Shown: positions 1-64,000, numbered from the stretch's first letter. The stretch: 64,000 nt of DNA from Promethearchaeota archaeon (GCA_019058365.1 JAHPZE010000004.1:160001-224000); one strand, 5' to 3'. Notes: generated by a model not told the origin, from the letters alone. Numbers and translations are program-made.

Positions 1-12
1 ATATATTTATTT

Positions 13-3000
13 TCATATTTTTATTGGCAATTTTATTGTAAATGTACTACCTTTATCCCTCCCAGCAGATTTTGCCCAAATCTGGCCTTCGTGAAGATCT
101 ATTATTTCTTTTGATATATATAATCCAAGTCCAGTTCCTTGAATATCAATATGTTCTAAACCATTTCCGTATCTCTCTATCTTACCAAATCTAGTAAATA
201 ATTTATTTATTTCTTCTTTAGTTAGACCAATTCCATTATCGCTTATTAGTAATTCTGCATAATCATTTTTTTTTAGAGCTTTTACAATAATTTTTCCATT
301 AGGAGGCGTATTTTTTATTGCATTTGATAAAAGATTTAGTATTACTTGTTCAATTCTTATTTTATCAAATTCTAAAAATAAATCATCCATAAGGTCAAGT
401 TCCAAATTTAATTCTCGTTTTTTTATGAGATACATTAACTCTTTGGTACAATCTCTTATTATTTGACTGAAGTTATTTGTATCCTTCTTTAATTCTAATT
501 TTTTGTATTCTATTCTTGTAATATCAACCAAATTATCAACTAAATATTTTAATCTTTTACCTCCTTTTTCGATCATTTCAAGAAGTTCTTTTGTATCACC
601 TTTAAATTCTTCTACACATAAATCTAAAAGAAGTTCAGAGGCACCACAAACAGATACTAGGGGAGTTTTAAGTTCATGCGAAATTCTTGATATTAAATCC
701 GTCCTAATCTGATCTAACTCTTTTAATTTTACAAATTCTTCTTCGATAAGAAGATCTGCCTTTCGTTGCTCAGTAATATCATTTATAATTGTTTGCAGTA
801 AGATATCATCGCCTAATTTTACTAAAGTAGATTGATATCTAATCCAAATTGATTGTCCATCCTTCTTATATAACTCCATCTCCAATGACGATAAAATCTC
901 ACCTTTTAAGACTTTTTGGAATCGTTTAAGTAATATTGGTACATATTTCGTATTAATTGCGGGAAGATTTTTAAATTCAATGCCAATTAATTCATCCCTC
1001 CTATAATCAATTAACTTCTCAAGGGCGGGATTACAATAAATAAGTGTTCCTTGCTGGTCAATTAGAACAATTGAAAATGGTACAGATTCAATTAAATTCC
1101 GATATCTTTCTTCAGATTCTTTTAACTTTTGCTCCGCAATTTTTCTATTTGTAATATCATTAATGAATGCAAATGAGCCCTTGAATTCTCCATTTTCATT
1201 CAAAATTGGAGCAGCATTTATACTTGTGCTTAATAGAGTTCCATCTTTTTTTATAAAATCAAGTTCATAGGTATCTTTAAAACCCTTCTCCCGTCGTTCT
1301 CGATAACTAGTTATTAAATCGATCATTGAGTCTTCTAAAAAAAAAAATAAATTTTTACCCATTATCTCGTCTCGAGTATATCCAAGCATTTCACATATTT
1401 TTGGATTAACGAAGATTGTATCATCATTTTCATCCACTGCCCACACACCTTCTTGAGCATTCTCTACTAAGTTCCTGTACTCTTCTTCAGATTCTTTCAA
1501 TTTCTGCTGGGCTTCTTTTTGTGCTGAAATATCCATTAATATAATTTGTATAAAAGGTTTTTTTCCAATTATTATTCTTGAGGTTGTAGCATAACACCAT
1601 ATTATTCCACCTATTGTTTGATGGATTGGAAATTCAAAATTTATTGTTTTTCCATTCTTAATAATTTCAGTAAATATATTGTTAAATAAAGCAATTAGAG
1701 GTTTATCTTTCTCATGATAAGACCAAAATTCTCTATAATTTTTTCTAATATAATCTTCCAATGTGTGGGTTGAAAGTAAATTACTTGTAGCACTATTGCA
1801 ATCAATTAAATTGCCTTCTAAATCAAATAGTCCAATGGGGTAAGGAGTTTTATTAAATAATTGATAGTATTTTTGTTCTGATTCCTTTAACATTTTTTCT
1901 GTCAAAATACGAACTGTAATATCACGAACAATACCTTGTATTAAATGTTTCCCACCCACATCAATTAAACTTGATGATACTTCGGCTAGGAATATTTTCC
2001 CATTTTTCTTTTTAAAACTAATTTCAAATCTTATAATTCCTTTTTTTGAAATTTCTTTAAAAGCTCTTTTTGATTTTTCGAGTTCACCTATTGGGTGAAG
2101 ATCGGAAATTTTTAATTTTAATATCTCTGATCTTGTATACCCAAATTGTTCTAAAGCTCTATGATTAACATCTATAATATTCCCCTCTAAATCATGAAGA
2201 AAAATTGCATCATTTGAATAATGGAAGAGAGCACTATATTTTTCTTCAGATTCCATTAATTTTGTTTCCTCTTTTTTACGTTTTGTTATATCTCTTGCTA
2301 TAATTAGAAATTTTGAATTTCTATCTTTGTCTTTATAAATTGATCCATTATTTCCTGTCCAAATATAATACCCCTCTTTATGTCTAATTCTCACCTCTGC
2401 AAAAGCTTCACCCTTTTCTGTAGCCTCTTTAAATGTCTGAAATACTTTCTCACGATCATCTGGATGAATAAAATTAATAGCATTTTTCCCTATTAGTTCT
2501 TCCTTTTTATATCCAATTATTTTATTATGCACTTTTTCGTTAACATATTCAAAATTCATATTCATATTAATGATCGAAATTAAATCCATAGCATTTTCAG
2601 ATATGAAACGATACTTTTCTTCAGATTCTCTTAATTCCTGAGTCCTTAGATTCACTAGCTTTCCTAATTCGTATCTAAATTTTTCTTCCTCTTCTTTTCT
2701 CTTAGTGACGTCACGAAATATCCCATAAAATCCGACCTTATTTCCTTTAGAATCAAATTTTAAATATACAGAAGTTTCACCAATAATTTTTTCTCCAGTT
2801 TTATTCCTAAATTGATATTCAAAATCAGTTAAAGGTTCACCCGTTTTATAAACTGTATTAAAACCTTCAAACACATTTTTTCTATTTGCTTCATCCACAA
2901 TAAATTTATAATTTAAACCAAATAATTCTTCTTTCGAATATCCAGTAATTTTGCATAATGATTCGTTAAAGTACGTAAAATTACCTTTCAAATCAACTTC

Positions 3001-3060
3001 AAAGTAGCATTCTTTAATGCTCTCAATTACTTGTACAAATTTATCTTTAGAAAACTCCAC
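13..3060 (-). CDS. Multi-PAS (about 6 PAS domains) sensor histidine kinase, soluble
   Basis: Repeated PAS/PAC units joined by LxESEExY linkers; HisKA H-box ISHELKTPL; HATPase boxes NLLSNAIK, DNGIG, GTGLGL; no TM segment. Confidence 0.95.
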   Translation of the reverse strand: MEFSKDKFVQVIESIKECYFEVDLKGNFTYFNESLCKITGYSKEELFGLNYKFIVDEANRKNVFEGFNTVYKTGEPLTDFEYQFRNKTGEKIIGETSVYLKFDSKGNKVGFYGIFRDVTKRKEEEEKFRYELGKLVNLRTQELRESEEKYRFISENAMDLISIINMNMNFEYVNEKVHNKIIGYKKEELIGKNAINFIHPDDREKVFQTFKEATEKGEAFAEVRIRHKEGYYIWTGNNGSIYKDKDRNSKFLIIARDITKRKKEETKLMESEEKYSALFHYSNDAIFLHDLEGNIIDVNHRALEQFGYTRSEILKLKISDLHPIGELEKSKRAFKEISKKGIIRFEISFKKKNGKIFLAEVSSSLIDVGGKHLIQGIVRDITVRILTEKMLKESEQKYYQLFNKTPYPIGLFDLEGNLIDCNSATSNLLSTHTLEDYIRKNYREFWSYHEKDKPLIALFNNIFTEIIKNGKTINFEFPIHQTIGGIIWCYATTSRIIIGKKPFIQIILMDISAQKEAQQKLKESEEEYRNLVENAQEGVWAVDENDDTIFVNPKICEMLGYTRDEIMGKNLFFFLEDSMIDLITSYRERREKGFKDTYELDFIKKDGTLLSTSINAAPILNENGEFKGSFAFINDITNRKIAEQKLKESEERYRNLIESVPFSIVLIDQQGTLIYCNPALEKLIDYRRDELIGIEFKNLPAINTKYVPILLKRFQKVLKGEILSSLEMELYKKDGQSIWIRYQSTLVKLGDDILLQTIINDITEQRKADLLIEEEFVKLKELDQIRTDLISRISHELKTPLVSVCGASELLLDLCVEEFKGDTKELLEMIEKGGKRLKYLVDNLVDITRIEYKKLELKKDTNNFSQIIRDCTKELMYLIKKRELNLELDLMDDLFLEFDKIRIEQVILNLLSNAIKNTPPNGKIIVKALKKNDYAELLISDNGIGLTKEEINKLFTRFGKIERYGNGLEHIDIQGTGLGLYISKEIIDLHEGQIWAKSAGRDKGSTFTIKLPIKI

Positions 3061-3369
3061 TTTTGGCTTAACCGGCTATTTTGTTATTATTCCTAAAAAA
3101 CATTAATCTTCAGAAGATATGCTAAAAAGCTTAAAGAGTATTTATTTTTTTTATAAGATTAATGAAATATTAAGTATTTATTTTTTATTTAAAAGTAAAT
3201 ATTATCTTTTATTTAGTATTCCTTACTTGTGTTAATAATTTTAATGTCATTTTTAACGAGCTAAGTGGTATTTGCCTTATAGTTTTATATTTATAAATGA
3301 AAAGAATTAAAAACTTATCTGCGTTTGATTTCATACAGAATCTAACTTATAACTGTTTTTGATGTATAA

Positions 3370-3669
3370 ATGACAGACTCAAAAAAAGATTATCAAAAAA
3401 TATTAAGCTCAGTTCAAAAACCAGTAATTGGGGAAGCTGGTGAAACTGGAACTTGGAGTCCAAAAAAACCTATAATCGATTTAAATAAATGCATTCCAGT
3501 TAAATCTGGAAAACCTAGCTGCTTTAATTGTTGGCTCTATTGCCCAGAGGCTGTTGTAACGAGAACAATTCCCCCTCGAATTGATTTAGTATATTGTAAG
3601 GGATGTGGAATTTGTATGGAAGAATGTCCAGTAAAAGCTATAACAATGGAGGAGGCGAAAACTGAATGA
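3370..3669 (+). CDS. porD: Pyruvate/2-oxoacid:ferredoxin oxidoreductase delta subunit (2x4Fe-4S)
   Basis: TGTW..KPIIDLNKC, CFNCWLYCPE, CKGCGICMEECP; overlaps the alpha subunit start. Confidence 0.9.
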   Translation: MTDSKKDYQKILSSVQKPVIGEAGETGTWSPKKPIIDLNKCIPVKSGKPSCFNCWLYCPEAVVTRTIPPRIDLVYCKGCGICMEECPVKAITMEEAKTE

Positions 3670-4958
3670 CAGTGATTAACGAAAAAAAGAATATTATTGA
3701 TGAGAATATAATACTTTTAACCGGAAATCATGCAGCTGCCCATGCCTTTAGACAAGCTAAAGTTGGGGTTATTTCTGCTTATCCAATTACACCTCAAAGC
3801 CCTGTGGTTGAAAAAATTGCTGAATTTATACATGAAGGAAAATTAAAAGCTAATTTTGTAAAAGTAGAATCTGAACATTCCGCGTTAGCAGTATGTTGTG
3901 CTGCTTCAGCTACAGGCTCGAGAGTTGGGACAGCAACATCTGCTCATGGTTTAGAATTAATGTATGAAATGTTACCTTGGGCAGCAGGAAATAGACTACC
4001 TATCATAATTAATCTCGCAACAAGATCGCTTGGAGCACCATGGTCAGTCTGGACTGACCATTCTGATTTTATAACAATTAGAGATGTTGGGTGGATTCAA
4101 TTTATGTGTGAAAATAATCAAGAAATCTATGATACAAATCTTCAAGCATTTAAAATTGCTGAAGATCCTCGTGTATTTCTACCCGCAATAGTTGCTTATG
4201 ATGGTTATATACTAAGCCATACAATGATGCCTGTTAAATTAGAAAATCAACAAATGATTGATGAATTTTTACCACCTCTTAAACATCATATTAATTTATC
4301 TAACATATCACAAGTAAAAGGAATTGATCCAGTAACCACACCTCACATTATTAAACGAGCAGAAGGAACAGTTCCCGGTTATTATGAATATAGATATGCC
4401 CTTCAAAAATCATTAGAGAATTCAATTGATATCATTAAAGAGGTTCATGATGAATTTGCTAGAAAATTTGGGAGATCTTATGGAAACGGGATATATAAAA
4501 CAGTTCAAACTCAAGATGCTGATACAATCATTTTTGCTATGGGATCAGTTGCATCTCAAGCTCGAGTTGCTATAAAAAAACTAAGAGCAGAAGGATTAAA
4601 GATTGGAATAGTAAGTCTTAGACTATTTAGACCATATCCATGGGAGGAATTGAGAGAGTTTTTCAAAGATAAAGAAAACATCATAGTATTTGATAGAGAT
4701 ATTGGATATGGATATGAGGGAGTCTTATCTTATGAATTAAAATCTGCGCTTTACAGTATTAAAAATCCTCCAAGAATCAAGGGATTCATTGTTGGTTTAG
4801 GTGGTAGAGATGTAAAAACAGAGCATATAATTAATGGTGTTCATAAAGCTTTGGATGAATTCAAAAAAGGGATTTTTACTAATAAAACTGATTTTTTAGG
4901 ATTAAACTTAGAGGAATTAAGAGACTATGACGAATCAACATATTTTAGAGGAGGATGA
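3666..4958 (+). CDS. porA: Pyruvate/2-oxoacid:ferredoxin oxidoreductase alpha subunit
   Basis: GNHAAA, AYPITPQS, VESEHSA, TATSAHGL, GLGGRD motifs. Confidence 0.93.
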   Translation: MTVINEKKNIIDENIILLTGNHAAAHAFRQAKVGVISAYPITPQSPVVEKIAEFIHEGKLKANFVKVESEHSALAVCCAASATGSRVGTATSAHGLELMYEMLPWAAGNRLPIIINLATRSLGAPWSVWTDHSDFITIRDVGWIQFMCENNQEIYDTNLQAFKIAEDPRVFLPAIVAYDGYILSHTMMPVKLENQQMIDEFLPPLKHHINLSNISQVKGIDPVTTPHIIKRAEGTVPGYYEYRYALQKSLENSIDIIKEVHDEFARKFGRSYGNGIYKTVQTQDADTIIFAMGSVASQARVAIKKLRAEGLKIGIVSLRLFRPYPWEELREFFKDKENIIVFDRDIGYGYEGVLSYELKSALYSIKNPPRIKGFIVGLGGRDVKTEHIINGVHKALDEFKKGIFTNKTDFLGLNLEELRDYDESTYFRGG

Positions 4959-4964
4959 GATCAT

Positions 4965-5864
4965 ATGGTGAGTGTTATGGATCTTCCCGAAGAAGAATTT
5001 ATTTTTCCAGGCACTCGTGCTTGTGCGGGTTGCGGGATGGCGTTGATCTATAGAATTGCACTTAAAGCTTTAGGACCTAAAACAATTATAACTGTTCCTG
5101 CATCTTGTTTAACAGTATTACATGGGATGCAAGGATTTTGCTCTACGAAAATTTCTGTTTATCACACACCGTTTGCGACAACAGGAGCTTCAGCATCTGG
5201 AATATTAGCATCATTAGAAGATAAAGGTTTAGCAGATGAAATTACGGTTCTTGCTTTTGCAGGAGATGGAGGTACAACTGATATAGGCATACAAGCTCTA
5301 AGTGGTGCAGCAGAAAGAGAAACTAATTTTATTTATGCATGTTATGATAATGAAGCGTATATGAATACAGGTGTTCAAAGAAGTGGGTCAACTCCACTAG
5401 GAGTTCAAACGACAACGACTCCTGAAGGAAAATTAGGTCATAAAAAAAATATGCCGAAAATATTAGAAGCCCATGGAATTCCCTATGTAGCTACAGGTAA
5501 TGCCGCATACCCACTTGATTTATTTGAGAAATTTAAAAAGGCTAAAGATATAAAGGGATCAAAATATATTCATATTCTATCACCTTGTCCTCCCGGTTGG
5601 GGATATGAACCAAAAGATACTATTTTAATTGGAAGATTAGCAAATGAAACGGGATTTTGGCCTCTCTATGAAGTTGTTAATGGACTATTTGAATTATCAA
5701 AATCAAGTAAAAGATATTTGGACTCATCAAAGCGGAAACCAATATCGGAATATTTGAAAGTTCAAAAAAGATTTAAATCTATTGATGAAAAGACAGTAAA
5801 AATATATGAAACTTATATCTCTAATATGTGGAAAGAAATACAAAAAAGACTTAAAACCACTTAA
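4965..5864 (+). CDS. porB: Pyruvate/2-oxoacid:ferredoxin oxidoreductase beta subunit (TPP-binding)
   Basis: ACAGCG, GDGGT.DIG, DNEAYMNTGVQRS, SPCPPGW. Confidence 0.93.
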   Translation: MVSVMDLPEEEFIFPGTRACAGCGMALIYRIALKALGPKTIITVPASCLTVLHGMQGFCSTKISVYHTPFATTGASASGILASLEDKGLADEITVLAFAGDGGTTDIGIQALSGAAERETNFIYACYDNEAYMNTGVQRSGSTPLGVQTTTTPEGKLGHKKNMPKILEAHGIPYVATGNAAYPLDLFEKFKKAKDIKGSKYIHILSPCPPGWGYEPKDTILIGRLANETGFWPLYEVVNGLFELSKSSKRYLDSSKRKPISEYLKVQKRFKSIDEKTVKIYETYISNMWKEIQKRLKTT

Positions 5865-5971
5865 AACTAAAAAGAATTTTCAATCCTAAATCTATATTTT
5901 TCTGAGTTTTTGTATAAGCTATTTTTAGAAAAAAATAAAAACTTATTTTAGATAAGATAATAAGATAAATA

Positions 5972-6754
5972 ATGCTGAGAACATTCATATATGATGACTC
6001 TAAATCTCAATGGATTGAAGAAGAAAATCGTTTCTTATCATATGATATCTTTGCAATTTTGGATGAAGAAAAAGAAATCATCTATCTTTGGAGTGGTCCA
6101 AAAAGTAATAAAGCTAAATTTCGGAAAGGATATAGTCAAATTAAAGAATTCATATATAACTTCCCCGCTTTAAAAATCCAGATTGTTATGGCACAAAAGA
6201 ATTTTCCCGATGAGATACAAAATAAGCTTGGAGCGTTATTAGAATCTATAAAATTGGGAAAGGATAGAATTTTGAGATTTAGCAGATTTACAACAATACG
6301 TATATACAGCATTTCAATAATTGCTATCATAATTTTGCCTATTTTATCTTTTTTAAATTTAATTACATCTTTATTTTGGACAGTATATAATGAAAACTAT
6401 CAAGTAACTAATACAATATACAATATTTGGATTAATAATTCGAAAATTTTAACAATTATTTCACTCATTTTCTTTTCTATTAATATAGTATTAGGAGTAG
6501 TTGAAAATGAAAGTCAAGTTATTATATTTTCTTTAATCGGTGTAATTATTTCTGTTGGATTAATATTATATTTAAACCAAGGGATTTTTTTATTTTTATT
6601 TCAAGCAGGATCAACCTTAACTAATTATTTAATCTCACAAAAAGATCTTATCATCTTCTTACTGTTAAATTTAAGTGCAATACTGATTTTTGAAATTCCA
6701 AATATATATAAACTAATATCTTTTTTCAAAACCTATAGAAAATTCATTTTTTAG
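5972..6754 (+). CDS. Gelsolin-like domain fused to about 4 transmembrane helices
   Basis: N-terminal FLSYDIFAILDEEKEIIYLWSGPKS resembles the gelsolin-repeat core (L..gDvfilD....iyvW.G..s); C-terminal half has four long hydrophobic segments. Confidence 0.65.
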   Translation: MLRTFIYDDSKSQWIEEENRFLSYDIFAILDEEKEIIYLWSGPKSNKAKFRKGYSQIKEFIYNFPALKIQIVMAQKNFPDEIQNKLGALLESIKLGKDRILRFSRFTTIRIYSISIIAIIILPILSFLNLITSLFWTVYNENYQVTNTIYNIWINNSKILTIISLIFFSINIVLGVVENESQVIIFSLIGVIISVGLILYLNQGIFLFLFQAGSTLTNYLISQKDLIIFLLLNLSAILIFEIPNIYKLISFFKTYRKFIF

Positions 6755-6765
6755 CTGAAAAAAGT

Positions 6766-7644
6766 GTGGAAGTAGCAAAGCTTCTTACTAAAATAGATAA
6801 GGAAGATCTCAGAATACTTATGGCAATTGAAATTGGAATGAAGAGATCAGAATTTGTAACAGTAAATAATATTAAATTTTATTCAAGATATAAGATGGAA
6901 GAGACTCTCTTTCGGCTGAAAAAGGTTCATAAACTTGGTTTAATAATTAGAGATTCCTCCAAGCATGAAATTGCTTACACACTTAATTCTAAGGCATATG
7001 ATTTACTTGCTTTACATGCCTTAGTTGAAAAAAATATAATTAGTCAATTAGGGCCTCTAATAGGTAAAGGCAAAGAATCAGATGTATATGGTTGTATGGA
7101 TGATAATGGAAATGTTTATGCTGCTAAATTTTATCGTATGGGGAGAACAAGCTTTAAAAATATCAAACAATTAAGAGACATTATTGGAGAAAGAGGACAC
7201 CTCTCTTGGCTTTATGTAAATAGACTTGCTGCCAAAAGAGAGTATGAAGCTCTTGAAAAAATATATGAACTCAAATTGAGTACTCCAAAACCAATAGGAT
7301 ATAACAGACATATAATCATTATGTCATATTTGAGAGGAAAAGAATTAATTTACATAAAAAATATTAAAAATCCTTTGAAAATTTTCAAAAGAATTATAAA
7401 GCAACTTAAAATAATCTATAAAAAAGGAAAAATGATACATGGAGATTTAGGGGAATTTAATATTGTTGTAGATGAAAAAGGAACCATTCTAATAATTGAT
7501 TGGTTGCAGTGGGTATCAACAGACCATCCTAATGCTAATTTACTTTTAGAAAGAGATATTGAAAACGTCTGTAACTATTTTCAAAAAAAATTTAATATTG
7601 AAAGTAATATAGACGAAATAATTAGTTCTTTTTATAAAAACTGA
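6766..7644 (+). CDS. rio2: RIO2-type serine/threonine kinase
   Basis: N-terminal wHTH, IGKGKESDVY, KFYRMGRTSF, IHGDLGEFNI, IIDWLQ. Confidence 0.93.
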   Translation: MEVAKLLTKIDKEDLRILMAIEIGMKRSEFVTVNNIKFYSRYKMEETLFRLKKVHKLGLIIRDSSKHEIAYTLNSKAYDLLALHALVEKNIISQLGPLIGKGKESDVYGCMDDNGNVYAAKFYRMGRTSFKNIKQLRDIIGERGHLSWLYVNRLAAKREYEALEKIYELKLSTPKPIGYNRHIIIMSYLRGKELIYIKNIKNPLKIFKRIIKQLKIIYKKGKMIHGDLGEFNIVVDEKGTILIIDWLQWVSTDHPNANLLLERDIENVCNYFQKKFNIESNIDEIISSFYKN

Positions 7645-7646
7645 AT

Positions 7647-8270
7647 TTAATTTAATTGATCTTTTAATAACTTTCCTTGAATTATAAAATCTTCTAGATT
7701 TTCTTTTTCTATTACTTTTATTTCTTTAATCTCGGGTTTTAATATTTTTAATAACAGTTCCAATTCTAATTTTTTCTTTAATATTGAAAAATTATAATCA
7801 GCATTATTTTTACTTACCCTAAACGATTCTGTGATTCCAATTTGAATATGAGGTAAATTTTGGAAAGAAGTAAGTGAAAAAGTTGAATCAAAGATATTCT
7901 CTCTGAAAGGTAAATGTTCCATATCTGACAAAATCAAATTTAAAGCATACTTCTTACAATTATAATTAATAACCTTGGATTTGAATCTTAATAACATATT
8001 ACAAGAGATATCTACTGCTACGTAGTTAAACTTTATTTCTCCTTGCTTCTTTATTGATTTTGTAATATATTCAAAAAATAAACCAGTACCACACCCCATA
8101 TCTATAATAATTTTACCATTTGCTCTGTAGTTTTTTAATACAATTTCATATTTTTCTTCTTGTATTGCTTTATATCTTTTGTCATAAAAATGTGATGATG
8201 AGTTGTATTTTTCGATTATGCTTTTCTTTTTATTTTGATTTTTAGAGTGTTCTTCCACGATGATAACCAA
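7647..8270 (-). CDS. Class I SAM-dependent methyltransferase
   Basis: IIDMGCGTG, VAVDIS, DMEHLPFRENIFD. Confidence 0.88.
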   Translation of the reverse strand: MVIIVEEHSKNQNKKKSIIEKYNSSSHFYDKRYKAIQEEKYEIVLKNYRANGKIIIDMGCGTGLFFEYITKSIKKQGEIKFNYVAVDISCNMLLRFKSKVINYNCKKYALNLILSDMEHLPFRENIFDSTFSLTSFQNLPHIQIGITESFRVSKNNADYNFSILKKKLELELLLKILKPEIKEIKVIEKENLEDFIIQGKLLKDQLN

Positions 8271-8382
8271 ATAAATTTTAGCTCTTGTTTTTAATGTCGT
8301 AAGGTTTTAATTCAAAAAATTCTATCTTTAAATTATCTTTTTAATATATATTATAATAATTGTTTTGATATAAGAATTAAAA

Positions 8383-8646
8383 ATGTCAAGTAAAAATAAT
8401 AATCAACAGAGATCTAAAAATCCTTTACAAATATTACAAAATAGTCAAGGTTCTATAATTTTGCTCAGATTAAAAGATGGGACAGAATATAGGGGACTAT
8501 TAAAGGAAATCGACGCTTACATGAACATGATTTTAGAAGACGCAACCGAACTTTTAGAAGGGACGCCTGTGGCTAAATACAATGAGATATTTATTCGGGG
8601 TAATAATCTCTTATTTATTAAACCAGACGCTTCTCAAATTACATAA
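8383..8646 (+). CDS. Sm-like (Lsm/SmAP) RNA-binding protein
   Basis: Sm1 LKDGTEYRGLLKEIDAYMNMILEDA and Sm2 IFIRGNNLLFI. Confidence 0.95.
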   Translation: MSSKNNNQQRSKNPLQILQNSQGSIILLRLKDGTEYRGLLKEIDAYMNMILEDATELLEGTPVAKYNEIFIRGNNLLFIKPDASQIT

Positions 8647-8729
8647 CTATTGTAGGGAATTTTTATTAGCTACCCCTTATGTTTAACATTAGATTTCCTA
8701 AATTAGTGAAATCATGATCTAGAATAGCT

Positions 8730-9635
8730 TTATAACCTCAATAATTTTGGAACTACTTCTTTATTTCTAATTATTGCATAAGATGCCGAATTTGGGGTAT
8801 AAGATCCTAGATAATTTGCTGATGAAAATATAGATAGCAATCTATTATTAAAAAACCATCGATATCCCTCAGGAAAGCATTCATGTGCTCTAATTAGGTA
8901 TTTAAGATTGTTATATCTCATAAAATTCTCAAAAACATCATCTCCGAAAAATTTAATCCCTGGACCTCTAAAATTGTCGGAAAAACCTTCTAATCCAGAT
9001 TTAGGATCATTCCACATGATTTGATAAATCCCTTGTTCATTTGAATTGTATATTTCTCTAAAATTCTTGCATTTTTGACCTTGTAGTTTCTTTAAAATAT
9101 CATTGTCTTCTGGAATCCCTCCATGTAGACATAACACTTCTCTATTAATTAATGCACATATCGGTAATACATTATAAATACTTAAAATTTCACTGAATTT
9201 GCTGTGATCATCGAATCTTGAAATAAAATCTTGAAAGAAACCGTAGTATTTATTTATTTCTAAAGTTTCATGATTTCCTCTTAATAAATAATATTTTAAA
9301 GGGTAAAGAATCTTCAACGCTAAAACGATTAATAAACATTCAAATTGCTTTGGTCCACGATCGACAATATCTCCTAAAAAGATGACTATTTTCGGGTTAT
9401 TATGATTAATAATTTCAATTATTCTCTTTAATGTCGCCAAATTTCCATGAATATCCCCTATTACATAAACTTCTTCATTAATTTCTTTAAAACTAAACTC
9501 TAAGAGTAAATTTTCTTGTTCTAAAATATTTTTAACTGTTTTTAAGATATTCGAAATAACATCAAATTTTAGAGAAGAGATTTTCTGCGGTTGGTTTATT
9601 AAATCATATAAAACTGAATTTTCAATTAAATTCAA
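8730..9635 (-). CDS. PPP-family Ser/Thr protein phosphatase (PP1/PP2A-like)
   Basis: GDIHG, GDIVDRG, LRGNHE, CLHGG, MWNDP, IRAHE, SIFSSANY. Confidence 0.93.
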   Translation of the reverse strand: MNLIENSVLYDLINQPQKISSLKFDVISNILKTVKNILEQENLLLEFSFKEINEEVYVIGDIHGNLATLKRIIEIINHNNPKIVIFLGDIVDRGPKQFECLLIVLALKILYPLKYYLLRGNHETLEINKYYGFFQDFISRFDDHSKFSEILSIYNVLPICALINREVLCLHGGIPEDNDILKKLQGQKCKNFREIYNSNEQGIYQIMWNDPKSGLEGFSDNFRGPGIKFFGDDVFENFMRYNNLKYLIRAHECFPEGYRWFFNNRLLSIFSSANYLGSYTPNSASYAIIRNKEVVPKLLRL

Positions 9636-9746
9636 AATTGATCTAATTGTTTTCCTTTAATTATCTTTTTAATAACTCTATTATTTTTATTATAGTTTCT
9701 TTTATTTTTATAAATAAAGGAATTTAAAATATATAGTTAAATTTCA

Positions 9747-11846
9747 ATGAAAGATTCTTTAATTAAAAAGTTTGTAAATCATATTGAGAGACACATTGAG
9801 AGTTTTGAAAATGAAAAATTTCTCCAAAAAAATGAGAGTCGGAATATTGGAATAATCTATACTCCGAACCAAGTTGTAGATTACATAGTATCTAATATCT
9901 TTAGAATCTATTTTGAAAGATATATATCTTTTAATAAAGATGCTAAAGATGAACCAAATTTAAAAGAAATTGTTCTTTCAGTAATTAAAGATCAGAAAAC
10001 AAAAGAGAATTTAACTAAAATAATTAGAAATATAAGGATACTAGACCCTTCTTGTGGCTCTGGGAGATTTTTAATATCAGTAGCTGAAAAATTATATCAA
10101 TTGTATAGAATATTAGAGCCAAATTTCTCTGATTTTGATATAAAAAAAGCAATAATAGAAAAAAATCTCTATGGTATTGAAATTGAATATTCTGCTATTC
10201 TTATCTCAAAACTAAGGTTAATTAAATGGGTTCTATCTTTTAATGAAAACAATGTCATATTTAAGACTCTTAACTCAGAGATTTTAAATCTCAAAAATGT
10301 AGACCAAATCGTTGAGAAATTAGATTTACATTTCAACTTTTTTAACTTAGATTATCTTTTAGAATTTAGCTCTGATAAATTTGATATAATAACTGGTAAT
10401 CCCCCTTACATAGAAAATAAAAAGATAAAAGATATTGAATTTAAGAAAAAATTAACTAAAAGATTTAATACGGCTTATAGATTATTCGATCTGTCTGTAG
10501 TTTTTATAGAAAAATCATTTGAATTATTGAAATCAAATTCTGGATGCCTCTCTATGCTAACAACGAATAAGTTTTTATCAGCAGATTACGGTATTCGAAT
10601 TAGAAAATTACTTATCAATAATACTACGCTTAAAGAAATCATTAATATCTCGTCAATACCGATCTTTAGGAAAACAGCTGCGTATCCAATAATAATATCT
10701 TTTAAAAAAGTACAACCAAATGAAGGTAATTTTATCAGAATAAAACATTTTGTAAAACTAAATGACTTTTTAGAAAATCGTAAAGTTAAGTCTAAATTTA
10801 TACCTCAAAACTTAATAAATATAATTCCTACGCTTGTATTTCCCATTTTTGGCAACTTCGATTTAATAAATTATTTGTATACAAATTTTTTACCTTTTTC
10901 ACAGACCTTTAAGGATTTAAAATTATATTATCGACCATTTGGGTTCTTAAATTGGGCTAAACATCTTAATAATATAAAAAGTTTTAGGAATTCTGATAAA
11001 GATTTACTGTTAGTAGGAACAGGTAATGTTGGGAGGTATTACATAAAGTTTGAAAAACCAATTAAAATTGCAGGAAAGAACTTAAATGTTTCATATTTTC
11101 AATTTAACAAAGAATACGAAAAAGTTTGGGCTGTATTGAAGAGTGAGAAATTAATTTTTAGAGAAATTGATAAACATTTAACATGGGTTTATGATCCCGG
11201 CTTATTTGCGAATGTAACAGGCTTATATCTTGTTCATTTACCCTCAATAAATAGAGATACACTGTTTTGTATTCTAACAATAATGAATTCAGAATTGATG
11301 GATTTAACCTTTAGATCTTTATTTGGAACTCTTCACATGTCTGGTGGTTATTTAAGATATAATGGTAGTTTTATTAAAAGATTACCAATGCCAAATAAAT
11401 TTCCTGCGTTTCTATCGCAACTCGGGAAAATGTTACAACTGATCTCTCAATTAAAATATGATTTTGACTCATATAGACCTGAAATCGTTAATAATCCAGA
11501 ATTAGATAGAATTAAAAAAAAGTATTATAAGGGCCTAAATAGTTATTTTAACTTTTTCAACAGATTAAGCAATTCTTTAGTGAAATTATTATATTTTGAT
11601 GACTTCTATTTAAAGTCTAATTTAGATTATAATATTCTAAGAGAAATGTTAGATTTAAAAATAGAACCGCAAAAGGTTCCATATAAATTTTTAATTCCTC
11701 GATTTAATATAAATAATTATGAGTTATATCAATTAAATGAATTAGATGACATTTTAGCTGAAATAAACAAATTATATAACCAACTTTATAATAACATGGA
11801 TATATTAAATCAAATAGATGATATAATAAAAAACAATTTTAGCTAA
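9747..11846 (+). CDS. N6-adenine DNA methyltransferase (Eco57I/TaqI-like, gamma group), apparently orphan
   Basis: IYTP, ILDPSCGSGRFL (motif I), GNPPY (motif IV), C-terminal TRD-like region ending IKRLPMP; no restriction nuclease gene adjacent. Confidence 0.88.
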   Translation: MKDSLIKKFVNHIERHIESFENEKFLQKNESRNIGIIYTPNQVVDYIVSNIFRIYFERYISFNKDAKDEPNLKEIVLSVIKDQKTKENLTKIIRNIRILDPSCGSGRFLISVAEKLYQLYRILEPNFSDFDIKKAIIEKNLYGIEIEYSAILISKLRLIKWVLSFNENNVIFKTLNSEILNLKNVDQIVEKLDLHFNFFNLDYLLEFSSDKFDIITGNPPYIENKKIKDIEFKKKLTKRFNTAYRLFDLSVVFIEKSFELLKSNSGCLSMLTTNKFLSADYGIRIRKLLINNTTLKEIINISSIPIFRKTAAYPIIISFKKVQPNEGNFIRIKHFVKLNDFLENRKVKSKFIPQNLINIIPTLVFPIFGNFDLINYLYTNFLPFSQTFKDLKLYYRPFGFLNWAKHLNNIKSFRNSDKDLLLVGTGNVGRYYIKFEKPIKIAGKNLNVSYFQFNKEYEKVWAVLKSEKLIFREIDKHLTWVYDPGLFANVTGLYLVHLPSINRDTLFCILTIMNSELMDLTFRSLFGTLHMSGGYLRYNGSFIKRLPMPNKFPAFLSQLGKMLQLISQLKYDFDSYRPEIVNNPELDRIKKKYYKGLNSYFNFFNRLSNSLVKLLYFDDFYLKSNLDYNILREMLDLKIEPQKVPYKFLIPRFNINNYELYQLNELDDILAEINKLYNQLYNNMDILNQIDDIIKNNFS

Positions 11847-11964
11847 AATGTAAGCCTTAACTAATTTTTCTTTAACTAAAATCGAATTAAAATTATATTT
11901 TAAGAAAGATTATATATTTAAAATATCAATAAGTAAAAAACAATTAAAATTGTGATTGAATATT

Positions 11965-12285
11965 ATGGCTAAAAAAAAAAAAATTGTTCCGAGTGAAGAA
12001 GAGGAACTTGAAATTCCAAATGGAAAAACTGATGAAGATGGAGATGAAGTTTTAGATTTATCTGATTGGAATGACGATTTAGAAAATGATGTTGAGTATG
12101 ATCTCAGCAAAATTAAAGATGATATGTTAGCAGATGAAACAGAAGATGAAGAACTCGGTATGGAAGTTGATGATGTTGTTAAGTTGTTAAGAGATGTAAA
12201 ATGTAAACCTTGCCCAGGTTTAAGAAGCAAGCCAGATTGTAAGGTTGCTCATGATTATGGGTGCCCAAAACCAAAGAAGCCATAA
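11965..12285 (+). CDS. Small acidic protein with C-terminal Cys cluster
   Basis: ATG at 11965 (ORF track starts at an upstream TTG); Lys-rich start, long D/E-rich middle, CKPC..C..C tail. Confidence 0.7.
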   Translation: MAKKKKIVPSEEEELEIPNGKTDEDGDEVLDLSDWNDDLENDVEYDLSKIKDDMLADETEDEELGMEVDDVVKLLRDVKCKPCPGLRSKPDCKVAHDYGCPKPKKP

Positions 12286-12348
12286 AAATTAATTTTTTAT
12301 TTTTTTATTAATTATTTACGAAATTTACTTTTAACTATATTTTTTTAG

Positions 12349-13356
12349 TTGAGCAGATTGCCTTCAAATACAATTAAACGCATAATATTAATAATTATTG
12401 ATGTTTTATTTAGCTGGTATATTTGGGAAGTAAATATTTGGTTAGGAAATCCTTGCTATACCACAGCCTTCTCGAGCTGTTTTATATTATCCGTAACAAC
12501 ATTTTTAATTGTGTATACTCCCTTCGAGATTTATTGGTCTTTTAGAGATCTCTGGTTTGATCGGTGGAGAAAACTTTTTCTCAAGGATTTAGAGGTTTCA
12601 AATATAAAAATTAATATTTCTGATGGATTTTTATCTGCAAATTTGGTAAAAAATCGAGAACAAGCCAAAATTGATTCAAAAAAGGCTATTATTATAGTTT
12701 GTCATGGTTTTTCTGACACAAAGGAAACACTTCAGTATTATTATTTTCCATTGGCGTATCAAGGTTATAATATATTAGCGTACGATGCTAGAGGTACAGG
12801 AAAATCTAAAAAATCCGGTAAAAGAAGTGAATTTTTAAAAAGAATTGAAGACTTTAAAAAAATTATCGAATGGGTTAAAAATCAAGAAGAATTTTCCAGT
12901 ATGAAAATTTTTTGTATCGGTTTTAGCATAGGAGCTATTACAGTCTTAAGTGGAGGGATTTTAGATAAAAAAATTGAAAAAATTATCGCAATTTCTTCAG
13001 TGTCTTATTATAAACAAAATATTTCTAAATATAATCCTATAATTATGTTAAGTTATTTATTAAAAGGAGTAAAATTATTTCCAAATGAAGAAGAAAACAA
13101 TCGTTTATCACCTTTTCTAATGATAAAAAATGCAAAAAAAGAGTTGACAATCGAAGAATGGAAAAAACTTTCTAATAAGGTTATGCTTATTCATTGTAAA
13201 AATGATAGAGTAATTAAATTCAAAAATTTTAAAGAAAATAAGAGGATCTTGGAATCTCAGGAGAAGAATATACTTATATTAAAGAAAGGGGGACACTCAC
13301 TGAAGAAAAACGAATGTATCTTGGTTGGAGCAACTCTTAATTTCTTAAAATTATAA
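12349..13356 (+). CDS. Membrane-anchored alpha/beta hydrolase
   Basis: Two N-terminal TM helices; CHGF, YDARGTG, nucleophile GFSIG, D in KNDRVI, GGH. Confidence 0.88.
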   Translation: MSRLPSNTIKRIILIIIDVLFSWYIWEVNIWLGNPCYTTAFSSCFILSVTTFLIVYTPFEIYWSFRDLWFDRWRKLFLKDLEVSNIKINISDGFLSANLVKNREQAKIDSKKAIIIVCHGFSDTKETLQYYYFPLAYQGYNILAYDARGTGKSKKSGKRSEFLKRIEDFKKIIEWVKNQEEFSSMKIFCIGFSIGAITVLSGGILDKKIEKIIAISSVSYYKQNISKYNPIIMLSYLLKGVKLFPNEEENNRLSPFLMIKNAKKELTIEEWKKLSNKVMLIHCKNDRVIKFKNFKENKRILESQEKNILILKKGGHSLKKNECILVGATLNFLKL

Positions 13357-13448
13357 TCTTTACTTTTTCTAGTTCATTTAGGATATTATTATACAAAAGC
13401 TTTCGATTAGAAATATCTAATAAGACCTTTAATGTATTATTTTTCATT

Positions 13449-14894
13449 TTAGTCAATAATTTTATTCCAATCTGAAAAATTGATGATTTTATTATAATTT
13501 TTAACTATACATGTAAATAATACACAACCTATGCAAAACATATTTACAAAATCCTCTATAGTTAAATTTAATAGCTTACAATTTTTTTCTGAGAATCCTA
13601 TTCCGCGCTCTACTTCAATTTGACCATCATAACCAGACAAATTAACTACAAAATCTTGTTTATTCAGTTTTTTTCTATTAATAAATTCTTCTCGGGCAAT
13701 TCTAGCTAAACCTCCAATAGGGATAACTTCACCATCTCTTTGAGCTAAATATATCCGTAAATCAAATGTATGTTTTCCTCCTCGCCAATCTATTAATGAG
13801 AAATCAGCCATCTCTTGAATTGTGTATGGGAAAGGATCACGGTTTTTCATAAATTTAGCAAAAAATTCCTTTTTACTTTCTTCAACAATATTTTTAATAT
13901 CAAGAGGATCTTCATCCTTAGAGATGGGAATGACTCCCGCTCCACCAGAACCCCCACTAGGTTTAATAATAAAAGGTTTCTTATATTCCTTTATGAGATA
14001 TATGAGCTTTTTTATTAAATCCTTCTCAGTATAAGCTTTCGTAAATAAAAGATATCTAAGATTATACTTTTTGAGAATATCTTTACTCAAAAAGCTTGCT
14101 AAATATGTTAAAGATTTATCATCAGTAACCTTGAATATAGGATTCACCAAAATTGAATTTATTTTATGGAAATCTTTTTTAATTAATTTTGAGAAATTTT
14201 TACTCTTGAAACGTCTTGTTATACCATCTCCTATTAAAACACCGACCTCTTCCCCCCTATATTTAATCCAATTATTAAAAAATGAAAGAGATGTGGATAA
14301 ATGTCTATAGTCAGCAATTAAAAAAACGACTTCGGCTTTAAAGTTTTTATCGTAATTATCTGTATTAAAAATTTTTACAGAATGTCCATTAGCTTTAAGT
14401 TTTTTTCTAAAATATTCTATCATTATTACTTTTTCATGAATCAATCCATCATCAACAGTTACTCCAACAAGTACAAGCATTTTATTGATATTTCTCTTAT
14501 TTCTTTTTAATGCCTGATTAATAGCTTCTAAATATCCATCATATAAAAAAGCTTGTTGTTTTTCGGTAATAATTGAAAGACCTCGGTGAGATCCTCCATT
14601 GGTTTCTAAAAGAAAAAATTTTTTCCCTTCAGGTTCATCTGATACCATGAAATCAATACTCCCTGCATAAAATGAGTCAGTACAATTCAAAATATTATCC
14701 TTGCTTTTTTTCATCTTTTCTAAAGCTCTATTCCTTACTTCATCAGTAAAGCTATCTTCTTGAGAAGTCCTTAAATCGACAAAAGATACTAAATCTAATC
14801 CTAAAGATTTTCCTAAATTGATTAATTCTAAGTCTGAATCTGATATTTCTGAGGACATAAATTTTAGAAACTTAGTGAGAAGATCTTCCTCCAT
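13449..14894 (-). CDS. Circularly permuted ATP-grasp ligase (putative peptide/amide ligase)
   Basis: Metal-binding SIDFMV...FFLLETNGGS lies near the N-terminus, ahead of IIKPSGGSGGAGV, YTIQE, FDLRIY, GGLARIA, VVNLS. Confidence 0.75.
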   Translation of the reverse strand: MEEDLLTKFLKFMSSEISDSDLELINLGKSLGLDLVSFVDLRTSQEDSFTDEVRNRALEKMKKSKDNILNCTDSFYAGSIDFMVSDEPEGKKFFLLETNGGSHRGLSIITEKQQAFLYDGYLEAINQALKRNKRNINKMLVLVGVTVDDGLIHEKVIMIEYFRKKLKANGHSVKIFNTDNYDKNFKAEVVFLIADYRHLSTSLSFFNNWIKYRGEEVGVLIGDGITRRFKSKNFSKLIKKDFHKINSILVNPIFKVTDDKSLTYLASFLSKDILKKYNLRYLLFTKAYTEKDLIKKLIYLIKEYKKPFIIKPSGGSGGAGVIPISKDEDPLDIKNIVEESKKEFFAKFMKNRDPFPYTIQEMADFSLIDWRGGKHTFDLRIYLAQRDGEVIPIGGLARIAREEFINRKKLNKQDFVVNLSGYDGQIEVERGIGFSEKNCKLLNLTIEDFVNMFCIGCVLFTCIVKNYNKIINFSDWNKIID

Positions 14895-14988
14895 AAATTA
14901 AAATAATTATATCACAATTTAAAAAAATTAGTCTTTGTATAATTTAAAAAAACTGAAAATAATTAACTAAATATTCATAAAATTAAAA

Positions 14989-16212
14989 TTAGAGATATAA
15001 ATATCCTTGATGGTTTCCTTTGGTTGATAATCGTAGACTCCCAAGCAAGATCTTCTTGACTTTGAGTTGTTCTTTGTAGTTAAAGTTTGAAAATAATAAA
15101 ATATAGTTTTTTTCAATATTTACTGTAAATAGAAGTCCTACTTCTATCAACTCTGATTTTTCAGTCATTAAACCTATTATTACATAATGGTAAGGTAGAT
15201 TAACTAGATCCTCAATATTTATTTCCTTTTCAATAATTTGAGCTTTTTCTTTATCATATTCTGTTTTTATAAATTTCATATTGTCTAAGGGAATTGATAT
15301 TTTCCTAAACTCTTCAAATTTTTTAGAAAATTGACTTTGACGTAAAAATCGTCTCTCATCTTTGTCTTTTTCATAGAAGTATTTATTCTCCTCTTTAATT
15401 AAATACATTTTTCTATTTTTTCTTGAACTCGAGGATGTCTTTTCGATGATTTCTAATTCTTCAATTGTATCATCATGAAATACTATTAAAACATCTGGAT
15501 CTAGAGTATTAATAAAAAAATTTTTATAGAGAATCCCTGCTTCGGTTTTTATCCAACCATCTGTATCAATTAATATAAAGTCGACGTCTTTATATTTCGC
15601 TACATAATCAGAAATTAAATTCTTACAGGAAAGAGAAACAATATATTTATTATCTCCTTTAGGGAAAGTGGCACCAATAAAAATAGTTTTCTCGGAATTA
15701 ATATTTTCACTTGAAATGATGTAATCATCAATTGTGCCAATATTAATTGTTGTGGGAATATATATAATTTGCTGTCCTAAATCAGAATCAAGATATCCTC
15801 CTTTTAATTCTTCTTTAAGGAAATTATTTGCTAAATATTTGATAAACGTTGTCTTCCCACTACTAGTTCCTAAAACCATTATTTTTAAAGGTTTATTAAC
15901 ATTCTGCTTCATTTCTTTTATTATCAAATCTTTAATTTCAATCCACTTTTGAGAGATCGAATTTTCTTCGATTTCTTTAAGATGATCTTCAAAATTAGTA
16001 TATATTTCTAATTTTGAAGTATCTATTGCATATAGGGGATAAATTTGAGCACTAGGGATAATTAAAGCATTTTCATCTGTAGAATCTGATGGTGAATTCT
16101 TCTTATCTGGAAGAAATATCTTGCCAAACACATCAATTTTTCCTTCTATTAACGTTATTCTTGCTGGACCTTTAATTAATAAAGTATGACCTTTATTTAT
16201 ATTCTTAATCAT
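14989..16212 (-). CDS. Clp1/Grc3-family polynucleotide 5'-hydroxyl kinase
   Basis: N-terminal TLLIKGPARITLIEG, P-loop GTSSGKTT, DSDLGQ, LIDTDGW, ERRFLR lid. Confidence 0.85.
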   Translation of the reverse strand: MIKNINKGHTLLIKGPARITLIEGKIDVFGKIFLPDKKNSPSDSTDENALIIPSAQIYPLYAIDTSKLEIYTNFEDHLKEIEENSISQKWIEIKDLIIKEMKQNVNKPLKIMVLGTSSGKTTFIKYLANNFLKEELKGGYLDSDLGQQIIYIPTTINIGTIDDYIISSENINSEKTIFIGATFPKGDNKYIVSLSCKNLISDYVAKYKDVDFILIDTDGWIKTEAGILYKNFFINTLDPDVLIVFHDDTIEELEIIEKTSSSSRKNRKMYLIKEENKYFYEKDKDERRFLRQSQFSKKFEEFRKISIPLDNMKFIKTEYDKEKAQIIEKEINIEDLVNLPYHYVIIGLMTEKSELIEVGLLFTVNIEKNYILLFSNFNYKEQLKVKKILLGSLRLSTKGNHQGYLYL

Positions 16213-16418
16213 AGAATATTCCTCTTTTATCTAAAAGTATTATAAAATCACAATTTCCTTCAATTTCTCTAATAGAATTTCTTGTGCATTCATAAAAATA
16301 AAGAAATGATGTCCCAACATTCTATCTAGTAAATATATGTCATTCATAAATTTAATTTTTTAAAATTGGTAAAGTCTACTTCTCGATATTTTTAGTAATT
16401 TATTTATAAATATATAAT

Positions 16419-17198
16419 TTAAGGACAAATATCTTGAATAAAATTAAAAAGTTCTGAAACGATTTCGTTATGATCTGGGCTGTCTAATATTGGATGATCA
16501 TTATGCACTAACCAAATTTTCTTCTTATTTTTTGCACTAATTTTGCTAAAAATATAATCCATACTATTTTTTTTAATAACAGAATCTAAACGGCCTTGAA
16601 ATAGTAATGCTGGACAATTTACTTGGGGTAATAATTTTTTCATCTCTTTCAATATATTTTTTATTTTGATCGCAATATTTACAGGAATCTTATCGTAACC
16701 AACCCATTTTCCATCTGTATCTTTTCTGAATTGTTCTGAAGTAACGCTGTGATATTTCACAAAAATTTTAAATATTGGAACTAAATTGAAGAGAAATGAT
16801 TGAATTCCTATTGGGGTGCTAATTGTAAAAATTCCATCTAAATTATGATTTGCTGCTAGTATCAAAGTTAAAATACCCCCCATAGAATGGCCTCCTACAA
16901 TAATCTTATCACATTTATCTTTCATAATCTTGATTTCTTTTTCTAATGCAGATTTCCATTCATCAATATGAGTGGTTTTTAAATCTTCAGGGGTAGTTCC
17001 AAATCCAGGAAGTAAGGGAACTTTAACAGTATAACCTCCTTTTGTATGCACATCTTCTGCTAGAGGCTTTAAATCTGCACATGTTCCACCACCACCACCA
17101 TGTATCATTAGGATTCCAATTTTATTTCCTTCAAAAAGAAAAGGACCGGCACCATTCATTATTTTCGGATTTTGATTATCCATCTTGTCACACATCAT
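16419..17198 (-). CDS. Carboxylesterase / monoacylglycerol lipase-like alpha/beta hydrolase
   Basis: PFLFEGNKIGILMIHG, LPGFGT, GHSMGG, QGRLDSV, DH. Confidence 0.88.
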   Translation of the reverse strand: MMCDKMDNQNPKIMNGAGPFLFEGNKIGILMIHGGGGGTCADLKPLAEDVHTKGGYTVKVPLLPGFGTTPEDLKTTHIDEWKSALEKEIKIMKDKCDKIIVGGHSMGGILTLILAANHNLDGIFTISTPIGIQSFLFNLVPIFKIFVKYHSVTSEQFRKDTDGKWVGYDKIPVNIAIKIKNILKEMKKLLPQVNCPALLFQGRLDSVIKKNSMDYIFSKISAKNKKKIWLVHNDHPILDSPDHNEIVSELFNFIQDICP

Positions 17199-17302
17199 TA
17201 TTATATATTAATAACAAATAACTAATAAGAATCTCCATATTTTAGAAGACCATTTGAGAAATAAACTATAGAATTTAAAACTTAAAAATATTTTATTTTT
17301 AT

Positions 17303-17830
17303 CTATCCTCTTAATTTTTTATAACAAGGAATGCACATATCAGAATTATTATATGTCATAAGTCGACTACTCATGGTGGGTTCTCCACATATCTCACATG
17401 GAACAGACTCCTCAATTTGAGCTAACTCTGGAGGATTAAATTCAATTTCATCAATATTAAATATATCTTCTGGTTTTGAGTTCAGCAACAACTGAATTTT
17501 CTCATTTCTTGTTAACTTTTTCTCACCAAATTCCCTGTTTTTTATTGCTAATTTTATACCTTTTTGGGTTCTTCGATCATAGAAGTAATAATTATTCTTC
17601 CCATAATCTTGATGGACAAGATTCCCCTTCCCATATGTTGTACCCAAAATCACTTGAAGTGCATCAACGCTACAATTATCATTCTCGACGACAGCAACTA
17701 ACTCTTCATTTGGAGAATAATGATATCCATGCTCTAAAACATGTTTAGCAGCTAAAACACCAATCGCTAAACCCGGACAAATATGTCCATGAAATCTAGC
17801 AGCTTTTTCCATTAACGCCTTAGCTTCCAT
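17303..17830 (-). CDS. fwdE: FmdE/FwdE-family protein with C-terminal zinc finger
   Basis: FHGHICPGLAIG, ENDNCSVDALQ, GKGNL, CEICGE...CIPC. Confidence 0.9.
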   Translation of the reverse strand: MEAKALMEKAARFHGHICPGLAIGVLAAKHVLEHGYHYSPNEELVAVVENDNCSVDALQVILGTTYGKGNLVHQDYGKNNYYFYDRRTQKGIKLAIKNREFGEKKLTRNEKIQLLLNSKPEDIFNIDEIEFNPPELAQIEESVPCEICGEPTMSSRLMTYNNSDMCIPCYKKLRG

Positions 17831-17938
17831 GTAAAACCATATAGTTTTTATTTTGATTAAATCTCAGTTATATAATTTATTAGATACTTTAAATATATCT
17901 ATCATAGCATTTCATAATAAAAGCTTACCATTATAAAT

Positions 17939-18433
17939 ATGAAATTTTTAGCCGATGCAATGCTAGGCAAGTTAACACGATTCCTAAGAATATTTGGTTT
18001 TGATACAATTTATGCCAATGATTTAATAGACTATTTTCAACTTGATCCAGTTCCAGATGAAAAGTTAATAGAGTATGCAAAAAGAAATGGAAGGATTATT
18101 ATTACAAAAGACTATGATTTATATAAGCATTACACAGAGAAGAGTTTTTTTCTCAACGGAGAAGGTATATATAACTACTTAAAGCAACTCAATAAACAGT
18201 GTGGTTTAAAATTTAAATTTAATCTTAAACGGGCGAGATGTTCAATCTGTAATTCACAGCTACAAAGAGTGGAAAATAAGAATTCAATAAAAAAGCTTGT
18301 TTTAGAAGAAACATACAACAATTATGATGAATTTTATCAATGTTTAAATCTTCAATGTAAAAAAATATATTGGCAAGGTTCTCATATTGAAGATATTGAG
18401 TATAAACTAAGTAATACTTTAGATTTTGATTAG
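17939..18433 (+). CDS. Mut7-C RNase (PIN-like) domain protein
   Basis: KFLADAMLGKLTRFLRIFGFDT, RCSICN, C..C.KIYWQGSH. Confidence 0.92.
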   Translation: MKFLADAMLGKLTRFLRIFGFDTIYANDLIDYFQLDPVPDEKLIEYAKRNGRIIITKDYDLYKHYTEKSFFLNGEGIYNYLKQLNKQCGLKFKFNLKRARCSICNSQLQRVENKNSIKKLVLEETYNNYDEFYQCLNLQCKKIYWQGSHIEDIEYKLSNTLDFD

Positions 18434-18438
18434 TAGTT

Positions 18439-18666
18439 TTATTTTTTAAAGTATTTTCCTTTGATTTCTAAGAATCTTTGTTTTGTTTTTTCAGCAAGTT
18501 CTGTGTAATTTCCCTTCATGTACATACCATAAGCTTGATTTAATAATTCAAGGCATTTACGATATTCTACGTTTTTAAAATGATTTTCTGAAAGAGATAC
18601 TAAATAATCCCCCTTTTTTTTATAGAATTCGATAAATTGTTGAGAAGTGTCTATTTTTTTATCCAT
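18439..18666 (-). CDS. Small helical (TPR-like) hypothetical protein
   Basis: 75-aa ORF filling the gap; amphipathic helices with a TPR-like EYRKCLELLNQAY segment. Confidence 0.65.
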   Translation of the reverse strand: MDKKIDTSQQFIEFYKKKGDYLVSLSENHFKNVEYRKCLELLNQAYGMYMKGNYTELAEKTKQRFLEIKGKYFKK

Positions 18667-18780
18667 TCTATTTTAACTATCCAAAATTTGGTTTTAATTA
18701 TAAGATATTTTATGAAATTAATAATAATAAATTATCTATATTCTTATTCACTTTTTTATCATCTATTTTTAGTACTTTAT

Positions 18781-20205
18781 TCAAAGATTGTTTGATTTCT
18801 TGCGAAATTCATCCATATCAATCACAGTTCCTTTTATTCGAGATTCATTAGCAGCAAAAGCCATTAAATGACTTTCAAGGCATTCTCTTGCATTTGTTAA
18901 TGGTTGAGTTTTTTCTTTACTGATGAGGGAATCAATGTAAGCGTTTAGTAATTCAAAATCTCCTACACCATACTCTCCGGATTCACGTGTTAATTTTTTT
19001 TTATATACAAGTTTTTCTTTTCCAGAAAAATGATCATAATAAAAGATTTTCTCACCACTTATATGAAATTCTCCTTTTAATGTTGCTTTTGTTCCGTCAA
19101 TTCTTAAAGTGCGACCCTCTTGTTCACTGAAACCATTCATTGTCAAATTAGCTGTAACTCCATTTTCGAATTCAATATTTACTACTTGATGATCAACTAC
19201 GTTATTATCGCATTTATATACACATCTGCCGTAGGGACTTTTTTTCAGAATTCTAACTTTTACTTCATCTGAATAATCTTCTTTTTGATCTGTATATAGA
19301 TAATAAATCGGAAAATCTCCATAGTACCTTAATTCTTTAAATAGAGGTATTATCTTTGAAATATATGTTAAAAAATTCACATGATTCTTTCTCAACCTTC
19401 CTAATATCTTTAGAAATTTGTTATCACTTTTTTCAATCATCTGAATTTGTGGTATAATGTCAATATATGTTCTAGGGGCATAATATAAACATTTATCTTT
19501 AATAGGACAACCATCTAAACAAAATTCTGGAGCTCCTTTCGGTGCGTTTTCTGATTTGAAATGGATTAAATTTCCAAAAGAACTTATCTTTTTAGGAAGT
19601 GAGCCCACCATATAATAAAGTAAATCAAGATCATGGCAACATTTTGTTAAAATCATTGGAGATGATTTATCTGCATTCGCCCAAGGGCCTCTGACATAAC
19701 TATGAGCATAGTGGTACCACATCACGTTTTCTCTATGAGTAATATTTATGATATCTCCCAAGAGCCCTTTTTGAATTATTTCATATATTGTCGAGAAAAA
19801 CCCAGTATATCTTAATACATGGCTCACACCTAAAATCTTTCCAGTCTCTTCTACTTTTTTCACGATTTTTATACAATCTTCTAATCTATGAGCCATGGGT
19901 TTTTCTAAAAGCACGTGATAACCTTTTTCTAATGCTAGTAGGCATGGGTCAGTATGCATTTGATCTTGTGTACAAATAAATGCAACATCTGCTAATTTAT
20001 CCTCTGAAAATAAATCTTCCCAGCTTTTATAGCATCGATTTGAGGGAATTCCGTGTAAATAAGCAAATTTTACACGTCGAGTTTTTATTGGTTCTGCAAT
20101 AGCTACAAAATTTAATTTATTTTTAAATCTTAGAGCGTAGTTTCCATAAATTTGAAGACCTCTTCTCCCTGCTCCTATTAAAACAGCACTAATCGGTAAT
20201 TCCAT
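18781..20205 (-). CDS. Gfo/Idh/MocA-family NAD(P)-dependent oxidoreductase
   Basis: IGAGRRG, LLEKPMA, HSYVRGPW, KCCHDLD, GRCVY. Confidence 0.92.
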   Translation of the reverse strand: MELPISAVLIGAGRRGLQIYGNYALRFKNKLNFVAIAEPIKTRRVKFAYLHGIPSNRCYKSWEDLFSEDKLADVAFICTQDQMHTDPCLLALEKGYHVLLEKPMAHRLEDCIKIVKKVEETGKILGVSHVLRYTGFFSTIYEIIQKGLLGDIINITHRENVMWYHYAHSYVRGPWANADKSSPMILTKCCHDLDLLYYMVGSLPKKISSFGNLIHFKSENAPKGAPEFCLDGCPIKDKCLYYAPRTYIDIIPQIQMIEKSDNKFLKILGRLRKNHVNFLTYISKIIPLFKELRYYGDFPIYYLYTDQKEDYSDEVKVRILKKSPYGRCVYKCDNNVVDHQVVNIEFENGVTANLTMNGFSEQEGRTLRIDGTKATLKGEFHISGEKIFYYDHFSGKEKLVYKKKLTRESGEYGVGDFELLNAYIDSLISKEKTQPLTNARECLESHLMAFAANESRIKGTVIDMDEFRKKSNNL

Positions 20206-20289
20206 TTTAAATACCTAAGAATTTCTCATAATAATTGAAGAATTGAGTTTGATAATATTTAATACCTAACTTAATTAATTATTTCCTAA

Positions 20290-20547
20290 TTATGGAAGTG
20301 ATTTTTCAATCTCATTATCTACATTGAGATTTGGGTTTTGTTCCCTAAAATTATAAACTATTTTAGCAATTTGTCCTAAATATTTAAGAGGATTCATGGT
20401 GCTTCCGCATTTACTGCATTTAAAGTCAACCATTCCTTCAATTGATACCATTATCCCATCTTCACAAAAAGCACATTGATCAAAAGACCATCTATCTATT
20501 ATTTTAATTATATCATTAATAAATTTTTCTTGTACAGGTGCTTTCAT
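20290..20547 (-). CDS. Small zinc-ribbon protein
   Basis: CAFC...CSKC pair. Confidence 0.7.
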   Translation of the reverse strand: MKAPVQEKFINDIIKIIDRWSFDQCAFCEDGIMVSIEGMVDFKCSKCGSTMNPLKYLGQIAKIVYNFREQNPNLNVDNEIEKSLP

Positions 20548-20653
20548 ACTAATTCACTTCTTATTATACTCTAATTATTATTAATACTTTTTAATATTTA
20601 TTTTAGATTTTCACATGGTTCACAAAAACTATGATAGAACTTTTCTTTTTGTT

Positions 20654-21793
20654 TTAGGAATCTATAATCCGGGGAATATATCCTTCAATTAATAAACAAT
20701 CAAGTAAAACGTTCGCAGTCATAGCTTCTATTACTGTAACGATCCTAGGCACTATACATGGATCATGACGACCAGAAAATTCTACTTCTACATTCTCCAT
20801 TTTTTCAATGTTAACTGTTTTCTGAGGAATCCCTATCGAAGCAGTTGGTTTAACTGCAACCGTAAATTCAATCGGCATTCCTGTTGAGATTCCCCCGATT
20901 ATTCCACCAGCATCATTTTTACTTGTTTGGATTCTTCCATCCTTAAGAATCCATGGGTCATTATGTTCAGAACCTTTCATTCTACTTGCTTTAAAACCAG
21001 CACCAAATTCTATACCCTTTATTGCGGGAATTGCAAAAATAGCTTTACTTATATTTGACTCGAGATTATTAAAAATTGGGCCGCCTTTTCCTTCAGGAAA
21101 ATTAGATACAATACATTTTATAGTTCCTCCAATAGAATCCTTTTGATTTTTTACCTTCTCAATTAATTCTTCCATTAATTTTGCTTTCTCTGGGTTAATA
21201 GATCTTACAAGAGATTTCTCCCTAATTTCAGCTAAATCTTTAAACTCCCCTAAAAGATATTTTTCTTCATCCCTTATATTTCCAATACTCTTGGTATAAG
21301 CGAATACAAATATATCATATTTTTCTAAAATTTGTTTTGCTACTGCACCTGCCATTACAAATCCTGCTGTGATTCTTCCAGAAAATCGTCCAGATCCTCG
21401 AAAATCGGAAAATCCACCATATTTCGTTAATGCAGTATAATCTATATGTGATGGTCTTAAGTAATTTTTATATTTTGTATATAATGATGAATCTACGTCT
21501 TTATTTTCAATTAATAAGCAAATTGGTGCTCCAGTGGTTTTATTATTGAATATACCAGATAAAGCTCTAACTCGATCCTGCTCTAGACGGTTAGTAGTTA
21601 CGGGTGATTGACCGGGTTTTCTTCTATTAAGTTCATTTTGTATAAAATCTAAATCAAAATTTAATCCCGCTGGTACACCATCTAAAATAATTCCCACTAT
21701 TTCTCCATGACTTTCACCAAAGGATGTTATTCTAAATATAGTACCAAAAGAATTATCCATAATTTTCTCATTTTCTAAGGATTTATTATACAA
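20654..21793 (-). CDS. aroC: Chorismate synthase
   Basis: NSFG..FRITSFGESHG, RPSHID, GGIIGGISTG, GRHDPC; the true start may be the ATG at 21760. Confidence 0.97.
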   Translation of the reverse strand: MYNKSLENEKIMDNSFGTIFRITSFGESHGEIVGIILDGVPAGLNFDLDFIQNELNRRKPGQSPVTTNRLEQDRVRALSGIFNNKTTGAPICLLIENKDVDSSLYTKYKNYLRPSHIDYTALTKYGGFSDFRGSGRFSGRITAGFVMAGAVAKQILEKYDIFVFAYTKSIGNIRDEEKYLLGEFKDLAEIREKSLVRSINPEKAKLMEELIEKVKNQKDSIGGTIKCIVSNFPEGKGGPIFNNLESNISKAIFAIPAIKGIEFGAGFKASRMKGSEHNDPWILKDGRIQTSKNDAGGIIGGISTGMPIEFTVAVKPTASIGIPQKTVNIEKMENVEVEFSGRHDPCIVPRIVTVIEAMTANVLLDCLLIEGYIPRIIDS

Positions 21794-21850
21794 TAGTCTT
21801 ACATGATTATTTAATTAATATTATATCTATAAGTTTCTATTTATTATGTA

Positions 21851-23167
21851 ATGAATCTTAAAATTAATCCAATCGCAAATGGCTTAAATGGTGAAATCAC
21901 AGCACCCGGATCTAAAAGCTATTCGCATAGAGCTTTTATTTCCGCAAGTCTAGCTGATAGTATTTCAATAATCAAAAATCCCTTAGTGTCTGGAGATGTG
22001 GCAGTTACCATTAATTTATTACAATTATTAGGCGTTAAAACTTTTAAAAAAAGTGATAATACTTATATTGTTAAGCGCGATAAAGACGCCTACAGATCTC
22101 CTAAAAAACCTATAGATTGCAGAAACTCTGGAACAACCATTAGAATTTTCAGCGCTTTAGCTTTACTATTCGAGAAAGGTTTAACCTTAAAGGGAGAATT
22201 TTTTAAGCTTAAACGACCAATTCTTCCTCTTCTCAATGCGCTTGAACAACTAGGAGGAACATTCAAATTAACAGACGATAAACTTAAAATTGCACGTAAA
22301 AAAGTTTTATGTAATAAAATTAAGATTCCGGGGGATATTAGTTCGCAATTTATTACTGCTTTACTAATGTTATGTCCTTTATTAAAATGCAAAGATAAAG
22401 ACTTTATTGAAATTGAATTAATCACCTCATTATCCTCTAAATCATATATAGATATGACTATAGATATATTACAATTGTTTGGAATTAATATTCAAGCTAA
22501 TTTCGAAACAGGAAAGTTTTATATAACAAATGAACAAACTTATAGATCACAATCATATACTGTTCCAGGAGATTTTTCTTCGGCAGCATTTATTTTAGCA
22601 GCTGCGGTTTTATCTCGGAAATCTTCATCTATAATTGTTAATAACTTAAACCTTAAGAATTACCAACCAGATAAAAAAATTCTTGAGATCCTAAAGGAAA
22701 TGGGAGCAAATATTATTTTTGACGAAGAAAAAGATCGGGTTGTCGTGAATGGAGATATAAATACTTACCCTTTAAAAGGTATTGAAATTAACTGCATTGA
22801 TATTCCTGATTTATTTCCAATCTTATCTGTTATAGGTGCTTTTGCAGAAGGAAAAACAATTTTATATAATGCTTCTAATTTGCGATTAAAAGAAACTGAT
22901 AGAATATCCGTTATGGCTCGAGAATTAAGGAATATGGGTGTTGAAGTTATTGAAGAAGAGGATAAGTTAACTATTTTTCATAGTGATGAATTATTTGGAA
23001 CAGAGATCAATCACAATAATGATCACAGAATTGCGATGGCTTGCAGCATTGCAGCATTATATGCTGGGTCTAGTTCTTCTATTCAAAATAGTAATATTGT
23101 GAAAGATTCATATCCTTCCTTTTATGAAGACTTAAAAGAATTAGGAGCGCAAATTGAGATACTTTAA
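21851..23167 (+). CDS. aroA: 3-phosphoshikimate 1-carboxyvinyltransferase (EPSP synthase)
   Basis: PGSKSYSHRA, NSGTTIR, ISSQFITALL, LRLKETDRI, DHRIAM. Confidence 0.97.
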   Translation: MNLKINPIANGLNGEITAPGSKSYSHRAFISASLADSISIIKNPLVSGDVAVTINLLQLLGVKTFKKSDNTYIVKRDKDAYRSPKKPIDCRNSGTTIRIFSALALLFEKGLTLKGEFFKLKRPILPLLNALEQLGGTFKLTDDKLKIARKKVLCNKIKIPGDISSQFITALLMLCPLLKCKDKDFIEIELITSLSSKSYIDMTIDILQLFGINIQANFETGKFYITNEQTYRSQSYTVPGDFSSAAFILAAAVLSRKSSSIIVNNLNLKNYQPDKKILEILKEMGANIIFDEEKDRVVVNGDINTYPLKGIEINCIDIPDLFPILSVIGAFAEGKTILYNASNLRLKETDRISVMARELRNMGVEVIEEEDKLTIFHSDELFGTEINHNNDHRIAMACSIAALYAGSSSSIQNSNIVKDSYPSFYEDLKELGAQIEIL

Positions 23168-23181
23168 AATTTTTTAAAAAT

Positions 23182-23592
23182 CTATCTGAAACTTTTCTGT
23201 CGTCGTGATCTAGCTTTCTTCCCTCCGAATTTCTTCGGCTCTGTTCTTCTCGAATCTCCACTCAATAAGGAATCATCATATTCTCTGAAGGTTCTTTCAA
23301 TCGTTTTTGTGCCAATTAATTTATATATTGATTTAGCAATTGCCATACGTACGGCATCAGTTTGACCACTCTTTCCGCCACCCTTCACATTAATTGTAAT
23401 ATCGCATTTTTCAACTTTTGGATGATTTATTATTTCAAGAACTTCTTGAATCCTTAATCGAGCTATTTCTGGTTCATATAAATTTAAAGGTATATTATTA
23501 ATCTTTATTTGACCTTTTGCAGGATGCCTTAAAACAGCTCTAGCAATAGCAGCTTTTCTTTTTCCTGATGACTGAACTACTTTCATCGACAT
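23182..23592 (-). CDS. rps9: 30S ribosomal protein S9 (uS9)
   Basis: GKRKAAIAR, VKGGG..GQ, RRTEPKKFGG..ARSRRQKSFR. Confidence 0.97.
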   Translation of the reverse strand: MSMKVVQSSGKRKAAIARAVLRHPAKGQIKINNIPLNLYEPEIARLRIQEVLEIINHPKVEKCDITINVKGGGKSGQTDAVRMAIAKSIYKLIGTKTIERTFREYDDSLLSGDSRRTEPKKFGGKKARSRRQKSFR

Positions 23593-23595
23593 TTA

Positions 23596-24087
23596 TTAAA
23601 CCTCAGCTTCATTTTTTTTCCAACCAATTCGTTGGCATAAATTTTCTAAGGTAATATACTTGTTATAATATGAAAGTCTCTGTTTACTCACATTATTTAT
23701 ATTATTTAGCACCAATTTTTGATACCTACTTTTAAATCGTTCTGGAATATCCGATATATAAACATGAACTCTTTTAAGAGCTTCCTTTCCTCGTAATTTC
23801 TTTCTCGGTAGCATTTGCTTTATAACTCTTCTCATAAAAGTATCTGGTCTTCTTTCATGAAATGGTCCTTTACGTGGATTGGTTGCTGTTGAAATATTAA
23901 GTTTTGCTAAATACTTTTCATGAATATCCCTTTTTGTTCCACTAATAATAGCATCTTTTGCGTTAATAATTACTATATACTCCCCCAATAGAGCTTTTTT
24001 AGCAATATGACTACAGAAACGCCCTAATATGTTGTTTGATGCATCAAATAATTGATATTCAATAACCATAAGATTTTCATTACTCAT
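23596..24087 (-). CDS. rpl13: 50S ribosomal protein L13 (uL13)
   Basis: DASNNILGR, NPRKGPFH.RRP, MLPRKKLRGKEALKR. Confidence 0.97.
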   Translation of the reverse strand: MSNENLMVIEYQLFDASNNILGRFCSHIAKKALLGEYIVIINAKDAIISGTKRDIHEKYLAKLNISTATNPRKGPFHERRPDTFMRRVIKQMLPRKKLRGKEALKRVHVYISDIPERFKSRYQKLVLNNINNVSKQRLSYYNKYITLENLCQRIGWKKNEAEV

Positions 24088-24102
24088 AAGATCTTAATTA
24101 TT

Positions 24103-24459
24103 TTAATAAAAAACTTTAACTCCACTACCTTTAGGGTTTTGTTCTAATAATTCTTCAATCGATACTAATGTGCTTCCAGATGATTCTATTTTTTTTTTGG
24201 CTGACTTTGAATATTCTAAGCATGCAATAGTAAGAGTATGCTCTAATTCTCCCATACCTAAAACTTTTCCAGGAATAACAATGATATCATCTTTATTTGT
24301 CTTCTTATTAATACGATATAAATTTGCTTTAATTCTATTTTTTCTTGGACTGCTTAACTTACGGGAAATCTTTCTCCATATTTTTATCTTGGATTTCCAC
24401 AAATCTCTTATGAGTTTTCTAATATAATAGTTGCTTGGTCCAGTTACTTTATGAGACAT
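24103..24459 (-). CDS. rpl18e: 50S ribosomal protein L18e
   Basis: IWRKI...L..PRKNR, IPGKVLG.G, NPKGSGV; canonical position between rpo3 and L13. Confidence 0.96.
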   Translation of the reverse strand: MSHKVTGPSNYYIRKLIRDLWKSKIKIWRKISRKLSSPRKNRIKANLYRINKKTNKDDIIVIPGKVLGMGELEHTLTIACLEYSKSAKKKIESSGSTLVSIEELLEQNPKGSGVKVFY

Positions 24460-24532
24460 TAAAAAGCTACTACTCTTATTTTATTTTATCTGATAACTTA
24501 AATTTATAATATTTTAATAATTTTTTGATAAA

Positions 24533-25375
24533 TTACGATTCTATCTCTGCTCCTTCAAGTTTTTCAACAAATTCATCAATTTTCTCTAAGAAGATCTCAA
24601 ATGTTTTCTTGATAATTGTCTCAAATGGAAGAACTCCATCACTTTCAATTGAGAAGATATAAGTATTATCTTTCCAGCTTACTTTTATAGCTTGTTCTGG
24701 ACATTCATTCTGACATGAATTGCATAATGTGCATGTTTTCCAATAATCTTCTACTAACACGGGCATTTTTTTATTTGAGAAATTATATAATTTTTCAGGA
24801 CATAATCTCGATACTAAACATTTATCTGGGCATTTAGTACATTTGCTATTATCAAAATCTATTTCAGGATAAAATCTGTAAAAAATATTTGAAACAGCTT
24901 GCCATTTAACATGATCTTTAGCTATTCCTAATATAGAATACGCCTCGATTATTACTCTATCATTTTTATCTATTTTTACTAGCGGAATCTTTGGATTAAC
25001 GGGAATAATTTTGGGATCGTTTGAATTCAAATTTCCTGAATATATTTGTAAGGGTGTATTGGTTGTGTTAGTAACTTCACAAGTTAAAGAAACCTGACAA
25101 AGGGGACACCCATATCCCCCGCATTCGCACTCTCGTGGAAGTTTATATGTTTCTAAATCGGTAGTTAAAGGCATCATTGAAAGCCTATGTGCTATTATTT
25201 CATCGTATAAAGGCGAATCATTTTTTAAAATAATAACCTCATCTACAGCCATAACGGGTATCTCAGAAATTATAATTCTGCGAATTGCATTGGCCATTTC
25301 AACAGAGATCCCATCTACCACGAATATGAGTTTCCTTTGGTTTTTTTCGAGAACTTCAAGACTCATGACTTTCAT
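24533..25375 (-). CDS. rpoD: DNA-directed RNA polymerase subunit D (Rpo3) with Zn and Fe-S motifs
   Basis: ANAIRRIIISEIPVMAVD, YDEIIAHRL, CECGGYGCPLC, CTLCNSCQNECP, IESDG. Confidence 0.96.
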   Translation of the reverse strand: MKVMSLEVLEKNQRKLIFVVDGISVEMANAIRRIIISEIPVMAVDEVIILKNDSPLYDEIIAHRLSMMPLTTDLETYKLPRECECGGYGCPLCQVSLTCEVTNTTNTPLQIYSGNLNSNDPKIIPVNPKIPLVKIDKNDRVIIEAYSILGIAKDHVKWQAVSNIFYRFYPEIDFDNSKCTKCPDKCLVSRLCPEKLYNFSNKKMPVLVEDYWKTCTLCNSCQNECPEQAIKVSWKDNTYIFSIESDGVLPFETIIKKTFEIFLEKIDEFVEKLEGAEIES

Positions 25376-25457
25376 TAATTCTAAATTATAATAAGTCTTA
25401 AATGAATCGTATAAGATAAGTTTTATTATTCCAATGATAAAATAAGAATAAATAATA

Positions 25458-26786
25458 TTAGTAAAACTTCAAATATTCATATGCTTTGTTTGGAGCCTGA
25501 AAACAATATTTTATTTCTTGGAAACCCTGTCTAAATTCAGCCACGTCATTTCTTATCTTTTTAGGGTCCTTTTTTTCAATTAGTAGTTTTTTAAAGAAAT
25601 CAGCAATATCAACCATTTCATTTTTTTTCATACCAAGTCGAGTTATTTCAGAGGTCCCGATTCTCAAACCGCCTGGATTTTGGTAATGTCTACCTTCAGC
25701 GATGTCATTAGGCAAAAGATTACGATTGAGGATTATGTTAGCATCTTCTAGAATTTTCTCAATGTCTCCACCCAATCCAATAGTTTTTTCAAATGCAGTA
25801 ATATCAACCACAATCTGATGAGATTCAGTAAATCCTTTATGTTCCATTAATACTTTCAAACCAATATCAGATAAAGCTTGTCCAAGAGCTTTGGCATTTT
25901 TAATAACATTTTTATGGTATTCCTTTCCAAATTCTAGCATTTCTGCTAAAGCAATACCCAATCCAGCAACATTGTGTAGATGATGATTAGATAATAAAGC
26001 CGGAAACGCACAAGATCTCAATGTTTCAACTAAATCTTCTCTATTCGATACTAATATACCATGTTGAGGTCCTGGAAGTGTTTTATGTGTACTCATCGTC
26101 ATAGCGTCTGCTCCTTCTCTTAAAGGATCTTGAAAATACCCAGAACCAATCAATCCAGCAACATGGGCAGCATCATAACCAATATATGCCCCCACTTCTT
26201 TCGCAACTTCACCAAGTTCTTTAACGGGGTGTGGGAATAAAAATACTGAACCACCAAATAAAACTAATTCAGGCTCGAATTCTCTTATAATTTTTGCAGA
26301 AGCATCAATATCTAAGTTCATTTCATCATTATCAAAAGCTAAATATTCTACATTTATTCCTCTAGTTGTACCAGCTGTACCAAAAATTTCTCTACCACTT
26401 TTTGCGAATCTTGGTCCATGTGAAATATGACCACCACGAACAATAGACATACAACACATCTTACCATTATTATCTGAAGTAAATGCATTATACATAACTA
26501 AGTTTGCTACAACTCCAGATACTGGTCGTACATCAGCATGTAAGCAATCAAAATATTCTTTTGTAAGTTCCATGCAAATATCTTCTATTTGATCTATATA
26601 AGTGCACCCAGCATAAACTCTCTGGCCGCTCCAGCCTTCTGCATATCGATGTGAAAAATCAGAAACACAGGCTTCATCCACAGCGGGACTGGTAATATTT
26701 TCAGAAGCGATTAGAGGAATGGATTTTTGGAACCAATCATGATGCTCTTGTAAAAGAGTTCTGATTTCAGCTACTTTTTTCTTCAA
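25458..26786 (-). CDS. glyA: Serine hydroxymethyltransferase (archaeal type)
   Basis: LIASEN, RYAEG, GGHISH, YDAAHV, STHKTLPGPQ, GLRIGT. Confidence 0.96.
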   Translation of the reverse strand: MKKKVAEIRTLLQEHHDWFQKSIPLIASENITSPAVDEACVSDFSHRYAEGWSGQRVYAGCTYIDQIEDICMELTKEYFDCLHADVRPVSGVVANLVMYNAFTSDNNGKMCCMSIVRGGHISHGPRFAKSGREIFGTAGTTRGINVEYLAFDNDEMNLDIDASAKIIREFEPELVLFGGSVFLFPHPVKELGEVAKEVGAYIGYDAAHVAGLIGSGYFQDPLREGADAMTMSTHKTLPGPQHGILVSNREDLVETLRSCAFPALLSNHHLHNVAGLGIALAEMLEFGKEYHKNVIKNAKALGQALSDIGLKVLMEHKGFTESHQIVVDITAFEKTIGLGGDIEKILEDANIILNRNLLPNDIAEGRHYQNPGGLRIGTSEITRLGMKKNEMVDIADFFKKLLIEKKDPKKIRNDVAEFRQGFQEIKYCFQAPNKAYEYLKFY

Positions 26787-26960
26787 ATTTAATCTTCTTT
26801 TCCATTAATTTTAAATATTAATAAAGTAATAAATCTACAATTTTTTTAAAACCTTATTCAGATTTCTTAATTTTTTAATAAAATTTCTTTAAATATATTA
26901 TTACTCCTAAAGACTACTTCAGGTTGACACAAAATTTCATTATAGTTTTAAAAGGAGTTC

Positions 26961-27878
26961 TTACTCTTTAGATTGTTCCAGAATTAATCTAGCTTCAAAT
27001 AAGTTTAACTTTTTCCCTGCTTTTTGCTTTTCTAGTGCTGTAGCTAATTTATCCTGTTTAATCTTTTCAATCATTTCATTTTTTTTTGATACTTGGGTGA
27101 ATTTTGGAGCTGGTTTTTGGTTATGTCTATATGGTTTCTTCCCCTTGTATGATTTCTTTCTTTGGTTCATTACTTTTAAGTATTGTTCATGATATCGATC
27201 AGCTGTTTTTTTGTTTTCAATTAATTCTTCTTCGAGTTTTTTCTTATCTTCCTTTAATTTATCGACGTTTTGAAACTCTTGTAGCATTTTAGCATGATTT
27301 TCTTGAGATTTATCAGACCATTTATTTAATTGTTCATAGATCTTATTCAAATTAATCTTAACAATTTCAATTTTCCTCTCAATTTTAAAAATATCACTAT
27401 TTTTGTGTTCAGATAAAAATTCTTGTTTCGCTTCTGCTAATTCTCTTATTTTATCAATTATGGTATTTTCCTCAGTAATATCAAGTTTTTCCGTTTCAAT
27501 TCTTCTCTCCAAATTATCAATTTTTCGCTCAATTTGTTTCATTGAAAGAATTTGTTTCTTATCTTTATTTTTTGCTTCAGGTTTTTGTAAAGTGTTTTTT
27601 TCTTCTATTAAGTTATCTAATAATGTCTTATACTCAATTTTTTTTTCTTTTAATTGTTTTACCTTATTATTCCAGTAATCTCTTTTCTTTTTGTATTGTT
27701 CCTTTGCGATTTTTAGAGAATTTGCAATTTCTACCTCAATATCTTGGAGATCATTTATAAATTGTTTTGTTTTTTGATTTAATTCATCTCTCTTTTGCCG
27801 TAAATCCTCTATTTGGGACTGAAGGTCTCTAAAAGAAGTTCGAGATGTTTGAGCGTTATGGGGTCTCTCTCTACTCAT
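26961..27878 (-). CDS. Archaeal coiled-coil protein (COG1340-like)
   Basis: Continuous heptads; RIETEKLDITEENTIIDKIREL and C-terminal EKQKAGKKLNLFE. Confidence 0.75.
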   Translation of the reverse strand: MSRERPHNAQTSRTSFRDLQSQIEDLRQKRDELNQKTKQFINDLQDIEVEIANSLKIAKEQYKKKRDYWNNKVKQLKEKKIEYKTLLDNLIEEKNTLQKPEAKNKDKKQILSMKQIERKIDNLERRIETEKLDITEENTIIDKIRELAEAKQEFLSEHKNSDIFKIERKIEIVKINLNKIYEQLNKWSDKSQENHAKMLQEFQNVDKLKEDKKKLEEELIENKKTADRYHEQYLKVMNQRKKSYKGKKPYRHNQKPAPKFTQVSKKNEMIEKIKQDKLATALEKQKAGKKLNLFEARLILEQSKE

Positions 27879-28050
27879 AAATTAATTCATTAAAGAGTAT
27901 TTATAAAAAAGATTTTTTATAAGTTTAATATAAATGAGAGTTGTAGATTTTTTATATATTTTTTGTAAATAAATTAATAATAAAAGAAAGTCTTCTTATA
28001 ACCAACTAAAGATTTAGATACTTTAGAAATAAAAAGAGATTGCATTTAAA

Positions 28051-28917
28051 ATGAGCTCCGAAATTATTAAAGAAAACGATTTAATCTTTTTGATTCTTGA
28101 CGAAAAACGACGATGGCTTATTCAAGTGAAATCTGGTGAAAAATTCCATTCACATAAAGGAATCATTGAGTTTGATGATGTAATCGGAAAAGTATTTGGT
28201 TCCGCAATTTTTTCGAAACCTCTTGAAACACAAGGCTATAAATTTTTTGTATTAAAACCCTTGCCCTCTGATTATGTTCTTCATATGGCTCGAAAGACTC
28301 AAATTATTTATCCTGAAGATGCTGGAATGATTCTACTATATTCAGGAATCGGACCGGGAAGTATAATTGTTGAAGCAGGATGCGGTTCTGGAGCTCTTAC
28401 ATGCATTCTAGGTAATTATGTTCGCCCAAATGGGCACATTTACTCTTATGATATTAGTGAAAAATCACTTAAAAGAGCAACGGCAAATATCCTTAAAGCA
28501 AAGTTAAAAGATATCGTAACAATTAAATATGGAGATCTGATAAGGGAAGATTTAAAGCACAAGAATGTTGATGCAATTGTTTTAGATCTAGCTACTCCTT
28601 GGGATGCTATCGAAAGAGTTAAGAATTATTTAAGATTTAGTGGCACTTTAGTATCTTTTTCTCCAACTATTGAGCAAGTTAAAAAAACAGTGTCAATGAT
28701 GAATAAGAATGATTTTATTGAGGTAAATACATATGAATTAATAAAAAGAAAAATCCAAGTAAAAGAAAATGCTACACGTCCAGAAGTGAGAATGGTTGGT
28801 CACACTGGATATTTAACCTTTGGGCGAAAAATAAAAAATATTAAAAATCCTTATCGAGAGATAAAAAAGAAAACTAATGAATATGTAAATCTAAATGGAA
28901 TGCCGTTAAGAGGTTGA
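28051..28917 (+). CDS. trmI: tRNA (adenine-N1)-methyltransferase (TrmI/Trm61)
   Basis: RKTQIIYPED, EAGCGSG, LDLATPW, SPTIEQV, MVGHTGYL. Confidence 0.95.
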   Translation: MSSEIIKENDLIFLILDEKRRWLIQVKSGEKFHSHKGIIEFDDVIGKVFGSAIFSKPLETQGYKFFVLKPLPSDYVLHMARKTQIIYPEDAGMILLYSGIGPGSIIVEAGCGSGALTCILGNYVRPNGHIYSYDISEKSLKRATANILKAKLKDIVTIKYGDLIREDLKHKNVDAIVLDLATPWDAIERVKNYLRFSGTLVSFSPTIEQVKKTVSMMNKNDFIEVNTYELIKRKIQVKENATRPEVRMVGHTGYLTFGRKIKNIKNPYREIKKKTNEYVNLNGMPLRG

Positions 28918-28924
28918 AGATTTT

Positions 28925-29257
28925 ATGGAAATTACCTATGAAGATTTCTCAAAACTCGATATTAGAGTAGGATTAGTTAAAAATTGCACAAAAGTACCCA
29001 AATCAAAAAACCTCTATAAATTAATGGTAGATTGCGGAGGGAAAGATCTAAAACAAATTGTGACTGGGATCGCTCCGTTTTACTCGACAGAGGAGTTAAT
29101 TAATGAAAAAATAGTGATTTTAACAAATTTAAAACCTCGAAATATTATGGGTATTCAAAGCCAGGGAATGCTACTCGCTGCTGATCTCAATAATGAACCT
29201 TTTCTATTAAAAATTGATGAAAGAAAACCGGTTCCTCCGGGATCCAAAATAAAATAG
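28925..29257 (+). CDS. Stand-alone tRNA-binding OB-fold (Trbp111/MetRS C-terminal/CsaA family)
   Basis: ITYEDFSKLDIRVG, NLKPR..MGIQSQGMLLAA. Confidence 0.9.
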   Translation: MEITYEDFSKLDIRVGLVKNCTKVPKSKNLYKLMVDCGGKDLKQIVTGIAPFYSTEELINEKIVILTNLKPRNIMGIQSQGMLLAADLNNEPFLLKIDERKPVPPGSKIK

Positions 29258-29680
29258 TCAAAAACCTTTCAATTGAGCGCCAGTTCTAAATTCTTTCTTT
29301 TTCTTAAATCTTTCAGTTCTGAAAAAATGTTTCTTCTTTTCTGGTAAAATATCTAAATATTTTCTTAAAATATCTTCAATATATTCTTTAGTTGGTCTAC
29401 TACTTGTGATTTTATTTGGATCAGATAGATATTCTAATATTTCTTTATCTTTGGACTCATAGGATAAACCTAAATTTTTAAGAGGAATATGCACAGAATG
29501 TAAAAACCATCCAGTTTTTTTCTCTTCATGGGCAATTACTTTTAAGATATTGGCTTCTTCTTTTTTAATTTTAAAGTCTAAGAGCTTTTTCCCAGGTTTT
29601 ATTATTATCGTTGCATAAACAGGAATTTTAGATTTTGGATCGTGTATCTTTTTAAGGAATTCTTCTAATTTCTTACTCAT
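29258..29680 (-). CDS. Hypothetical basic protein
   Basis: 140-aa ORF with ATG start abutting its neighbour; no recognised motif. Confidence 0.7.
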   Translation of the reverse strand: MSKKLEEFLKKIHDPKSKIPVYATIIIKPGKKLLDFKIKKEEANILKVIAHEEKKTGWFLHSVHIPLKNLGLSYESKDKEILEYLSDPNKITSSRPTKEYIEDILRKYLDILPEKKKHFFRTERFKKKKEFRTGAQLKGF

Positions 29681-29783
29681 AATTGATTCAAAAAGTTCGA
29701 ATAGTTGAAATCTAGATAGATAAATTAAAATTCATAAATAAATTTATTATTTAATAGATTTAGCCTAAATTCATTATTATTTA

Positions 29784-30827
29784 GTGGATAATAAAATGAA
29801 CTCTTTAGAAACGCCACTCTTAAGAAATCCCCTAATTAAAAAGAAAATTTGTATTTTAGGAGGGACTGAAAATTATAAAGATGAGTTTCAAAAAAAATTG
29901 AGTTCAAATTCCTTACCTTTAGAAAATAAACAAAATATAGGCGTAAATATTAGCAAAATTGATTTTTCATTTAAAAAATATGAAAAATTTGAATTTCTTT
30001 TATGGAATATTGATTGTAGACAACAGAGAGCTTATTTACGAACTATTTTTTATAATGGGGCAGAAGCTATAATAATTTTCATTTCTGAAACAAAAGTGGA
30101 TCAAATTTTATATTATTTTAATGAAATCCAAGCACGAATACCATCAATTAATATAATTTTTTGCATAATCCTTGAACATTTTACTAGAGAAGAAATTATT
30201 AACAGGCATTTAAAGAATGAAGATTTTAATTCAATTATAAAATCAAATAATGTTTATATTGATGAAATATCTGAGCCTTTAGAGATTCTGGATCAAATAT
30301 GTTCAATTTTTTTAAAGAGAAATAAATATAAAGAAATGGAAAATGTTTATATCATAGACTTTATTCCTTTAAATCTCCTTTTCGATCATTCTGACGTCAC
30401 TGATGAATGTAATGACTATTATGAACCTGAAAGACATAATACAAATATTATTCGAGCAATAAATACAGAACAATTAATAAAATATATTTTAAACTTAAAC
30501 TTGAAAGTTCAAATTGAGTCTGATAATTGGATTCGAGTTAAAAATAAGGAACTTGGCAACTTTTCAATTTATCTTAAAAATGGTAATGTATATTATTATC
30601 CTAAAATATGTGAAAAATGCCGGGATAATAGATGCTTAAAATTCAAAAAAGCTCCTTTTTTTATTTGTATTGAAGCGGGAGAATCAGCGGGTTGGACAAA
30701 TATCGATGGATTTGAACAAAGTGAACTTCTCATCATAACTAAAATACTTGCATTAAAAGAAGGAAATGAAAATAATTTGCCTAAATCAGTGCTAAAACAA
30801 ATTAAAAATTTGAATAGATGTGAATGA
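29784..30827 (+). CDS. Rab-like pseudo-GTPase with Cys-rich C-terminal domain
   Basis: KKKICILG, NIGVNI, FLLWNID.RQQR..LRTIFYNGAEAIII follow Rab topology, but GKT, DxxG and NKxD are missing; CEKC..C..C in the C-terminus. Confidence 0.7.
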   Translation: MDNKMNSLETPLLRNPLIKKKICILGGTENYKDEFQKKLSSNSLPLENKQNIGVNISKIDFSFKKYEKFEFLLWNIDCRQQRAYLRTIFYNGAEAIIIFISETKVDQILYYFNEIQARIPSINIIFCIILEHFTREEIINRHLKNEDFNSIIKSNNVYIDEISEPLEILDQICSIFLKRNKYKEMENVYIIDFIPLNLLFDHSDVTDECNDYYEPERHNTNIIRAINTEQLIKYILNLNLKVQIESDNWIRVKNKELGNFSIYLKNGNVYYYPKICEKCRDNRCLKFKKAPFFICIEAGESAGWTNIDGFEQSELLIITKILALKEGNENNLPKSVLKQIKNLNRCE

Positions 30828-30842
30828 TTAAAGTAGTGAAAA

Positions 30843-31265
30843 ATGACTGCAATTTTAAAAACATTTGATTTAAAGACAAAAGCATATTATGATGTAATTA
30901 ATATTACCGAGCAAGTTGAACATTGTATTAACAATAGTAATATCAATAACGGAATTGTAAATGTTCATGTAGCAGGATCCACAGGAGCAATTTCTACTGT
31001 AGAGTATGAACCAGGTCTGGTAAAATATGATATCAAAAATCTCTTAGAAAAGCTAATTCCATATGATGAACATTATAGTCATCACGAAACTTGGCATGAT
31101 TATAATGGAGCAGGACATTTAAGAAGTTTCTTAATAAAAACTTCTCAGGTATTTCCATTTAAAAATCAAAAGTTAATATTAGGAACGTGGCAACAGATAA
31201 TTTTCATCGAATGTGATGAAAAAGCGAGATCAAGAAAAATATATTGTATGATTGTTGGTGACTAA
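30843..31265 (+). CDS. YjbQ/UPF0047 family protein
   Basis: GSTGAI, NGAGHLRS, LGTWQQIIFIECD. Confidence 0.92.
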   Translation: MTAILKTFDLKTKAYYDVINITEQVEHCINNSNINNGIVNVHVAGSTGAISTVEYEPGLVKYDIKNLLEKLIPYDEHYSHHETWHDYNGAGHLRSFLIKTSQVFPFKNQKLILGTWQQIIFIECDEKARSRKIYCMIVGD

Positions 31266-31304
31266 GTATTCTTATAGAATTTAAAAAAATAAATAAAATT
31301 ATTT

Positions 31305-31535
31305 TTATTTAGATTTTGTGTTTTTTATTAAATTATCCAATTCTGATATTATTAATTGGTATTTGTCACGTATTCGAATTTTCTGGAATTTCTCTGTAAG
31401 ATCCATAACAGAGTTATCAAATTCCTTTACTTTTTCAGTAAAAACAGGGATTTTTTTCATTGTTTTATAAGTATTTGCTTTTAAACTTATCTGATACTCT
31501 AAATTTTCTAAAAATTTGTTTTCTTCTTTTATCAA
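31305..31535 (-). CDS. Small helical hypothetical protein
   Basis: 76-aa ORF, TTG start after ATGTGA; coiled-coil-like. Confidence 0.5.
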   Translation of the reverse strand: MIKEENKFLENLEYQISLKANTYKTMKKIPVFTEKVKEFDNSVMDLTEKFQKIRIRDKYQLIISELDNLIKNTKSK

Positions 31536-31608
31536 TCACATCATCTCTTTTATGAATTAAATCTTTGAGTAAAATCAGTTTGTTCGCTTTAAAAAATATA
31601 AATATCAT

Positions 31609-31764
31609 TTATGTGTCATCGAAATTTCTCTGTAATCGGTATTCTTTTAAGAAATTCTCCCAAGAAATTGAAATTATAAGCATAGGAGTAACATTTAGAT
31701 ACGATCTCGATATTATAGCAAGCAATATAGCTAATAATTCCAAGATTAAAATTGAAAAACTCAT
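31609..31764 (-). CDS. Possible 51-aa membrane peptide (not in the ORF track)
   Basis: ATG..TAA reading MSFSILILELLAILLAIISRSYLNVTPMLIISISWENFLKEYRLQRNFDDT, co-oriented with 31305..31535. Confidence 0.3.
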   Translation of the reverse strand: MSFSILILELLAILLAIISRSYLNVTPMLIISISWENFLKEYRLQRNFDDT

Positions 31765-31852
31765 TTTCGCATTCGCAGAAATTTAAATTTAAATGAATCT
31801 ATTATTTTATTAACTTCGATAAATTGCTTTAACGAATATGAGCTGAAAATTT

Positions 31853-32779
31853 TTGGAAGGTTTATTTTTAAAAATTGTAGTAAGTGGGCTTGATAATGCA
31901 GGTAAAACCTCAATCTTAACTGCACTTGATAAAAAGTATGATTTTGAAAAAGATATTGTACAACTTAAACCCACCATTAGAATAGAGTATCATAAGATGA
32001 ATTTTCTAAGAAGTAATACGGTAATCTGGGATATGGGAGGTCAAGAAACATATCGAGAGATTTATGTCAATTATCAAGATGTTTACTTTGATTCTACTGA
32101 TTTACTAATCTATGTAATAGATATTCAGGATCCAGATCGATTTAATAACTCACTTGAATACTTAAATGCAATTTTAAGCTTCTTTGAAAAGAGTGAAATG
32201 AACGTTCCGATAATAATAACATTTCATAAATACGATCCTGAGTTGAAAGCTAATGAAGAAATCCTTTTAAATATTGAAAAATTAAGAGAAAAAATATTAA
32301 ATAAATATCCTAATTTCAACATATTATTTCAGCAATCTTCTATTTATGATATAATTTCTATAGTCCAGTTAGTTTCATATGGGCTTTCTGTATTTGATAA
32401 AAAGTTTTTTCAACTTTCAGAATTATTAGAATACTATTTAGATATTTTTAAATGCCAAGCTTTAATTATATTCGATCGAAATGGTATTATCATTTCTGAA
32501 TATTATAGTGATATCAACCCTGAAGTATATGTTGAGTTGCTAGAATCCATCAAAGAACATCTCTTCTTACTTAAACGGATGGATGAGGAAAAGTATGAAG
32601 GAAATTTTGATTTTACATCAACTGAAGGTCCGCTCTTTTCATATTTATTAAGAAAGAAAATAAATAATGATATGTTTTTTGTGTCTGCAGTACTTAAAGA
32701 ACAAGATAAAGAAAATTTTTTTGAAAGCTTCCCAGAATTTCTTGAAAGTGTAACTCAGATTTTAAAAGAATTAATATAA
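31853..32779 (+). CDS. Arf/Rag-like small GTPase with C-terminal roadblock/longin-like domain
   Basis: GLDNAGKT, PT, WDMGGQ, FHKYD; C-terminal ALIIFDRNGIIISE. Confidence 0.88.
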   Translation: MEGLFLKIVVSGLDNAGKTSILTALDKKYDFEKDIVQLKPTIRIEYHKMNFLRSNTVIWDMGGQETYREIYVNYQDVYFDSTDLLIYVIDIQDPDRFNNSLEYLNAILSFFEKSEMNVPIIITFHKYDPELKANEEILLNIEKLREKILNKYPNFNILFQQSSIYDIISIVQLVSYGLSVFDKKFFQLSELLEYYLDIFKCQALIIFDRNGIIISEYYSDINPEVYVELLESIKEHLFLLKRMDEEKYEGNFDFTSTEGPLFSYLLRKKINNDMFFVSAVLKEQDKENFFESFPEFLESVTQILKELI

Positions 32780-32805
32780 ACCCAATTATAACAAGGAAAC
32801 TACCT

Positions 32806-33906
32806 TTAATCAATTTTTAGAAGGTTTCGAGCTTTATCTATTAATTTTTCTTTTTTTTTTCTATGATTTTTTATGAAATTTAAAACTTTCTCAACACATT
32901 CTTGTTTATGATCTCCACACATTAACTCACCCTTAACACACATTTCAAAGTCTTTAGCTAATTTTTCATCATCTTCTTCAAAGTGATACATTAGCATTTT
33001 ATAAACCATGCATTTTTGAGGTTCACCACCTAATTGCTTCTGCTCTTTCAAATTTCTTCTGCCTCCAGTGAGAGATCCTTTAACCTTCTTTTCAATTGAC
33101 TCAAGAGGCTCATTGAATGTAAAATAACTGTTAGGATTTCTCTTAGCCATTTTCTCTGAGCCATCAATTCCCGCTAATAAATAATGATAAGTTGCTCCCG
33201 GTAAAAACAACTTCTTATAATTTCTGCGTGTTAGATCTCTGGTAAGACGTAAATGAGGATCCTGATCTATCCCTACAGGCACTATTGTTGGTTGAGGCCC
33301 TTCTATAACTTGTGGGAGTATAATATCTCCTACTTGTATTAACGAAGATATATAAAGTCCAAATGTTCTTTCACCATAAATAGCATTTAGCATATTCTGG
33401 GTAACGAGCCTACTAACCTTAAAACAAATATCCTTTACTTTTGACTCTCTTGATTGTCTCCAAATATATGCTTTTTTTGGAGATGGATCCAACCCAAGAG
33501 CTAATATATCAGCTATATTATCTACTGCTGTATCTTCTGCTTTCTCCCATGGTATTCCATTATCTTCCCAACTTTCAATATCTGCAACTCCATAATATGC
33601 CTTTCCTCCCATTTTCTGAAACTCTACGATCTCCAATGCTGTAGTTGCTGTACCTAAGTGAAATGGTCCAGAAGGTTTAATTCCACTCATCACTGCCCAC
33701 GGTTGGCCTTTCTCTATAGCTTTATAAATAAGACCTAAATCACGATGACCAAAAATGATTTTTCTTCTAATAAAACGGTTTTTAATCATTTTTTGTCTAA
33801 TAACATCTGTGATTTCTTCGATCCCGAACTCTTTAATTAATCTAGCGTAATCATCTTCTTGGATTGCTGAAGCCCCCCATGGGTCTATTTTGAAATCCTC
33901 AGTCAT
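32806..33906 (-). CDS. trpS: Tryptophan--tRNA ligase (archaeal type)
   Basis: IDPWG, RRKIIFGHRD, SGIKPSG.FHLG, VPVGIDQDPHLRLTRD, TGGR, CG..K. Confidence 0.92.
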   Translation of the reverse strand: MTEDFKIDPWGASAIQEDDYARLIKEFGIEEITDVIRQKMIKNRFIRRKIIFGHRDLGLIYKAIEKGQPWAVMSGIKPSGPFHLGTATTALEIVEFQKMGGKAYYGVADIESWEDNGIPWEKAEDTAVDNIADILALGLDPSPKKAYIWRQSRESKVKDICFKVSRLVTQNMLNAIYGERTFGLYISSLIQVGDIILPQVIEGPQPTIVPVGIDQDPHLRLTRDLTRRNYKKLFLPGATYHYLLAGIDGSEKMAKRNPNSYFTFNEPLESIEKKVKGSLTGGRRNLKEQKQLGGEPQKCMVYKMLMYHFEEDDEKLAKDFEMCVKGELMCGDHKQECVEKVLNFIKNHRKKKEKLIDKARNLLKID

Positions 33907-34144
33907 GTTTTTCTACTACTGTTTATGTTTAATAATAATAGAAATACATATAATATAATAAATTTTGATTTCAATTCAACATAATAAGCAAGAATTTAAT
34001 CCAAAAACAATTAATTTGAGTTTTTTAAAAAATTTTCAACGAAAACTAGATTTTAAATTAAATTTTTATAAAATTTTATATATTTCTCAAAATAAAATAT
34101 ATTGATCTTAATAAATCTCATAATTTTATTTGGATTGATCTTTA

Positions 34145-34603
34145 ATGAAGAGAGAGAAAGTTCTAGATGAAATTGACAAACAAATCATCCGTATACTTCA
34201 AGATAATGCTAGAACTTCTTATAGGGAAATTCAAGATAAATTAGGAATCTCAATTGGAACTATACATAATCGAATTACTAAATTAAAAAAGACCGGTGTA
34301 ATAGAAGGTTACACACTCAGACTCAATAACGAAAAACTCGGCTATAAATTAACCTTTTTAATAAGAATCGACGTAGATGGAAAATTTACTGAGGAAATAT
34401 TAAATGATATCGCTAAAAAACCTGAGGTTTGTAGTGTTTTTCACACAACTGGGGAACAATCAGCAGCTTTGATTTGTAGATTTAAAGAGTCTGAAGATGT
34501 TCACGCATTTATTCGAGATTTGAATAAAAAGGAGTATGTAACCCGTACAAATTCAAATATGATTTTAAAAGAGTATAAGAACACTTCTTTTATTGAAATT
34601 TAA
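34145..34603 (+). CDS. Lrp/AsnC family transcriptional regulator
   Basis: LDEIDKQIIRILQDNARTS HTH, C-terminal RAM domain (TTGE). Confidence 0.93.
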   Translation: MKREKVLDEIDKQIIRILQDNARTSYREIQDKLGISIGTIHNRITKLKKTGVIEGYTLRLNNEKLGYKLTFLIRIDVDGKFTEEILNDIAKKPEVCSVFHTTGEQSAALICRFKESEDVHAFIRDLNKKEYVTRTNSNMILKEYKNTSFIEI

Positions 34604-34704
34604 AATCAAATAAAATTAGTTACTATCCAATTTGATAAAATTTTTATGACATAGAGATCTATATAAATAATAATTCAAATTTCATAAAAAAAAGTGCAAT
34701 TAAA

Positions 34705-36294
34705 ATGTCAAATGTACCAATTATAATACTTAAGGAAGGAACAGAGGAAGTACGTGAAAAAGAAGCTCGAAAACAGAATATTACTGCAATGGTTGCAATT
34801 GCAGAAACCGTACGATCCACTTTAGGTCCTAGAGGAATGTCAAAAATGCTTGTTGATTCTCTGGGTGATGTTACAATTACTAATGATGGAGCCGAAATTT
34901 TAAAGAACCTCGACATCGAAAATATAGCTGCAAATATGATGGTTAATGTCGCAAAATCAATTGATGAAGATATCGGTGATGGCACAACTTCTGCTGTAAT
35001 ATTTTCTGCTACTTTATTAAACAACGCTTTAGAATTGATTGAGCAAGGGATTCATCCGAGACCTATTACTCATGGATATAAGCTAGCAGCTGATAAAGCA
35101 CTTTCAATTATTAAAGAAATATCAATTAAAATTTCAAGCGACGATGATGAGGTTCTTAAAAATGCTGCAAAAACAGCTATGAATTCTAAGGAGATTGCTC
35201 CCTTAAAGGATTTTTTTGCAGATTTAGCCCTAAAGGCAATAAAACAGATAGCAGATGAGAAAGGGAATAATTTTGCAAAAGTAAGCAACGTTAAAATTGT
35301 TAAAGCATCGGGGAAATCCCTAAAAGATACTGAATTAATTAACGGAGTATACACTCAAAAAGAAAAAGTAAATGCTATGATGCCTGTTTCTATAAAAGAT
35401 GCTAAAATTGCGGTTATTAGAAGAAAATTAGATGTAAAAAAGACAGAATTTGACGCTCAAGTTCGTATTTCTAGCCCTTCTGAAATTCAAAAATTTCTTA
35501 ATCAAGAAGATAAAATTCTCTTAGATTATTTAAAAATCTTTAAAAATTTAGGAGTAAATATGATTGTAAACAGTAGCGATATCTCTGACAAATTCGGTGC
35601 TTATTTAGCAAAAGAAGGGATTGCTGCTATAAAAAGTGTTGGTGAAAGCGATTACAAGTCAATATTAAAGGCTGTTGGTGCAAAACTTGTAGATGATTTA
35701 ACTTCACTTTCAATAGATGATTTAGGATTTGCAGAAAGAATCCATTTTGAAAAACTTGGTGATGACGAATATACTTTATTTACAGGATGTAAAAATCCTA
35801 AATCTGTGTCTATTTTGATCAAAGGTGGTTTAGATAAGATTCTTAGTACTGCTGAAGTCTCTTTAAACGATGTATTATCAGTTATAGCTAAAATATCAGA
35901 CACTAAGACTGTAGTAGCTGGGGGAGGTGCAATATATATCGAACTTGCTAAAAGAATAAGAGCTTATGCAAACGAAATTGGCGGAAAAGAACAACTTGCC
36001 GTGAATGCGTTTGCCTTAGCACTCGAAGAAATCCCTAAAACTTTAATCAAAAATGCTGGATTAGAAGAAATTGAAAAGTTAACTGAATTAAGAGCAGCAC
36101 ATAAAACTGATGATGATAAATGGATAGGAATCGATACGATTACAAATACTATTGGAGATAATTATAAAAAGGGAATTGTCGAACCCGCCGAATTGATAAA
36201 TCATATTATAAAATCTGGTAGTGAGTTAGCGAATCTTATCTTAAGAGTAGACAGAATCATAAGTGCAAAGGGTAGTAAACCTGAAGGGTTATAA
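34705..36294 (+). CDS. Thermosome (group II chaperonin) subunit
   Basis: STLGPRGM.KMLVD, TITNDG, GDGTT, VAGGGA, ILRVD. Confidence 0.96.
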   Translation: MSNVPIIILKEGTEEVREKEARKQNITAMVAIAETVRSTLGPRGMSKMLVDSLGDVTITNDGAEILKNLDIENIAANMMVNVAKSIDEDIGDGTTSAVIFSATLLNNALELIEQGIHPRPITHGYKLAADKALSIIKEISIKISSDDDEVLKNAAKTAMNSKEIAPLKDFFADLALKAIKQIADEKGNNFAKVSNVKIVKASGKSLKDTELINGVYTQKEKVNAMMPVSIKDAKIAVIRRKLDVKKTEFDAQVRISSPSEIQKFLNQEDKILLDYLKIFKNLGVNMIVNSSDISDKFGAYLAKEGIAAIKSVGESDYKSILKAVGAKLVDDLTSLSIDDLGFAERIHFEKLGDDEYTLFTGCKNPKSVSILIKGGLDKILSTAEVSLNDVLSVIAKISDTKTVVAGGGAIYIELAKRIRAYANEIGGKEQLAVNAFALALEEIPKTLIKNAGLEEIEKLTELRAAHKTDDDKWIGIDTITNTIGDNYKKGIVEPAELINHIIKSGSELANLILRVDRIISAKGSKPEGL

Positions 36295-36519
36295 TAGTTA
36301 AAACAATTCTATTTTATTTCTTTTTTTTAATTATATTTTAATAAATCTTATTTAAGTTTTTCAAAATTTTTAAGATTAAATATTCTCAAACTATAAATAT
36401 CGGCTTGGAAATCTGAAAGTATAAAAAAAGTAAAATTAAAAAAACTCAGAACTTTTCCTATAACACATCTATAATCATTATTAATTGATTCTATAATAAA
36501 AATAGCTGAAAAAATTAAA

Positions 36520-38397
36520 ATGGAAGTTATCGATAAAAATAACTTTGATAAATTAATTGCTCTCAATAATAGTCACGTCGTAAAAGTTATAGATGAGTTT
36601 GTTACTAAATGCAAACCCTCTAAGGTTACAGTTATAACAGATTCAAAAGAAGATATTGACTACGTAAGAAATAGAGCTGTCGAGCTTGGTGAAGAAGCGA
36701 GATTAAATCTGAAAGGACATACAATACATTACGATGGGTTTTTTACAATGACTAATCATGATCAAGCTAGAGACAAAGAGAATACTCAAGTATTAGTACC
36801 CAAAGGACAAAAAGATTCATATCCTTGGATAAATACTATGGAAAGAGAAAAAGGATTAATGGAAATTATGGAAATTATGGATGGTTGCATGAAAGGTCAT
36901 GAGTGTGTAATTCGGTTTTTCTGCTTAGGGCCAAAAAGTTCGAAATTTTCAATACTTGCACTTCAATTAACAGATTCGTTTTATGTTGCCCATTCAGAAG
37001 ATCTTCTTTATAGAGCAGGCTACGAGGAATTCAAAACATTAAATGGATCCGATGATTTTTTTTATTTTATTCATTCTTCCGGAGAATTAACTGGTGATCC
37101 TCCAGTTACTAAAAATCTCGATAAAAGGAGGGTTTATATAGATTTGAAAGAAGGACGTGTGCTTTCAGTAAATAATCAATATGCAGGAAATTCACTTGGA
37201 TTAAAAAAACTCGCTTTACGTTTAGGTATATATAAAGCTAATAATGAAGATTGGCTAACAGAGCATTATTTTATAATGGGGGTTCATCCAAAAGCAAAAA
37301 GCAGAGTTTCATATTTCTGTGGTGCGTTTCCTTCTGCTTGTGGCAAAACTAGCACCGCAATGTTACCTGGACAAACTATAGTTGGAGATGATATAGCTTA
37401 TCTTCGAATTTGGGAAGATGGTTATGCTCATTCGGTAAACATTGAGAGGGGCATTTTTGGAATTATCAAAGATGTAAATGCTGAAGATGATCCTGTAATA
37501 TTTGACGCTTTAACAACCCCTAGAGAAACTATTTTTTCTAATGTGCTTGTTAAAGATGGAACCCCTTATTGGATTGGAGATGGAAGAGCAATCCCAGATG
37601 AAGGATTTAATTTTTCAGGTAATTGGAATAAAGGAAAGAAGGATATTGATGGGAAAGAAATACCTCTTGCTCATCCAAATGCTCGATACACAATCCGTAT
37701 TGAAGAATTGAATAACGTCGATCCGAATCTCCATAATCCAGATGGAGTATCAGTGCATGGCATACTTTATGGAGGCCGTGACAGTGATACAATGCCCCCA
37801 GTAATTGAAAGTCTTGACTGGGAACATGGAGTTTTCTTAGGGGCTTCTATTGAATCAGAAACTACCTCTGCAACCCTAGGAGCAGAAGGTGTTAGACAAG
37901 CAAATCCTATGGCTAATCTTGATTTCTTAGTCTTAAGTTTAGGAAAATATTTAAAAAACCACCAAAAATTTGGAAACCAATTAGATCATTGCCCTAAAGT
38001 GTTTGCAACTAATTACTTTCTTAAAAATAAAGAAGGAAAATATTTAAATGGTATCTTAGATAAGTTATGTTGGGTAATTTGGGCAGAAGGTCGTGTTCAT
38101 AATGATTATGAGGCAATAGAGACACCTATTGGTTATATCCCTATATATTTAGATTTAAAAACACTTTTTAAACAATATCTTCAGAAAGAATATACAGAGG
38201 AAGATTATGTAAAACAATTTTCTATTAAACCTAATAAGCTTCTCGATAAATTAGATCGTATTGAAACAATGTATAAAAAAGAAAAGGATGTACCTAAATT
38301 TTTCTGGAATTTACATAAAAACCTACGAATAAATTTAAAAAATTTGCAAAAAGAATATCCTATGGAAGAAATATCTCCTATATCATTAAAAAAATAG
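36520..38397 (+). CDS. pckG: Phosphoenolpyruvate carboxykinase (GTP)
   Basis: YAGNSLGLKK, WLTEH, AFPSACGKT, VGDDIA, HPNAR, YGGRD. Confidence 0.95.
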   Translation: MEVIDKNNFDKLIALNNSHVVKVIDEFVTKCKPSKVTVITDSKEDIDYVRNRAVELGEEARLNLKGHTIHYDGFFTMTNHDQARDKENTQVLVPKGQKDSYPWINTMEREKGLMEIMEIMDGCMKGHECVIRFFCLGPKSSKFSILALQLTDSFYVAHSEDLLYRAGYEEFKTLNGSDDFFYFIHSSGELTGDPPVTKNLDKRRVYIDLKEGRVLSVNNQYAGNSLGLKKLALRLGIYKANNEDWLTEHYFIMGVHPKAKSRVSYFCGAFPSACGKTSTAMLPGQTIVGDDIAYLRIWEDGYAHSVNIERGIFGIIKDVNAEDDPVIFDALTTPRETIFSNVLVKDGTPYWIGDGRAIPDEGFNFSGNWNKGKKDIDGKEIPLAHPNARYTIRIEELNNVDPNLHNPDGVSVHGILYGGRDSDTMPPVIESLDWEHGVFLGASIESETTSATLGAEGVRQANPMANLDFLVLSLGKYLKNHQKFGNQLDHCPKVFATNYFLKNKEGKYLNGILDKLCWVIWAEGRVHNDYEAIETPIGYIPIYLDLKTLFKQYLQKEYTEEDYVKQFSIKPNKLLDKLDRIETMYKKEKDVPKFFWNLHKNLRINLKNLQKEYPMEEISPISLKK

Positions 38398-38414
38398 ACT
38401 TACTTTAAAATCAA

Positions 38415-39095
38415 TTAAACCAAATATTTTAACCCACTTCTTACTTTAAATACCTTTTTAATTCTATCCACTTCAATAAATCTTTTAATCTCTAAATTAT
38501 TTAAAAAATCTCGCATTTGAACATTATCCTTTTTTAATTCTTGTGCTAAACCTTCAATATCATTTTCATATGCCCGAAGTGTTTGAAGTAATGATGAATA
38601 TTCTTCATAAATATGATTTACTAAATAAGTAACCGATTCTTTTATGTTCATTCCGGATTTTGCACTTGTAGGAAAGATTTTACTATCTTCAGGTAAATAA
38701 TTTTGAGCTTGGATCACTTCTGGTGGTCGTGCGCCTTCAATATCCTGCTTGTTTGCCACAAATGTTATCGGAGTATTAGGAGGTAATAACTTGCGAATAG
38801 AATTTAATATTACAATTGCACTATCATCTTTTTCTGGAGCAGCAGCATCAAAAATAAAAATTATCCCATCAGAACCAGTGGTGACTATGCTTCTCATTAT
38901 TGAGAATCTTAAAAGACCTGGAGTACCAAATAAGTAGCAATCAAATCCATTTAACTTTACGCTCCCAAGATCCATCCCAACTGTATAAAATTTTTCGTCC
39001 TTTCCTTTTGCTTCAACATTCAAAGCATTTGGATCTAACGCTTTAATGTAACTTGATTTACCAGATTGTAACGGACCAGATACCAGTATTTTTAT
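38415..39095 (-). CDS. Small P-loop GTPase (MglA/GPN-like) with C-terminal wHTH-like tail; start extended upstream of the ORF track
   Basis: The frame stays open upstream of 39023 and encodes IKILVSGPLQSGKSS (G1); then TVGMD, FGTPG, ANKQD, TSAK. Confidence 0.85.
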   Translation of the reverse strand: MKILVSGPLQSGKSSYIKALDPNALNVEAKGKDEKFYTVGMDLGSVKLNGFDCYLFGTPGLLRFSIMRSIVTTGSDGIIFIFDAAAPEKDDSAIVILNSIRKLLPPNTPITFVANKQDIEGARPPEVIQAQNYLPEDSKIFPTSAKSGMNIKESVTYLVNHIYEEYSSLLQTLRAYENDIEGLAQELKKDNVQMRDFLNNLEIKRFIEVDRIKKVFKVRSGLKYLV

Positions 39096-39401
39096 TGTTA
39101 TTTCACCAATTTTTTAATGATGCAATTGAAACTTGAATTTACTTTTCTTATTCATATATTTAAAAGGATAGTATATTTGGATAATATATTTTATTATTTA
39201 TTAAATAGTTAATTTGTGGTTTAATTATTAATATCTTATTATTCATATCAAGTTTTCGTAATCACTTGAGAAAAATAATTTCTAATTAAATAGCCAATTT
39301 TTCTCCGAAGCTTTAAATTTTAAATAAAATTTTTCAAATTTTCTTTCCAATGATATTTGGAATATTTGTATTTCTACGTATAAAATAAACGTTTAATTCT
39401 A

Positions 39402-40541
39402 TCAAATTACTTTTCTTACTTCAAAATTTTCAGCTCTTTTTATTTTTTTTTTACTAAAACTAATAACCTGCGCTAAAATTTTTGATTTTTCTACTGAAGT
39501 ATTTAATTCATTTGGTTCAAAAATATATCCTTTATTTTGAGCGAGATTATAGATTTTTTCTCCTGTTTTTGTTCTAATCATAACTGTTGTATAACCAGTT
39601 TGAGAACCCAAACCTCCAAAAGAAATATCAGCAAAATAATTCGAAAAATTTTCACAAACTCTGCACGCGTGTCTCATAATGTCTCTAAGGTCAGAAAATT
39701 CGATTCTTAAAGGATTTTCTTTATTTCTTAGATTAATTATCAAATTGTTTTTAATATTTATCTTCTCAATGTCCTTAAAAGAAAAGTTGAACCTCTCTTC
39801 AATTCTCGCTCTAGCAACATCATCAAATTTAAAATTCTCGTAACAAAATAAACCTAAAGTATACTTAACAATATGAGCAGGAATAATATTTAGTTCTTGC
39901 ATTTTTCTTATGGAGTGAATCTGACAGGGAACTCCAACCACAGCAATTTTCATATAATCTGAATCAGTAACTTTTTTTAATTCAGAAATAGTTGAAACAA
40001 AGGTATTATAATTGCCTAATTCTGGAATAGGACCTTTTAAATCGTAATTTGTACCTGCAGCTTCAAGAATTTCTTCCTTGGTTTTAGCAAAAAAAGGTAT
40101 CCTCTGAAAAGAACTAATTCTTTTTGATATAAGTGCGCCATTTATTAAATTATTATCTAAAAGAGCAATTAAAATAGCTGTCACAATACCTCCATCAGTA
40201 GCTACTTCCCGAATTTTTGGATCTTTTGCTTGAGCTGTTACAATTTTAACCCAATTTCCAATTGGGGGTTTAAAATCGAATCTCTTGTTTAATTCGTTTC
40301 TCAATTCAAAAGTTTCAGGACAAATTAAATAGCATATTCCACAATGTAAACAATTTTCTTTATTAAAATAATGAGGTGGTCCAACTTCTGTCATTTCAAT
40401 TGCTCCAATATCTGCTGCGGTACAAAAACTTACACAACCCCCGCATTCTCCACATATATCTTTTTCATGAATATCTTTAATGAGATCTTCAAAAGATTTA
40501 GGCATGATATCACTCATTTTTAATGTAGGATCTTCAGACAT
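39402..40541 (-). CDS. FrhB/FdhB-family coenzyme F420-binding flavoprotein with 2x4Fe-4S domain
   Basis: CGECGGCVSFC, CLHCGICYLICP, ATDGGIVT, VVGVPCQ, GLFCYENF, ACRVC..ADISFG. Confidence 0.9.
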   Translation of the reverse strand: MSEDPTLKMSDIMPKSFEDLIKDIHEKDICGECGGCVSFCTAADIGAIEMTEVGPPHYFNKENCLHCGICYLICPETFELRNELNKRFDFKPPIGNWVKIVTAQAKDPKIREVATDGGIVTAILIALLDNNLINGALISKRISSFQRIPFFAKTKEEILEAAGTNYDLKGPIPELGNYNTFVSTISELKKVTDSDYMKIAVVGVPCQIHSIRKMQELNIIPAHIVKYTLGLFCYENFKFDDVARARIEERFNFSFKDIEKINIKNNLIINLRNKENPLRIEFSDLRDIMRHACRVCENFSNYFADISFGGLGSQTGYTTVMIRTKTGEKIYNLAQNKGYIFEPNELNTSVEKSKILAQVISFSKKKIKRAENFEVRKVI

Positions 40542-40847
40542 ACAAATTTACCTTTTCTTTTCTTTCAAAAGTTAATTAATAATTCTATAATATTTTCCAA
40601 CATTATAATTTTTGTTAATAAAAATATATCAAAATGACTTAAATCGTATATTTTTTACTATATAAATATAGGAATTTGAACTATATTTCCCGATTCAATA
40701 ATTTTATATCAAAAATTATTTTTGTAAAAAATAACAAGTTTTTACAATATTTTGAATTAATATTCAAAATTGATAATTTTAAAAGTTAAAAAATTTATAA
40801 ATTAATACTTTTTTCTTACTAATTTTTCAAAAAGATAAATGAAAATG

Positions 40848-40916
40848 TCGGAAATTTTAAAAAATGTTATATATTTCCGAAACCGTATAAAATCTTTAAA
40901 TACGAAGATCGATCTT
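40848..40916. promoter_or_regulatory. Putative operator/promoter of the hdr-metVF operon
   Basis: Inverted repeat TCGGAAAT-N17-ATTTCCGA (40848-40880), TATA-like CTTTAAATA (40894-40902), perfect palindrome AAGATCGATCTT (40905-40916). Confidence 0.5.
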
Positions 40917-41049
40917 AATTATAATATTGGAAAAAATTATTGTAATCCTTAAAAATATAATAAATATATTATTAAAAATATCAATATTAATAAAATAGAT
41001 AATTAGTTTCTAAAACATAATATATTAATTAGCTTATGGGGTATAAATT

Positions 41050-41556
41050 ATGCAAATGGTTGATTTTGAATTTCGAAATGAGTTGATAAAGGAAGATTTC
41101 TCATTAAATTATTGTTATCAATGTGGAACTTGTTCCAGCTCATGTCCAGTAGCTTTTGTTACTCAAGGTGAATATAATCCTCGAAAAATTATCGAACAAT
41201 CACTTTTAGGGCTTAAAGATATGCTATTAAAAGACCAAAAACCTAATGTATGGTTATGTTGTACGTGTCAGATGTGCGTAGAAGAATGCCCCCAAAAGGT
41301 TTTTTTAACGGAAATTTTTGAGAGGATTAAAAATAAGATTGTATTATTAGGAGAACCTTACCCTGAGAATTTTAAAATACAAGCAAAAAGCGTAATACAA
41401 AATGGATTAGCAATTCCTCTAACACAACCAATTATTCGTAGAAGAGAACAATTGGGACTTCCGAATATAGAATCTGCTAATATTAAAGAATTAAAAAAAT
41501 TGTTAGATGCTACTGATTTTGAAAAAAAAATAAAAGTGTTTGAGGTAAGTAAATAA
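41050..41556 (+). CDS. hdrC: Heterodisulfide reductase subunit C
   Basis: CYQCGTCSSSCP, NPRKII, WLCCTCQMCVEECPQ. Confidence 0.93.
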   Translation: MQMVDFEFRNELIKEDFSLNYCYQCGTCSSSCPVAFVTQGEYNPRKIIEQSLLGLKDMLLKDQKPNVWLCCTCQMCVEECPQKVFLTEIFERIKNKIVLLGEPYPENFKIQAKSVIQNGLAIPLTQPIIRRREQLGLPNIESANIKELKKLLDATDFEKKIKVFEVSK

Positions 41557-41557
41557 A

Positions 41558-42427
41558 ATGTCTTATAGTTACTTTTTAGGTTGTGTAATTCCTGGAAGAC
41601 TACCATTTTTAGAAGCATCAGCGCGAAACACATTTGAAAAAATTGGTTTGAAAGTTGGAGATCAAGCCAAATGTTCATGTTGTCCAGATCCTACTGGGGC
41701 AGCTCAATTGGATCATGAAACATTCTTAGCTTTAGGAGCAAGAAATTTATGTCTTTTTGAAGAAAGTAATAAAAGTATATTAAGTCTCTGTTCTGGATGT
41801 ACAGAATCTCTCAAAACAGTTAAACATATATTAGATAATGATGATGAGAAGAAAAAAGAAATTAATTTGAAATTAAAGGTAATAGGAAAAGCCTATAAAG
41901 GAAGTATTGATATTAAACATTTTGCTGAAGTATTATATGAAAATATTGAAAAAATTAAACAAAAGGTTAAAAAACCATTAAAAGATCTAAAAGTTGCGGG
42001 TCACCCTGGATGTCATTATTTACGTCCATCTGAAATAATAAATTGGGATGATCCATTGAATCCTAAAACCTTAGATGAATTAATTGAAGCAACTGGAGCA
42101 GATCCTGTTGAATATAGTTTGAAAAATGATTGTTGTGGAAACCCAGTAGAAAAATCTGATAAGGACATTTCTCTAAGGATGTTAGAGAACAAACTTAAAA
42201 GCATGAAAGAAGCAGGAACAGATTGTATTGCGTGTGTTTGCCCTGCTTGTTATCAGCAATTTGATTTCAATCAGAGAGAAGTAAATAAAATTTACAATAC
42301 AGATTATAATTTTCCAGTTTTTTATATAACAGAACTCATTGCTTTAGCTATAGGAATGGATACAGAAAAGCTTGGCTTAAATTTCCACAGAATTAAAGTT
42401 AATGATATTTTAAAAAAAATTGCTTAA
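41558..42427 (+). CDS. hdrB: Heterodisulfide reductase subunit B (two CCG domains)
   Basis: YFLGC, CSCCP, CSGC, HPGCHY, DCCG, CVCPACYQQFD. Confidence 0.93.
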   Translation: MSYSYFLGCVIPGRLPFLEASARNTFEKIGLKVGDQAKCSCCPDPTGAAQLDHETFLALGARNLCLFEESNKSILSLCSGCTESLKTVKHILDNDDEKKKEINLKLKVIGKAYKGSIDIKHFAEVLYENIEKIKQKVKKPLKDLKVAGHPGCHYLRPSEIINWDDPLNPKTLDELIEATGADPVEYSLKNDCCGNPVEKSDKDISLRMLENKLKSMKEAGTDCIACVCPACYQQFDFNQREVNKIYNTDYNFPVFYITELIALAIGMDTEKLGLNFHRIKVNDILKKIA

Positions 42428-42447
42428 TATAAAGAAGATGATTTAAG

Positions 42448-43743
42448 TTGGATGAAAATTTAAAAAGAGTTATGGTTATTGGAGGGGGAATCGCAGGAAT
42501 TCAAGCATCTTTAGATTTAGCTGAAAGAGGTATAAAAGTCGAATTGATTGAGAAAAATGCCTGTATCGGAGGACGAATGGCACAACTTGATAAAACATTT
42601 CCTACTAATGACTGTTCTATTTGTATTTTAGCTCCAAAACTCGCAGAATGTTTTCGACATCCAAATATTACTTTGCATACACTTTCAGAAGTAAAAAATC
42701 TATCAGGTCGACCAGGGAATTTCAATGTGAAAATATTCAAGAAAGCAAGATATGTAAAAGCAGAAGAATGTATAAATTGTGGACGATGTATAGAAAAATG
42801 TCCAATGAGGGTAGACGATGAATTTGATATGAAATTAAGAAAACGTAGAGCAATTTATATTGATTATGTTCAAGGTGTTCCCTCAATAATGACTATAGAT
42901 AAAGAAAACTGTTTATTTTTCACAAAGAACGCTTGCAGGATTTGTGAAAAAGTGTGTGAAAGAGAAGCAATCGATTTCGATCAAAAGGATGAAGAAATGG
43001 AATTAAATGTGGGATCTATCATTGTAGCGACAGGTTATGATATATTTGATCCAAAAACTCTCGAATCTTTAGGATATGGTCGATATCCCAATGTTGTTAC
43101 TGCTCTAGAATTTGAAAGATTAATTAGTGCTTCTGGACCGTTGGGAGGACATTTGACGAGGCCATCGGATAAAAATGAGCCTAAAAAACTGGCTTTCATT
43201 AATTGTGTAGGTTCAAGAGATATAAAAAACAATCCATATTGTTCATCTTGTTGTTGTATGTATACCACTAAAGAAGCAATGATAGCTTATGAGCATGATA
43301 ATGAGATAGATACTTCAATATTCTATATTGATCTTAGAGCTGCTGGTAAAGGTTTCCGAGAATATATTCAAAGAGGAGGAGATGAATATGCTATTAAATA
43401 CATTAAAGGAAAGGTAGCGAAGATATTGGAAGATGATCAAAGAAATCCTTTAATTATATTTGAAGATATTAATACTTCGCAAGTGAAACAACTTAAATTT
43501 GACTTAGTAATTTTAGCTACTACTATGATACCTAAAAAAGATGCTGCAGGATTAGCTAAAATCCTTGGAATTAAAATAAATGATTATAACTTTTTCAAAG
43601 CAGAGAATTACCAACCACAAAAATCCTCTAAGGAAGGAATTTTTCTCTGCGGTGCTTGTAGGGAACCAATGGATATTCCAAATTCTGTAATTGATGCAAG
43701 TGGAGCAGCCGCTAAAGCTGCTGAAATTGTAATGAGGGGGTAA
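42448..43743 (+). CDS. hdrA: HdrA-like flavoprotein, module 1 (FAD domain with inserted ferredoxin)
   Basis: IGGGIAG, LDKTFPTNDCSICIL, CINCGRCIEKCP, FERLISASGP, CVGSRD..YCS.CCMY. Confidence 0.9.
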   Translation: MDENLKRVMVIGGGIAGIQASLDLAERGIKVELIEKNACIGGRMAQLDKTFPTNDCSICILAPKLAECFRHPNITLHTLSEVKNLSGRPGNFNVKIFKKARYVKAEECINCGRCIEKCPMRVDDEFDMKLRKRRAIYIDYVQGVPSIMTIDKENCLFFTKNACRICEKVCEREAIDFDQKDEEMELNVGSIIVATGYDIFDPKTLESLGYGRYPNVVTALEFERLISASGPLGGHLTRPSDKNEPKKLAFINCVGSRDIKNNPYCSSCCCMYTTKEAMIAYEHDNEIDTSIFYIDLRAAGKGFREYIQRGGDEYAIKYIKGKVAKILEDDQRNPLIIFEDINTSQVKQLKFDLVILATTMIPKKDAAGLAKILGIKINDYNFFKAENYQPQKSSKEGIFLCGACREPMDIPNSVIDASGAAAKAAEIVMRG

Positions 43744-43747
43744 AAAA

Positions 43748-45415
43748 ATGACGGACGACGATATTAGAATTGGCGTTTTTATTTGTCATTGTGGTACTAA
43801 TATAGGTGGTGTTTTAGATATCTCTGAGTTAACAGAATATACCAAGACTTTACCTAATGTAGTATATAGTGCTGCAAACCTTTATACATGTTCAGAAGTT
43901 GGATTAAGTGAGATCAGAGAAAATATAAAGGAACATAATTTAAATCGTGTTATTGTAGCATCATGTTCTCCTCGAACTCATGAACCATTATTTAGATCAA
44001 CTTGTCAAGAAGCAGGTTTGAATCCTTATTTATTCGAAATGGTAAACATTCGAGATCAAGATTCTTGGGTTCATATGAAAGAGCCAGAAAAAGGTACCGA
44101 AAAGGCTAAAGATCTCATTAGAATGGGTGTTTTTAAGGCTGCTCTATTAGAATCATTAGAAAAAATGCAAGTTAGCGTAATACCTTCTGCTATAGTAATA
44201 GGTGGCGGGATCGCAGGAATGAATGCTGCATTAAATTTAGCAAACCAAAGTTTTAAAGTAAGTGTAATCGAAAAGGATTCTGAATTAGGAGGATTAATTA
44301 GACATTTAAATAAAGTATATCCTACTAATGAAGATGCTTCAAATATATTAGAAACAAGAAATTTGGTAGAGAATCATAAAAAAATTGAGGTATATAAGTC
44401 TGCTGTAATAGAAAAAATAGAAGGATATGTAGGGAACTTTAAAGTAATTATTCTTCAAAATAAAAAAACCATAGAAATTGAAGCAGGAGCTATTATTGTT
44501 GCTACAGGCGCAAAAGCTTTATCACCAGAAGGATACTATAATTATAATGGAAAAACCATAATAAGTCAATTAGAACTTGAAGGTTTATTAAAAGAGAATA
44601 AAATTAACAATTCTAACATTACTATGATTCAATGTGTTGGTTGTAGAAATGAAGAACGAAAATATTGTTCAAATATATGCTGTATGACTGCGCTTAAAAA
44701 TGCAATCTTAATCAAGGAACACAATCCAAATGCTAATATTAATATAATTTTTAGAGATATCCAAACTCAAGGTGTTGCCTATGAGGAATACTATAGAAGA
44801 GCAAGAGAAATGGGAATTTTGTTTATAAAATATTTACCAGAGAAACCTCCAACAATTAAGAAAGACCGTATTGAGGTTTATAATGAATTTATGAATCAAA
44901 TCATTGGATTTCCTTATGATCTTGTTGTATTATCAATGCCTCTTGTTGCTAATGAAGATTCAGAACAGCTAGCTAAAATGTTAAAAGTGCCATTAGAAGA
45001 GAATCATTTCTTTTTAGAAGCTCATGTGAAATTAAGACCTGTTGATTTTGCTACAGACGGTATTTTTGTATGTGGCTCTGCTCATTGGCCAGCGGATATT
45101 TCAGAATCAATATCACAATCAAATGCTGCAGCTTCTAGAGCAAGTACAATAATCTCGAAAGAAATGCTAGAAGTAGAAGGTTCTACAGCCGAAGTTAATA
45201 CAGATTTATGTGTGGGATGTGAAGCGTGTATTAAGATTTGTTCCTATAGTGCAATATCTAAAGATGAGGAAACTGATACTGTCGTAGTTAATAAAGTTGT
45301 TTGTAAAGGGTGTGGAGTATGTGGTGCTAGTTGTCCGCAAAATGCAATAACGATACACCACTTTACTAGCGATCAAATTATTGCTGAAATTGTAACTTAT
45401 GGAGGTGGAGAATAA
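43748..45415 (+). CDS. hdrA: HdrA-like flavoprotein, module 2 (CHC domain, FAD domain, C-terminal ferredoxin)
   Basis: IGVFICHCG, ASCSPRTHE, IGGGIAG, EAHVKLRPV, CVGCEAC, CKGCGVCGASCP. Confidence 0.9.
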   Translation: MTDDDIRIGVFICHCGTNIGGVLDISELTEYTKTLPNVVYSAANLYTCSEVGLSEIRENIKEHNLNRVIVASCSPRTHEPLFRSTCQEAGLNPYLFEMVNIRDQDSWVHMKEPEKGTEKAKDLIRMGVFKAALLESLEKMQVSVIPSAIVIGGGIAGMNAALNLANQSFKVSVIEKDSELGGLIRHLNKVYPTNEDASNILETRNLVENHKKIEVYKSAVIEKIEGYVGNFKVIILQNKKTIEIEAGAIIVATGAKALSPEGYYNYNGKTIISQLELEGLLKENKINNSNITMIQCVGCRNEERKYCSNICCMTALKNAILIKEHNPNANINIIFRDIQTQGVAYEEYYRRAREMGILFIKYLPEKPPTIKKDRIEVYNEFMNQIIGFPYDLVVLSMPLVANEDSEQLAKMLKVPLEENHFFLEAHVKLRPVDFATDGIFVCGSAHWPADISESISQSNAAASRASTIISKEMLEVEGSTAEVNTDLCVGCEACIKICSYSAISKDEETDTVVVNKVVCKGCGVCGASCPQNAITIHHFTSDQIIAEIVTYGGGE

Positions 45416-46186
45416 ATGGTCTTTGAACCTAAAATTTTAGGTTTTTTATGTAATTGGTGCTCTTATGCTGGAGCAGACTTAGCAGGTGTTAGTCGAATCC
45501 AATACCCAACAAATGTCAGAGTTATTCGCGTTATGTGTTCTGGAAGAGTTGATCCAGTATTTATTGTTGAAGCATTTATGAATGGTATTGATGGAGTACT
45601 TGTTTTAGGATGTCATTTAGGAGATTGCCATTATATAAGTGGTAATTATGAAACAGAATTAAAAATGAAAATGTTAAGTAAAACATTATCAATGATAAAT
45701 TTCTCTGATCGAGTTCGACTTGATTGGGTTTCTGCATCAGAAGGAAATAGATTCGCTCAAATAATTGGTGATTTTACTGAACATATCCGTAAATTGGGAC
45801 CATCTCCAATTAAAAATGAGAAAGTAAAGAAAGAAATAATTGATAATCTAAATGCTGTTAAATTTGCCCTATGTGATTCAAGGTTAAGAGCTTTAGTTGC
45901 TAGGCAACGAGAATTAACCACAGATGGAAATGTATATGGGGAAATAATACCGACAGAAGAATTTGAGGAAATACTTGATAATGCTATTGAAAATGAAATT
46001 ATTCGTCATAAAATTTTAGAAAAAATTAAGAACGAAGGTAAGTCTGTCCCTGATATTGCAAAAGAAATTGACGTTGAACCTTATAAAGTATTACAACATA
46101 TTGTAACTCTTCGAGCTCGAGGTTTAGTTGATGTTGATCAAATAAATGAAGAAATTCCCACTTTCATATCGATTAAAGAGGTTTAA
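45416..46186 (+). CDS. mvhD: MvhD/FlpD [2Fe-2S] subunit with C-terminal winged-HTH-like extension
   Basis: FLCNWCSYAGAD, VMCSGRV, GCHLGDCHY, WVSASEG; tail KSVPDIAKEIDVEPYKVLQHIVTLRARGLV. Confidence 0.9.
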   Translation: MVFEPKILGFLCNWCSYAGADLAGVSRIQYPTNVRVIRVMCSGRVDPVFIVEAFMNGIDGVLVLGCHLGDCHYISGNYETELKMKMLSKTLSMINFSDRVRLDWVSASEGNRFAQIIGDFTEHIRKLGPSPIKNEKVKKEIIDNLNAVKFALCDSRLRALVARQRELTTDGNVYGEIIPTEEFEEILDNAIENEIIRHKILEKIKNEGKSVPDIAKEIDVEPYKVLQHIVTLRARGLVDVDQINEEIPTFISIKEV

Positions 46187-46188
46187 AG

Positions 46189-49100
46189 ATGGAAAAAATT
46201 GGGTCAGTTTTAGTAATAGGAGGTGGAATAGCAGGCATCCAAGCTTCAATGGATTTAGCAGATTCAGGCTTTAAAGTTTATTTAATTGAATCATCAATGA
46301 GTATAGGAGGAGTTATGTCTCAATTAGATAAAACTTTTCCTACGAATGACTGTTCTATATGTATTCTCGCTCCTAAATTGGTTGCTGCAGGGCGTCATGA
46401 AAATATTACACTTTTAATAAATACAAATTTGGAAAAAATTGCGGGAAATCCTGGTAATTTTACTGTTGGGTTGAAACAAAACTCTTTATTATTGGATCAA
46501 GAAAAATGTACTGGTTGTGGGGTATGTGCTCAAGAATGTCCTGTAGAAGCTATTGATTTTTTTAATGAGGGGCTCTCAAATAGAGCTGCTATATCTGTTA
46601 AATTTCCACAAGCAGTTCCTTTAGTATTTTCAATTGATCAGGATCTGTGTATCGGATGTGGTTTTTGTAAGGGCGTATGTAAAGCTAAGGCAATTGATTA
46701 TACTCTCGAGGACAAATTTACTACTTTGAATGTTGGAGCTATTATTTTAGCAGTTGGTTTTGATGAATATGACCCTAGTCTTACACAACAATATGGTTAC
46801 AGTAAATATTTGAATGTTGTCACTAGTATTGAATTTGAGCGAATATTAAGTGCAAGTGGTCCCCATTCGGGGCTCATCCTTAGGCCATCTGATGGAATTA
46901 TTCCAAAAAAAATAGCATTTTTGCAGTGTGTTGGTTCAAGAGATAAAAAACATGGTGCAGAATATTGTTCTTCAATCTGTTGTATGTATACCGCTAAAGA
47001 AGCTGTAATTGCGAAAGAACATATGGCAATTATTGAACCTACGATTTTCTCAATGGATGTGAGAGCTGTTGGAAAAGATTTTGATAAATATATTGAACGT
47101 GCTCAAGATGAATATGGCATTAGATATATTAGAAGTAGAATTTCGGATATTAAGGAAATAGTAGAGACAAAAGATCTGATTCTTCATTTTGAGAATGAAG
47201 AGGGAAAAGTAGTTAGTGAGGTTTTTAACTTAGTTGTTTTGGCCGTAGGTGCTTTACCAAATCGGAGTACAAAAGAGTTAGTAAAAAAGCTAAATATTGA
47301 ATTGAATAGTTATGATTTCTGTAAGACAAAGCCATTTTCCCCAGTAGAAACATCCAGAAAAGGAATTTATGTATGTGGTATGATTTCAGAACCTAAAGAT
47401 ATTCCAGAAACAGTTGTAGAGGCAAGTGCGGCAGCAGGTGCTGTAAATATTCTTTTATCTGATGTCAGAAATACTTTAATAACTGAAAAAGAATTACCAA
47501 AAGAAATTGATACAAGTGGAGAACCCCCTCGCATCGGTGTTTTTATATGTCATTGTGGGATTAACATTGGAGGTGTTGTAGATGTTCCTGAAGTTGTTGA
47601 ATATGCAAGTCAATTACCTGATGTAATTTATGCTGAAAGGAATTTATATACATGCTCAGCAGATACTCAAACTAAGATTAAAGAAAAAATTAAAGAACAT
47701 AATCTAAATAGAGTAATTGTTGCTTCATGTACCCCAAGAACTCATGAACCCTTATTTCAAGCAACAATTAGGGAAGCAGGTTTGAATAAATATCTTTTTG
47801 ATTTAGCAAATATCCGGGATCAATGCTCATGGGTACATATGCATGAACCAGAGGAAGCAACAGAGAAAGCAAAGGATCTAGTGAGAATGGCTATTGCTAG
47901 AGCTCGAAAATTAGTCCCTCTCCAAGAACAACAAGTAGAAGTAATACATAAGGGAATGGTAATTGGAGGAGGCGTTGCAGGAATGACAGCAGCTTTAAAC
48001 CTTGCAAATCAAGGATTTGAAGTATTTCTTATAGAAAAAGCTGAAAAATTAGGAGGATTTTCTAATAATATTTATCAAACTATAGAAAATTATGATGTTC
48101 AAGAATTTCTTGAAGATTTAATTAATAAAGTTAATAATCATAAGCTCATTAACGTATTTCTTAATGCTAGAATTAACTCAATAGGTGGTTACGTCTGTAA
48201 CTTTACAACCAAAATTACATGTGGTGAAGATAAACAAAAGAAAGAATTTCAGCACGGTATTATTATTGTAGCTACTGGAGCTCATGAATACCAACCAAAA
48301 AATGGTGAATTTCTTTTTGATAAAGATAATAGAGTTATATTACAATCAGAACTCGAAAAAATTCTTTTCACTGAGGAAGAGAAAATTAATAATTTAAATT
48401 CAATAGTAATGATACAGTGTGTAGGCTCTAGAAATGAAGAGCATCCATATTGTAGTAGGATGTGCTGTAGTGAAGCAATTAAAAATGCTTTAAAGGCAAA
48501 AGAGATTAATCCAAATCTTAATATCACTATTTTATATAGAGATATTCGAACCTATGGCTTTAAAGAAAAATATTACAATTTGGCAAGAGAAAAGGGAATA
48601 CTTTTTCTCAGGTTCAAAGATGATGCACCCCCTGAAATTAAGTTAGAAAATGGTAAATTAGATGTTTATATAGATAAATCAGATATTGGAACTATTAAAA
48701 TAGGAGCAGATTTAATTGCTCTAAGTGCAGGTATTGTCGCTGATGGTGAAGCTAACGAAATTTTAGCAAAAATGTTAAAAGTCCCAACGAATGATGATAA
48801 TTTTTTCTTAGAAGCTCATGTAAAACTTCGACCATCAGATTTCGCAACTGACGGTATCTTTTTATGCGGAACTGCTCGCGGAACTGCAACAATTAGCGAA
48901 AGCATAGGACAGGCAATGTCAGCTGCCTCTAGAGCTACTACAATTTTATCTAAAGATATTTTAATTACTCAAGGTGTCATATCTAAGGTTGATCCCGCTT
49001 TATGCATTGGATGCAATAGATGTGCTGAAGTGTGTAATTATGGTGCAGTTGGTGTAAAATATGAAGAAGGTTTAATGGTTTCTGAAGTTAATCCTCTACT

Positions 49101-49650
49101 TTGTAAAGGTTGTGGAGATTGTGCTGCTGAATGTCCTGCAGAAGCTATTACTATGAGTCATTTTGGACGTATTCAAATTGAACCAATGATAACTGAAGCT
49201 GCAAAAACTTCACTTTCAGATGGACCGCCTAGAATAGTTGCATTTCTCTGCAACTGGTGTAGTTATGCCGGTGCAGATCTAGCTGGAGTAAGTCGATATC
49301 AATATCCTCCAAATATAAGAACTATAAGAGTAATGTGTTCTGGGGGCATCCCTAAGAGTTTTATACTCCAAGCATTTTTAGAAGGTGCTGATGGCGTTTT
49401 TGTAGGTGGATGCCATCTAGGAGATTGTCATTATATAGCCGGAAATCAAGATACTTTAAGAAGAACTAATGAAATTGAACAAATTATAGAATCTCTCGGA
49501 ATCAATCCCGGTAGATTCCTGCGAAGATGGGTTTCTGCTAGTGAAGGAAAGCTTTTTGCTGAAACCATTACAGAATTTACCGAAAAATTAAAAAAATTAG
49601 GTCCTATTGAAAATGACTATAAAAAAGAAGAAATTCTTATAACAAAATAA
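46189..49650 (+). CDS. hdrA: Large HdrA-HdrA-MvhD fusion protein (two FAD domains)
   Basis: Two GGG[IV]AG FAD motifs, internal IGVFICHCG, four ferredoxin motifs, C-terminal FLCNWCSYAGAD MvhD domain. Confidence 0.92.
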   Translation: MEKIGSVLVIGGGIAGIQASMDLADSGFKVYLIESSMSIGGVMSQLDKTFPTNDCSICILAPKLVAAGRHENITLLINTNLEKIAGNPGNFTVGLKQNSLLLDQEKCTGCGVCAQECPVEAIDFFNEGLSNRAAISVKFPQAVPLVFSIDQDLCIGCGFCKGVCKAKAIDYTLEDKFTTLNVGAIILAVGFDEYDPSLTQQYGYSKYLNVVTSIEFERILSASGPHSGLILRPSDGIIPKKIAFLQCVGSRDKKHGAEYCSSICCMYTAKEAVIAKEHMAIIEPTIFSMDVRAVGKDFDKYIERAQDEYGIRYIRSRISDIKEIVETKDLILHFENEEGKVVSEVFNLVVLAVGALPNRSTKELVKKLNIELNSYDFCKTKPFSPVETSRKGIYVCGMISEPKDIPETVVEASAAAGAVNILLSDVRNTLITEKELPKEIDTSGEPPRIGVFICHCGINIGGVVDVPEVVEYASQLPDVIYAERNLYTCSADTQTKIKEKIKEHNLNRVIVASCTPRTHEPLFQATIREAGLNKYLFDLANIRDQCSWVHMHEPEEATEKAKDLVRMAIARARKLVPLQEQQVEVIHKGMVIGGGVAGMTAALNLANQGFEVFLIEKAEKLGGFSNNIYQTIENYDVQEFLEDLINKVNNHKLINVFLNARINSIGGYVCNFTTKITCGEDKQKKEFQHGIIIVATGAHEYQPKNGEFLFDKDNRVILQSELEKILFTEEEKINNLNSIVMIQCVGSRNEEHPYCSRMCCSEAIKNALKAKEINPNLNITILYRDIRTYGFKEKYYNLAREKGILFLRFKDDAPPEIKLENGKLDVYIDKSDIGTIKIGADLIALSAGIVADGEANEILAKMLKVPTNDDNFFLEAHVKLRPSDFATDGIFLCGTARGTATISESIGQAMSAASRATTILSKDILITQGVISKVDPALCIGCNRCAEVCNYGAVGVKYEEGLMVSEVNPLLCKGCGDCAAECPAEAITMSHFGRIQIEPMITEAAKTSLSDGPPRIVAFLCNWCSYAGADLAGVSRYQYPPNIRTIRVMCSGGIPKSFILQAFLEGADGVFVGGCHLGDCHYIAGNQDTLRRTNEIEQIIESLGINPGRFLRRWVSASEGKLFAETITEFTEKLKKLGPIENDYKKEEILITK

Positions 49651-49688
49651 TATAATTATCAAATTAATAAAATTAAGAGTTTTTTAAA

Positions 49689-50387
49689 ATGATTATAACT
49701 AAACAAAAAGGTATTGAAGAAATATATGAAATGATAAAACCATACTCAAAAATCCTAGTCGCTGGGTGTGATGGATGTTGTCAACCTCCACGCTCAATTA
49801 ATGAAGCAAAATTATTGGCACAAATGTTAGAATTGAAAGCAAGGAGTAATGGAAAAGAATTAAAATGGAAAGCTATCACTGTCCTAAGACAGTGTGATGA
49901 TAGAATTGCAGCAACGACAATAAGACCATTTATTGAAGAATTTGATGCAATTGTATCTTTAGCATGTGGTTTAGGTGTCGGAATGTTAAATAGAATCTTT
50001 CCTACAATTCTCACTTTTCCAGCACAAAACAGTATGTTTGGTGGAGCAGAAAATAATGGAGAAAATTATTTTGTTGAGTATTGTGAAACTTGTGGAGAAT
50101 GTCTCCTGGGAGTTACAGGTGGTATTTGTCCGATGGCAGGATGTGCAAAAAACCTGAGTAACGGTCCTTGTGGAGGACAAGTTGAAGGTAAATGTGAAGT
50201 AGGAGGATATACACACGATTGTGCATGGGTCAAAATCTGGGAACGATTGAAGAAATTCAATAGACTTGATTTATTCACAGTTTATAGACCACCACGAAAT
50301 TACCGTATATGGTCGAGTCCAAGATTTTTACATATTTATGAACCAAGTTCAAATGTGGAAGAACCGAAAAAGGAGGAGAAAGTATAA
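49689..50387 (+). CDS. metV: MetV-like Fe-S/Zn subunit of methylenetetrahydrofolate reductase
   Basis: GCDGC, RQCD, LACG.G, CETCGECLL..TGGICP...CAKNL.NGPCGG...GKCEV...DCAW. Confidence 0.9.
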   Translation: MIITKQKGIEEIYEMIKPYSKILVAGCDGCCQPPRSINEAKLLAQMLELKARSNGKELKWKAITVLRQCDDRIAATTIRPFIEEFDAIVSLACGLGVGMLNRIFPTILTFPAQNSMFGGAENNGENYFVEYCETCGECLLGVTGGICPMAGCAKNLSNGPCGGQVEGKCEVGGYTHDCAWVKIWERLKKFNRLDLFTVYRPPRNYRIWSSPRFLHIYEPSSNVEEPKKEEKV

Positions 50388-50388
50388 A

Positions 50389-51327
50389 ATGCCAAAAAGA
50401 CCTGCTTACAGTAATCTAGTAAAGAATATCAAAGAAGGAAAATTCGTATTCACTGGTGAATTAGAACCTGAGAAAGATTTTGATTTAAAACATGTTCTGA
50501 AGTCTGCAGAAGCAATGAAAAAGACTAATAAAATCGTTGCCGCTAATGTTACAGACGGGCCTCAAGGAGATGCTTATACATGTTCCATGGTCCCTTGCTA
50601 TCTAGTTCAAGAAAAAGTTGGATTAGAAGCCATCTGGCAGATGACTGTTCGAGATAGAAATAGAATTGCTCTATTTGGTGATATTTTAGGTGGTGCAATT
50701 CTCGGTCTTAAAAATCTACTTGCATTAACAGGTGATCATTCTGCACTTGGAGATCACCAAAATGCTAGACCTGTTTATGATCTAGATTCTACTCAATTGA
50801 TAGAACTCGTTTCAAAAATGGTTGATGAAGGAACTGATTTAGAAGGAAATGAGATAGTAGGAGGAAAACCGCAAATAAATGTTGGTTGTGCTGCAAATCC
50901 AAATTCAAATCCAAGAGAGCCAGAAATTTTAAAAGTTGGGAGAAAGGTAGAGGTGGGAGCAGATTTCATTCAAACTCAAACTTCATTTGATATTGATGAT
51001 GCTAAGGAGTTTCTAAAGGAATTAGAAAAATATAATACTCCTGTCTTACTTGGGTTATTTCCAATAAAAAGTTATGGAATTGCTGCCTATTTTGATGCAA
51101 ATATTCCAGGTGTGTCAGTTCCTAAAGAATTTCTTGGAGCATTAAAGAAAGCAGAAAAAGATAATAAGGGGAATAAAAATGCTAAATATGCTGCGATAGA
51201 TAAGGTTAATCTGGAGTTCTACAGACCGTTTATTAATGAAATTAAGAAAACTACTAAAGCTGCAGGAATTCATTGTATGGCAGTACATTATGAAAGATTA
51301 TTTGATCCACTCCTTAAAGATTTCTGA
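50389..51327 (+). CDS. metF: MetF-like methylenetetrahydrofolate reductase (FAD TIM barrel)
   Basis: ATG at 50389 just after the metV stop, with GGAGG upstream; FTGELEP, ANVTD, QMTVRDRNR, LALTGDH, GADFIQTQ, AGIHCM. Confidence 0.92.
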   Translation: MPKRPAYSNLVKNIKEGKFVFTGELEPEKDFDLKHVLKSAEAMKKTNKIVAANVTDGPQGDAYTCSMVPCYLVQEKVGLEAIWQMTVRDRNRIALFGDILGGAILGLKNLLALTGDHSALGDHQNARPVYDLDSTQLIELVSKMVDEGTDLEGNEIVGGKPQINVGCAANPNSNPREPEILKVGRKVEVGADFIQTQTSFDIDDAKEFLKELEKYNTPVLLGLFPIKSYGIAAYFDANIPGVSVPKEFLGALKKAEKDNKGNKNAKYAAIDKVNLEFYRPFINEIKKTTKAAGIHCMAVHYERLFDPLLKDF

Positions 51328-51415
51328 AATAAGAACATAAATTTAAAGAATAATTTTTTCGAAATTTCAAATTAAGATTTTTTTAAATATTAAAAAAGAG
51401 AAGAGGGAATTAATA

Positions 51416-51886
51416 ATGAAAAATTTAGATGATAAGGATAAGAGAATCCTTGAAATGCTTCTTGCGGATTCTAGAAGACCATATCATGAAATAGCGGCAG
51501 ATCCAAAGGTAGAATTATCTGAATCGACTGTAAGAAAACGTGTTATCAAACTGCAAGAAGAAGGGGTAATTGAAAAGTTTACTATACAGATCTGCCGTGA
51601 AGATGAAAGATGCATTATTGCATTCATTACACTTATTCCAAAAAGTTTAGCTGAGACAAAAGAATTATTAAGAGAAGCCCAAATCCTACCTCAATGTGAG
51701 GAAGTTTATTTTCTTGCGGGAGAATGTGGTGTTTTGATAAAAGTCAATGTACCTGAAATAATTGAGCTAGATGCGTTAATAGAATCATTCCGTGCTCGTG
51801 CTGATGTAAAAAGTGTTGAGAGAGTATGTGTAGTTTTAAGACCAATAAAAACCCTTCAACAACAATCGGAAGTTCGAGTTTTATAA
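51416..51886 (+). CDS. Lrp/AsnC family regulator (Cys-rich effector domain)
   Basis: LDDKDKRILEML..DSRRPY..IA..LSESTVRKRV HTH; five Cys in the C-terminal part. Confidence 0.9.
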   Translation: MKNLDDKDKRILEMLLADSRRPYHEIAADPKVELSESTVRKRVIKLQEEGVIEKFTIQICREDERCIIAFITLIPKSLAETKELLREAQILPQCEEVYFLAGECGVLIKVNVPEIIELDALIESFRARADVKSVERVCVVLRPIKTLQQQSEVRVL

Positions 51887-52477
51887 CTATTTTTTGAATG
51901 CTTTTGTAAAAACCATCTCATCACTGATGACTTGCCAAGTTCTCCAACCATTTTCAACCTTTTCTTTAGCTTCTTTAATAAAGGCGTTATAACCGATCTC
52001 ACGGCATCTTTTCAAATTATTACATGTATCTCTACTATATCTTGTACAAATCATTTTGGTCATTTGAGCTTTATTTGCCATTGGCACGGGATTAGAATCT
52101 TCATTTGGACAGGCAGTTTCTGCTGAAGAATCATAATCGTTACATTCAGCACATGTCCAGTAACCCTTGGATTTAACACATTTCGCAATACCACAAAATT
52201 GTGATGCAAACCCTCCGATATAACATCCAGGACACTTTCCTTTAACACTGGCTTTAATGTATTTATTTAATGTCTTTAAGGTAATATTTATTTCTTCAGG
52301 ATTTAATCCAATTGCCATACTAGTATCTACCATATTTCCTCCTTCCCAAATACTTTTAAGTTTTTTTGCCGCTTCTAACCCTCCTCCAGTATAAGTATCA
52401 CATCCTAAACAGACAATGCCACAAGGAGCAAGAACTCCTCTATCTTCTTCTTTAACATCTTCTAATTTTAAACTCAT
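51887..52477 (-). CDS. DUF3795-like Cys-rich Fe-S/Zn protein
   Basis: APCGIVCLGC, CPGC, CGIAKC, CAEC. Confidence 0.8.
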   Translation of the reverse strand: MSLKLEDVKEEDRGVLAPCGIVCLGCDTYTGGGLEAAKKLKSIWEGGNMVDTSMAIGLNPEEINITLKTLNKYIKASVKGKCPGCYIGGFASQFCGIAKCVKSKGYWTCAECNDYDSSAETACPNEDSNPVPMANKAQMTKMICTRYSRDTCNNLKRCREIGYNAFIKEAKEKVENGWRTWQVISDEMVFTKAFKK

Positions 52478-52590
52478 ATTTAATCACTTAATATAATATA
52501 TAAATTTGAATAATTAGTTAAACAATACATTTTTTATAAAAACCTACTCCCTAGTGATAAATTGTATTTGTTGAATTTTCCCGTTTTTAA

Positions 52591-52698
52591 CTAATCTTTA
52601 GGTATAGCCTTATCTGTTGGGATTTCTATATAAGGGCATTGTATAAGGCAAGTTCTAGATCGCCCACAAGGTTCTTCAATAAACTTCACGAAAACCAC
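52591..52698 (-). pseudogene. Remnant of an Fe-S protein N-terminus
   Basis: GTG..TAG 35 aa MVFVKFIEEPCGRSRTCLIQCPYIEIPTDKAIPKD; CxxSxxCxxxCP is a damaged ferredoxin motif. Confidence 0.45.
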
Positions 52699-52880
52699 TA
52701 TTATAATAAACTTCTATTATTTTTAGTAGTTTGAAATTAAAACGAAGAAAGATTTATTCTACTTAAATGTTAGAAAATGCAAACATAATATAATAAATAT
52801 TTCTACTTGACAATTACATTAAGCAAAACATTTTTAAAAATAGTAAATATTTAAATTCACTTTATATTCCAATATTAATC

Positions 52881-53801
52881 GTGATAGAAATGAGAAATAT
52901 CGTAGATAATGTTTATATAGTTAATCCATATGATCCTAATGGTTCAGGGTGCTGTGTTTACATGGTCGACACCAAAAGTGATGAAGGTTTAGTCTTGATT
53001 GATGCAGGAATGGAAATTGAATTACTACGGGTTATAGAGGAAGATGGATTTGATCTAAAAGATATTAAACACTGTCTTATAACACACGGGCATATAGACC
53101 ATTACGGTGTCTGTAATAAACTTAAAGAATTTAACAAAGATATCAAATTTTACGCGCATGACCTAGATGCTGAAGATAATGAGTTAAAGATAAGAGATCC
53201 TAGTACTGCTCAAATGTATGCAGATTATAAATATGAACCTATTAAAATTAATAGAATTATAAAAAATGATAACGAGATTTTGAAATTTGGGAATTATGAG
53301 TTTAAATGTATTCACATTCCTGGACACACTCCCGGATCTGTAGCATATCTTTTAGAAACAAGTGGTAAAAAGATTCTCTTTGGTGGAGATCTGCTGGGAA
53401 TAGCTATTAATTTTCAAGGAGGGAATTTAGACGCTTATCTCAAATCAATGCAAAAATTAATTGAGTTAAAAATCGATATATCGTGTGAAGGGCATGAAGA
53501 TCTTATAGAACCGGCAGAAAAAGTGTTGAAATTTATTAAAGGGTATATGGAGCTTAATAAAAATCTTAATACTGTTGTATTAGAAAACCCATCCGATACT
53601 AAAGCTTTATTTGAGTTGGCATTTATATCTTATGAGCTTGAGTTTTATGAAATGACATTAGATTTTTGTAATTACTTGTTAGAAATTCAACCTGAAAATG
53701 AAAAAGCTCAAAAACTACTTAAAGAAACCAAGAAACATAATCCTACAAAATTTGAATGGATAAAAAACTTCATAAACCGAGCTTCTGGATCAGTAAATTA
53801 A
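52881..53801 (+). CDS. Metallo-beta-lactamase-fold hydrolase with C-terminal TPR
   Basis: LIDAG, THGHIDH, PGHTPGS, GD, EGH; C-terminal helical repeat (ALFELA...LLEIQPENEKA). Confidence 0.9.
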   Translation: MIEMRNIVDNVYIVNPYDPNGSGCCVYMVDTKSDEGLVLIDAGMEIELLRVIEEDGFDLKDIKHCLITHGHIDHYGVCNKLKEFNKDIKFYAHDLDAEDNELKIRDPSTAQMYADYKYEPIKINRIIKNDNEILKFGNYEFKCIHIPGHTPGSVAYLLETSGKKILFGGDLLGIAINFQGGNLDAYLKSMQKLIELKIDISCEGHEDLIEPAEKVLKFIKGYMELNKNLNTVVLENPSDTKALFELAFISYELEFYEMTLDFCNYLLEIQPENEKAQKLLKETKKHNPTKFEWIKNFINRASGSVN

Positions 53802-53804
53802 GAG

Positions 53805-54404
53805 TTAATTTATAGCTGAAACTAATCTATGTTTACAAAATTTCCTTAGTATCAATCTCAGTACATCTTCAAAACATTCAAGTATTCCCTCTCCACTAAC
53901 CGCAATCGTATATTTTGATTCCACGTTCTTAAATTTGTGAAAATCAATTTCTTTTAAGAAAACTCTAGGACTGAATTTCTCTGGTAAATCTTGTTTGTTA
54001 AATGCAATTATTATTGGAATATCATCAATAGAATCTCCAAAATATGACATAAGTTCATTCCAAGAAATAAGATTACGTTCATACACATCTTCTTGAGAAT
54101 CTAACACAAGAATGATTCCATCAACTGCTCGTAAGGTGATCGGTCTGGTAATCAAATAGAAATCCTGACCAGTTGTAGTATAAATATGAAGTTTCAATCT
54201 CCATTCTTCATTTTGAAATGCAACTGTTCCATAATCAAAAAATAAGGTTCTTTTTACTGTACTTTCGATACTCTGTAACGCTTCATCCTTACCAAAGTGA
54301 GAAAATAATGCTTTAATAGAAGTAGTTTTACCTGAATAAGCAGGTCCAAAATACACGATTTTTATACTGATTGTCTTGTCACAGTGATCAATAATCATGA
54401 ACAT
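53805..54404 (-). CDS. MglA-like small GTPase
   Basis: KIVYFGPAYSGKTT, RTLFFD, YTTTGQ (no G3 Asp, as in MglA), NKQD. Confidence 0.88.
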   Translation of the reverse strand: MFMIIDHCDKTISIKIVYFGPAYSGKTTSIKALFSHFGKDEALQSIESTVKRTLFFDYGTVAFQNEEWRLKLHIYTTTGQDFYLITRPITLRAVDGIILVLDSQEDVYERNLISWNELMSYFGDSIDDIPIIIAFNKQDLPEKFSPRVFLKEIDFHKFKNVESKYTIAVSGEGILECFEDVLRLILRKFCKHRLVSAIN

Positions 54405-54475
54405 ACTTCTAAAATTACATTTTTAAAAGCCAATTTTTTAAAGAGATTGTATAAATAAAAAAATAAAAAAGTCAC

Positions 54476-54509
54476 TTGATAAAATCAAATATTTAGTTGA
54501 CTCTGTCAA
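54476..54509. promoter_or_regulatory. Tandem palindromic operator TTGAY-N3-RTCAA x2 upstream of the MarR-GNAT gene
   Basis: TTGAT-AAA-ATCAA (54476-54488) and TTGAC-TCT-GTCAA (54497-54509), starts 21 bp apart. Confidence 0.65.
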
Positions 54510-54545
54510 GATTTAAATTAGTTAAATCATATTATAATATGAAGA

Positions 54546-55472
54546 ATGTTGAAAAAAAACCTTGATAGAATAGGAGGAATACGAAGCTTTAATCGTTTCT
54601 ACACTAATTTACTAGGACTTTTAGACAGCACCCTATTGAAGAGCAGTTATTCTTTAACTGAAGTGAGAATAATGTTCGAACTTAACCGTCTTTCAACATT
54701 AAGTGCGAGTGAACTTGCCAACCTACTTAATCTGGATCCTGCTTACCTTAGTCGAATATTAAGTAGTTTTGAACAGAAAAAATTAATTCAAAAAGAACAA
54801 TCAAGAGAGGATTTACGGAAGTATCTAATTTCGTTGACAAGTAAGGGAAAACAGGTGATTTCAGATCTTCAGGAAAAGGCAAATGGACAAATTAAAATAC
54901 TCCTTACCAATATAACCGATATAGATCAAATTCGACTCGTAACCGCGATGAAAACAATTGAAAATATATTAAAACATGAAAAAGAGAAATCACAATTTTA
55001 CAGTTTACGTTCTCATAAATCTGGTGACATTGGCTATATTATATATAGACATGGAGAGGTCTATGCTAATGAATATCAACTGGATGAAACTTTTGAAGCT
55101 TACGTGGCTAAATACATGGCTGAATTTATTGAAAACTATGATATCACTAAAGATCATCTTTGGATTGTAGAGAAGGGTACTGAAATAATTGGTTCAATTG
55201 CCATTGTGAATGTGGACGAAAAAGTAGCACAATTACGTTGGCTTCTTGTCGAACCTCATGAACGAAATAAAGGGGTTGGCAATAAATTGATACATGAAGC
55301 TCTTACTTTTTGTAAGAATCGGAGTTATCAGAAAGTTGTTTTAGGGACATTTAGTGACCTAATAATAGCTCGGAAGTTATATATAAAGAATGGATTTCGA
55401 CTAGTTGAATCTAAAAGTCATCATATTTGGGGACAAGATTTAACCGAAGAGCAATGGGAATTAATTTTGTAA
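54546..55472 (+). CDS. MarR-HTH / GNAT acetyltransferase fusion
   Basis: IRSFNRFYT..LG.L, LDPAYLSRIL; GNAT AQLRWLLVEP..R.KGVG, ARKLY...GF. Confidence 0.92.
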   Translation: MLKKNLDRIGGIRSFNRFYTNLLGLLDSTLLKSSYSLTEVRIMFELNRLSTLSASELANLLNLDPAYLSRILSSFEQKKLIQKEQSREDLRKYLISLTSKGKQVISDLQEKANGQIKILLTNITDIDQIRLVTAMKTIENILKHEKEKSQFYSLRSHKSGDIGYIIYRHGEVYANEYQLDETFEAYVAKYMAEFIENYDITKDHLWIVEKGTEIIGSIAIVNVDEKVAQLRWLLVEPHERNKGVGNKLIHEALTFCKNRSYQKVVLGTFSDLIIARKLYIKNGFRLVESKSHHIWGQDLTEEQWELIL

Positions 55473-55527
55473 TGGGTAATAATTTGTTTATCCATCTTCA
55501 AAGAAAAATAAAAGACCTAATGAGATA

Positions 55528-55992
55528 TTAATTATCTAATAATTCAATGCCACAAAATTCACAAAATCTTTGGTTCTCGTAAAGAATAACCCTACCACAA
55601 TTATTACATTTACTTAATTCTTCTTTTGGGTGCATTTCTCTATAAAATTGTAATTTTAAATTATTCATTAACCTTGCAAGCATCATCAGATATTTCTTAT
55701 CCATACCTATGGGAGGAATTCCAATGTAACCTTTTTTCAAAAGAACATGTAATTCTGTACTGTTCTCTTTATCATGCAAATTAATTGAAATTTTAACGGG
55801 TAAAATTGAAGGCTCAGCACGAATACCCCTTGTATGAGCTTTTAGCCTAGAGCCATACATCCCCGTTATTATCTTGTTATTCATTTTTTTTATCTTTATT
55901 CGATGTTGGTTAACAAAATCCATAATTCTTTGATAAATTTCATTTTTAGGAAGATCTGTATTTATATTATCCTTCAATTCTAATTTTTTCAT
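55528..55992 (-). CDS. Hypothetical protein with C-terminal zinc ribbon
   Basis: CNNCG...FCEFCG. Confidence 0.8.
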   Translation of the reverse strand: MKKLELKDNINTDLPKNEIYQRIMDFVNQHRIKIKKMNNKIITGMYGSRLKAHTRGIRAEPSILPVKISINLHDKENSTELHVLLKKGYIGIPPIGMDKKYLMMLARLMNNLKLQFYREMHPKEELSKCNNCGRVILYENQRFCEFCGIELLDN

Positions 55993-56235
55993 TTCAAAAA
56001 CTCCTTATTTGTCTTATATCTACATTAAATAAGAAGTATAAATTATTATTAATTAATTAAATGGAGTCCAGTTATTAATTAGAGCCTTTATTTCTATATA
56101 AATGAACTTAGGGATTAAATATAAACTAATATAATTTAAATATTAACAATCAAGGGTAGAGTATATATCATCTGTTATTTAGAACTTAAATATTCTAAAT
56201 AAAATACAAGCTGGAACCTATAGAAAAAGATTAAA

Positions 56236-57396
56236 ATGATTGAAGAAGCCCGAATTAAAAAAAATCTTAAAAAATTTGCTTTTCCTCGATTATCTGGAAC
56301 TAAATTTGAACTTGAAGCATTTAATAAAATAATAGAAGAAATTGAAAACCTTAATTTGCAATTTGAAGTCCAAGGTTTTACTTTCAGTTCGTTTTATTCG
56401 AGAATATATCCTAAAATCACATTTTTATCCGTTTCGCTAATATTATTACTCCTTTATTTGAATATATCTATGATTTACTCTACGATTATAATCCTCACAT
56501 TATTTGGAATTGTGATTACATCGATAATTTTTACAAGAAAACCAGAAAAAATTCAAATCATACCAAGATTCAATTCACAAAACCTTTTAGTAAAAATTAA
56601 ACCTTTATCAAATGAAATAAAGAATAAGGAAAGAATTGCATTGTTCATGAGTCATGTGGATTCTAAAGGACAAAGATTCAAGGTTGGATTTCGGATAAAA
56701 ATAGTTAAGTTTTGGATTGCTTCATCAATTATTCTAATATTCATTGTAATTCTTAAAAACTTGATAATTATAGGATTTGAGCTAATATTTTATATTATCG
56801 GGCTATTTCCTTTAATATTTAATATATTTTCTTCGATTTTGATGCTTCTTAACACTACAGACAACAGTTCTAATGGTGCAATTGATAATGCTTCTGGTAT
56901 AGCATGCAACTTAGAACTGGTAAACTATTATTGTATTCCTGAAAACAGATTACAAAACTATCATATATGGTTTCTTTTTACAGGAGCTGAGGAATGCGGA
57001 ACAATGGGTATTAGACATTTTTATAATAATTTAGAAAATTTCGATCCCAACAAATCGCTAATATTTAATTTTGAATCCATAGCTAAGTACGTGTTTCTAT
57101 GGCTTGGAGAAAATGAAGGAGATCATGCGAAAGATATTGATCATAAACTTTTGAATAACAAAAGAAATCTTCCCATTAGTCATTACCCTGCAGAAAGGGT
57201 TCTAGGTACTCATTCCGACGGAGGTTTTTTAGGAGATAGGGGTCTTCAAGGATTTGGAATTGGTGGCGTGGAATCATATGCTTATATGCATACTCCTAAT
57301 GATACAATTGACAAAATTAATGTAAAAATTTTAGAGAAATTATGTTTGGTTCTTACTGATTCTTTAAAAGAGCACGATGCCAATCTTAATGTTTAA
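56236..57396 (+). CDS. Membrane M28-family metallopeptidase
   Basis: PRLSGT, SHVDS, GAIDNASG, GAEECG, HSD, HTPND; four TM segments. Confidence 0.88.
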   Translation: MIEEARIKKNLKKFAFPRLSGTKFELEAFNKIIEEIENLNLQFEVQGFTFSSFYSRIYPKITFLSVSLILLLLYLNISMIYSTIIILTLFGIVITSIIFTRKPEKIQIIPRFNSQNLLVKIKPLSNEIKNKERIALFMSHVDSKGQRFKVGFRIKIVKFWIASSIILIFIVILKNLIIIGFELIFYIIGLFPLIFNIFSSILMLLNTTDNSSNGAIDNASGIACNLELVNYYCIPENRLQNYHIWFLFTGAEECGTMGIRHFYNNLENFDPNKSLIFNFESIAKYVFLWLGENEGDHAKDIDHKLLNNKRNLPISHYPAERVLGTHSDGGFLGDRGLQGFGIGGVESYAYMHTPNDTIDKINVKILEKLCLVLTDSLKEHDANLNV

Positions 57397-57605
57397 ATTT
57401 AAACTGTTTGTTTATCAATTTTTATTGTATTAAGTATTAATTTAAGTTTATAAATTATTTAATCACTGTTGTTAAATTGAAGTAATATAAATTCTAAAAT
57501 ATCCTACTAACTATTTTAACATCCTAATAAGTAACTAAAAGAAATAAAATCGAAATTTACTTATTTATTTTTAAAAATATATAATAAAAATTATAATTAG
57601 ACTAA

Positions 57606-58055
57606 ATGTTATCGAAAGGTTTTGACTCAAAAGAATTAGAAGAGATAAAGTCAATTAAAATAGGTAAATGGGATATAATCTCTGAATATCATCGTATTGA
57701 CTGGCTCAAAGCTGGACATAATGAAGAAGAGGCAAAGATTCATGGTATTGTTATTGCTATTGTTGGATATCAAGCACGCTTAGGAAAAGAACCTCAAAAA
57801 TATAAATTAGAACAAAAAGGAAAGGAAAAGGGTGTATCTATAACCCATAGAAAGCAAGAGAAATGGATAACAACTAAGGAATTTAATAAAATTATTAATA
57901 AGATTGGTAATAAATATTATAAAAAAGTTTTTTCTCCCGCAATAGAAAATTTATATAATAAAGATTACTCTTATGATGAAGTAAAGAAAGCAGTTGAAAT
58001 CCCCTCAAAAATAGGAGCGAAAATAACTCTAGATAAATTTTTACCTTTTCTATAA
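57606..58055 (+). CDS. Hypothetical protein
   Basis: 149-aa ATG ORF, no recognised motif. Confidence 0.75.
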   Translation: MLSKGFDSKELEEIKSIKIGKWDIISEYHRIDWLKAGHNEEEAKIHGIVIAIVGYQARLGKEPQKYKLEQKGKEKGVSITHRKQEKWITTKEFNKIINKIGNKYYKKVFSPAIENLYNKDYSYDEVKKAVEIPSKIGAKITLDKFLPFL

Positions 58056-58216
58056 TTAGAAAAAAATTAGGAAATATATAATCATAAATATAATTAGCAT
58101 TAAAACTGCTTTCTTCCATGAATACAGAAAAATAAAAAAAGACTCTCCATATAAAATTATATGAATTAATCCCAAAAGTCTTGGGTGAATATATGTAAAA
58201 TATTTAGTGATAAAAA

Positions 58217-58558
58217 CTATAATAAATTCTTAATTTTTCGGGCTAATTCCTGAGCATCTGCTTCAGAACTCTCAAGAATCTTGAACATCTCCCCACGATT
58301 AACTATCATACCAGCATCAAGCAACTTCTGAAGTCCAATCACAGTGTTAATGCGCTCATTCTTCTGTAGATGAAAAATCACCATCCCCAATTGATTTTTG
58401 AGCTTCCCTTTCTCTGATTCTAACGCCAAACGCAATAATGCAGGACAGACCTCTTCTATCGTCTCACGATTTACCCTTTTCGCGTATTCATACATTTGTA
58501 CCCGTTGGTCATCTGTGAGCCCAACAACTTTCTCTTCTATTTTTGATAATGGTTCCAT
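58217..58558 (-). CDS. Hypothetical all-alpha protein
   Basis: 113-aa ORF, GAAGTGA upstream, TATA-like TTTAAATA about 85 bp upstream. Confidence 0.8.
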   Translation of the reverse strand: MEPLSKIEEKVVGLTDDQRVQMYEYAKRVNRETIEEVCPALLRLALESEKGKLKNQLGMVIFHLQKNERINTVIGLQKLLDAGMIVNRGEMFKILESSEADAQELARKIKNLL

Positions 58559-58653
58559 TTTTCGTTATCACTTCCTAACATTTTTGATTTTTTTATTTTT
58601 ATTTTTAATATTTTTTGACTAATCATTATACTATCACTCTCATATTTAAATGT

Positions 58654-58890
58654 TTTCAGTCATAATCCTCGATAAAAAGTGCGAAATCCGTCAGAATAAA
58701 ACATTTAGTATTTTTAAAATATACAAAATGACGAAAAAATGATCATATACTCTAGTGGGATCTTTTTGGGACGTTATGAATTTTTCATATTTTTTATCGA
58801 GAATATAAGAAACAATTTCGGAATGTGATTGACCGGAAAAAGTAAAATATATTGAACAAAGTAACCTTTCAGTCATTCAACGACAAAAAG
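58654..58890. repeat. Imperfect direct repeat TTTCAGTCAT-N4/6-CGAYAAAAAG (two copies)
   Basis: Copies at 58654-58679 and 58867-58890. Confidence 0.55.
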
Positions 58891-59028
58891 ATGATCAACA
58901 TTCGACATTCGTTCTTGATTCATTGATAAAATCAATCACAATCAACACTTTCCGTAACTAAAAACCAGCATTATAATGCAAAACATTTTTTTCATATCCT
59001 TAAAATTTGTGATTGTATTCATAAATTC

Positions 59029-59098
59029 TGATCGATTTGATGTAAAAGGTTGATCGTACTATCGCAACATTATGATCGAAAAGCGACACATTTATATA
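59029..59098 (+). promoter_or_regulatory. Three phased TGATCG boxes followed by a TATA box
   Basis: TGATCG at 59029, 59051 and 59073 (exact 22-bp period), TTTATATA at 59091-59098, GAGGG RBS at 59140 before the ATG at 59151. Confidence 0.6.
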
Positions 59099-59150
59099 TC
59101 GAAATTTATTATCAATAATTGTAAAACAAATAAATGATTGAGGGAACAAA

Positions 59151-59420
59151 ATGGGACATATAGAAAAAGAAGAAAAATTGGATGATATAATGGTCTATTA
59201 TAAAAACATTCGAGAAGCAATTGCTGGGTTGACTGATATAGTTGCGATTAATTTTAATAATAAGGATTTCTATCATCAAGCAGCGATGGATAATTTGAAA
59301 GCCTTACATGATAATGTGTTGGAAGTATTAAAAGCTTCTTTTACTCCTCGTGAGATTCGCATACGTTTACGAGAGCTCGAATTTGACGAGAAGGAAGCCG
59401 AGAAAGTGTTTCCTTTATAA
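59151..59420 (+). CDS. Small helical hypothetical protein
   Basis: 89-aa ORF with RBS and TATA upstream. Confidence 0.8.
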   Translation: MGHIEKEEKLDDIMVYYKNIREAIAGLTDIVAINFNNKDFYHQAAMDNLKALHDNVLEVLKASFTPREIRIRLRELEFDEKEAEKVFPL

Positions 59421-59748
59421 TATTTATAGATTTTATTTTTAGTTTATCTTTTGAATTATGTTCTAGTTTTCCCTATCAATATTCATTATCACAACTTGGA
59501 CATTTCGACATAAAAGTTATTAAATAGTTCAAACATACAAAAATTCTTCTAGATTCCTATTATTTTTATTCCTTAGAGATTGCGTATAATTTTTCAAAGT
59601 CTCCCGATTATCTGAGTAATTTCTTTATTCCATGTAAATATTTATATACACAAAATTTTACTTTTACCATGAAATGAAAGTTTATAGCAATAAATTCAAA
59701 TTTTTTAACATTTCTAATCATTAAAGGTGATGATAAATTTCAGGTGAG

Positions 59749-60195
59749 TTGACTCGAATTAGAAGAGAATATACTAAGTGGGATTTAGGGTTTGCAGTAT
59801 TTTCTATTACTCTTAGTATAATAGACTTCATTTTTATCATGGTAGGGATAATTTATAATGATTTATTATATCAAATTTTATCATACATTTTGACATTTGT
59901 GATTTCTTTGTTAGTTTATCTCTTTATTAAAGGAAAAATTTCTTTCAAGAAAAAAACCGAAGATTATTACACAACTTCTAAGAAAGAGATCTTCAATTTT
60001 TTAAAGATAAATGCTAAGAATTCGTATACTGCTAATGCGCTACTAAAGAATGTAAATGAAAAAATAAATCCCTCTTCTTTTAAAAGGTATATAAAGAAAA
60101 AATATGAATTGATTCTATCAGAATTGATTGCAGATCAACAAATTCAGTTAATTCAAAAGAATGGGCAAGATTATTATTCATTTCCAAGTGAATAA
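59749..60195 (+). CDS. Hypothetical membrane protein (2 TM plus wHTH-like C-terminus)
   Basis: GGTGAG RBS before TTG; two hydrophobic helices; KEIFNFLKIN...ILSELIADQQI...YY. Confidence 0.7.
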   Translation: MTRIRREYTKWDLGFAVFSITLSIIDFIFIMVGIIYNDLLYQILSYILTFVISLLVYLFIKGKISFKKKTEDYYTTSKKEIFNFLKINAKNSYTANALLKNVNEKINPSSFKRYIKKKYELILSELIADQQIQLIQKNGQDYYSFPSE

Positions 60196-60383
60196 TAATG
60201 AATTCTGCACTAATTAGAGTTTGAGGAGAATAAGGTTAAGTTAGTCTTCCTCTCTAATTTTACTAATTTTTATTTTTAATATTTTTCTTTTCGAAATGTA
60301 ACATTTTATAACTCAAAATAATAAATATCTTGATTAATTTCAATACTTAAGATTAAAAAATACCTTTTAAAAAAAGAAAATTT

Positions 60384-61064
60384 GTGAAAAAAATGGTTGT
60401 TATAACAACTAAAAAGCCTGTAGAGGAAGTTCTTAATGTCCTGAAAGATAATAATGCTAAAAAGTTGTTTATTGTAAGTTGTGGGGTTTGTTCAGCATTA
60501 TGTCAAACAGGTGGTGAACAAGGCTTAGAGGAATGGAAAGAAATCTTAGAGAAAGAAGGATATGAGATAGTTAATGGCATGGTTGTAGATGATGTCTGTG
60601 ATAATAGAGAAATGGCTAAAGTTGTACGCAAAAATGATGCGGATGTTCAAGAAGCTGATTCTATTGTCACCTTAAGTTGTGGACTTGGAGTTCAATCTAC
60701 AGTTCAGGTGCTTTCTAAGAAATATCCTGAAAAGCAAGTGTTTGTTACAAATAATACAGAATTTATGGGTATGACAGAGAGAATCGGCAGATTTTATATG
60801 CGATGTCGAGGATGTGGTGATTGTCTATTAAATGAAACAGGTGGTATTTGTCCCATTACCACATGTGCAAAATCGCTTATGAATGGACCATGTGGAGGAA
60901 TGGTTAAAGGCAAATGTGAGGTTGGTAATTACGAGAAAGATTGTGGCTGGGTATTAATTTATAATCGATTGAAAGAGATAGGGAGATTAGATTTATTTTC
61001 CAAATTGAGAGATCCCGTAGATTGGAGTGAATCTGGACACCAACGTGAAGTAGTATGGAGGTAG
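60384..61064 (+). CDS. metV: Second MetV-like subunit
   Basis: SCGVC..LC.TGG, LSCGLG, CRGCGDCLLNETGGICPITTCAKSLMNGPCGG; start may be the ATG at 60393. Confidence 0.9.
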   Translation: MKKMVVITTKKPVEEVLNVLKDNNAKKLFIVSCGVCSALCQTGGEQGLEEWKEILEKEGYEIVNGMVVDDVCDNREMAKVVRKNDADVQEADSIVTLSCGLGVQSTVQVLSKKYPEKQVFVTNNTEFMGMTERIGRFYMRCRGCGDCLLNETGGICPITTCAKSLMNGPCGGMVKGKCEVGNYEKDCGWVLIYNRLKEIGRLDLFSKLRDPVDWSESGHQREVVWR

Positions 61065-61071
61065 AATCAAA

Positions 61072-62004
61072 ATGGCAGAAAAAAAAGTATTTTCTAAATT
61101 AGGTGAAAAGTTAGCAAATGGGGAATTTATACTAACAGGCGAGCTAGAGCCTGAAAAAACTTGTGATCTTTCACATACAATCCAAGAAGCTAAAGAAATG
61201 GCTCCATACGTTGTTGCTGCCAATGTTACTGATAGTCCACTTGGAATAGTAACAATTAATAGTATGGCTGCCTCTCATATTATTCAAAAAGAAGCTGAGT
61301 TGGAAGTGATTTGGCAACTTACAGTAAGAGACGTGAATAAATTAGGTATAGCTGGAATGATAATGGGGGGTCATGCATTAGGATTGAGAAATGTTTTATC
61401 TCTTACTGGGGATCATCCTGCCCTTGGAGATATGCCTGAATCTAAACCTGTATTTGATCTTGATTCAGCGACTCTAGTTAAATTAATACGAGAGATGGTT
61501 GATAAGGGAAAAATAAATGGTCATGAAATTGAACATCCTCCAACTCTTCATGTAGGAGCCGCTGCAAATCCAAACGCAGATCCTATGGGAGCTGAGATTT
61601 TAAAAATTGGAAGAAAAGCCGAAGCAGGCTGTGAATTTATACAAACTCAAGTTGTTTACGATTTGGACAGAACTATTGAATTTTTAAGTGAGATCAAAAA
61701 GTATAACGTTCCAGTTTTACTTGGAATTTTTCCAATGAAAAGCTATGGTATTGCCAAGGGTTTTGATACTTTTGTTCCTGGAGTTGATGTTCCAAAGGAC
61801 ATTTTAGCCAAATGGAAAAACATCAAAACAGAGTTTAAGGATGATAAAAAGGAACAGAATAGATTATATGATCAGGCTAATTATGAGTTTTTCAAGCCCT
61901 TTATTTCCGAACTAAAGAGAAAGGGTTTATTAGCGGGCGTACATTGCATGGCTGTTCATTATCCCCGAATCTTTCCTAAATTGATGGAAGTAATTCAAGC
62001 TTAA
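61072..62004 (+). CDS. metF: Second MetF-like methylenetetrahydrofolate reductase
   Basis: TGELEPEK, ANVTDSP, QLTVRD.N, LTGDHP, EFIQTQ, GVHCMAVHY. Confidence 0.92.
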   Translation: MAEKKVFSKLGEKLANGEFILTGELEPEKTCDLSHTIQEAKEMAPYVVAANVTDSPLGIVTINSMAASHIIQKEAELEVIWQLTVRDVNKLGIAGMIMGGHALGLRNVLSLTGDHPALGDMPESKPVFDLDSATLVKLIREMVDKGKINGHEIEHPPTLHVGAAANPNADPMGAEILKIGRKAEAGCEFIQTQVVYDLDRTIEFLSEIKKYNVPVLLGIFPMKSYGIAKGFDTFVPGVDVPKDILAKWKNIKTEFKDDKKEQNRLYDQANYEFFKPFISELKRKGLLAGVHCMAVHYPRIFPKLMEVIQA

Positions 62005-62029
62005 ATTTAATTTCTTTTTATTTTTTTTA

Positions 62030-63121
62030 TTATGGTAATTTGATAACTTTACCAACTTTTAAATCAAAATAAGTCTCTTTAAACGTCTCCTTAAAAATAT
62101 TAATGCTCTCTATGCTGCTATCATGAGGTGAAAGCGCGATTAATTTAGGATTTCTAGCTTTTAGGTAATCTAAAGCGAAATCTCGATCATTTTTATCCCA
62201 TGGTTCCCATGGTGGTCTTTTTGTCATGATAAATTTATGAATTGGCAATCCTGACCAAATATCCTCATCACCTGGGAAATTTGGGATAGGCAAATGTAAT
62301 CCTCCTATAAAACCATAAATGGGTGTATTAAATAAAGCTTCTACACGATCTATTATCTTTTTAATTCCTTGATGTCCACAACCGACAATAATTACAATCC
62401 CTTTTCCTTCAACATTTATAGCCATAGCCTGTTCGTAAATATCTCTAAAAAAAAACAAAGGATTATGTATAGGACCGATGGAAGCTATACCCTCTGATAT
62501 GACCTCTGGACCTTTCACTTGGCTTATAATAGCAGTAGGATGAGTCATGGGAACAGGAGTAAATGCTTTTACATGGTTTAGGTTAAGTTGGGTTCCTGAA
62601 AGTGAAAATGTATTCTTCTGAGCCCATTGTAAACCTCCTACATGATCACCATGTAAGTGTGAAATAAAAATATACTTAAAGTCTTCTAAAGTGATACCTA
62701 AAGCCTCCATATTCTTTAGAAGGGGAGATGGATGCTTTCTATTAGGATTTAAACCTGTATCATATAGAATACCTACATCATCAGCTTTAATATAATAGGA
62801 AACTCCATTTTCAGTGAAGAGATTATTTTCAGCATGATAATCGATAAGAGGGACAATCTCCAAATCTTTAACTATGCCTATATCATCTAATTTGTTGAAC
62901 TTAGTACTCGACCACTCATTCTCAATAATTTGTTTATTCTTTTCAAATCTTTTGTTCAATACCATTAAAGTGAATAAAGGAAGTGACATTTGAAAAGCTC
63001 GCATCAATTCAAACTCAGAAAGTTTCTCTCCATTTACAATTTTGGATATAATCTCACGATCCTTTATTAGAGGATATTCTTTTAGCAATTTCTTGATTTC
63101 TTCTAAGCTTATACTACTCAA
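62030..63121 (-). CDS. MBL-fold metallohydrolase (COG1237-like)
   Basis: ENGVSYYI, ILYDTG, ISHLHGDHVGG, EQAM, VGCGHQG, GGLHL. Confidence 0.85.
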   Translation of the reverse strand: MSSISLEEIKKLLKEYPLIKDREIISKIVNGEKLSEFELMRAFQMSLPLFTLMVLNKRFEKNKQIIENEWSSTKFNKLDDIGIVKDLEIVPLIDYHAENNLFTENGVSYYIKADDVGILYDTGLNPNRKHPSPLLKNMEALGITLEDFKYIFISHLHGDHVGGLQWAQKNTFSLSGTQLNLNHVKAFTPVPMTHPTAIISQVKGPEVISEGIASIGPIHNPLFFFRDIYEQAMAINVEGKGIVIIVGCGHQGIKKIIDRVEALFNTPIYGFIGGLHLPIPNFPGDEDIWSGLPIHKFIMTKRPPWEPWDKNDRDFALDYLKARNPKLIALSPHDSSIESINIFKETFKETYFDLKVGKVIKLP

Positions 63122-63210
63122 TTTAAAAACCAGATTTGATTCTTTATTTTAATATTGTATTTAGTCTACTTTATTTATTTCTTATTATTTTATTCAATCG
63201 GCTTACACTT

Positions 63211-64000
63211 TTATCCAAAGGAAATTCCACCTGATTTTGTTATTAAGCTCCAATCTTCCCAAGCATAACTAGTATCTATCATAGTAGGAGAATTACAACT
63301 GTCGCAGTTTTCTGTTTCTTTTAAATATTGTTGAAATCGTGGTAAATTCATGGCTTCTTTAACAGAGGTTTCTCGTAAATTTGCGATTGGTCTATCTAAT
63401 CGAAGACAATCTTCGATATCACCATTAGAATTAACAAACATGAAGACCTTCCTTGCATGGCATCGATAAGTTTTCTTTCCTCCGATGAAATGTTTCAAGT
63501 ACATTTCTGAATTTAATATGTGAGAGCCATTCCTTTTTGCATCTAAAATTCTCGAAAAAGCATCACTTATTTCCTGGTCCGTTGCAGAAAGTTCTCCTTT
63601 TTCATCCATATCCCCATATGAATAGTGGCGTATGGTATTTATTACATTAAATGCAATAGGAATCTCTATTTTATTGCCAAGAGCAATCATTTCATCAACA
63701 CGATGAATGTTAAATTTACTAATAGAAAAACTAAATTGTAAAGAAATAAGAGGATAATCCCTTTTAATTATTTCAACTGATTTCATTATATTATCATACA
63801 ATCCAGGCAATGACCTAATTTTATCATGTTCTTCTCGTATAGGAGAATCAAGAGACATAAGAATAAGGTCAAGATCATCCCCAAATTCAAGGATTCGTTT
63901 AGGTATAAGAAAACCATTGGTCACCATACCTATAAACGCAAAGTTGGCTTCATGCTTGGCAAATTTTATAATATCAGAAATATCTTTGCGAAGCGTAGGC
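63211..64000 (-). CDS. Radical SAM protein with SPASM/twitch domain (5' end outside the window)
   Basis: Frame open to the window edge (PTLRKDI...MVTNG), SLDS...HDKIR, C-terminal CHA...GDIEDC...CDSC. Confidence 0.85.
   Translation of the reverse strand, partial: PTLRKDISDIIKFAKHEANFAFIGMVTNGFLIPKRILEFGDDLDLILMSLDSPIREEHDKIRSLPGLYDNIMKSVEIIKRDYPLISLQFSFSISKFNIHRVDEMIALGNKIEIPIAFNVINTIRHYSYGDMDEKGELSATDQEISDAFSRILDAKRNGSHILNSEMYLKHFIGGKKTYRCHARKVFMFVNSNGDIEDCLRLDRPIANLRETSVKEAMNLPRFQQYLKETENCDSCNSPTMIDTSYAWEDWSLITKSGGISFG

Follow-up and report, generated by a model that had tools for sequence, protein, structure and literature searches.

A conserved hdr–mvhD–metVF operon with an adjoining F420-type frhB gene in Lokiarchaeia

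Comparison with described Hdr-linked systems

The type IV methylene-tetrahydrofolate reductases (MTHFRs) of Moorella thermoacetica and Sporomusa ovata are encoded by clustered HdrCBA, MvhD and MetVF genes (PMC9430772, PMC8760232, PMC13040438). Archaeal MetVF beside HdrA and MvhD has been described for the MetFV-HdrA-MvhD clusters of Candidatus Syntrophoarchaeum and for the Mer-to-MetF switch of ANME-1, both in genomes without Mer (PMC9012536, PMC10322722). ANME-1-type MetF was reported to branch with Asgard sequences (PMC9012536, PMC10322722), and clusters of HdrA with FdhB only have also been published (PMC9012536). In methanogens, it is established that F420H2 electrons enter HdrA through an FrhB-family FAD subunit and an MvhD homologue, as in the Elp-Hdr and Fdh-Hdr complexes with their bifurcating HdrA (PMC12350162; 8RVU, 7BKB). 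A plug-in F420 module composed of 2x[4Fe-4S] and F420-reductase domains occurs in ACDS zeta and FwdI of Candidatus Ethanoperedens thermophilum (PMC11493965; 8RIU_B, 8RJA_E).

We analyzed a 64,000-nucleotide stretch of a Lokiarchaeia genome (GCA_019058365.1, JAHPZE010000004.1:160001-224000; hereafter the window), in which a divergent frhB is followed by hdrC-hdrB-hdrA'-hdrA''-mvhD(tail)-hdrAA::mvhD-metV-metF-lrp. The initial annotation had assigned the DNA to an Asgard-type archaeon, which agrees with this host, and all genes were found where it had placed them. The locus carries the six gene types of the type IV MTHFRs and shares with them the tandem HdrA TrxR domains and the adjacency of MvhD to metV. 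It differs from them in belonging to an archaeon that has an H4MPT branch but no Fhs, in the adjoining F420-type FrhB, in the lack of a predicted transmembrane segment, and in having two HdrA pseudo-heterodimers and two MvhD. The inserted ferredoxin domains are kept in the Asgard HdrA but are missing in the bacterial type IV HdrA, whereas the NADH-oxidizing GltD-type domain (Fer4_20) of Moorella HdrA was found in none of the HdrA proteins of the window and is also lacking in Sporomusa HdrA (PMC9430772). In the tandem HdrA, Cys197 and the N-terminal domain are distributed in a complementary way, as in Syntrophoarchaeum and ANME-1, although the present host lacks Mcr/Acr and its locus also contains HdrCB and FrhB. 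The gene combination associated with ANME-1-type MetF (Mtd, Mch and Ftr, no canonical Mer) is that of the host. In contrast to the Asgard locus, Elp-Hdr and Fdh-Hdr lack MetVF and act on CoM-S-S-CoB as the disulfide; the Asgard locus lacks an FdhA/ElpA partner, and the ferredoxin domain of its FrhB is N-terminal. HdrB with two non-cubane CCG motifs is common to this locus and methanogen HdrABC, but the Asgard host has no McrA. ACDS zeta and FwdI have the same domain architecture as the Asgard FrhB; their partners are CODH and Fwd and their genes lie inside the partner operon, unlike the divergent Asgard frhB.

Since an hdr–metVF-type reductase, archaeal MetFV-HdrA-MvhD clusters and an F420H2-fed Hdr are already known, the locus is not a new enzyme class. 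Of the bacterial-archaeal hybrid module proposed in the initial annotation, the type IV-like Hdr-MvhD-MetVF unit and its conservation in relatives stand, but the proposal is weakened by the published archaeal clusters (PMC9012536) and by the F420H2-fed HdrA of methanogens (PMC12350162). No publication on this Asgard operon was found in an incomplete search of the literature. Judging from the genes, their motifs, synteny and histories and from the pathway content, there is about an even chance that the product of the operon is a soluble methylene-pterin oxidoreductase resembling type IV enzymes that performs the Mer step and has an optional F420 port. A point against it is that even the MetVF and Hdr of Sporomusa did not stably co-purify (PMC9430772). 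The locus matters for how carbon and energy metabolism is reconstructed in Asgard archaea.

Gene content and cofactor motifs

The eight genes from hdrC to metF are on the plus strand with intergenic gaps of 1, 20, 4, 0, 2, 38 and 1 bp. The spacer between hdrC and the divergent frhB is 508 bp. A TATA-box-like element in it (40895-40902, plus strand), approximately 150 bp upstream of hdrC, is a putative promoter and is kept in upstream alignments of long-type loci both with and without frhB. A palindrome in the same spacer was seen in the three closest genomes only and is therefore not claimed as an operator. HdrC (41050-41556) has 2x[4Fe-4S] motifs and matches TIGR03290 (E 3e-29), and HdrB (41558-42427) has two PF02754 domains with both non-cubane CCG motifs intact and scores 305 bits against TIGR03288 (cut-off 345). 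HdrA' (42448-43743) has the TrxR/FAD core, an inserted ferredoxin and the Cys197 equivalent but no N-terminal domain, while HdrA'' (43748-45415) is its complement, with an N-terminal Fe-S domain, the TrxR/FAD core and a C-terminal ferredoxin but neither Cys197 nor the inserted ferredoxin. The next gene (45416-46186) encodes MvhD (PF02662) with intact [2Fe-2S] motifs and a helical/winged-helix tail of ~120 amino acids. A 1153-residue fusion of HdrA', HdrA'' and MvhD (46189-49650) contains two further FAD modules, so that each of the two HdrA pseudo-heterodimers has its own MvhD. The Glu356/Lys409 equivalents and the CX12CX3CC-type cluster motif, which form the bifurcation signature, are present in all four HdrA FAD modules.

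MetV (49689-50387; PF12225, E 7.5e-30; 13 Cys) is the Cys-rich Fe-S/Zn partner of MetF (50389-51327; PF02219), the methylene-pterin reductase catalytic subunit, whose Glu, Asp116 and Gln motifs align with the active site of Thermus thermophilus MTHFR in a PDB alignment. An Lrp/AsnC regulator gene (51416-51886, plus strand) lies 88 bp after metF and is kept there in most family members. The cofactor motifs are intact throughout the frhB–hdr–mvhD–metVF locus. No 19-residue segment exceeded a hydropathy of 1.8 and no transmembrane segment, and hence no membrane anchor, was predicted. In agreement with the initial annotation, which had reported neither MvhAG nor formate dehydrogenase, the window contains no NiFe-hydrogenase large subunit and no molybdopterin catalytic subunit; all matches of the genome are on other contigs. 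A second, stand-alone and Hdr-free pair, metV2-metF2 (60384-62004, plus strand), is 38% and 49% identical to metV and metF, respectively. This pair was absent from the initial annotation, as were the pairing of HdrA and MvhD, an hdr-flx-frhB operon upstream and, at another place in the genome, an MvhAG-like hydrogenase.

Conservation of the operon and the optional frhB

An hdr or mvhD gene lies directly upstream of metV at 88 of the 89 orthologous metF loci, which come from relatives and are non-independent samples; an order shared to this extent is not due to chance, and the hdr–metVF linkage on which the initial annotation was built extends to relatives. MvhD motifs remain on the HdrA fusion at 76 of the 79 loci where the fusion can be seen, and two of the three exceptions still match FlpD. 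The remaining parts vary. At least seven loci with the flank in view have no hdrB, and loci without hdrCB still carry frhB, HdrA and metVF. In two species (L073 and L075), an NAD(P)H-type GltD module takes the place of Hdr and FrhB, and at L128 and L130 a different FrhB, recruited by another lineage, abuts hdrAA at the same locus. Given these gene swaps, the likely route of the electrons leads from MetF via MetV to that end of the fused HdrAA which carries ferredoxin and MvhD.

FrhB (39402-40541, minus strand; PF04422/PF04432) is an F420 oxidoreductase module of the FrhB family, with an N-terminal 2x[4Fe-4S] ferredoxin, an FAD/[4Fe-4S] FrhB domain, the GGxVT motif and the four-Cys cluster motifs. 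It falls below the FrhB and FpoF equivalog cut-offs (TIGR03289, 157 versus 331.5), and its best PDB matches are 8RJA_E and 8RIU_B. A separate Frh or Fdh complex encoded elsewhere, which the initial annotation had considered as the home of FrhB, is ruled out at the model cut-offs, as no FrhA or Fdh-alpha above cut-off was found in the genome; among the models, its NiFe subunits come nearest to VhuA or sulfhydrogenase, and the MvhAG-like hydrogenase is outside the window. The genome has nine FrhB-domain proteins, most adjoining hdrA genes; therefore, nearness to Hdr need not imply nearness to MetVF.

The short-type operon is ancestral and has neither frhB nor a donor gene, and frhB is absent from all short-type loci seen with their flank (47/47). 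Of the 25 loci of its clade that could be resolved, 16 carry the gene and 9 do not. The gene appears to mark one derived clade that exchanged its Hdr module for a new one. The FrhB tree follows the MetF tree, which is a quick tree, and FrhB is sister to the FrhB at the end of the paralogous hdr-flx operon. Hdr-Flx is the HdrABC-FlxABCD system of anaerobic bacteria. The contig of the window carries, some 70-85 kb upstream, this paralogous hdr-flx-frhB operon; it has the same hdr core, ends in mvhD-flxCBA-frhB and encodes proteins mostly 57-62% identical to those of the window, in which metVF occupies the place of flxCBA after the last MvhD. One simple duplication of that operon is retained only in part as an explanation, because the fused HdrAA is more similar (68%) to a third paralogue, which belongs to a further operon containing FrhB. 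Hdr-Flx has been mentioned for Lokiarchaeon (10.1101/826495).

FrhB is probably an optional F420 port, one of several swappable electron inlets. The proposal of the initial annotation that F420H2 may enter or leave through FrhB is in line with the intact protein, with purifying selection on it (dN/dS 0.12-0.14) and with CofD and CofE, both above cut-off in the genome and indicative of F420 biosynthesis, but the nine loci without frhB show that it is dispensable. The position of the gene, divergent, outside the operon and lacking in the ancestral form, speaks against a port. An alternative that we regard as unlikely is that frhB arrived as a passenger with a duplicated Hdr module and works alone or for another Hdr complex, MetVF being fed by ferredoxin or by donors in trans such as the MvhAG hydrogenase and Flx. 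Such a passenger fits the divergent orientation, the repeated loss, the donor-free ancestral operon, the MvhAG-like hydrogenase and FlxCBA encoded elsewhere, and the use of reduced ferredoxin by MetVF in vitro (PMC9430772). However, within the genus the orthologue was found at this locus only and is under purifying selection, and the same site has separately acquired a further FrhB and an NAD(P)H module.

The MvhD tail shows homology to the N-terminal part of other FrhB proteins (hhalign 96.3%, E 1.5e-9), which hints at a docking site; docking of FrhB at the second MvhD through this tail is slightly favored. The model of the tailed MvhD (pLDDT 82.8) has a fold matching MvhD/ElpC. FlpD-tail-FrhB fusions exist, which favors such docking, and a search for longer proteins bearing the tail found only HdrA-MvhD-tail fusions. 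Against it, the cysteines are gone from the MvhD portion of the FlpD-tail-FrhB fusions, and the tail persists at loci that have lost frhB and is frequent in Thermodesulfobacteriota. The predicted complex of the tail with FrhB scored 0.01, a value used neither for nor against binding.

The Mer step, the pterin and energetics

The genome has Ftr, Mch, Mtd, ACDS beta and CdhD-family genes, and no Fhs, McrA or canonical Mer was found in it. Canonical Mer is absent from all 56 genomes of the order but present in 5/5 from other orders, and within the genus Mtd was detected in 35 of 36 genomes and Fhs in none of 36-37. An H4MPT Wood-Ljungdahl branch without typical Mer has been described for Loki-3, for which a distant mer candidate was proposed (PMC8027215), and ANME-1 and Syntrophoarchaeum likewise lack typical Mer (PMC9012536). 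As the genus has an H4MPT branch but neither canonical Mer nor Fhs, the Mer step is probably taken over by the operon. The genome content suggests H4MPT as the pterin, although FolD and FolP are also present. It is somewhat more probable than not that MetF interconverts methylene- and methyl-pterin, most likely H4MPT, in the Wood-Ljungdahl branch of these Lokiarchaeia. Against this assignment, one genome with the operon (G049) yielded no Mtd, and another with Mtd (G006) no MetF.

It is improbable that MetVF2 or a divergent F420-dependent LLM protein performs the Mer step instead, with the Hdr-linked MetVF oxidizing the methyl groups of methylated substrates or supplying methyl-folate, for example. 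The mer candidate of Loki-3 agrees with such a division, as do LLM matches (E <= 1e-40) in 24 of 36 genus genomes, the wide occurrence of MetVF2, and two genomes (G059 and G060) that keep Mer beside the Hdr-linked MetVF. However, the two Mer-like LLM proteins here score 158 and 135 bits, less than half the Mer cut-off of 349, LLM matches were detected in only two thirds of the genus, and an Fe-S/flavin module of 9 kb hints at a function in catabolism.

With the operon-encoded enzyme at the Mer step and H4MPT as the pterin, the simplest net reaction would be the near-equilibrium, Mer-like F420H2 + methylene-H4MPT -> F420 + methyl-H4MPT. The HdrA flavins would exchange electrons with ferredoxin and, where HdrCB is present, with a disulfide; bifurcation, if used, would split electrons of F420H2 or methyl-H4MPT between ferredoxin and the HdrB disulfide. 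F420H2-driven bifurcation to ferredoxin is energetically workable with folate only and not with H4MPT: the computed values are -5.8 to +3.9 kJ per 4 electrons with methylene-H4F, near equilibrium, and +18 to +28 kJ with methylene-H4MPT. The bifurcating reductase of the initial annotation retains its signature residues but would be endergonic if the pterin is H4MPT. An energy-conserving enzyme that splits F420H2 electrons between high-potential methylene-pterin and low-potential ferredoxin would need a tetrahydrofolate carrier, and we consider it unlikely. FolD, FolP, the intact bifurcation signatures and the hdrCB-free loci would suit it, yet Fhs is absent across the genus, which leaves no catabolic folate branch, archaeal ACDS and H4MPT enzymes are present, and ferredoxin is not the second acceptor in Moorella (PMC13040438).

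A soluble supercomplex is conceivable but doubtful, in which FrhB sits on the tailed MvhD, MetVF on the fused MvhD, and the double HdrA heterodimer wires methyl/methylene-H4MPT to F420, ferredoxin and a disulfide via bifurcating flavins. As a type IV methylene-pterin reductase using F420 to carry hydride it would be without precedent, and it would supply the missing Mer step of Loki-3, with F420 or NAD(P)H inlets interchangeable across species. The variants that occur in nature (FrhB present or absent, HdrCB present or absent, and an NAD(P)H module replacing Hdr) form a series for identifying the docking subunit of MetVF, the pterin and the carriers, and such swappable inlets would make the electron partners of type IV enzymes testable.

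A homologue search with MetF returned close Asgard relatives only. Its nearest Atlas cluster is mostly archaeal with Bathyarchaeota the commonest, and a Bathyarchaeota MetF is 61% identical to it versus 34% for the best bacterial match, from a plasmid collection.

Gene content and domain anatomy of the locus

The hdr–metVF locus is real and conserved. Its ORF calls agree in position and order with the initial annotation: frhB (39402–40541, minus strand) and hdrC (the start of the plus-strand series at 41050–51886) are divergent with 508 bp between them, and the eight co-directional genes from hdrC to metF are spaced by 1, 20, 4, 0, 2, 38, and 1 bp. Pfam and NCBIfam assigned the minus-strand protein to the FrhB family with an N-terminal ferredoxin domain, and the plus-strand genes to HdrC, HdrB, two partial HdrA proteins, MvhD with a C-terminal extension, an HdrA-HdrA-MvhD fusion of 1153 aa, MetV, MetF, and Lrp. 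The window was also correctly described as having no hydrogenase or formate dehydrogenase catalytic gene, and the NiFe-hydrogenase and molybdopterin catalytic subunits are encoded on other contigs. No transmembrane segment was predicted in the locus proteins. MetF has its nearest relatives in Promethearchaeota (Lokiarchaeia) assemblies, among them Loki_b31 and Loki_b32. A second metV–metF pair (60384–62004, plus strand), absent from the initial annotation, has no hdr genes alongside. This stand-alone type is widespread across Asgard genomes and is divergent to the Hdr-linked operon in three relatives' loci (L128, L130, and L132). The serine hydroxymethyltransferase of the window (25458–26786, minus strand) is a possible source of methylene-pterin.

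The alignment indicated that the Glu and Lys residues corresponding to Glu356 and Lys409 of the solved HdrA, residues of the flavin-bifurcation signature, are kept in all four HdrA FAD modules together with the adjoining cluster motif. The Cys197 equivalent and an inserted ferredoxin domain are present in HdrA′ (431 aa), which lacks the N-terminal domain; HdrA″ (555 aa) is its complement in domain content, and the 1153-aa protein corresponds to this pair as one chain plus MvhD. The same complementary heterodimer pattern was described for ANME HdrA paralogues (PMC9012536). Both CCG motifs of HdrB, both MvhD motif sets, and the FAD and cluster motifs of FrhB are intact. A GltD-type NAD(P)H domain, as in Moorella, was found in none of the window's HdrA proteins. 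The closest solved structures to the window FrhB are 8RJA_E and 8RIU_B, presumably FwdI and the zeta subunit of ACDS from Ca. Ethanoperedens. These two proteins share the domain order of the window FrhB and are plug-in F420 reductases (PMC11493965).

Conservation and origin of the long operon

The expected linkage of hdr and metVF in relatives was borne out, with hdr or mvhD directly 5′ of metV in 88 of the 89 orthologous metF loci and a contig end as the single exception. A Bathyarchaeota MetF with 61% identity has no hdr genes among its neighbours. The majority of loci have a short form without frhB (hdrAA::mvhD-hdrC-hdrB-metV-metF-lrp). The long form of the window falls within a single clade (30 rows, SH-aLRT 99) in a quick tree, and it is derived because this clade nests among short forms. 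The window HdrAA is not a descendant of its short-form counterpart and instead clusters with two further HdrAA paralogues from the same genome, both of which sit in FrhB-containing operons. One of these two operons (L001, G000:C39:114840–128740, minus strand), which lies on the same contig and is kept across the genus, has the order hdrCB-frhB-hdrA′-hdrA″-mvhD(tail)-hdrAA-mvhD-flxCBA-frhB. It is 57–62% identical to the window operon gene by gene but carries flxCBA at the position held by metVF. Its product is a candidate Hdr-Flx complex resembling an F420/NAD(P)H/ferredoxin transhydrogenase. Internal deletions were observed in two long operons (L025 and L071), in which an hdrC fragment is joined to hdrAA or hdrA″ has recombined with the fused copy of hdrAA. 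The tandem repeat structure of the long operon would lead one to expect such events.

FrhB and alternative electron inlets

Of the 30 rows in the long-form clade, 16 have frhB next to the operon and 9 lack it, while its presence is unresolved for the other 5. Wherever contigs permit checking, the FrhB orthologue occurs in the genus at this locus only, and genomes that lost it here have no orthologue elsewhere. The FrhB tree agrees with the MetF tree, the dN/dS of frhB is 0.12–0.14, and the window FrhB is sister (support 88) to the terminal FrhB of the hdr-flx operon. In L128 and L130, the short operon is headed by an FrhB gene from another clade that overlaps hdrAA or lies right against it; their sister locus L132 has no FrhB there. 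The genome as a whole has no McrA equivalog, and no FrhA or FdhA equivalog to which the FrhB could belong, as was considered initially. It does encode an MvhAG-like hydrogenase at another site, which could act in trans by docking on MvhD.

A 910-aa fusion (HdrA-fragment/GltD/ferredoxin/MvhD; 6545–9277 in both loci) takes the place of the whole Hdr module with its flavin cores, and of frhB, ahead of metVF in L073 and L075. Its NAD(P)-binding part is GltD/NfnB-like and is joined to the same ferredoxin-MvhD end that precedes metV. These loci are candidates for an NAD(P)H-dependent MetVF. Among loci whose flank is covered, at least seven lack hdrB, and five of them keep frhB. From these swaps and losses we infer that MetVF would dock at MvhD and not at HdrCB, and that the hydride-carrier inlet would be interchangeable.

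By hhalign (96.3%, E 1.5e-9), the 120-aa tail of the window MvhD shares homology with the N-terminal domain found in those FrhB proteins whose genes follow hdrA-mvhD at other sites in the genome. FlpD-tail-ferredoxin-FrhB fusions occur in relatives, and a fusion of a cysteine-less MvhD fold with tail, ferredoxin, and FrhB domains is encoded in L187 (1492–3357) and L188 (1492–3363), on the minus strand and divergent from another FrhB gene. The homology and fusions may hint at a connection between the MvhD tail and FrhB, and only a hint, because the MvhD domain of the fusions has lost its cysteines, the tail persists on MvhD in loci without frhB, and Thermodesulfobacteriota commonly have a tailed MvhD too.

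Nine proteins of the window genome have an FrhB domain, and 25 ORFs match HdrA, a number that includes pieces of TGA-split genes. In two hdrA genes (C9:88742–92755 and C16:431909–435960), in-frame TGA codons stand where cysteine would be expected and probably encode selenocysteine. Each of the two is followed by a tail-FrhB gene; mvhD on C9 also has an in-frame TGA. The window's own hdrA and mvhD have cysteine only. A relative's locus encodes an 850-aa FrhB-GltD fusion (L182:1660–4212) with F420 and NAD(P) modules on one chain, a candidate F420:NAD(P) transhydrogenase, and similar long frames are present in several genomes of the genus.

The Mer gap and the electron path

Genes for Mtd, Mch, Ftr, ACDS beta, CdhD-family proteins, CofD, CofE, FolD, and FolP are present in the genome; Fhs and McrA were not found in it. 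No genome protein reached the Mer cut-off of 349, and two Mer-like (LLM) proteins scored 158 and 135. Canonical Mer is present in 0/56 genomes of the order and in all five from other orders; in the genus, Mtd occurs in 35/36 and Fhs in 0/36. The Mer gap of Loki-3 is already described in the literature, where a distant LLM protein is the suggested filler (PMC8027215), and MetF was proposed as the Mer replacement in ANME-1 and Syntrophoarchaeum (PMC9012536). Counter-cases, all in incomplete genomes and with kin not independent, are Mer together with Hdr-linked MetVF (G059 and G060), the operon with no Mtd detected (G049), and Mtd with no MetF detected (G006). Among Mer-containing relatives, metVF adjoins tandem mer genes in G057 (L051, C247) and lies within about 8 kb of mer in G060 (L046, C3).

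Judged by its genes, the window locus may function in the manner of the Moorella and Sporomusa type IV MTHFR, whose definition also takes in its substrate and complex formation; the third electron carrier of those enzymes is not yet identified (PMC9430772, PMC13040438). Archaeal MetFV-HdrA-MvhD clusters and HdrA clusters with an FdhB homologue alone have been reported (PMC9012536). Our literature search found no paper on an Asgard operon of the window type or on FrhB, Hdr, and MetVF jointly.

The potential of methylene-H4MPT is −325 mV and that of ferredoxin is −450 to −500 mV. With these values, −340 mV for F420 (PMC9012536), and −200 mV for methylene-H4F (PMC9430772), the computed energy of F420H2-driven bifurcation to pterin and ferredoxin, per four electrons, is −6 to +4 kJ if the pterin is folate and +18 to +28 kJ if it is H4MPT. 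The energy-conserving F420H2 bifurcation suggested initially would thus need folate, with which it is near balance; it is endergonic with H4MPT, to which the genome points. We consider the chances about even for a reading in which MetVF would perform the Mer-equivalent step and be linked to HdrA via MvhD, FrhB would be an optional port for F420, and any bifurcation would be between ferredoxin and a disulfide at HdrB. Such bifurcation was computed to be feasible only with a disulfide near −140 to −200 mV. For Elp-Hdr, it is established that F420H2 electrons reach HdrA by way of an FrhB-family subunit and a homologue of MvhD (PMC12350162).
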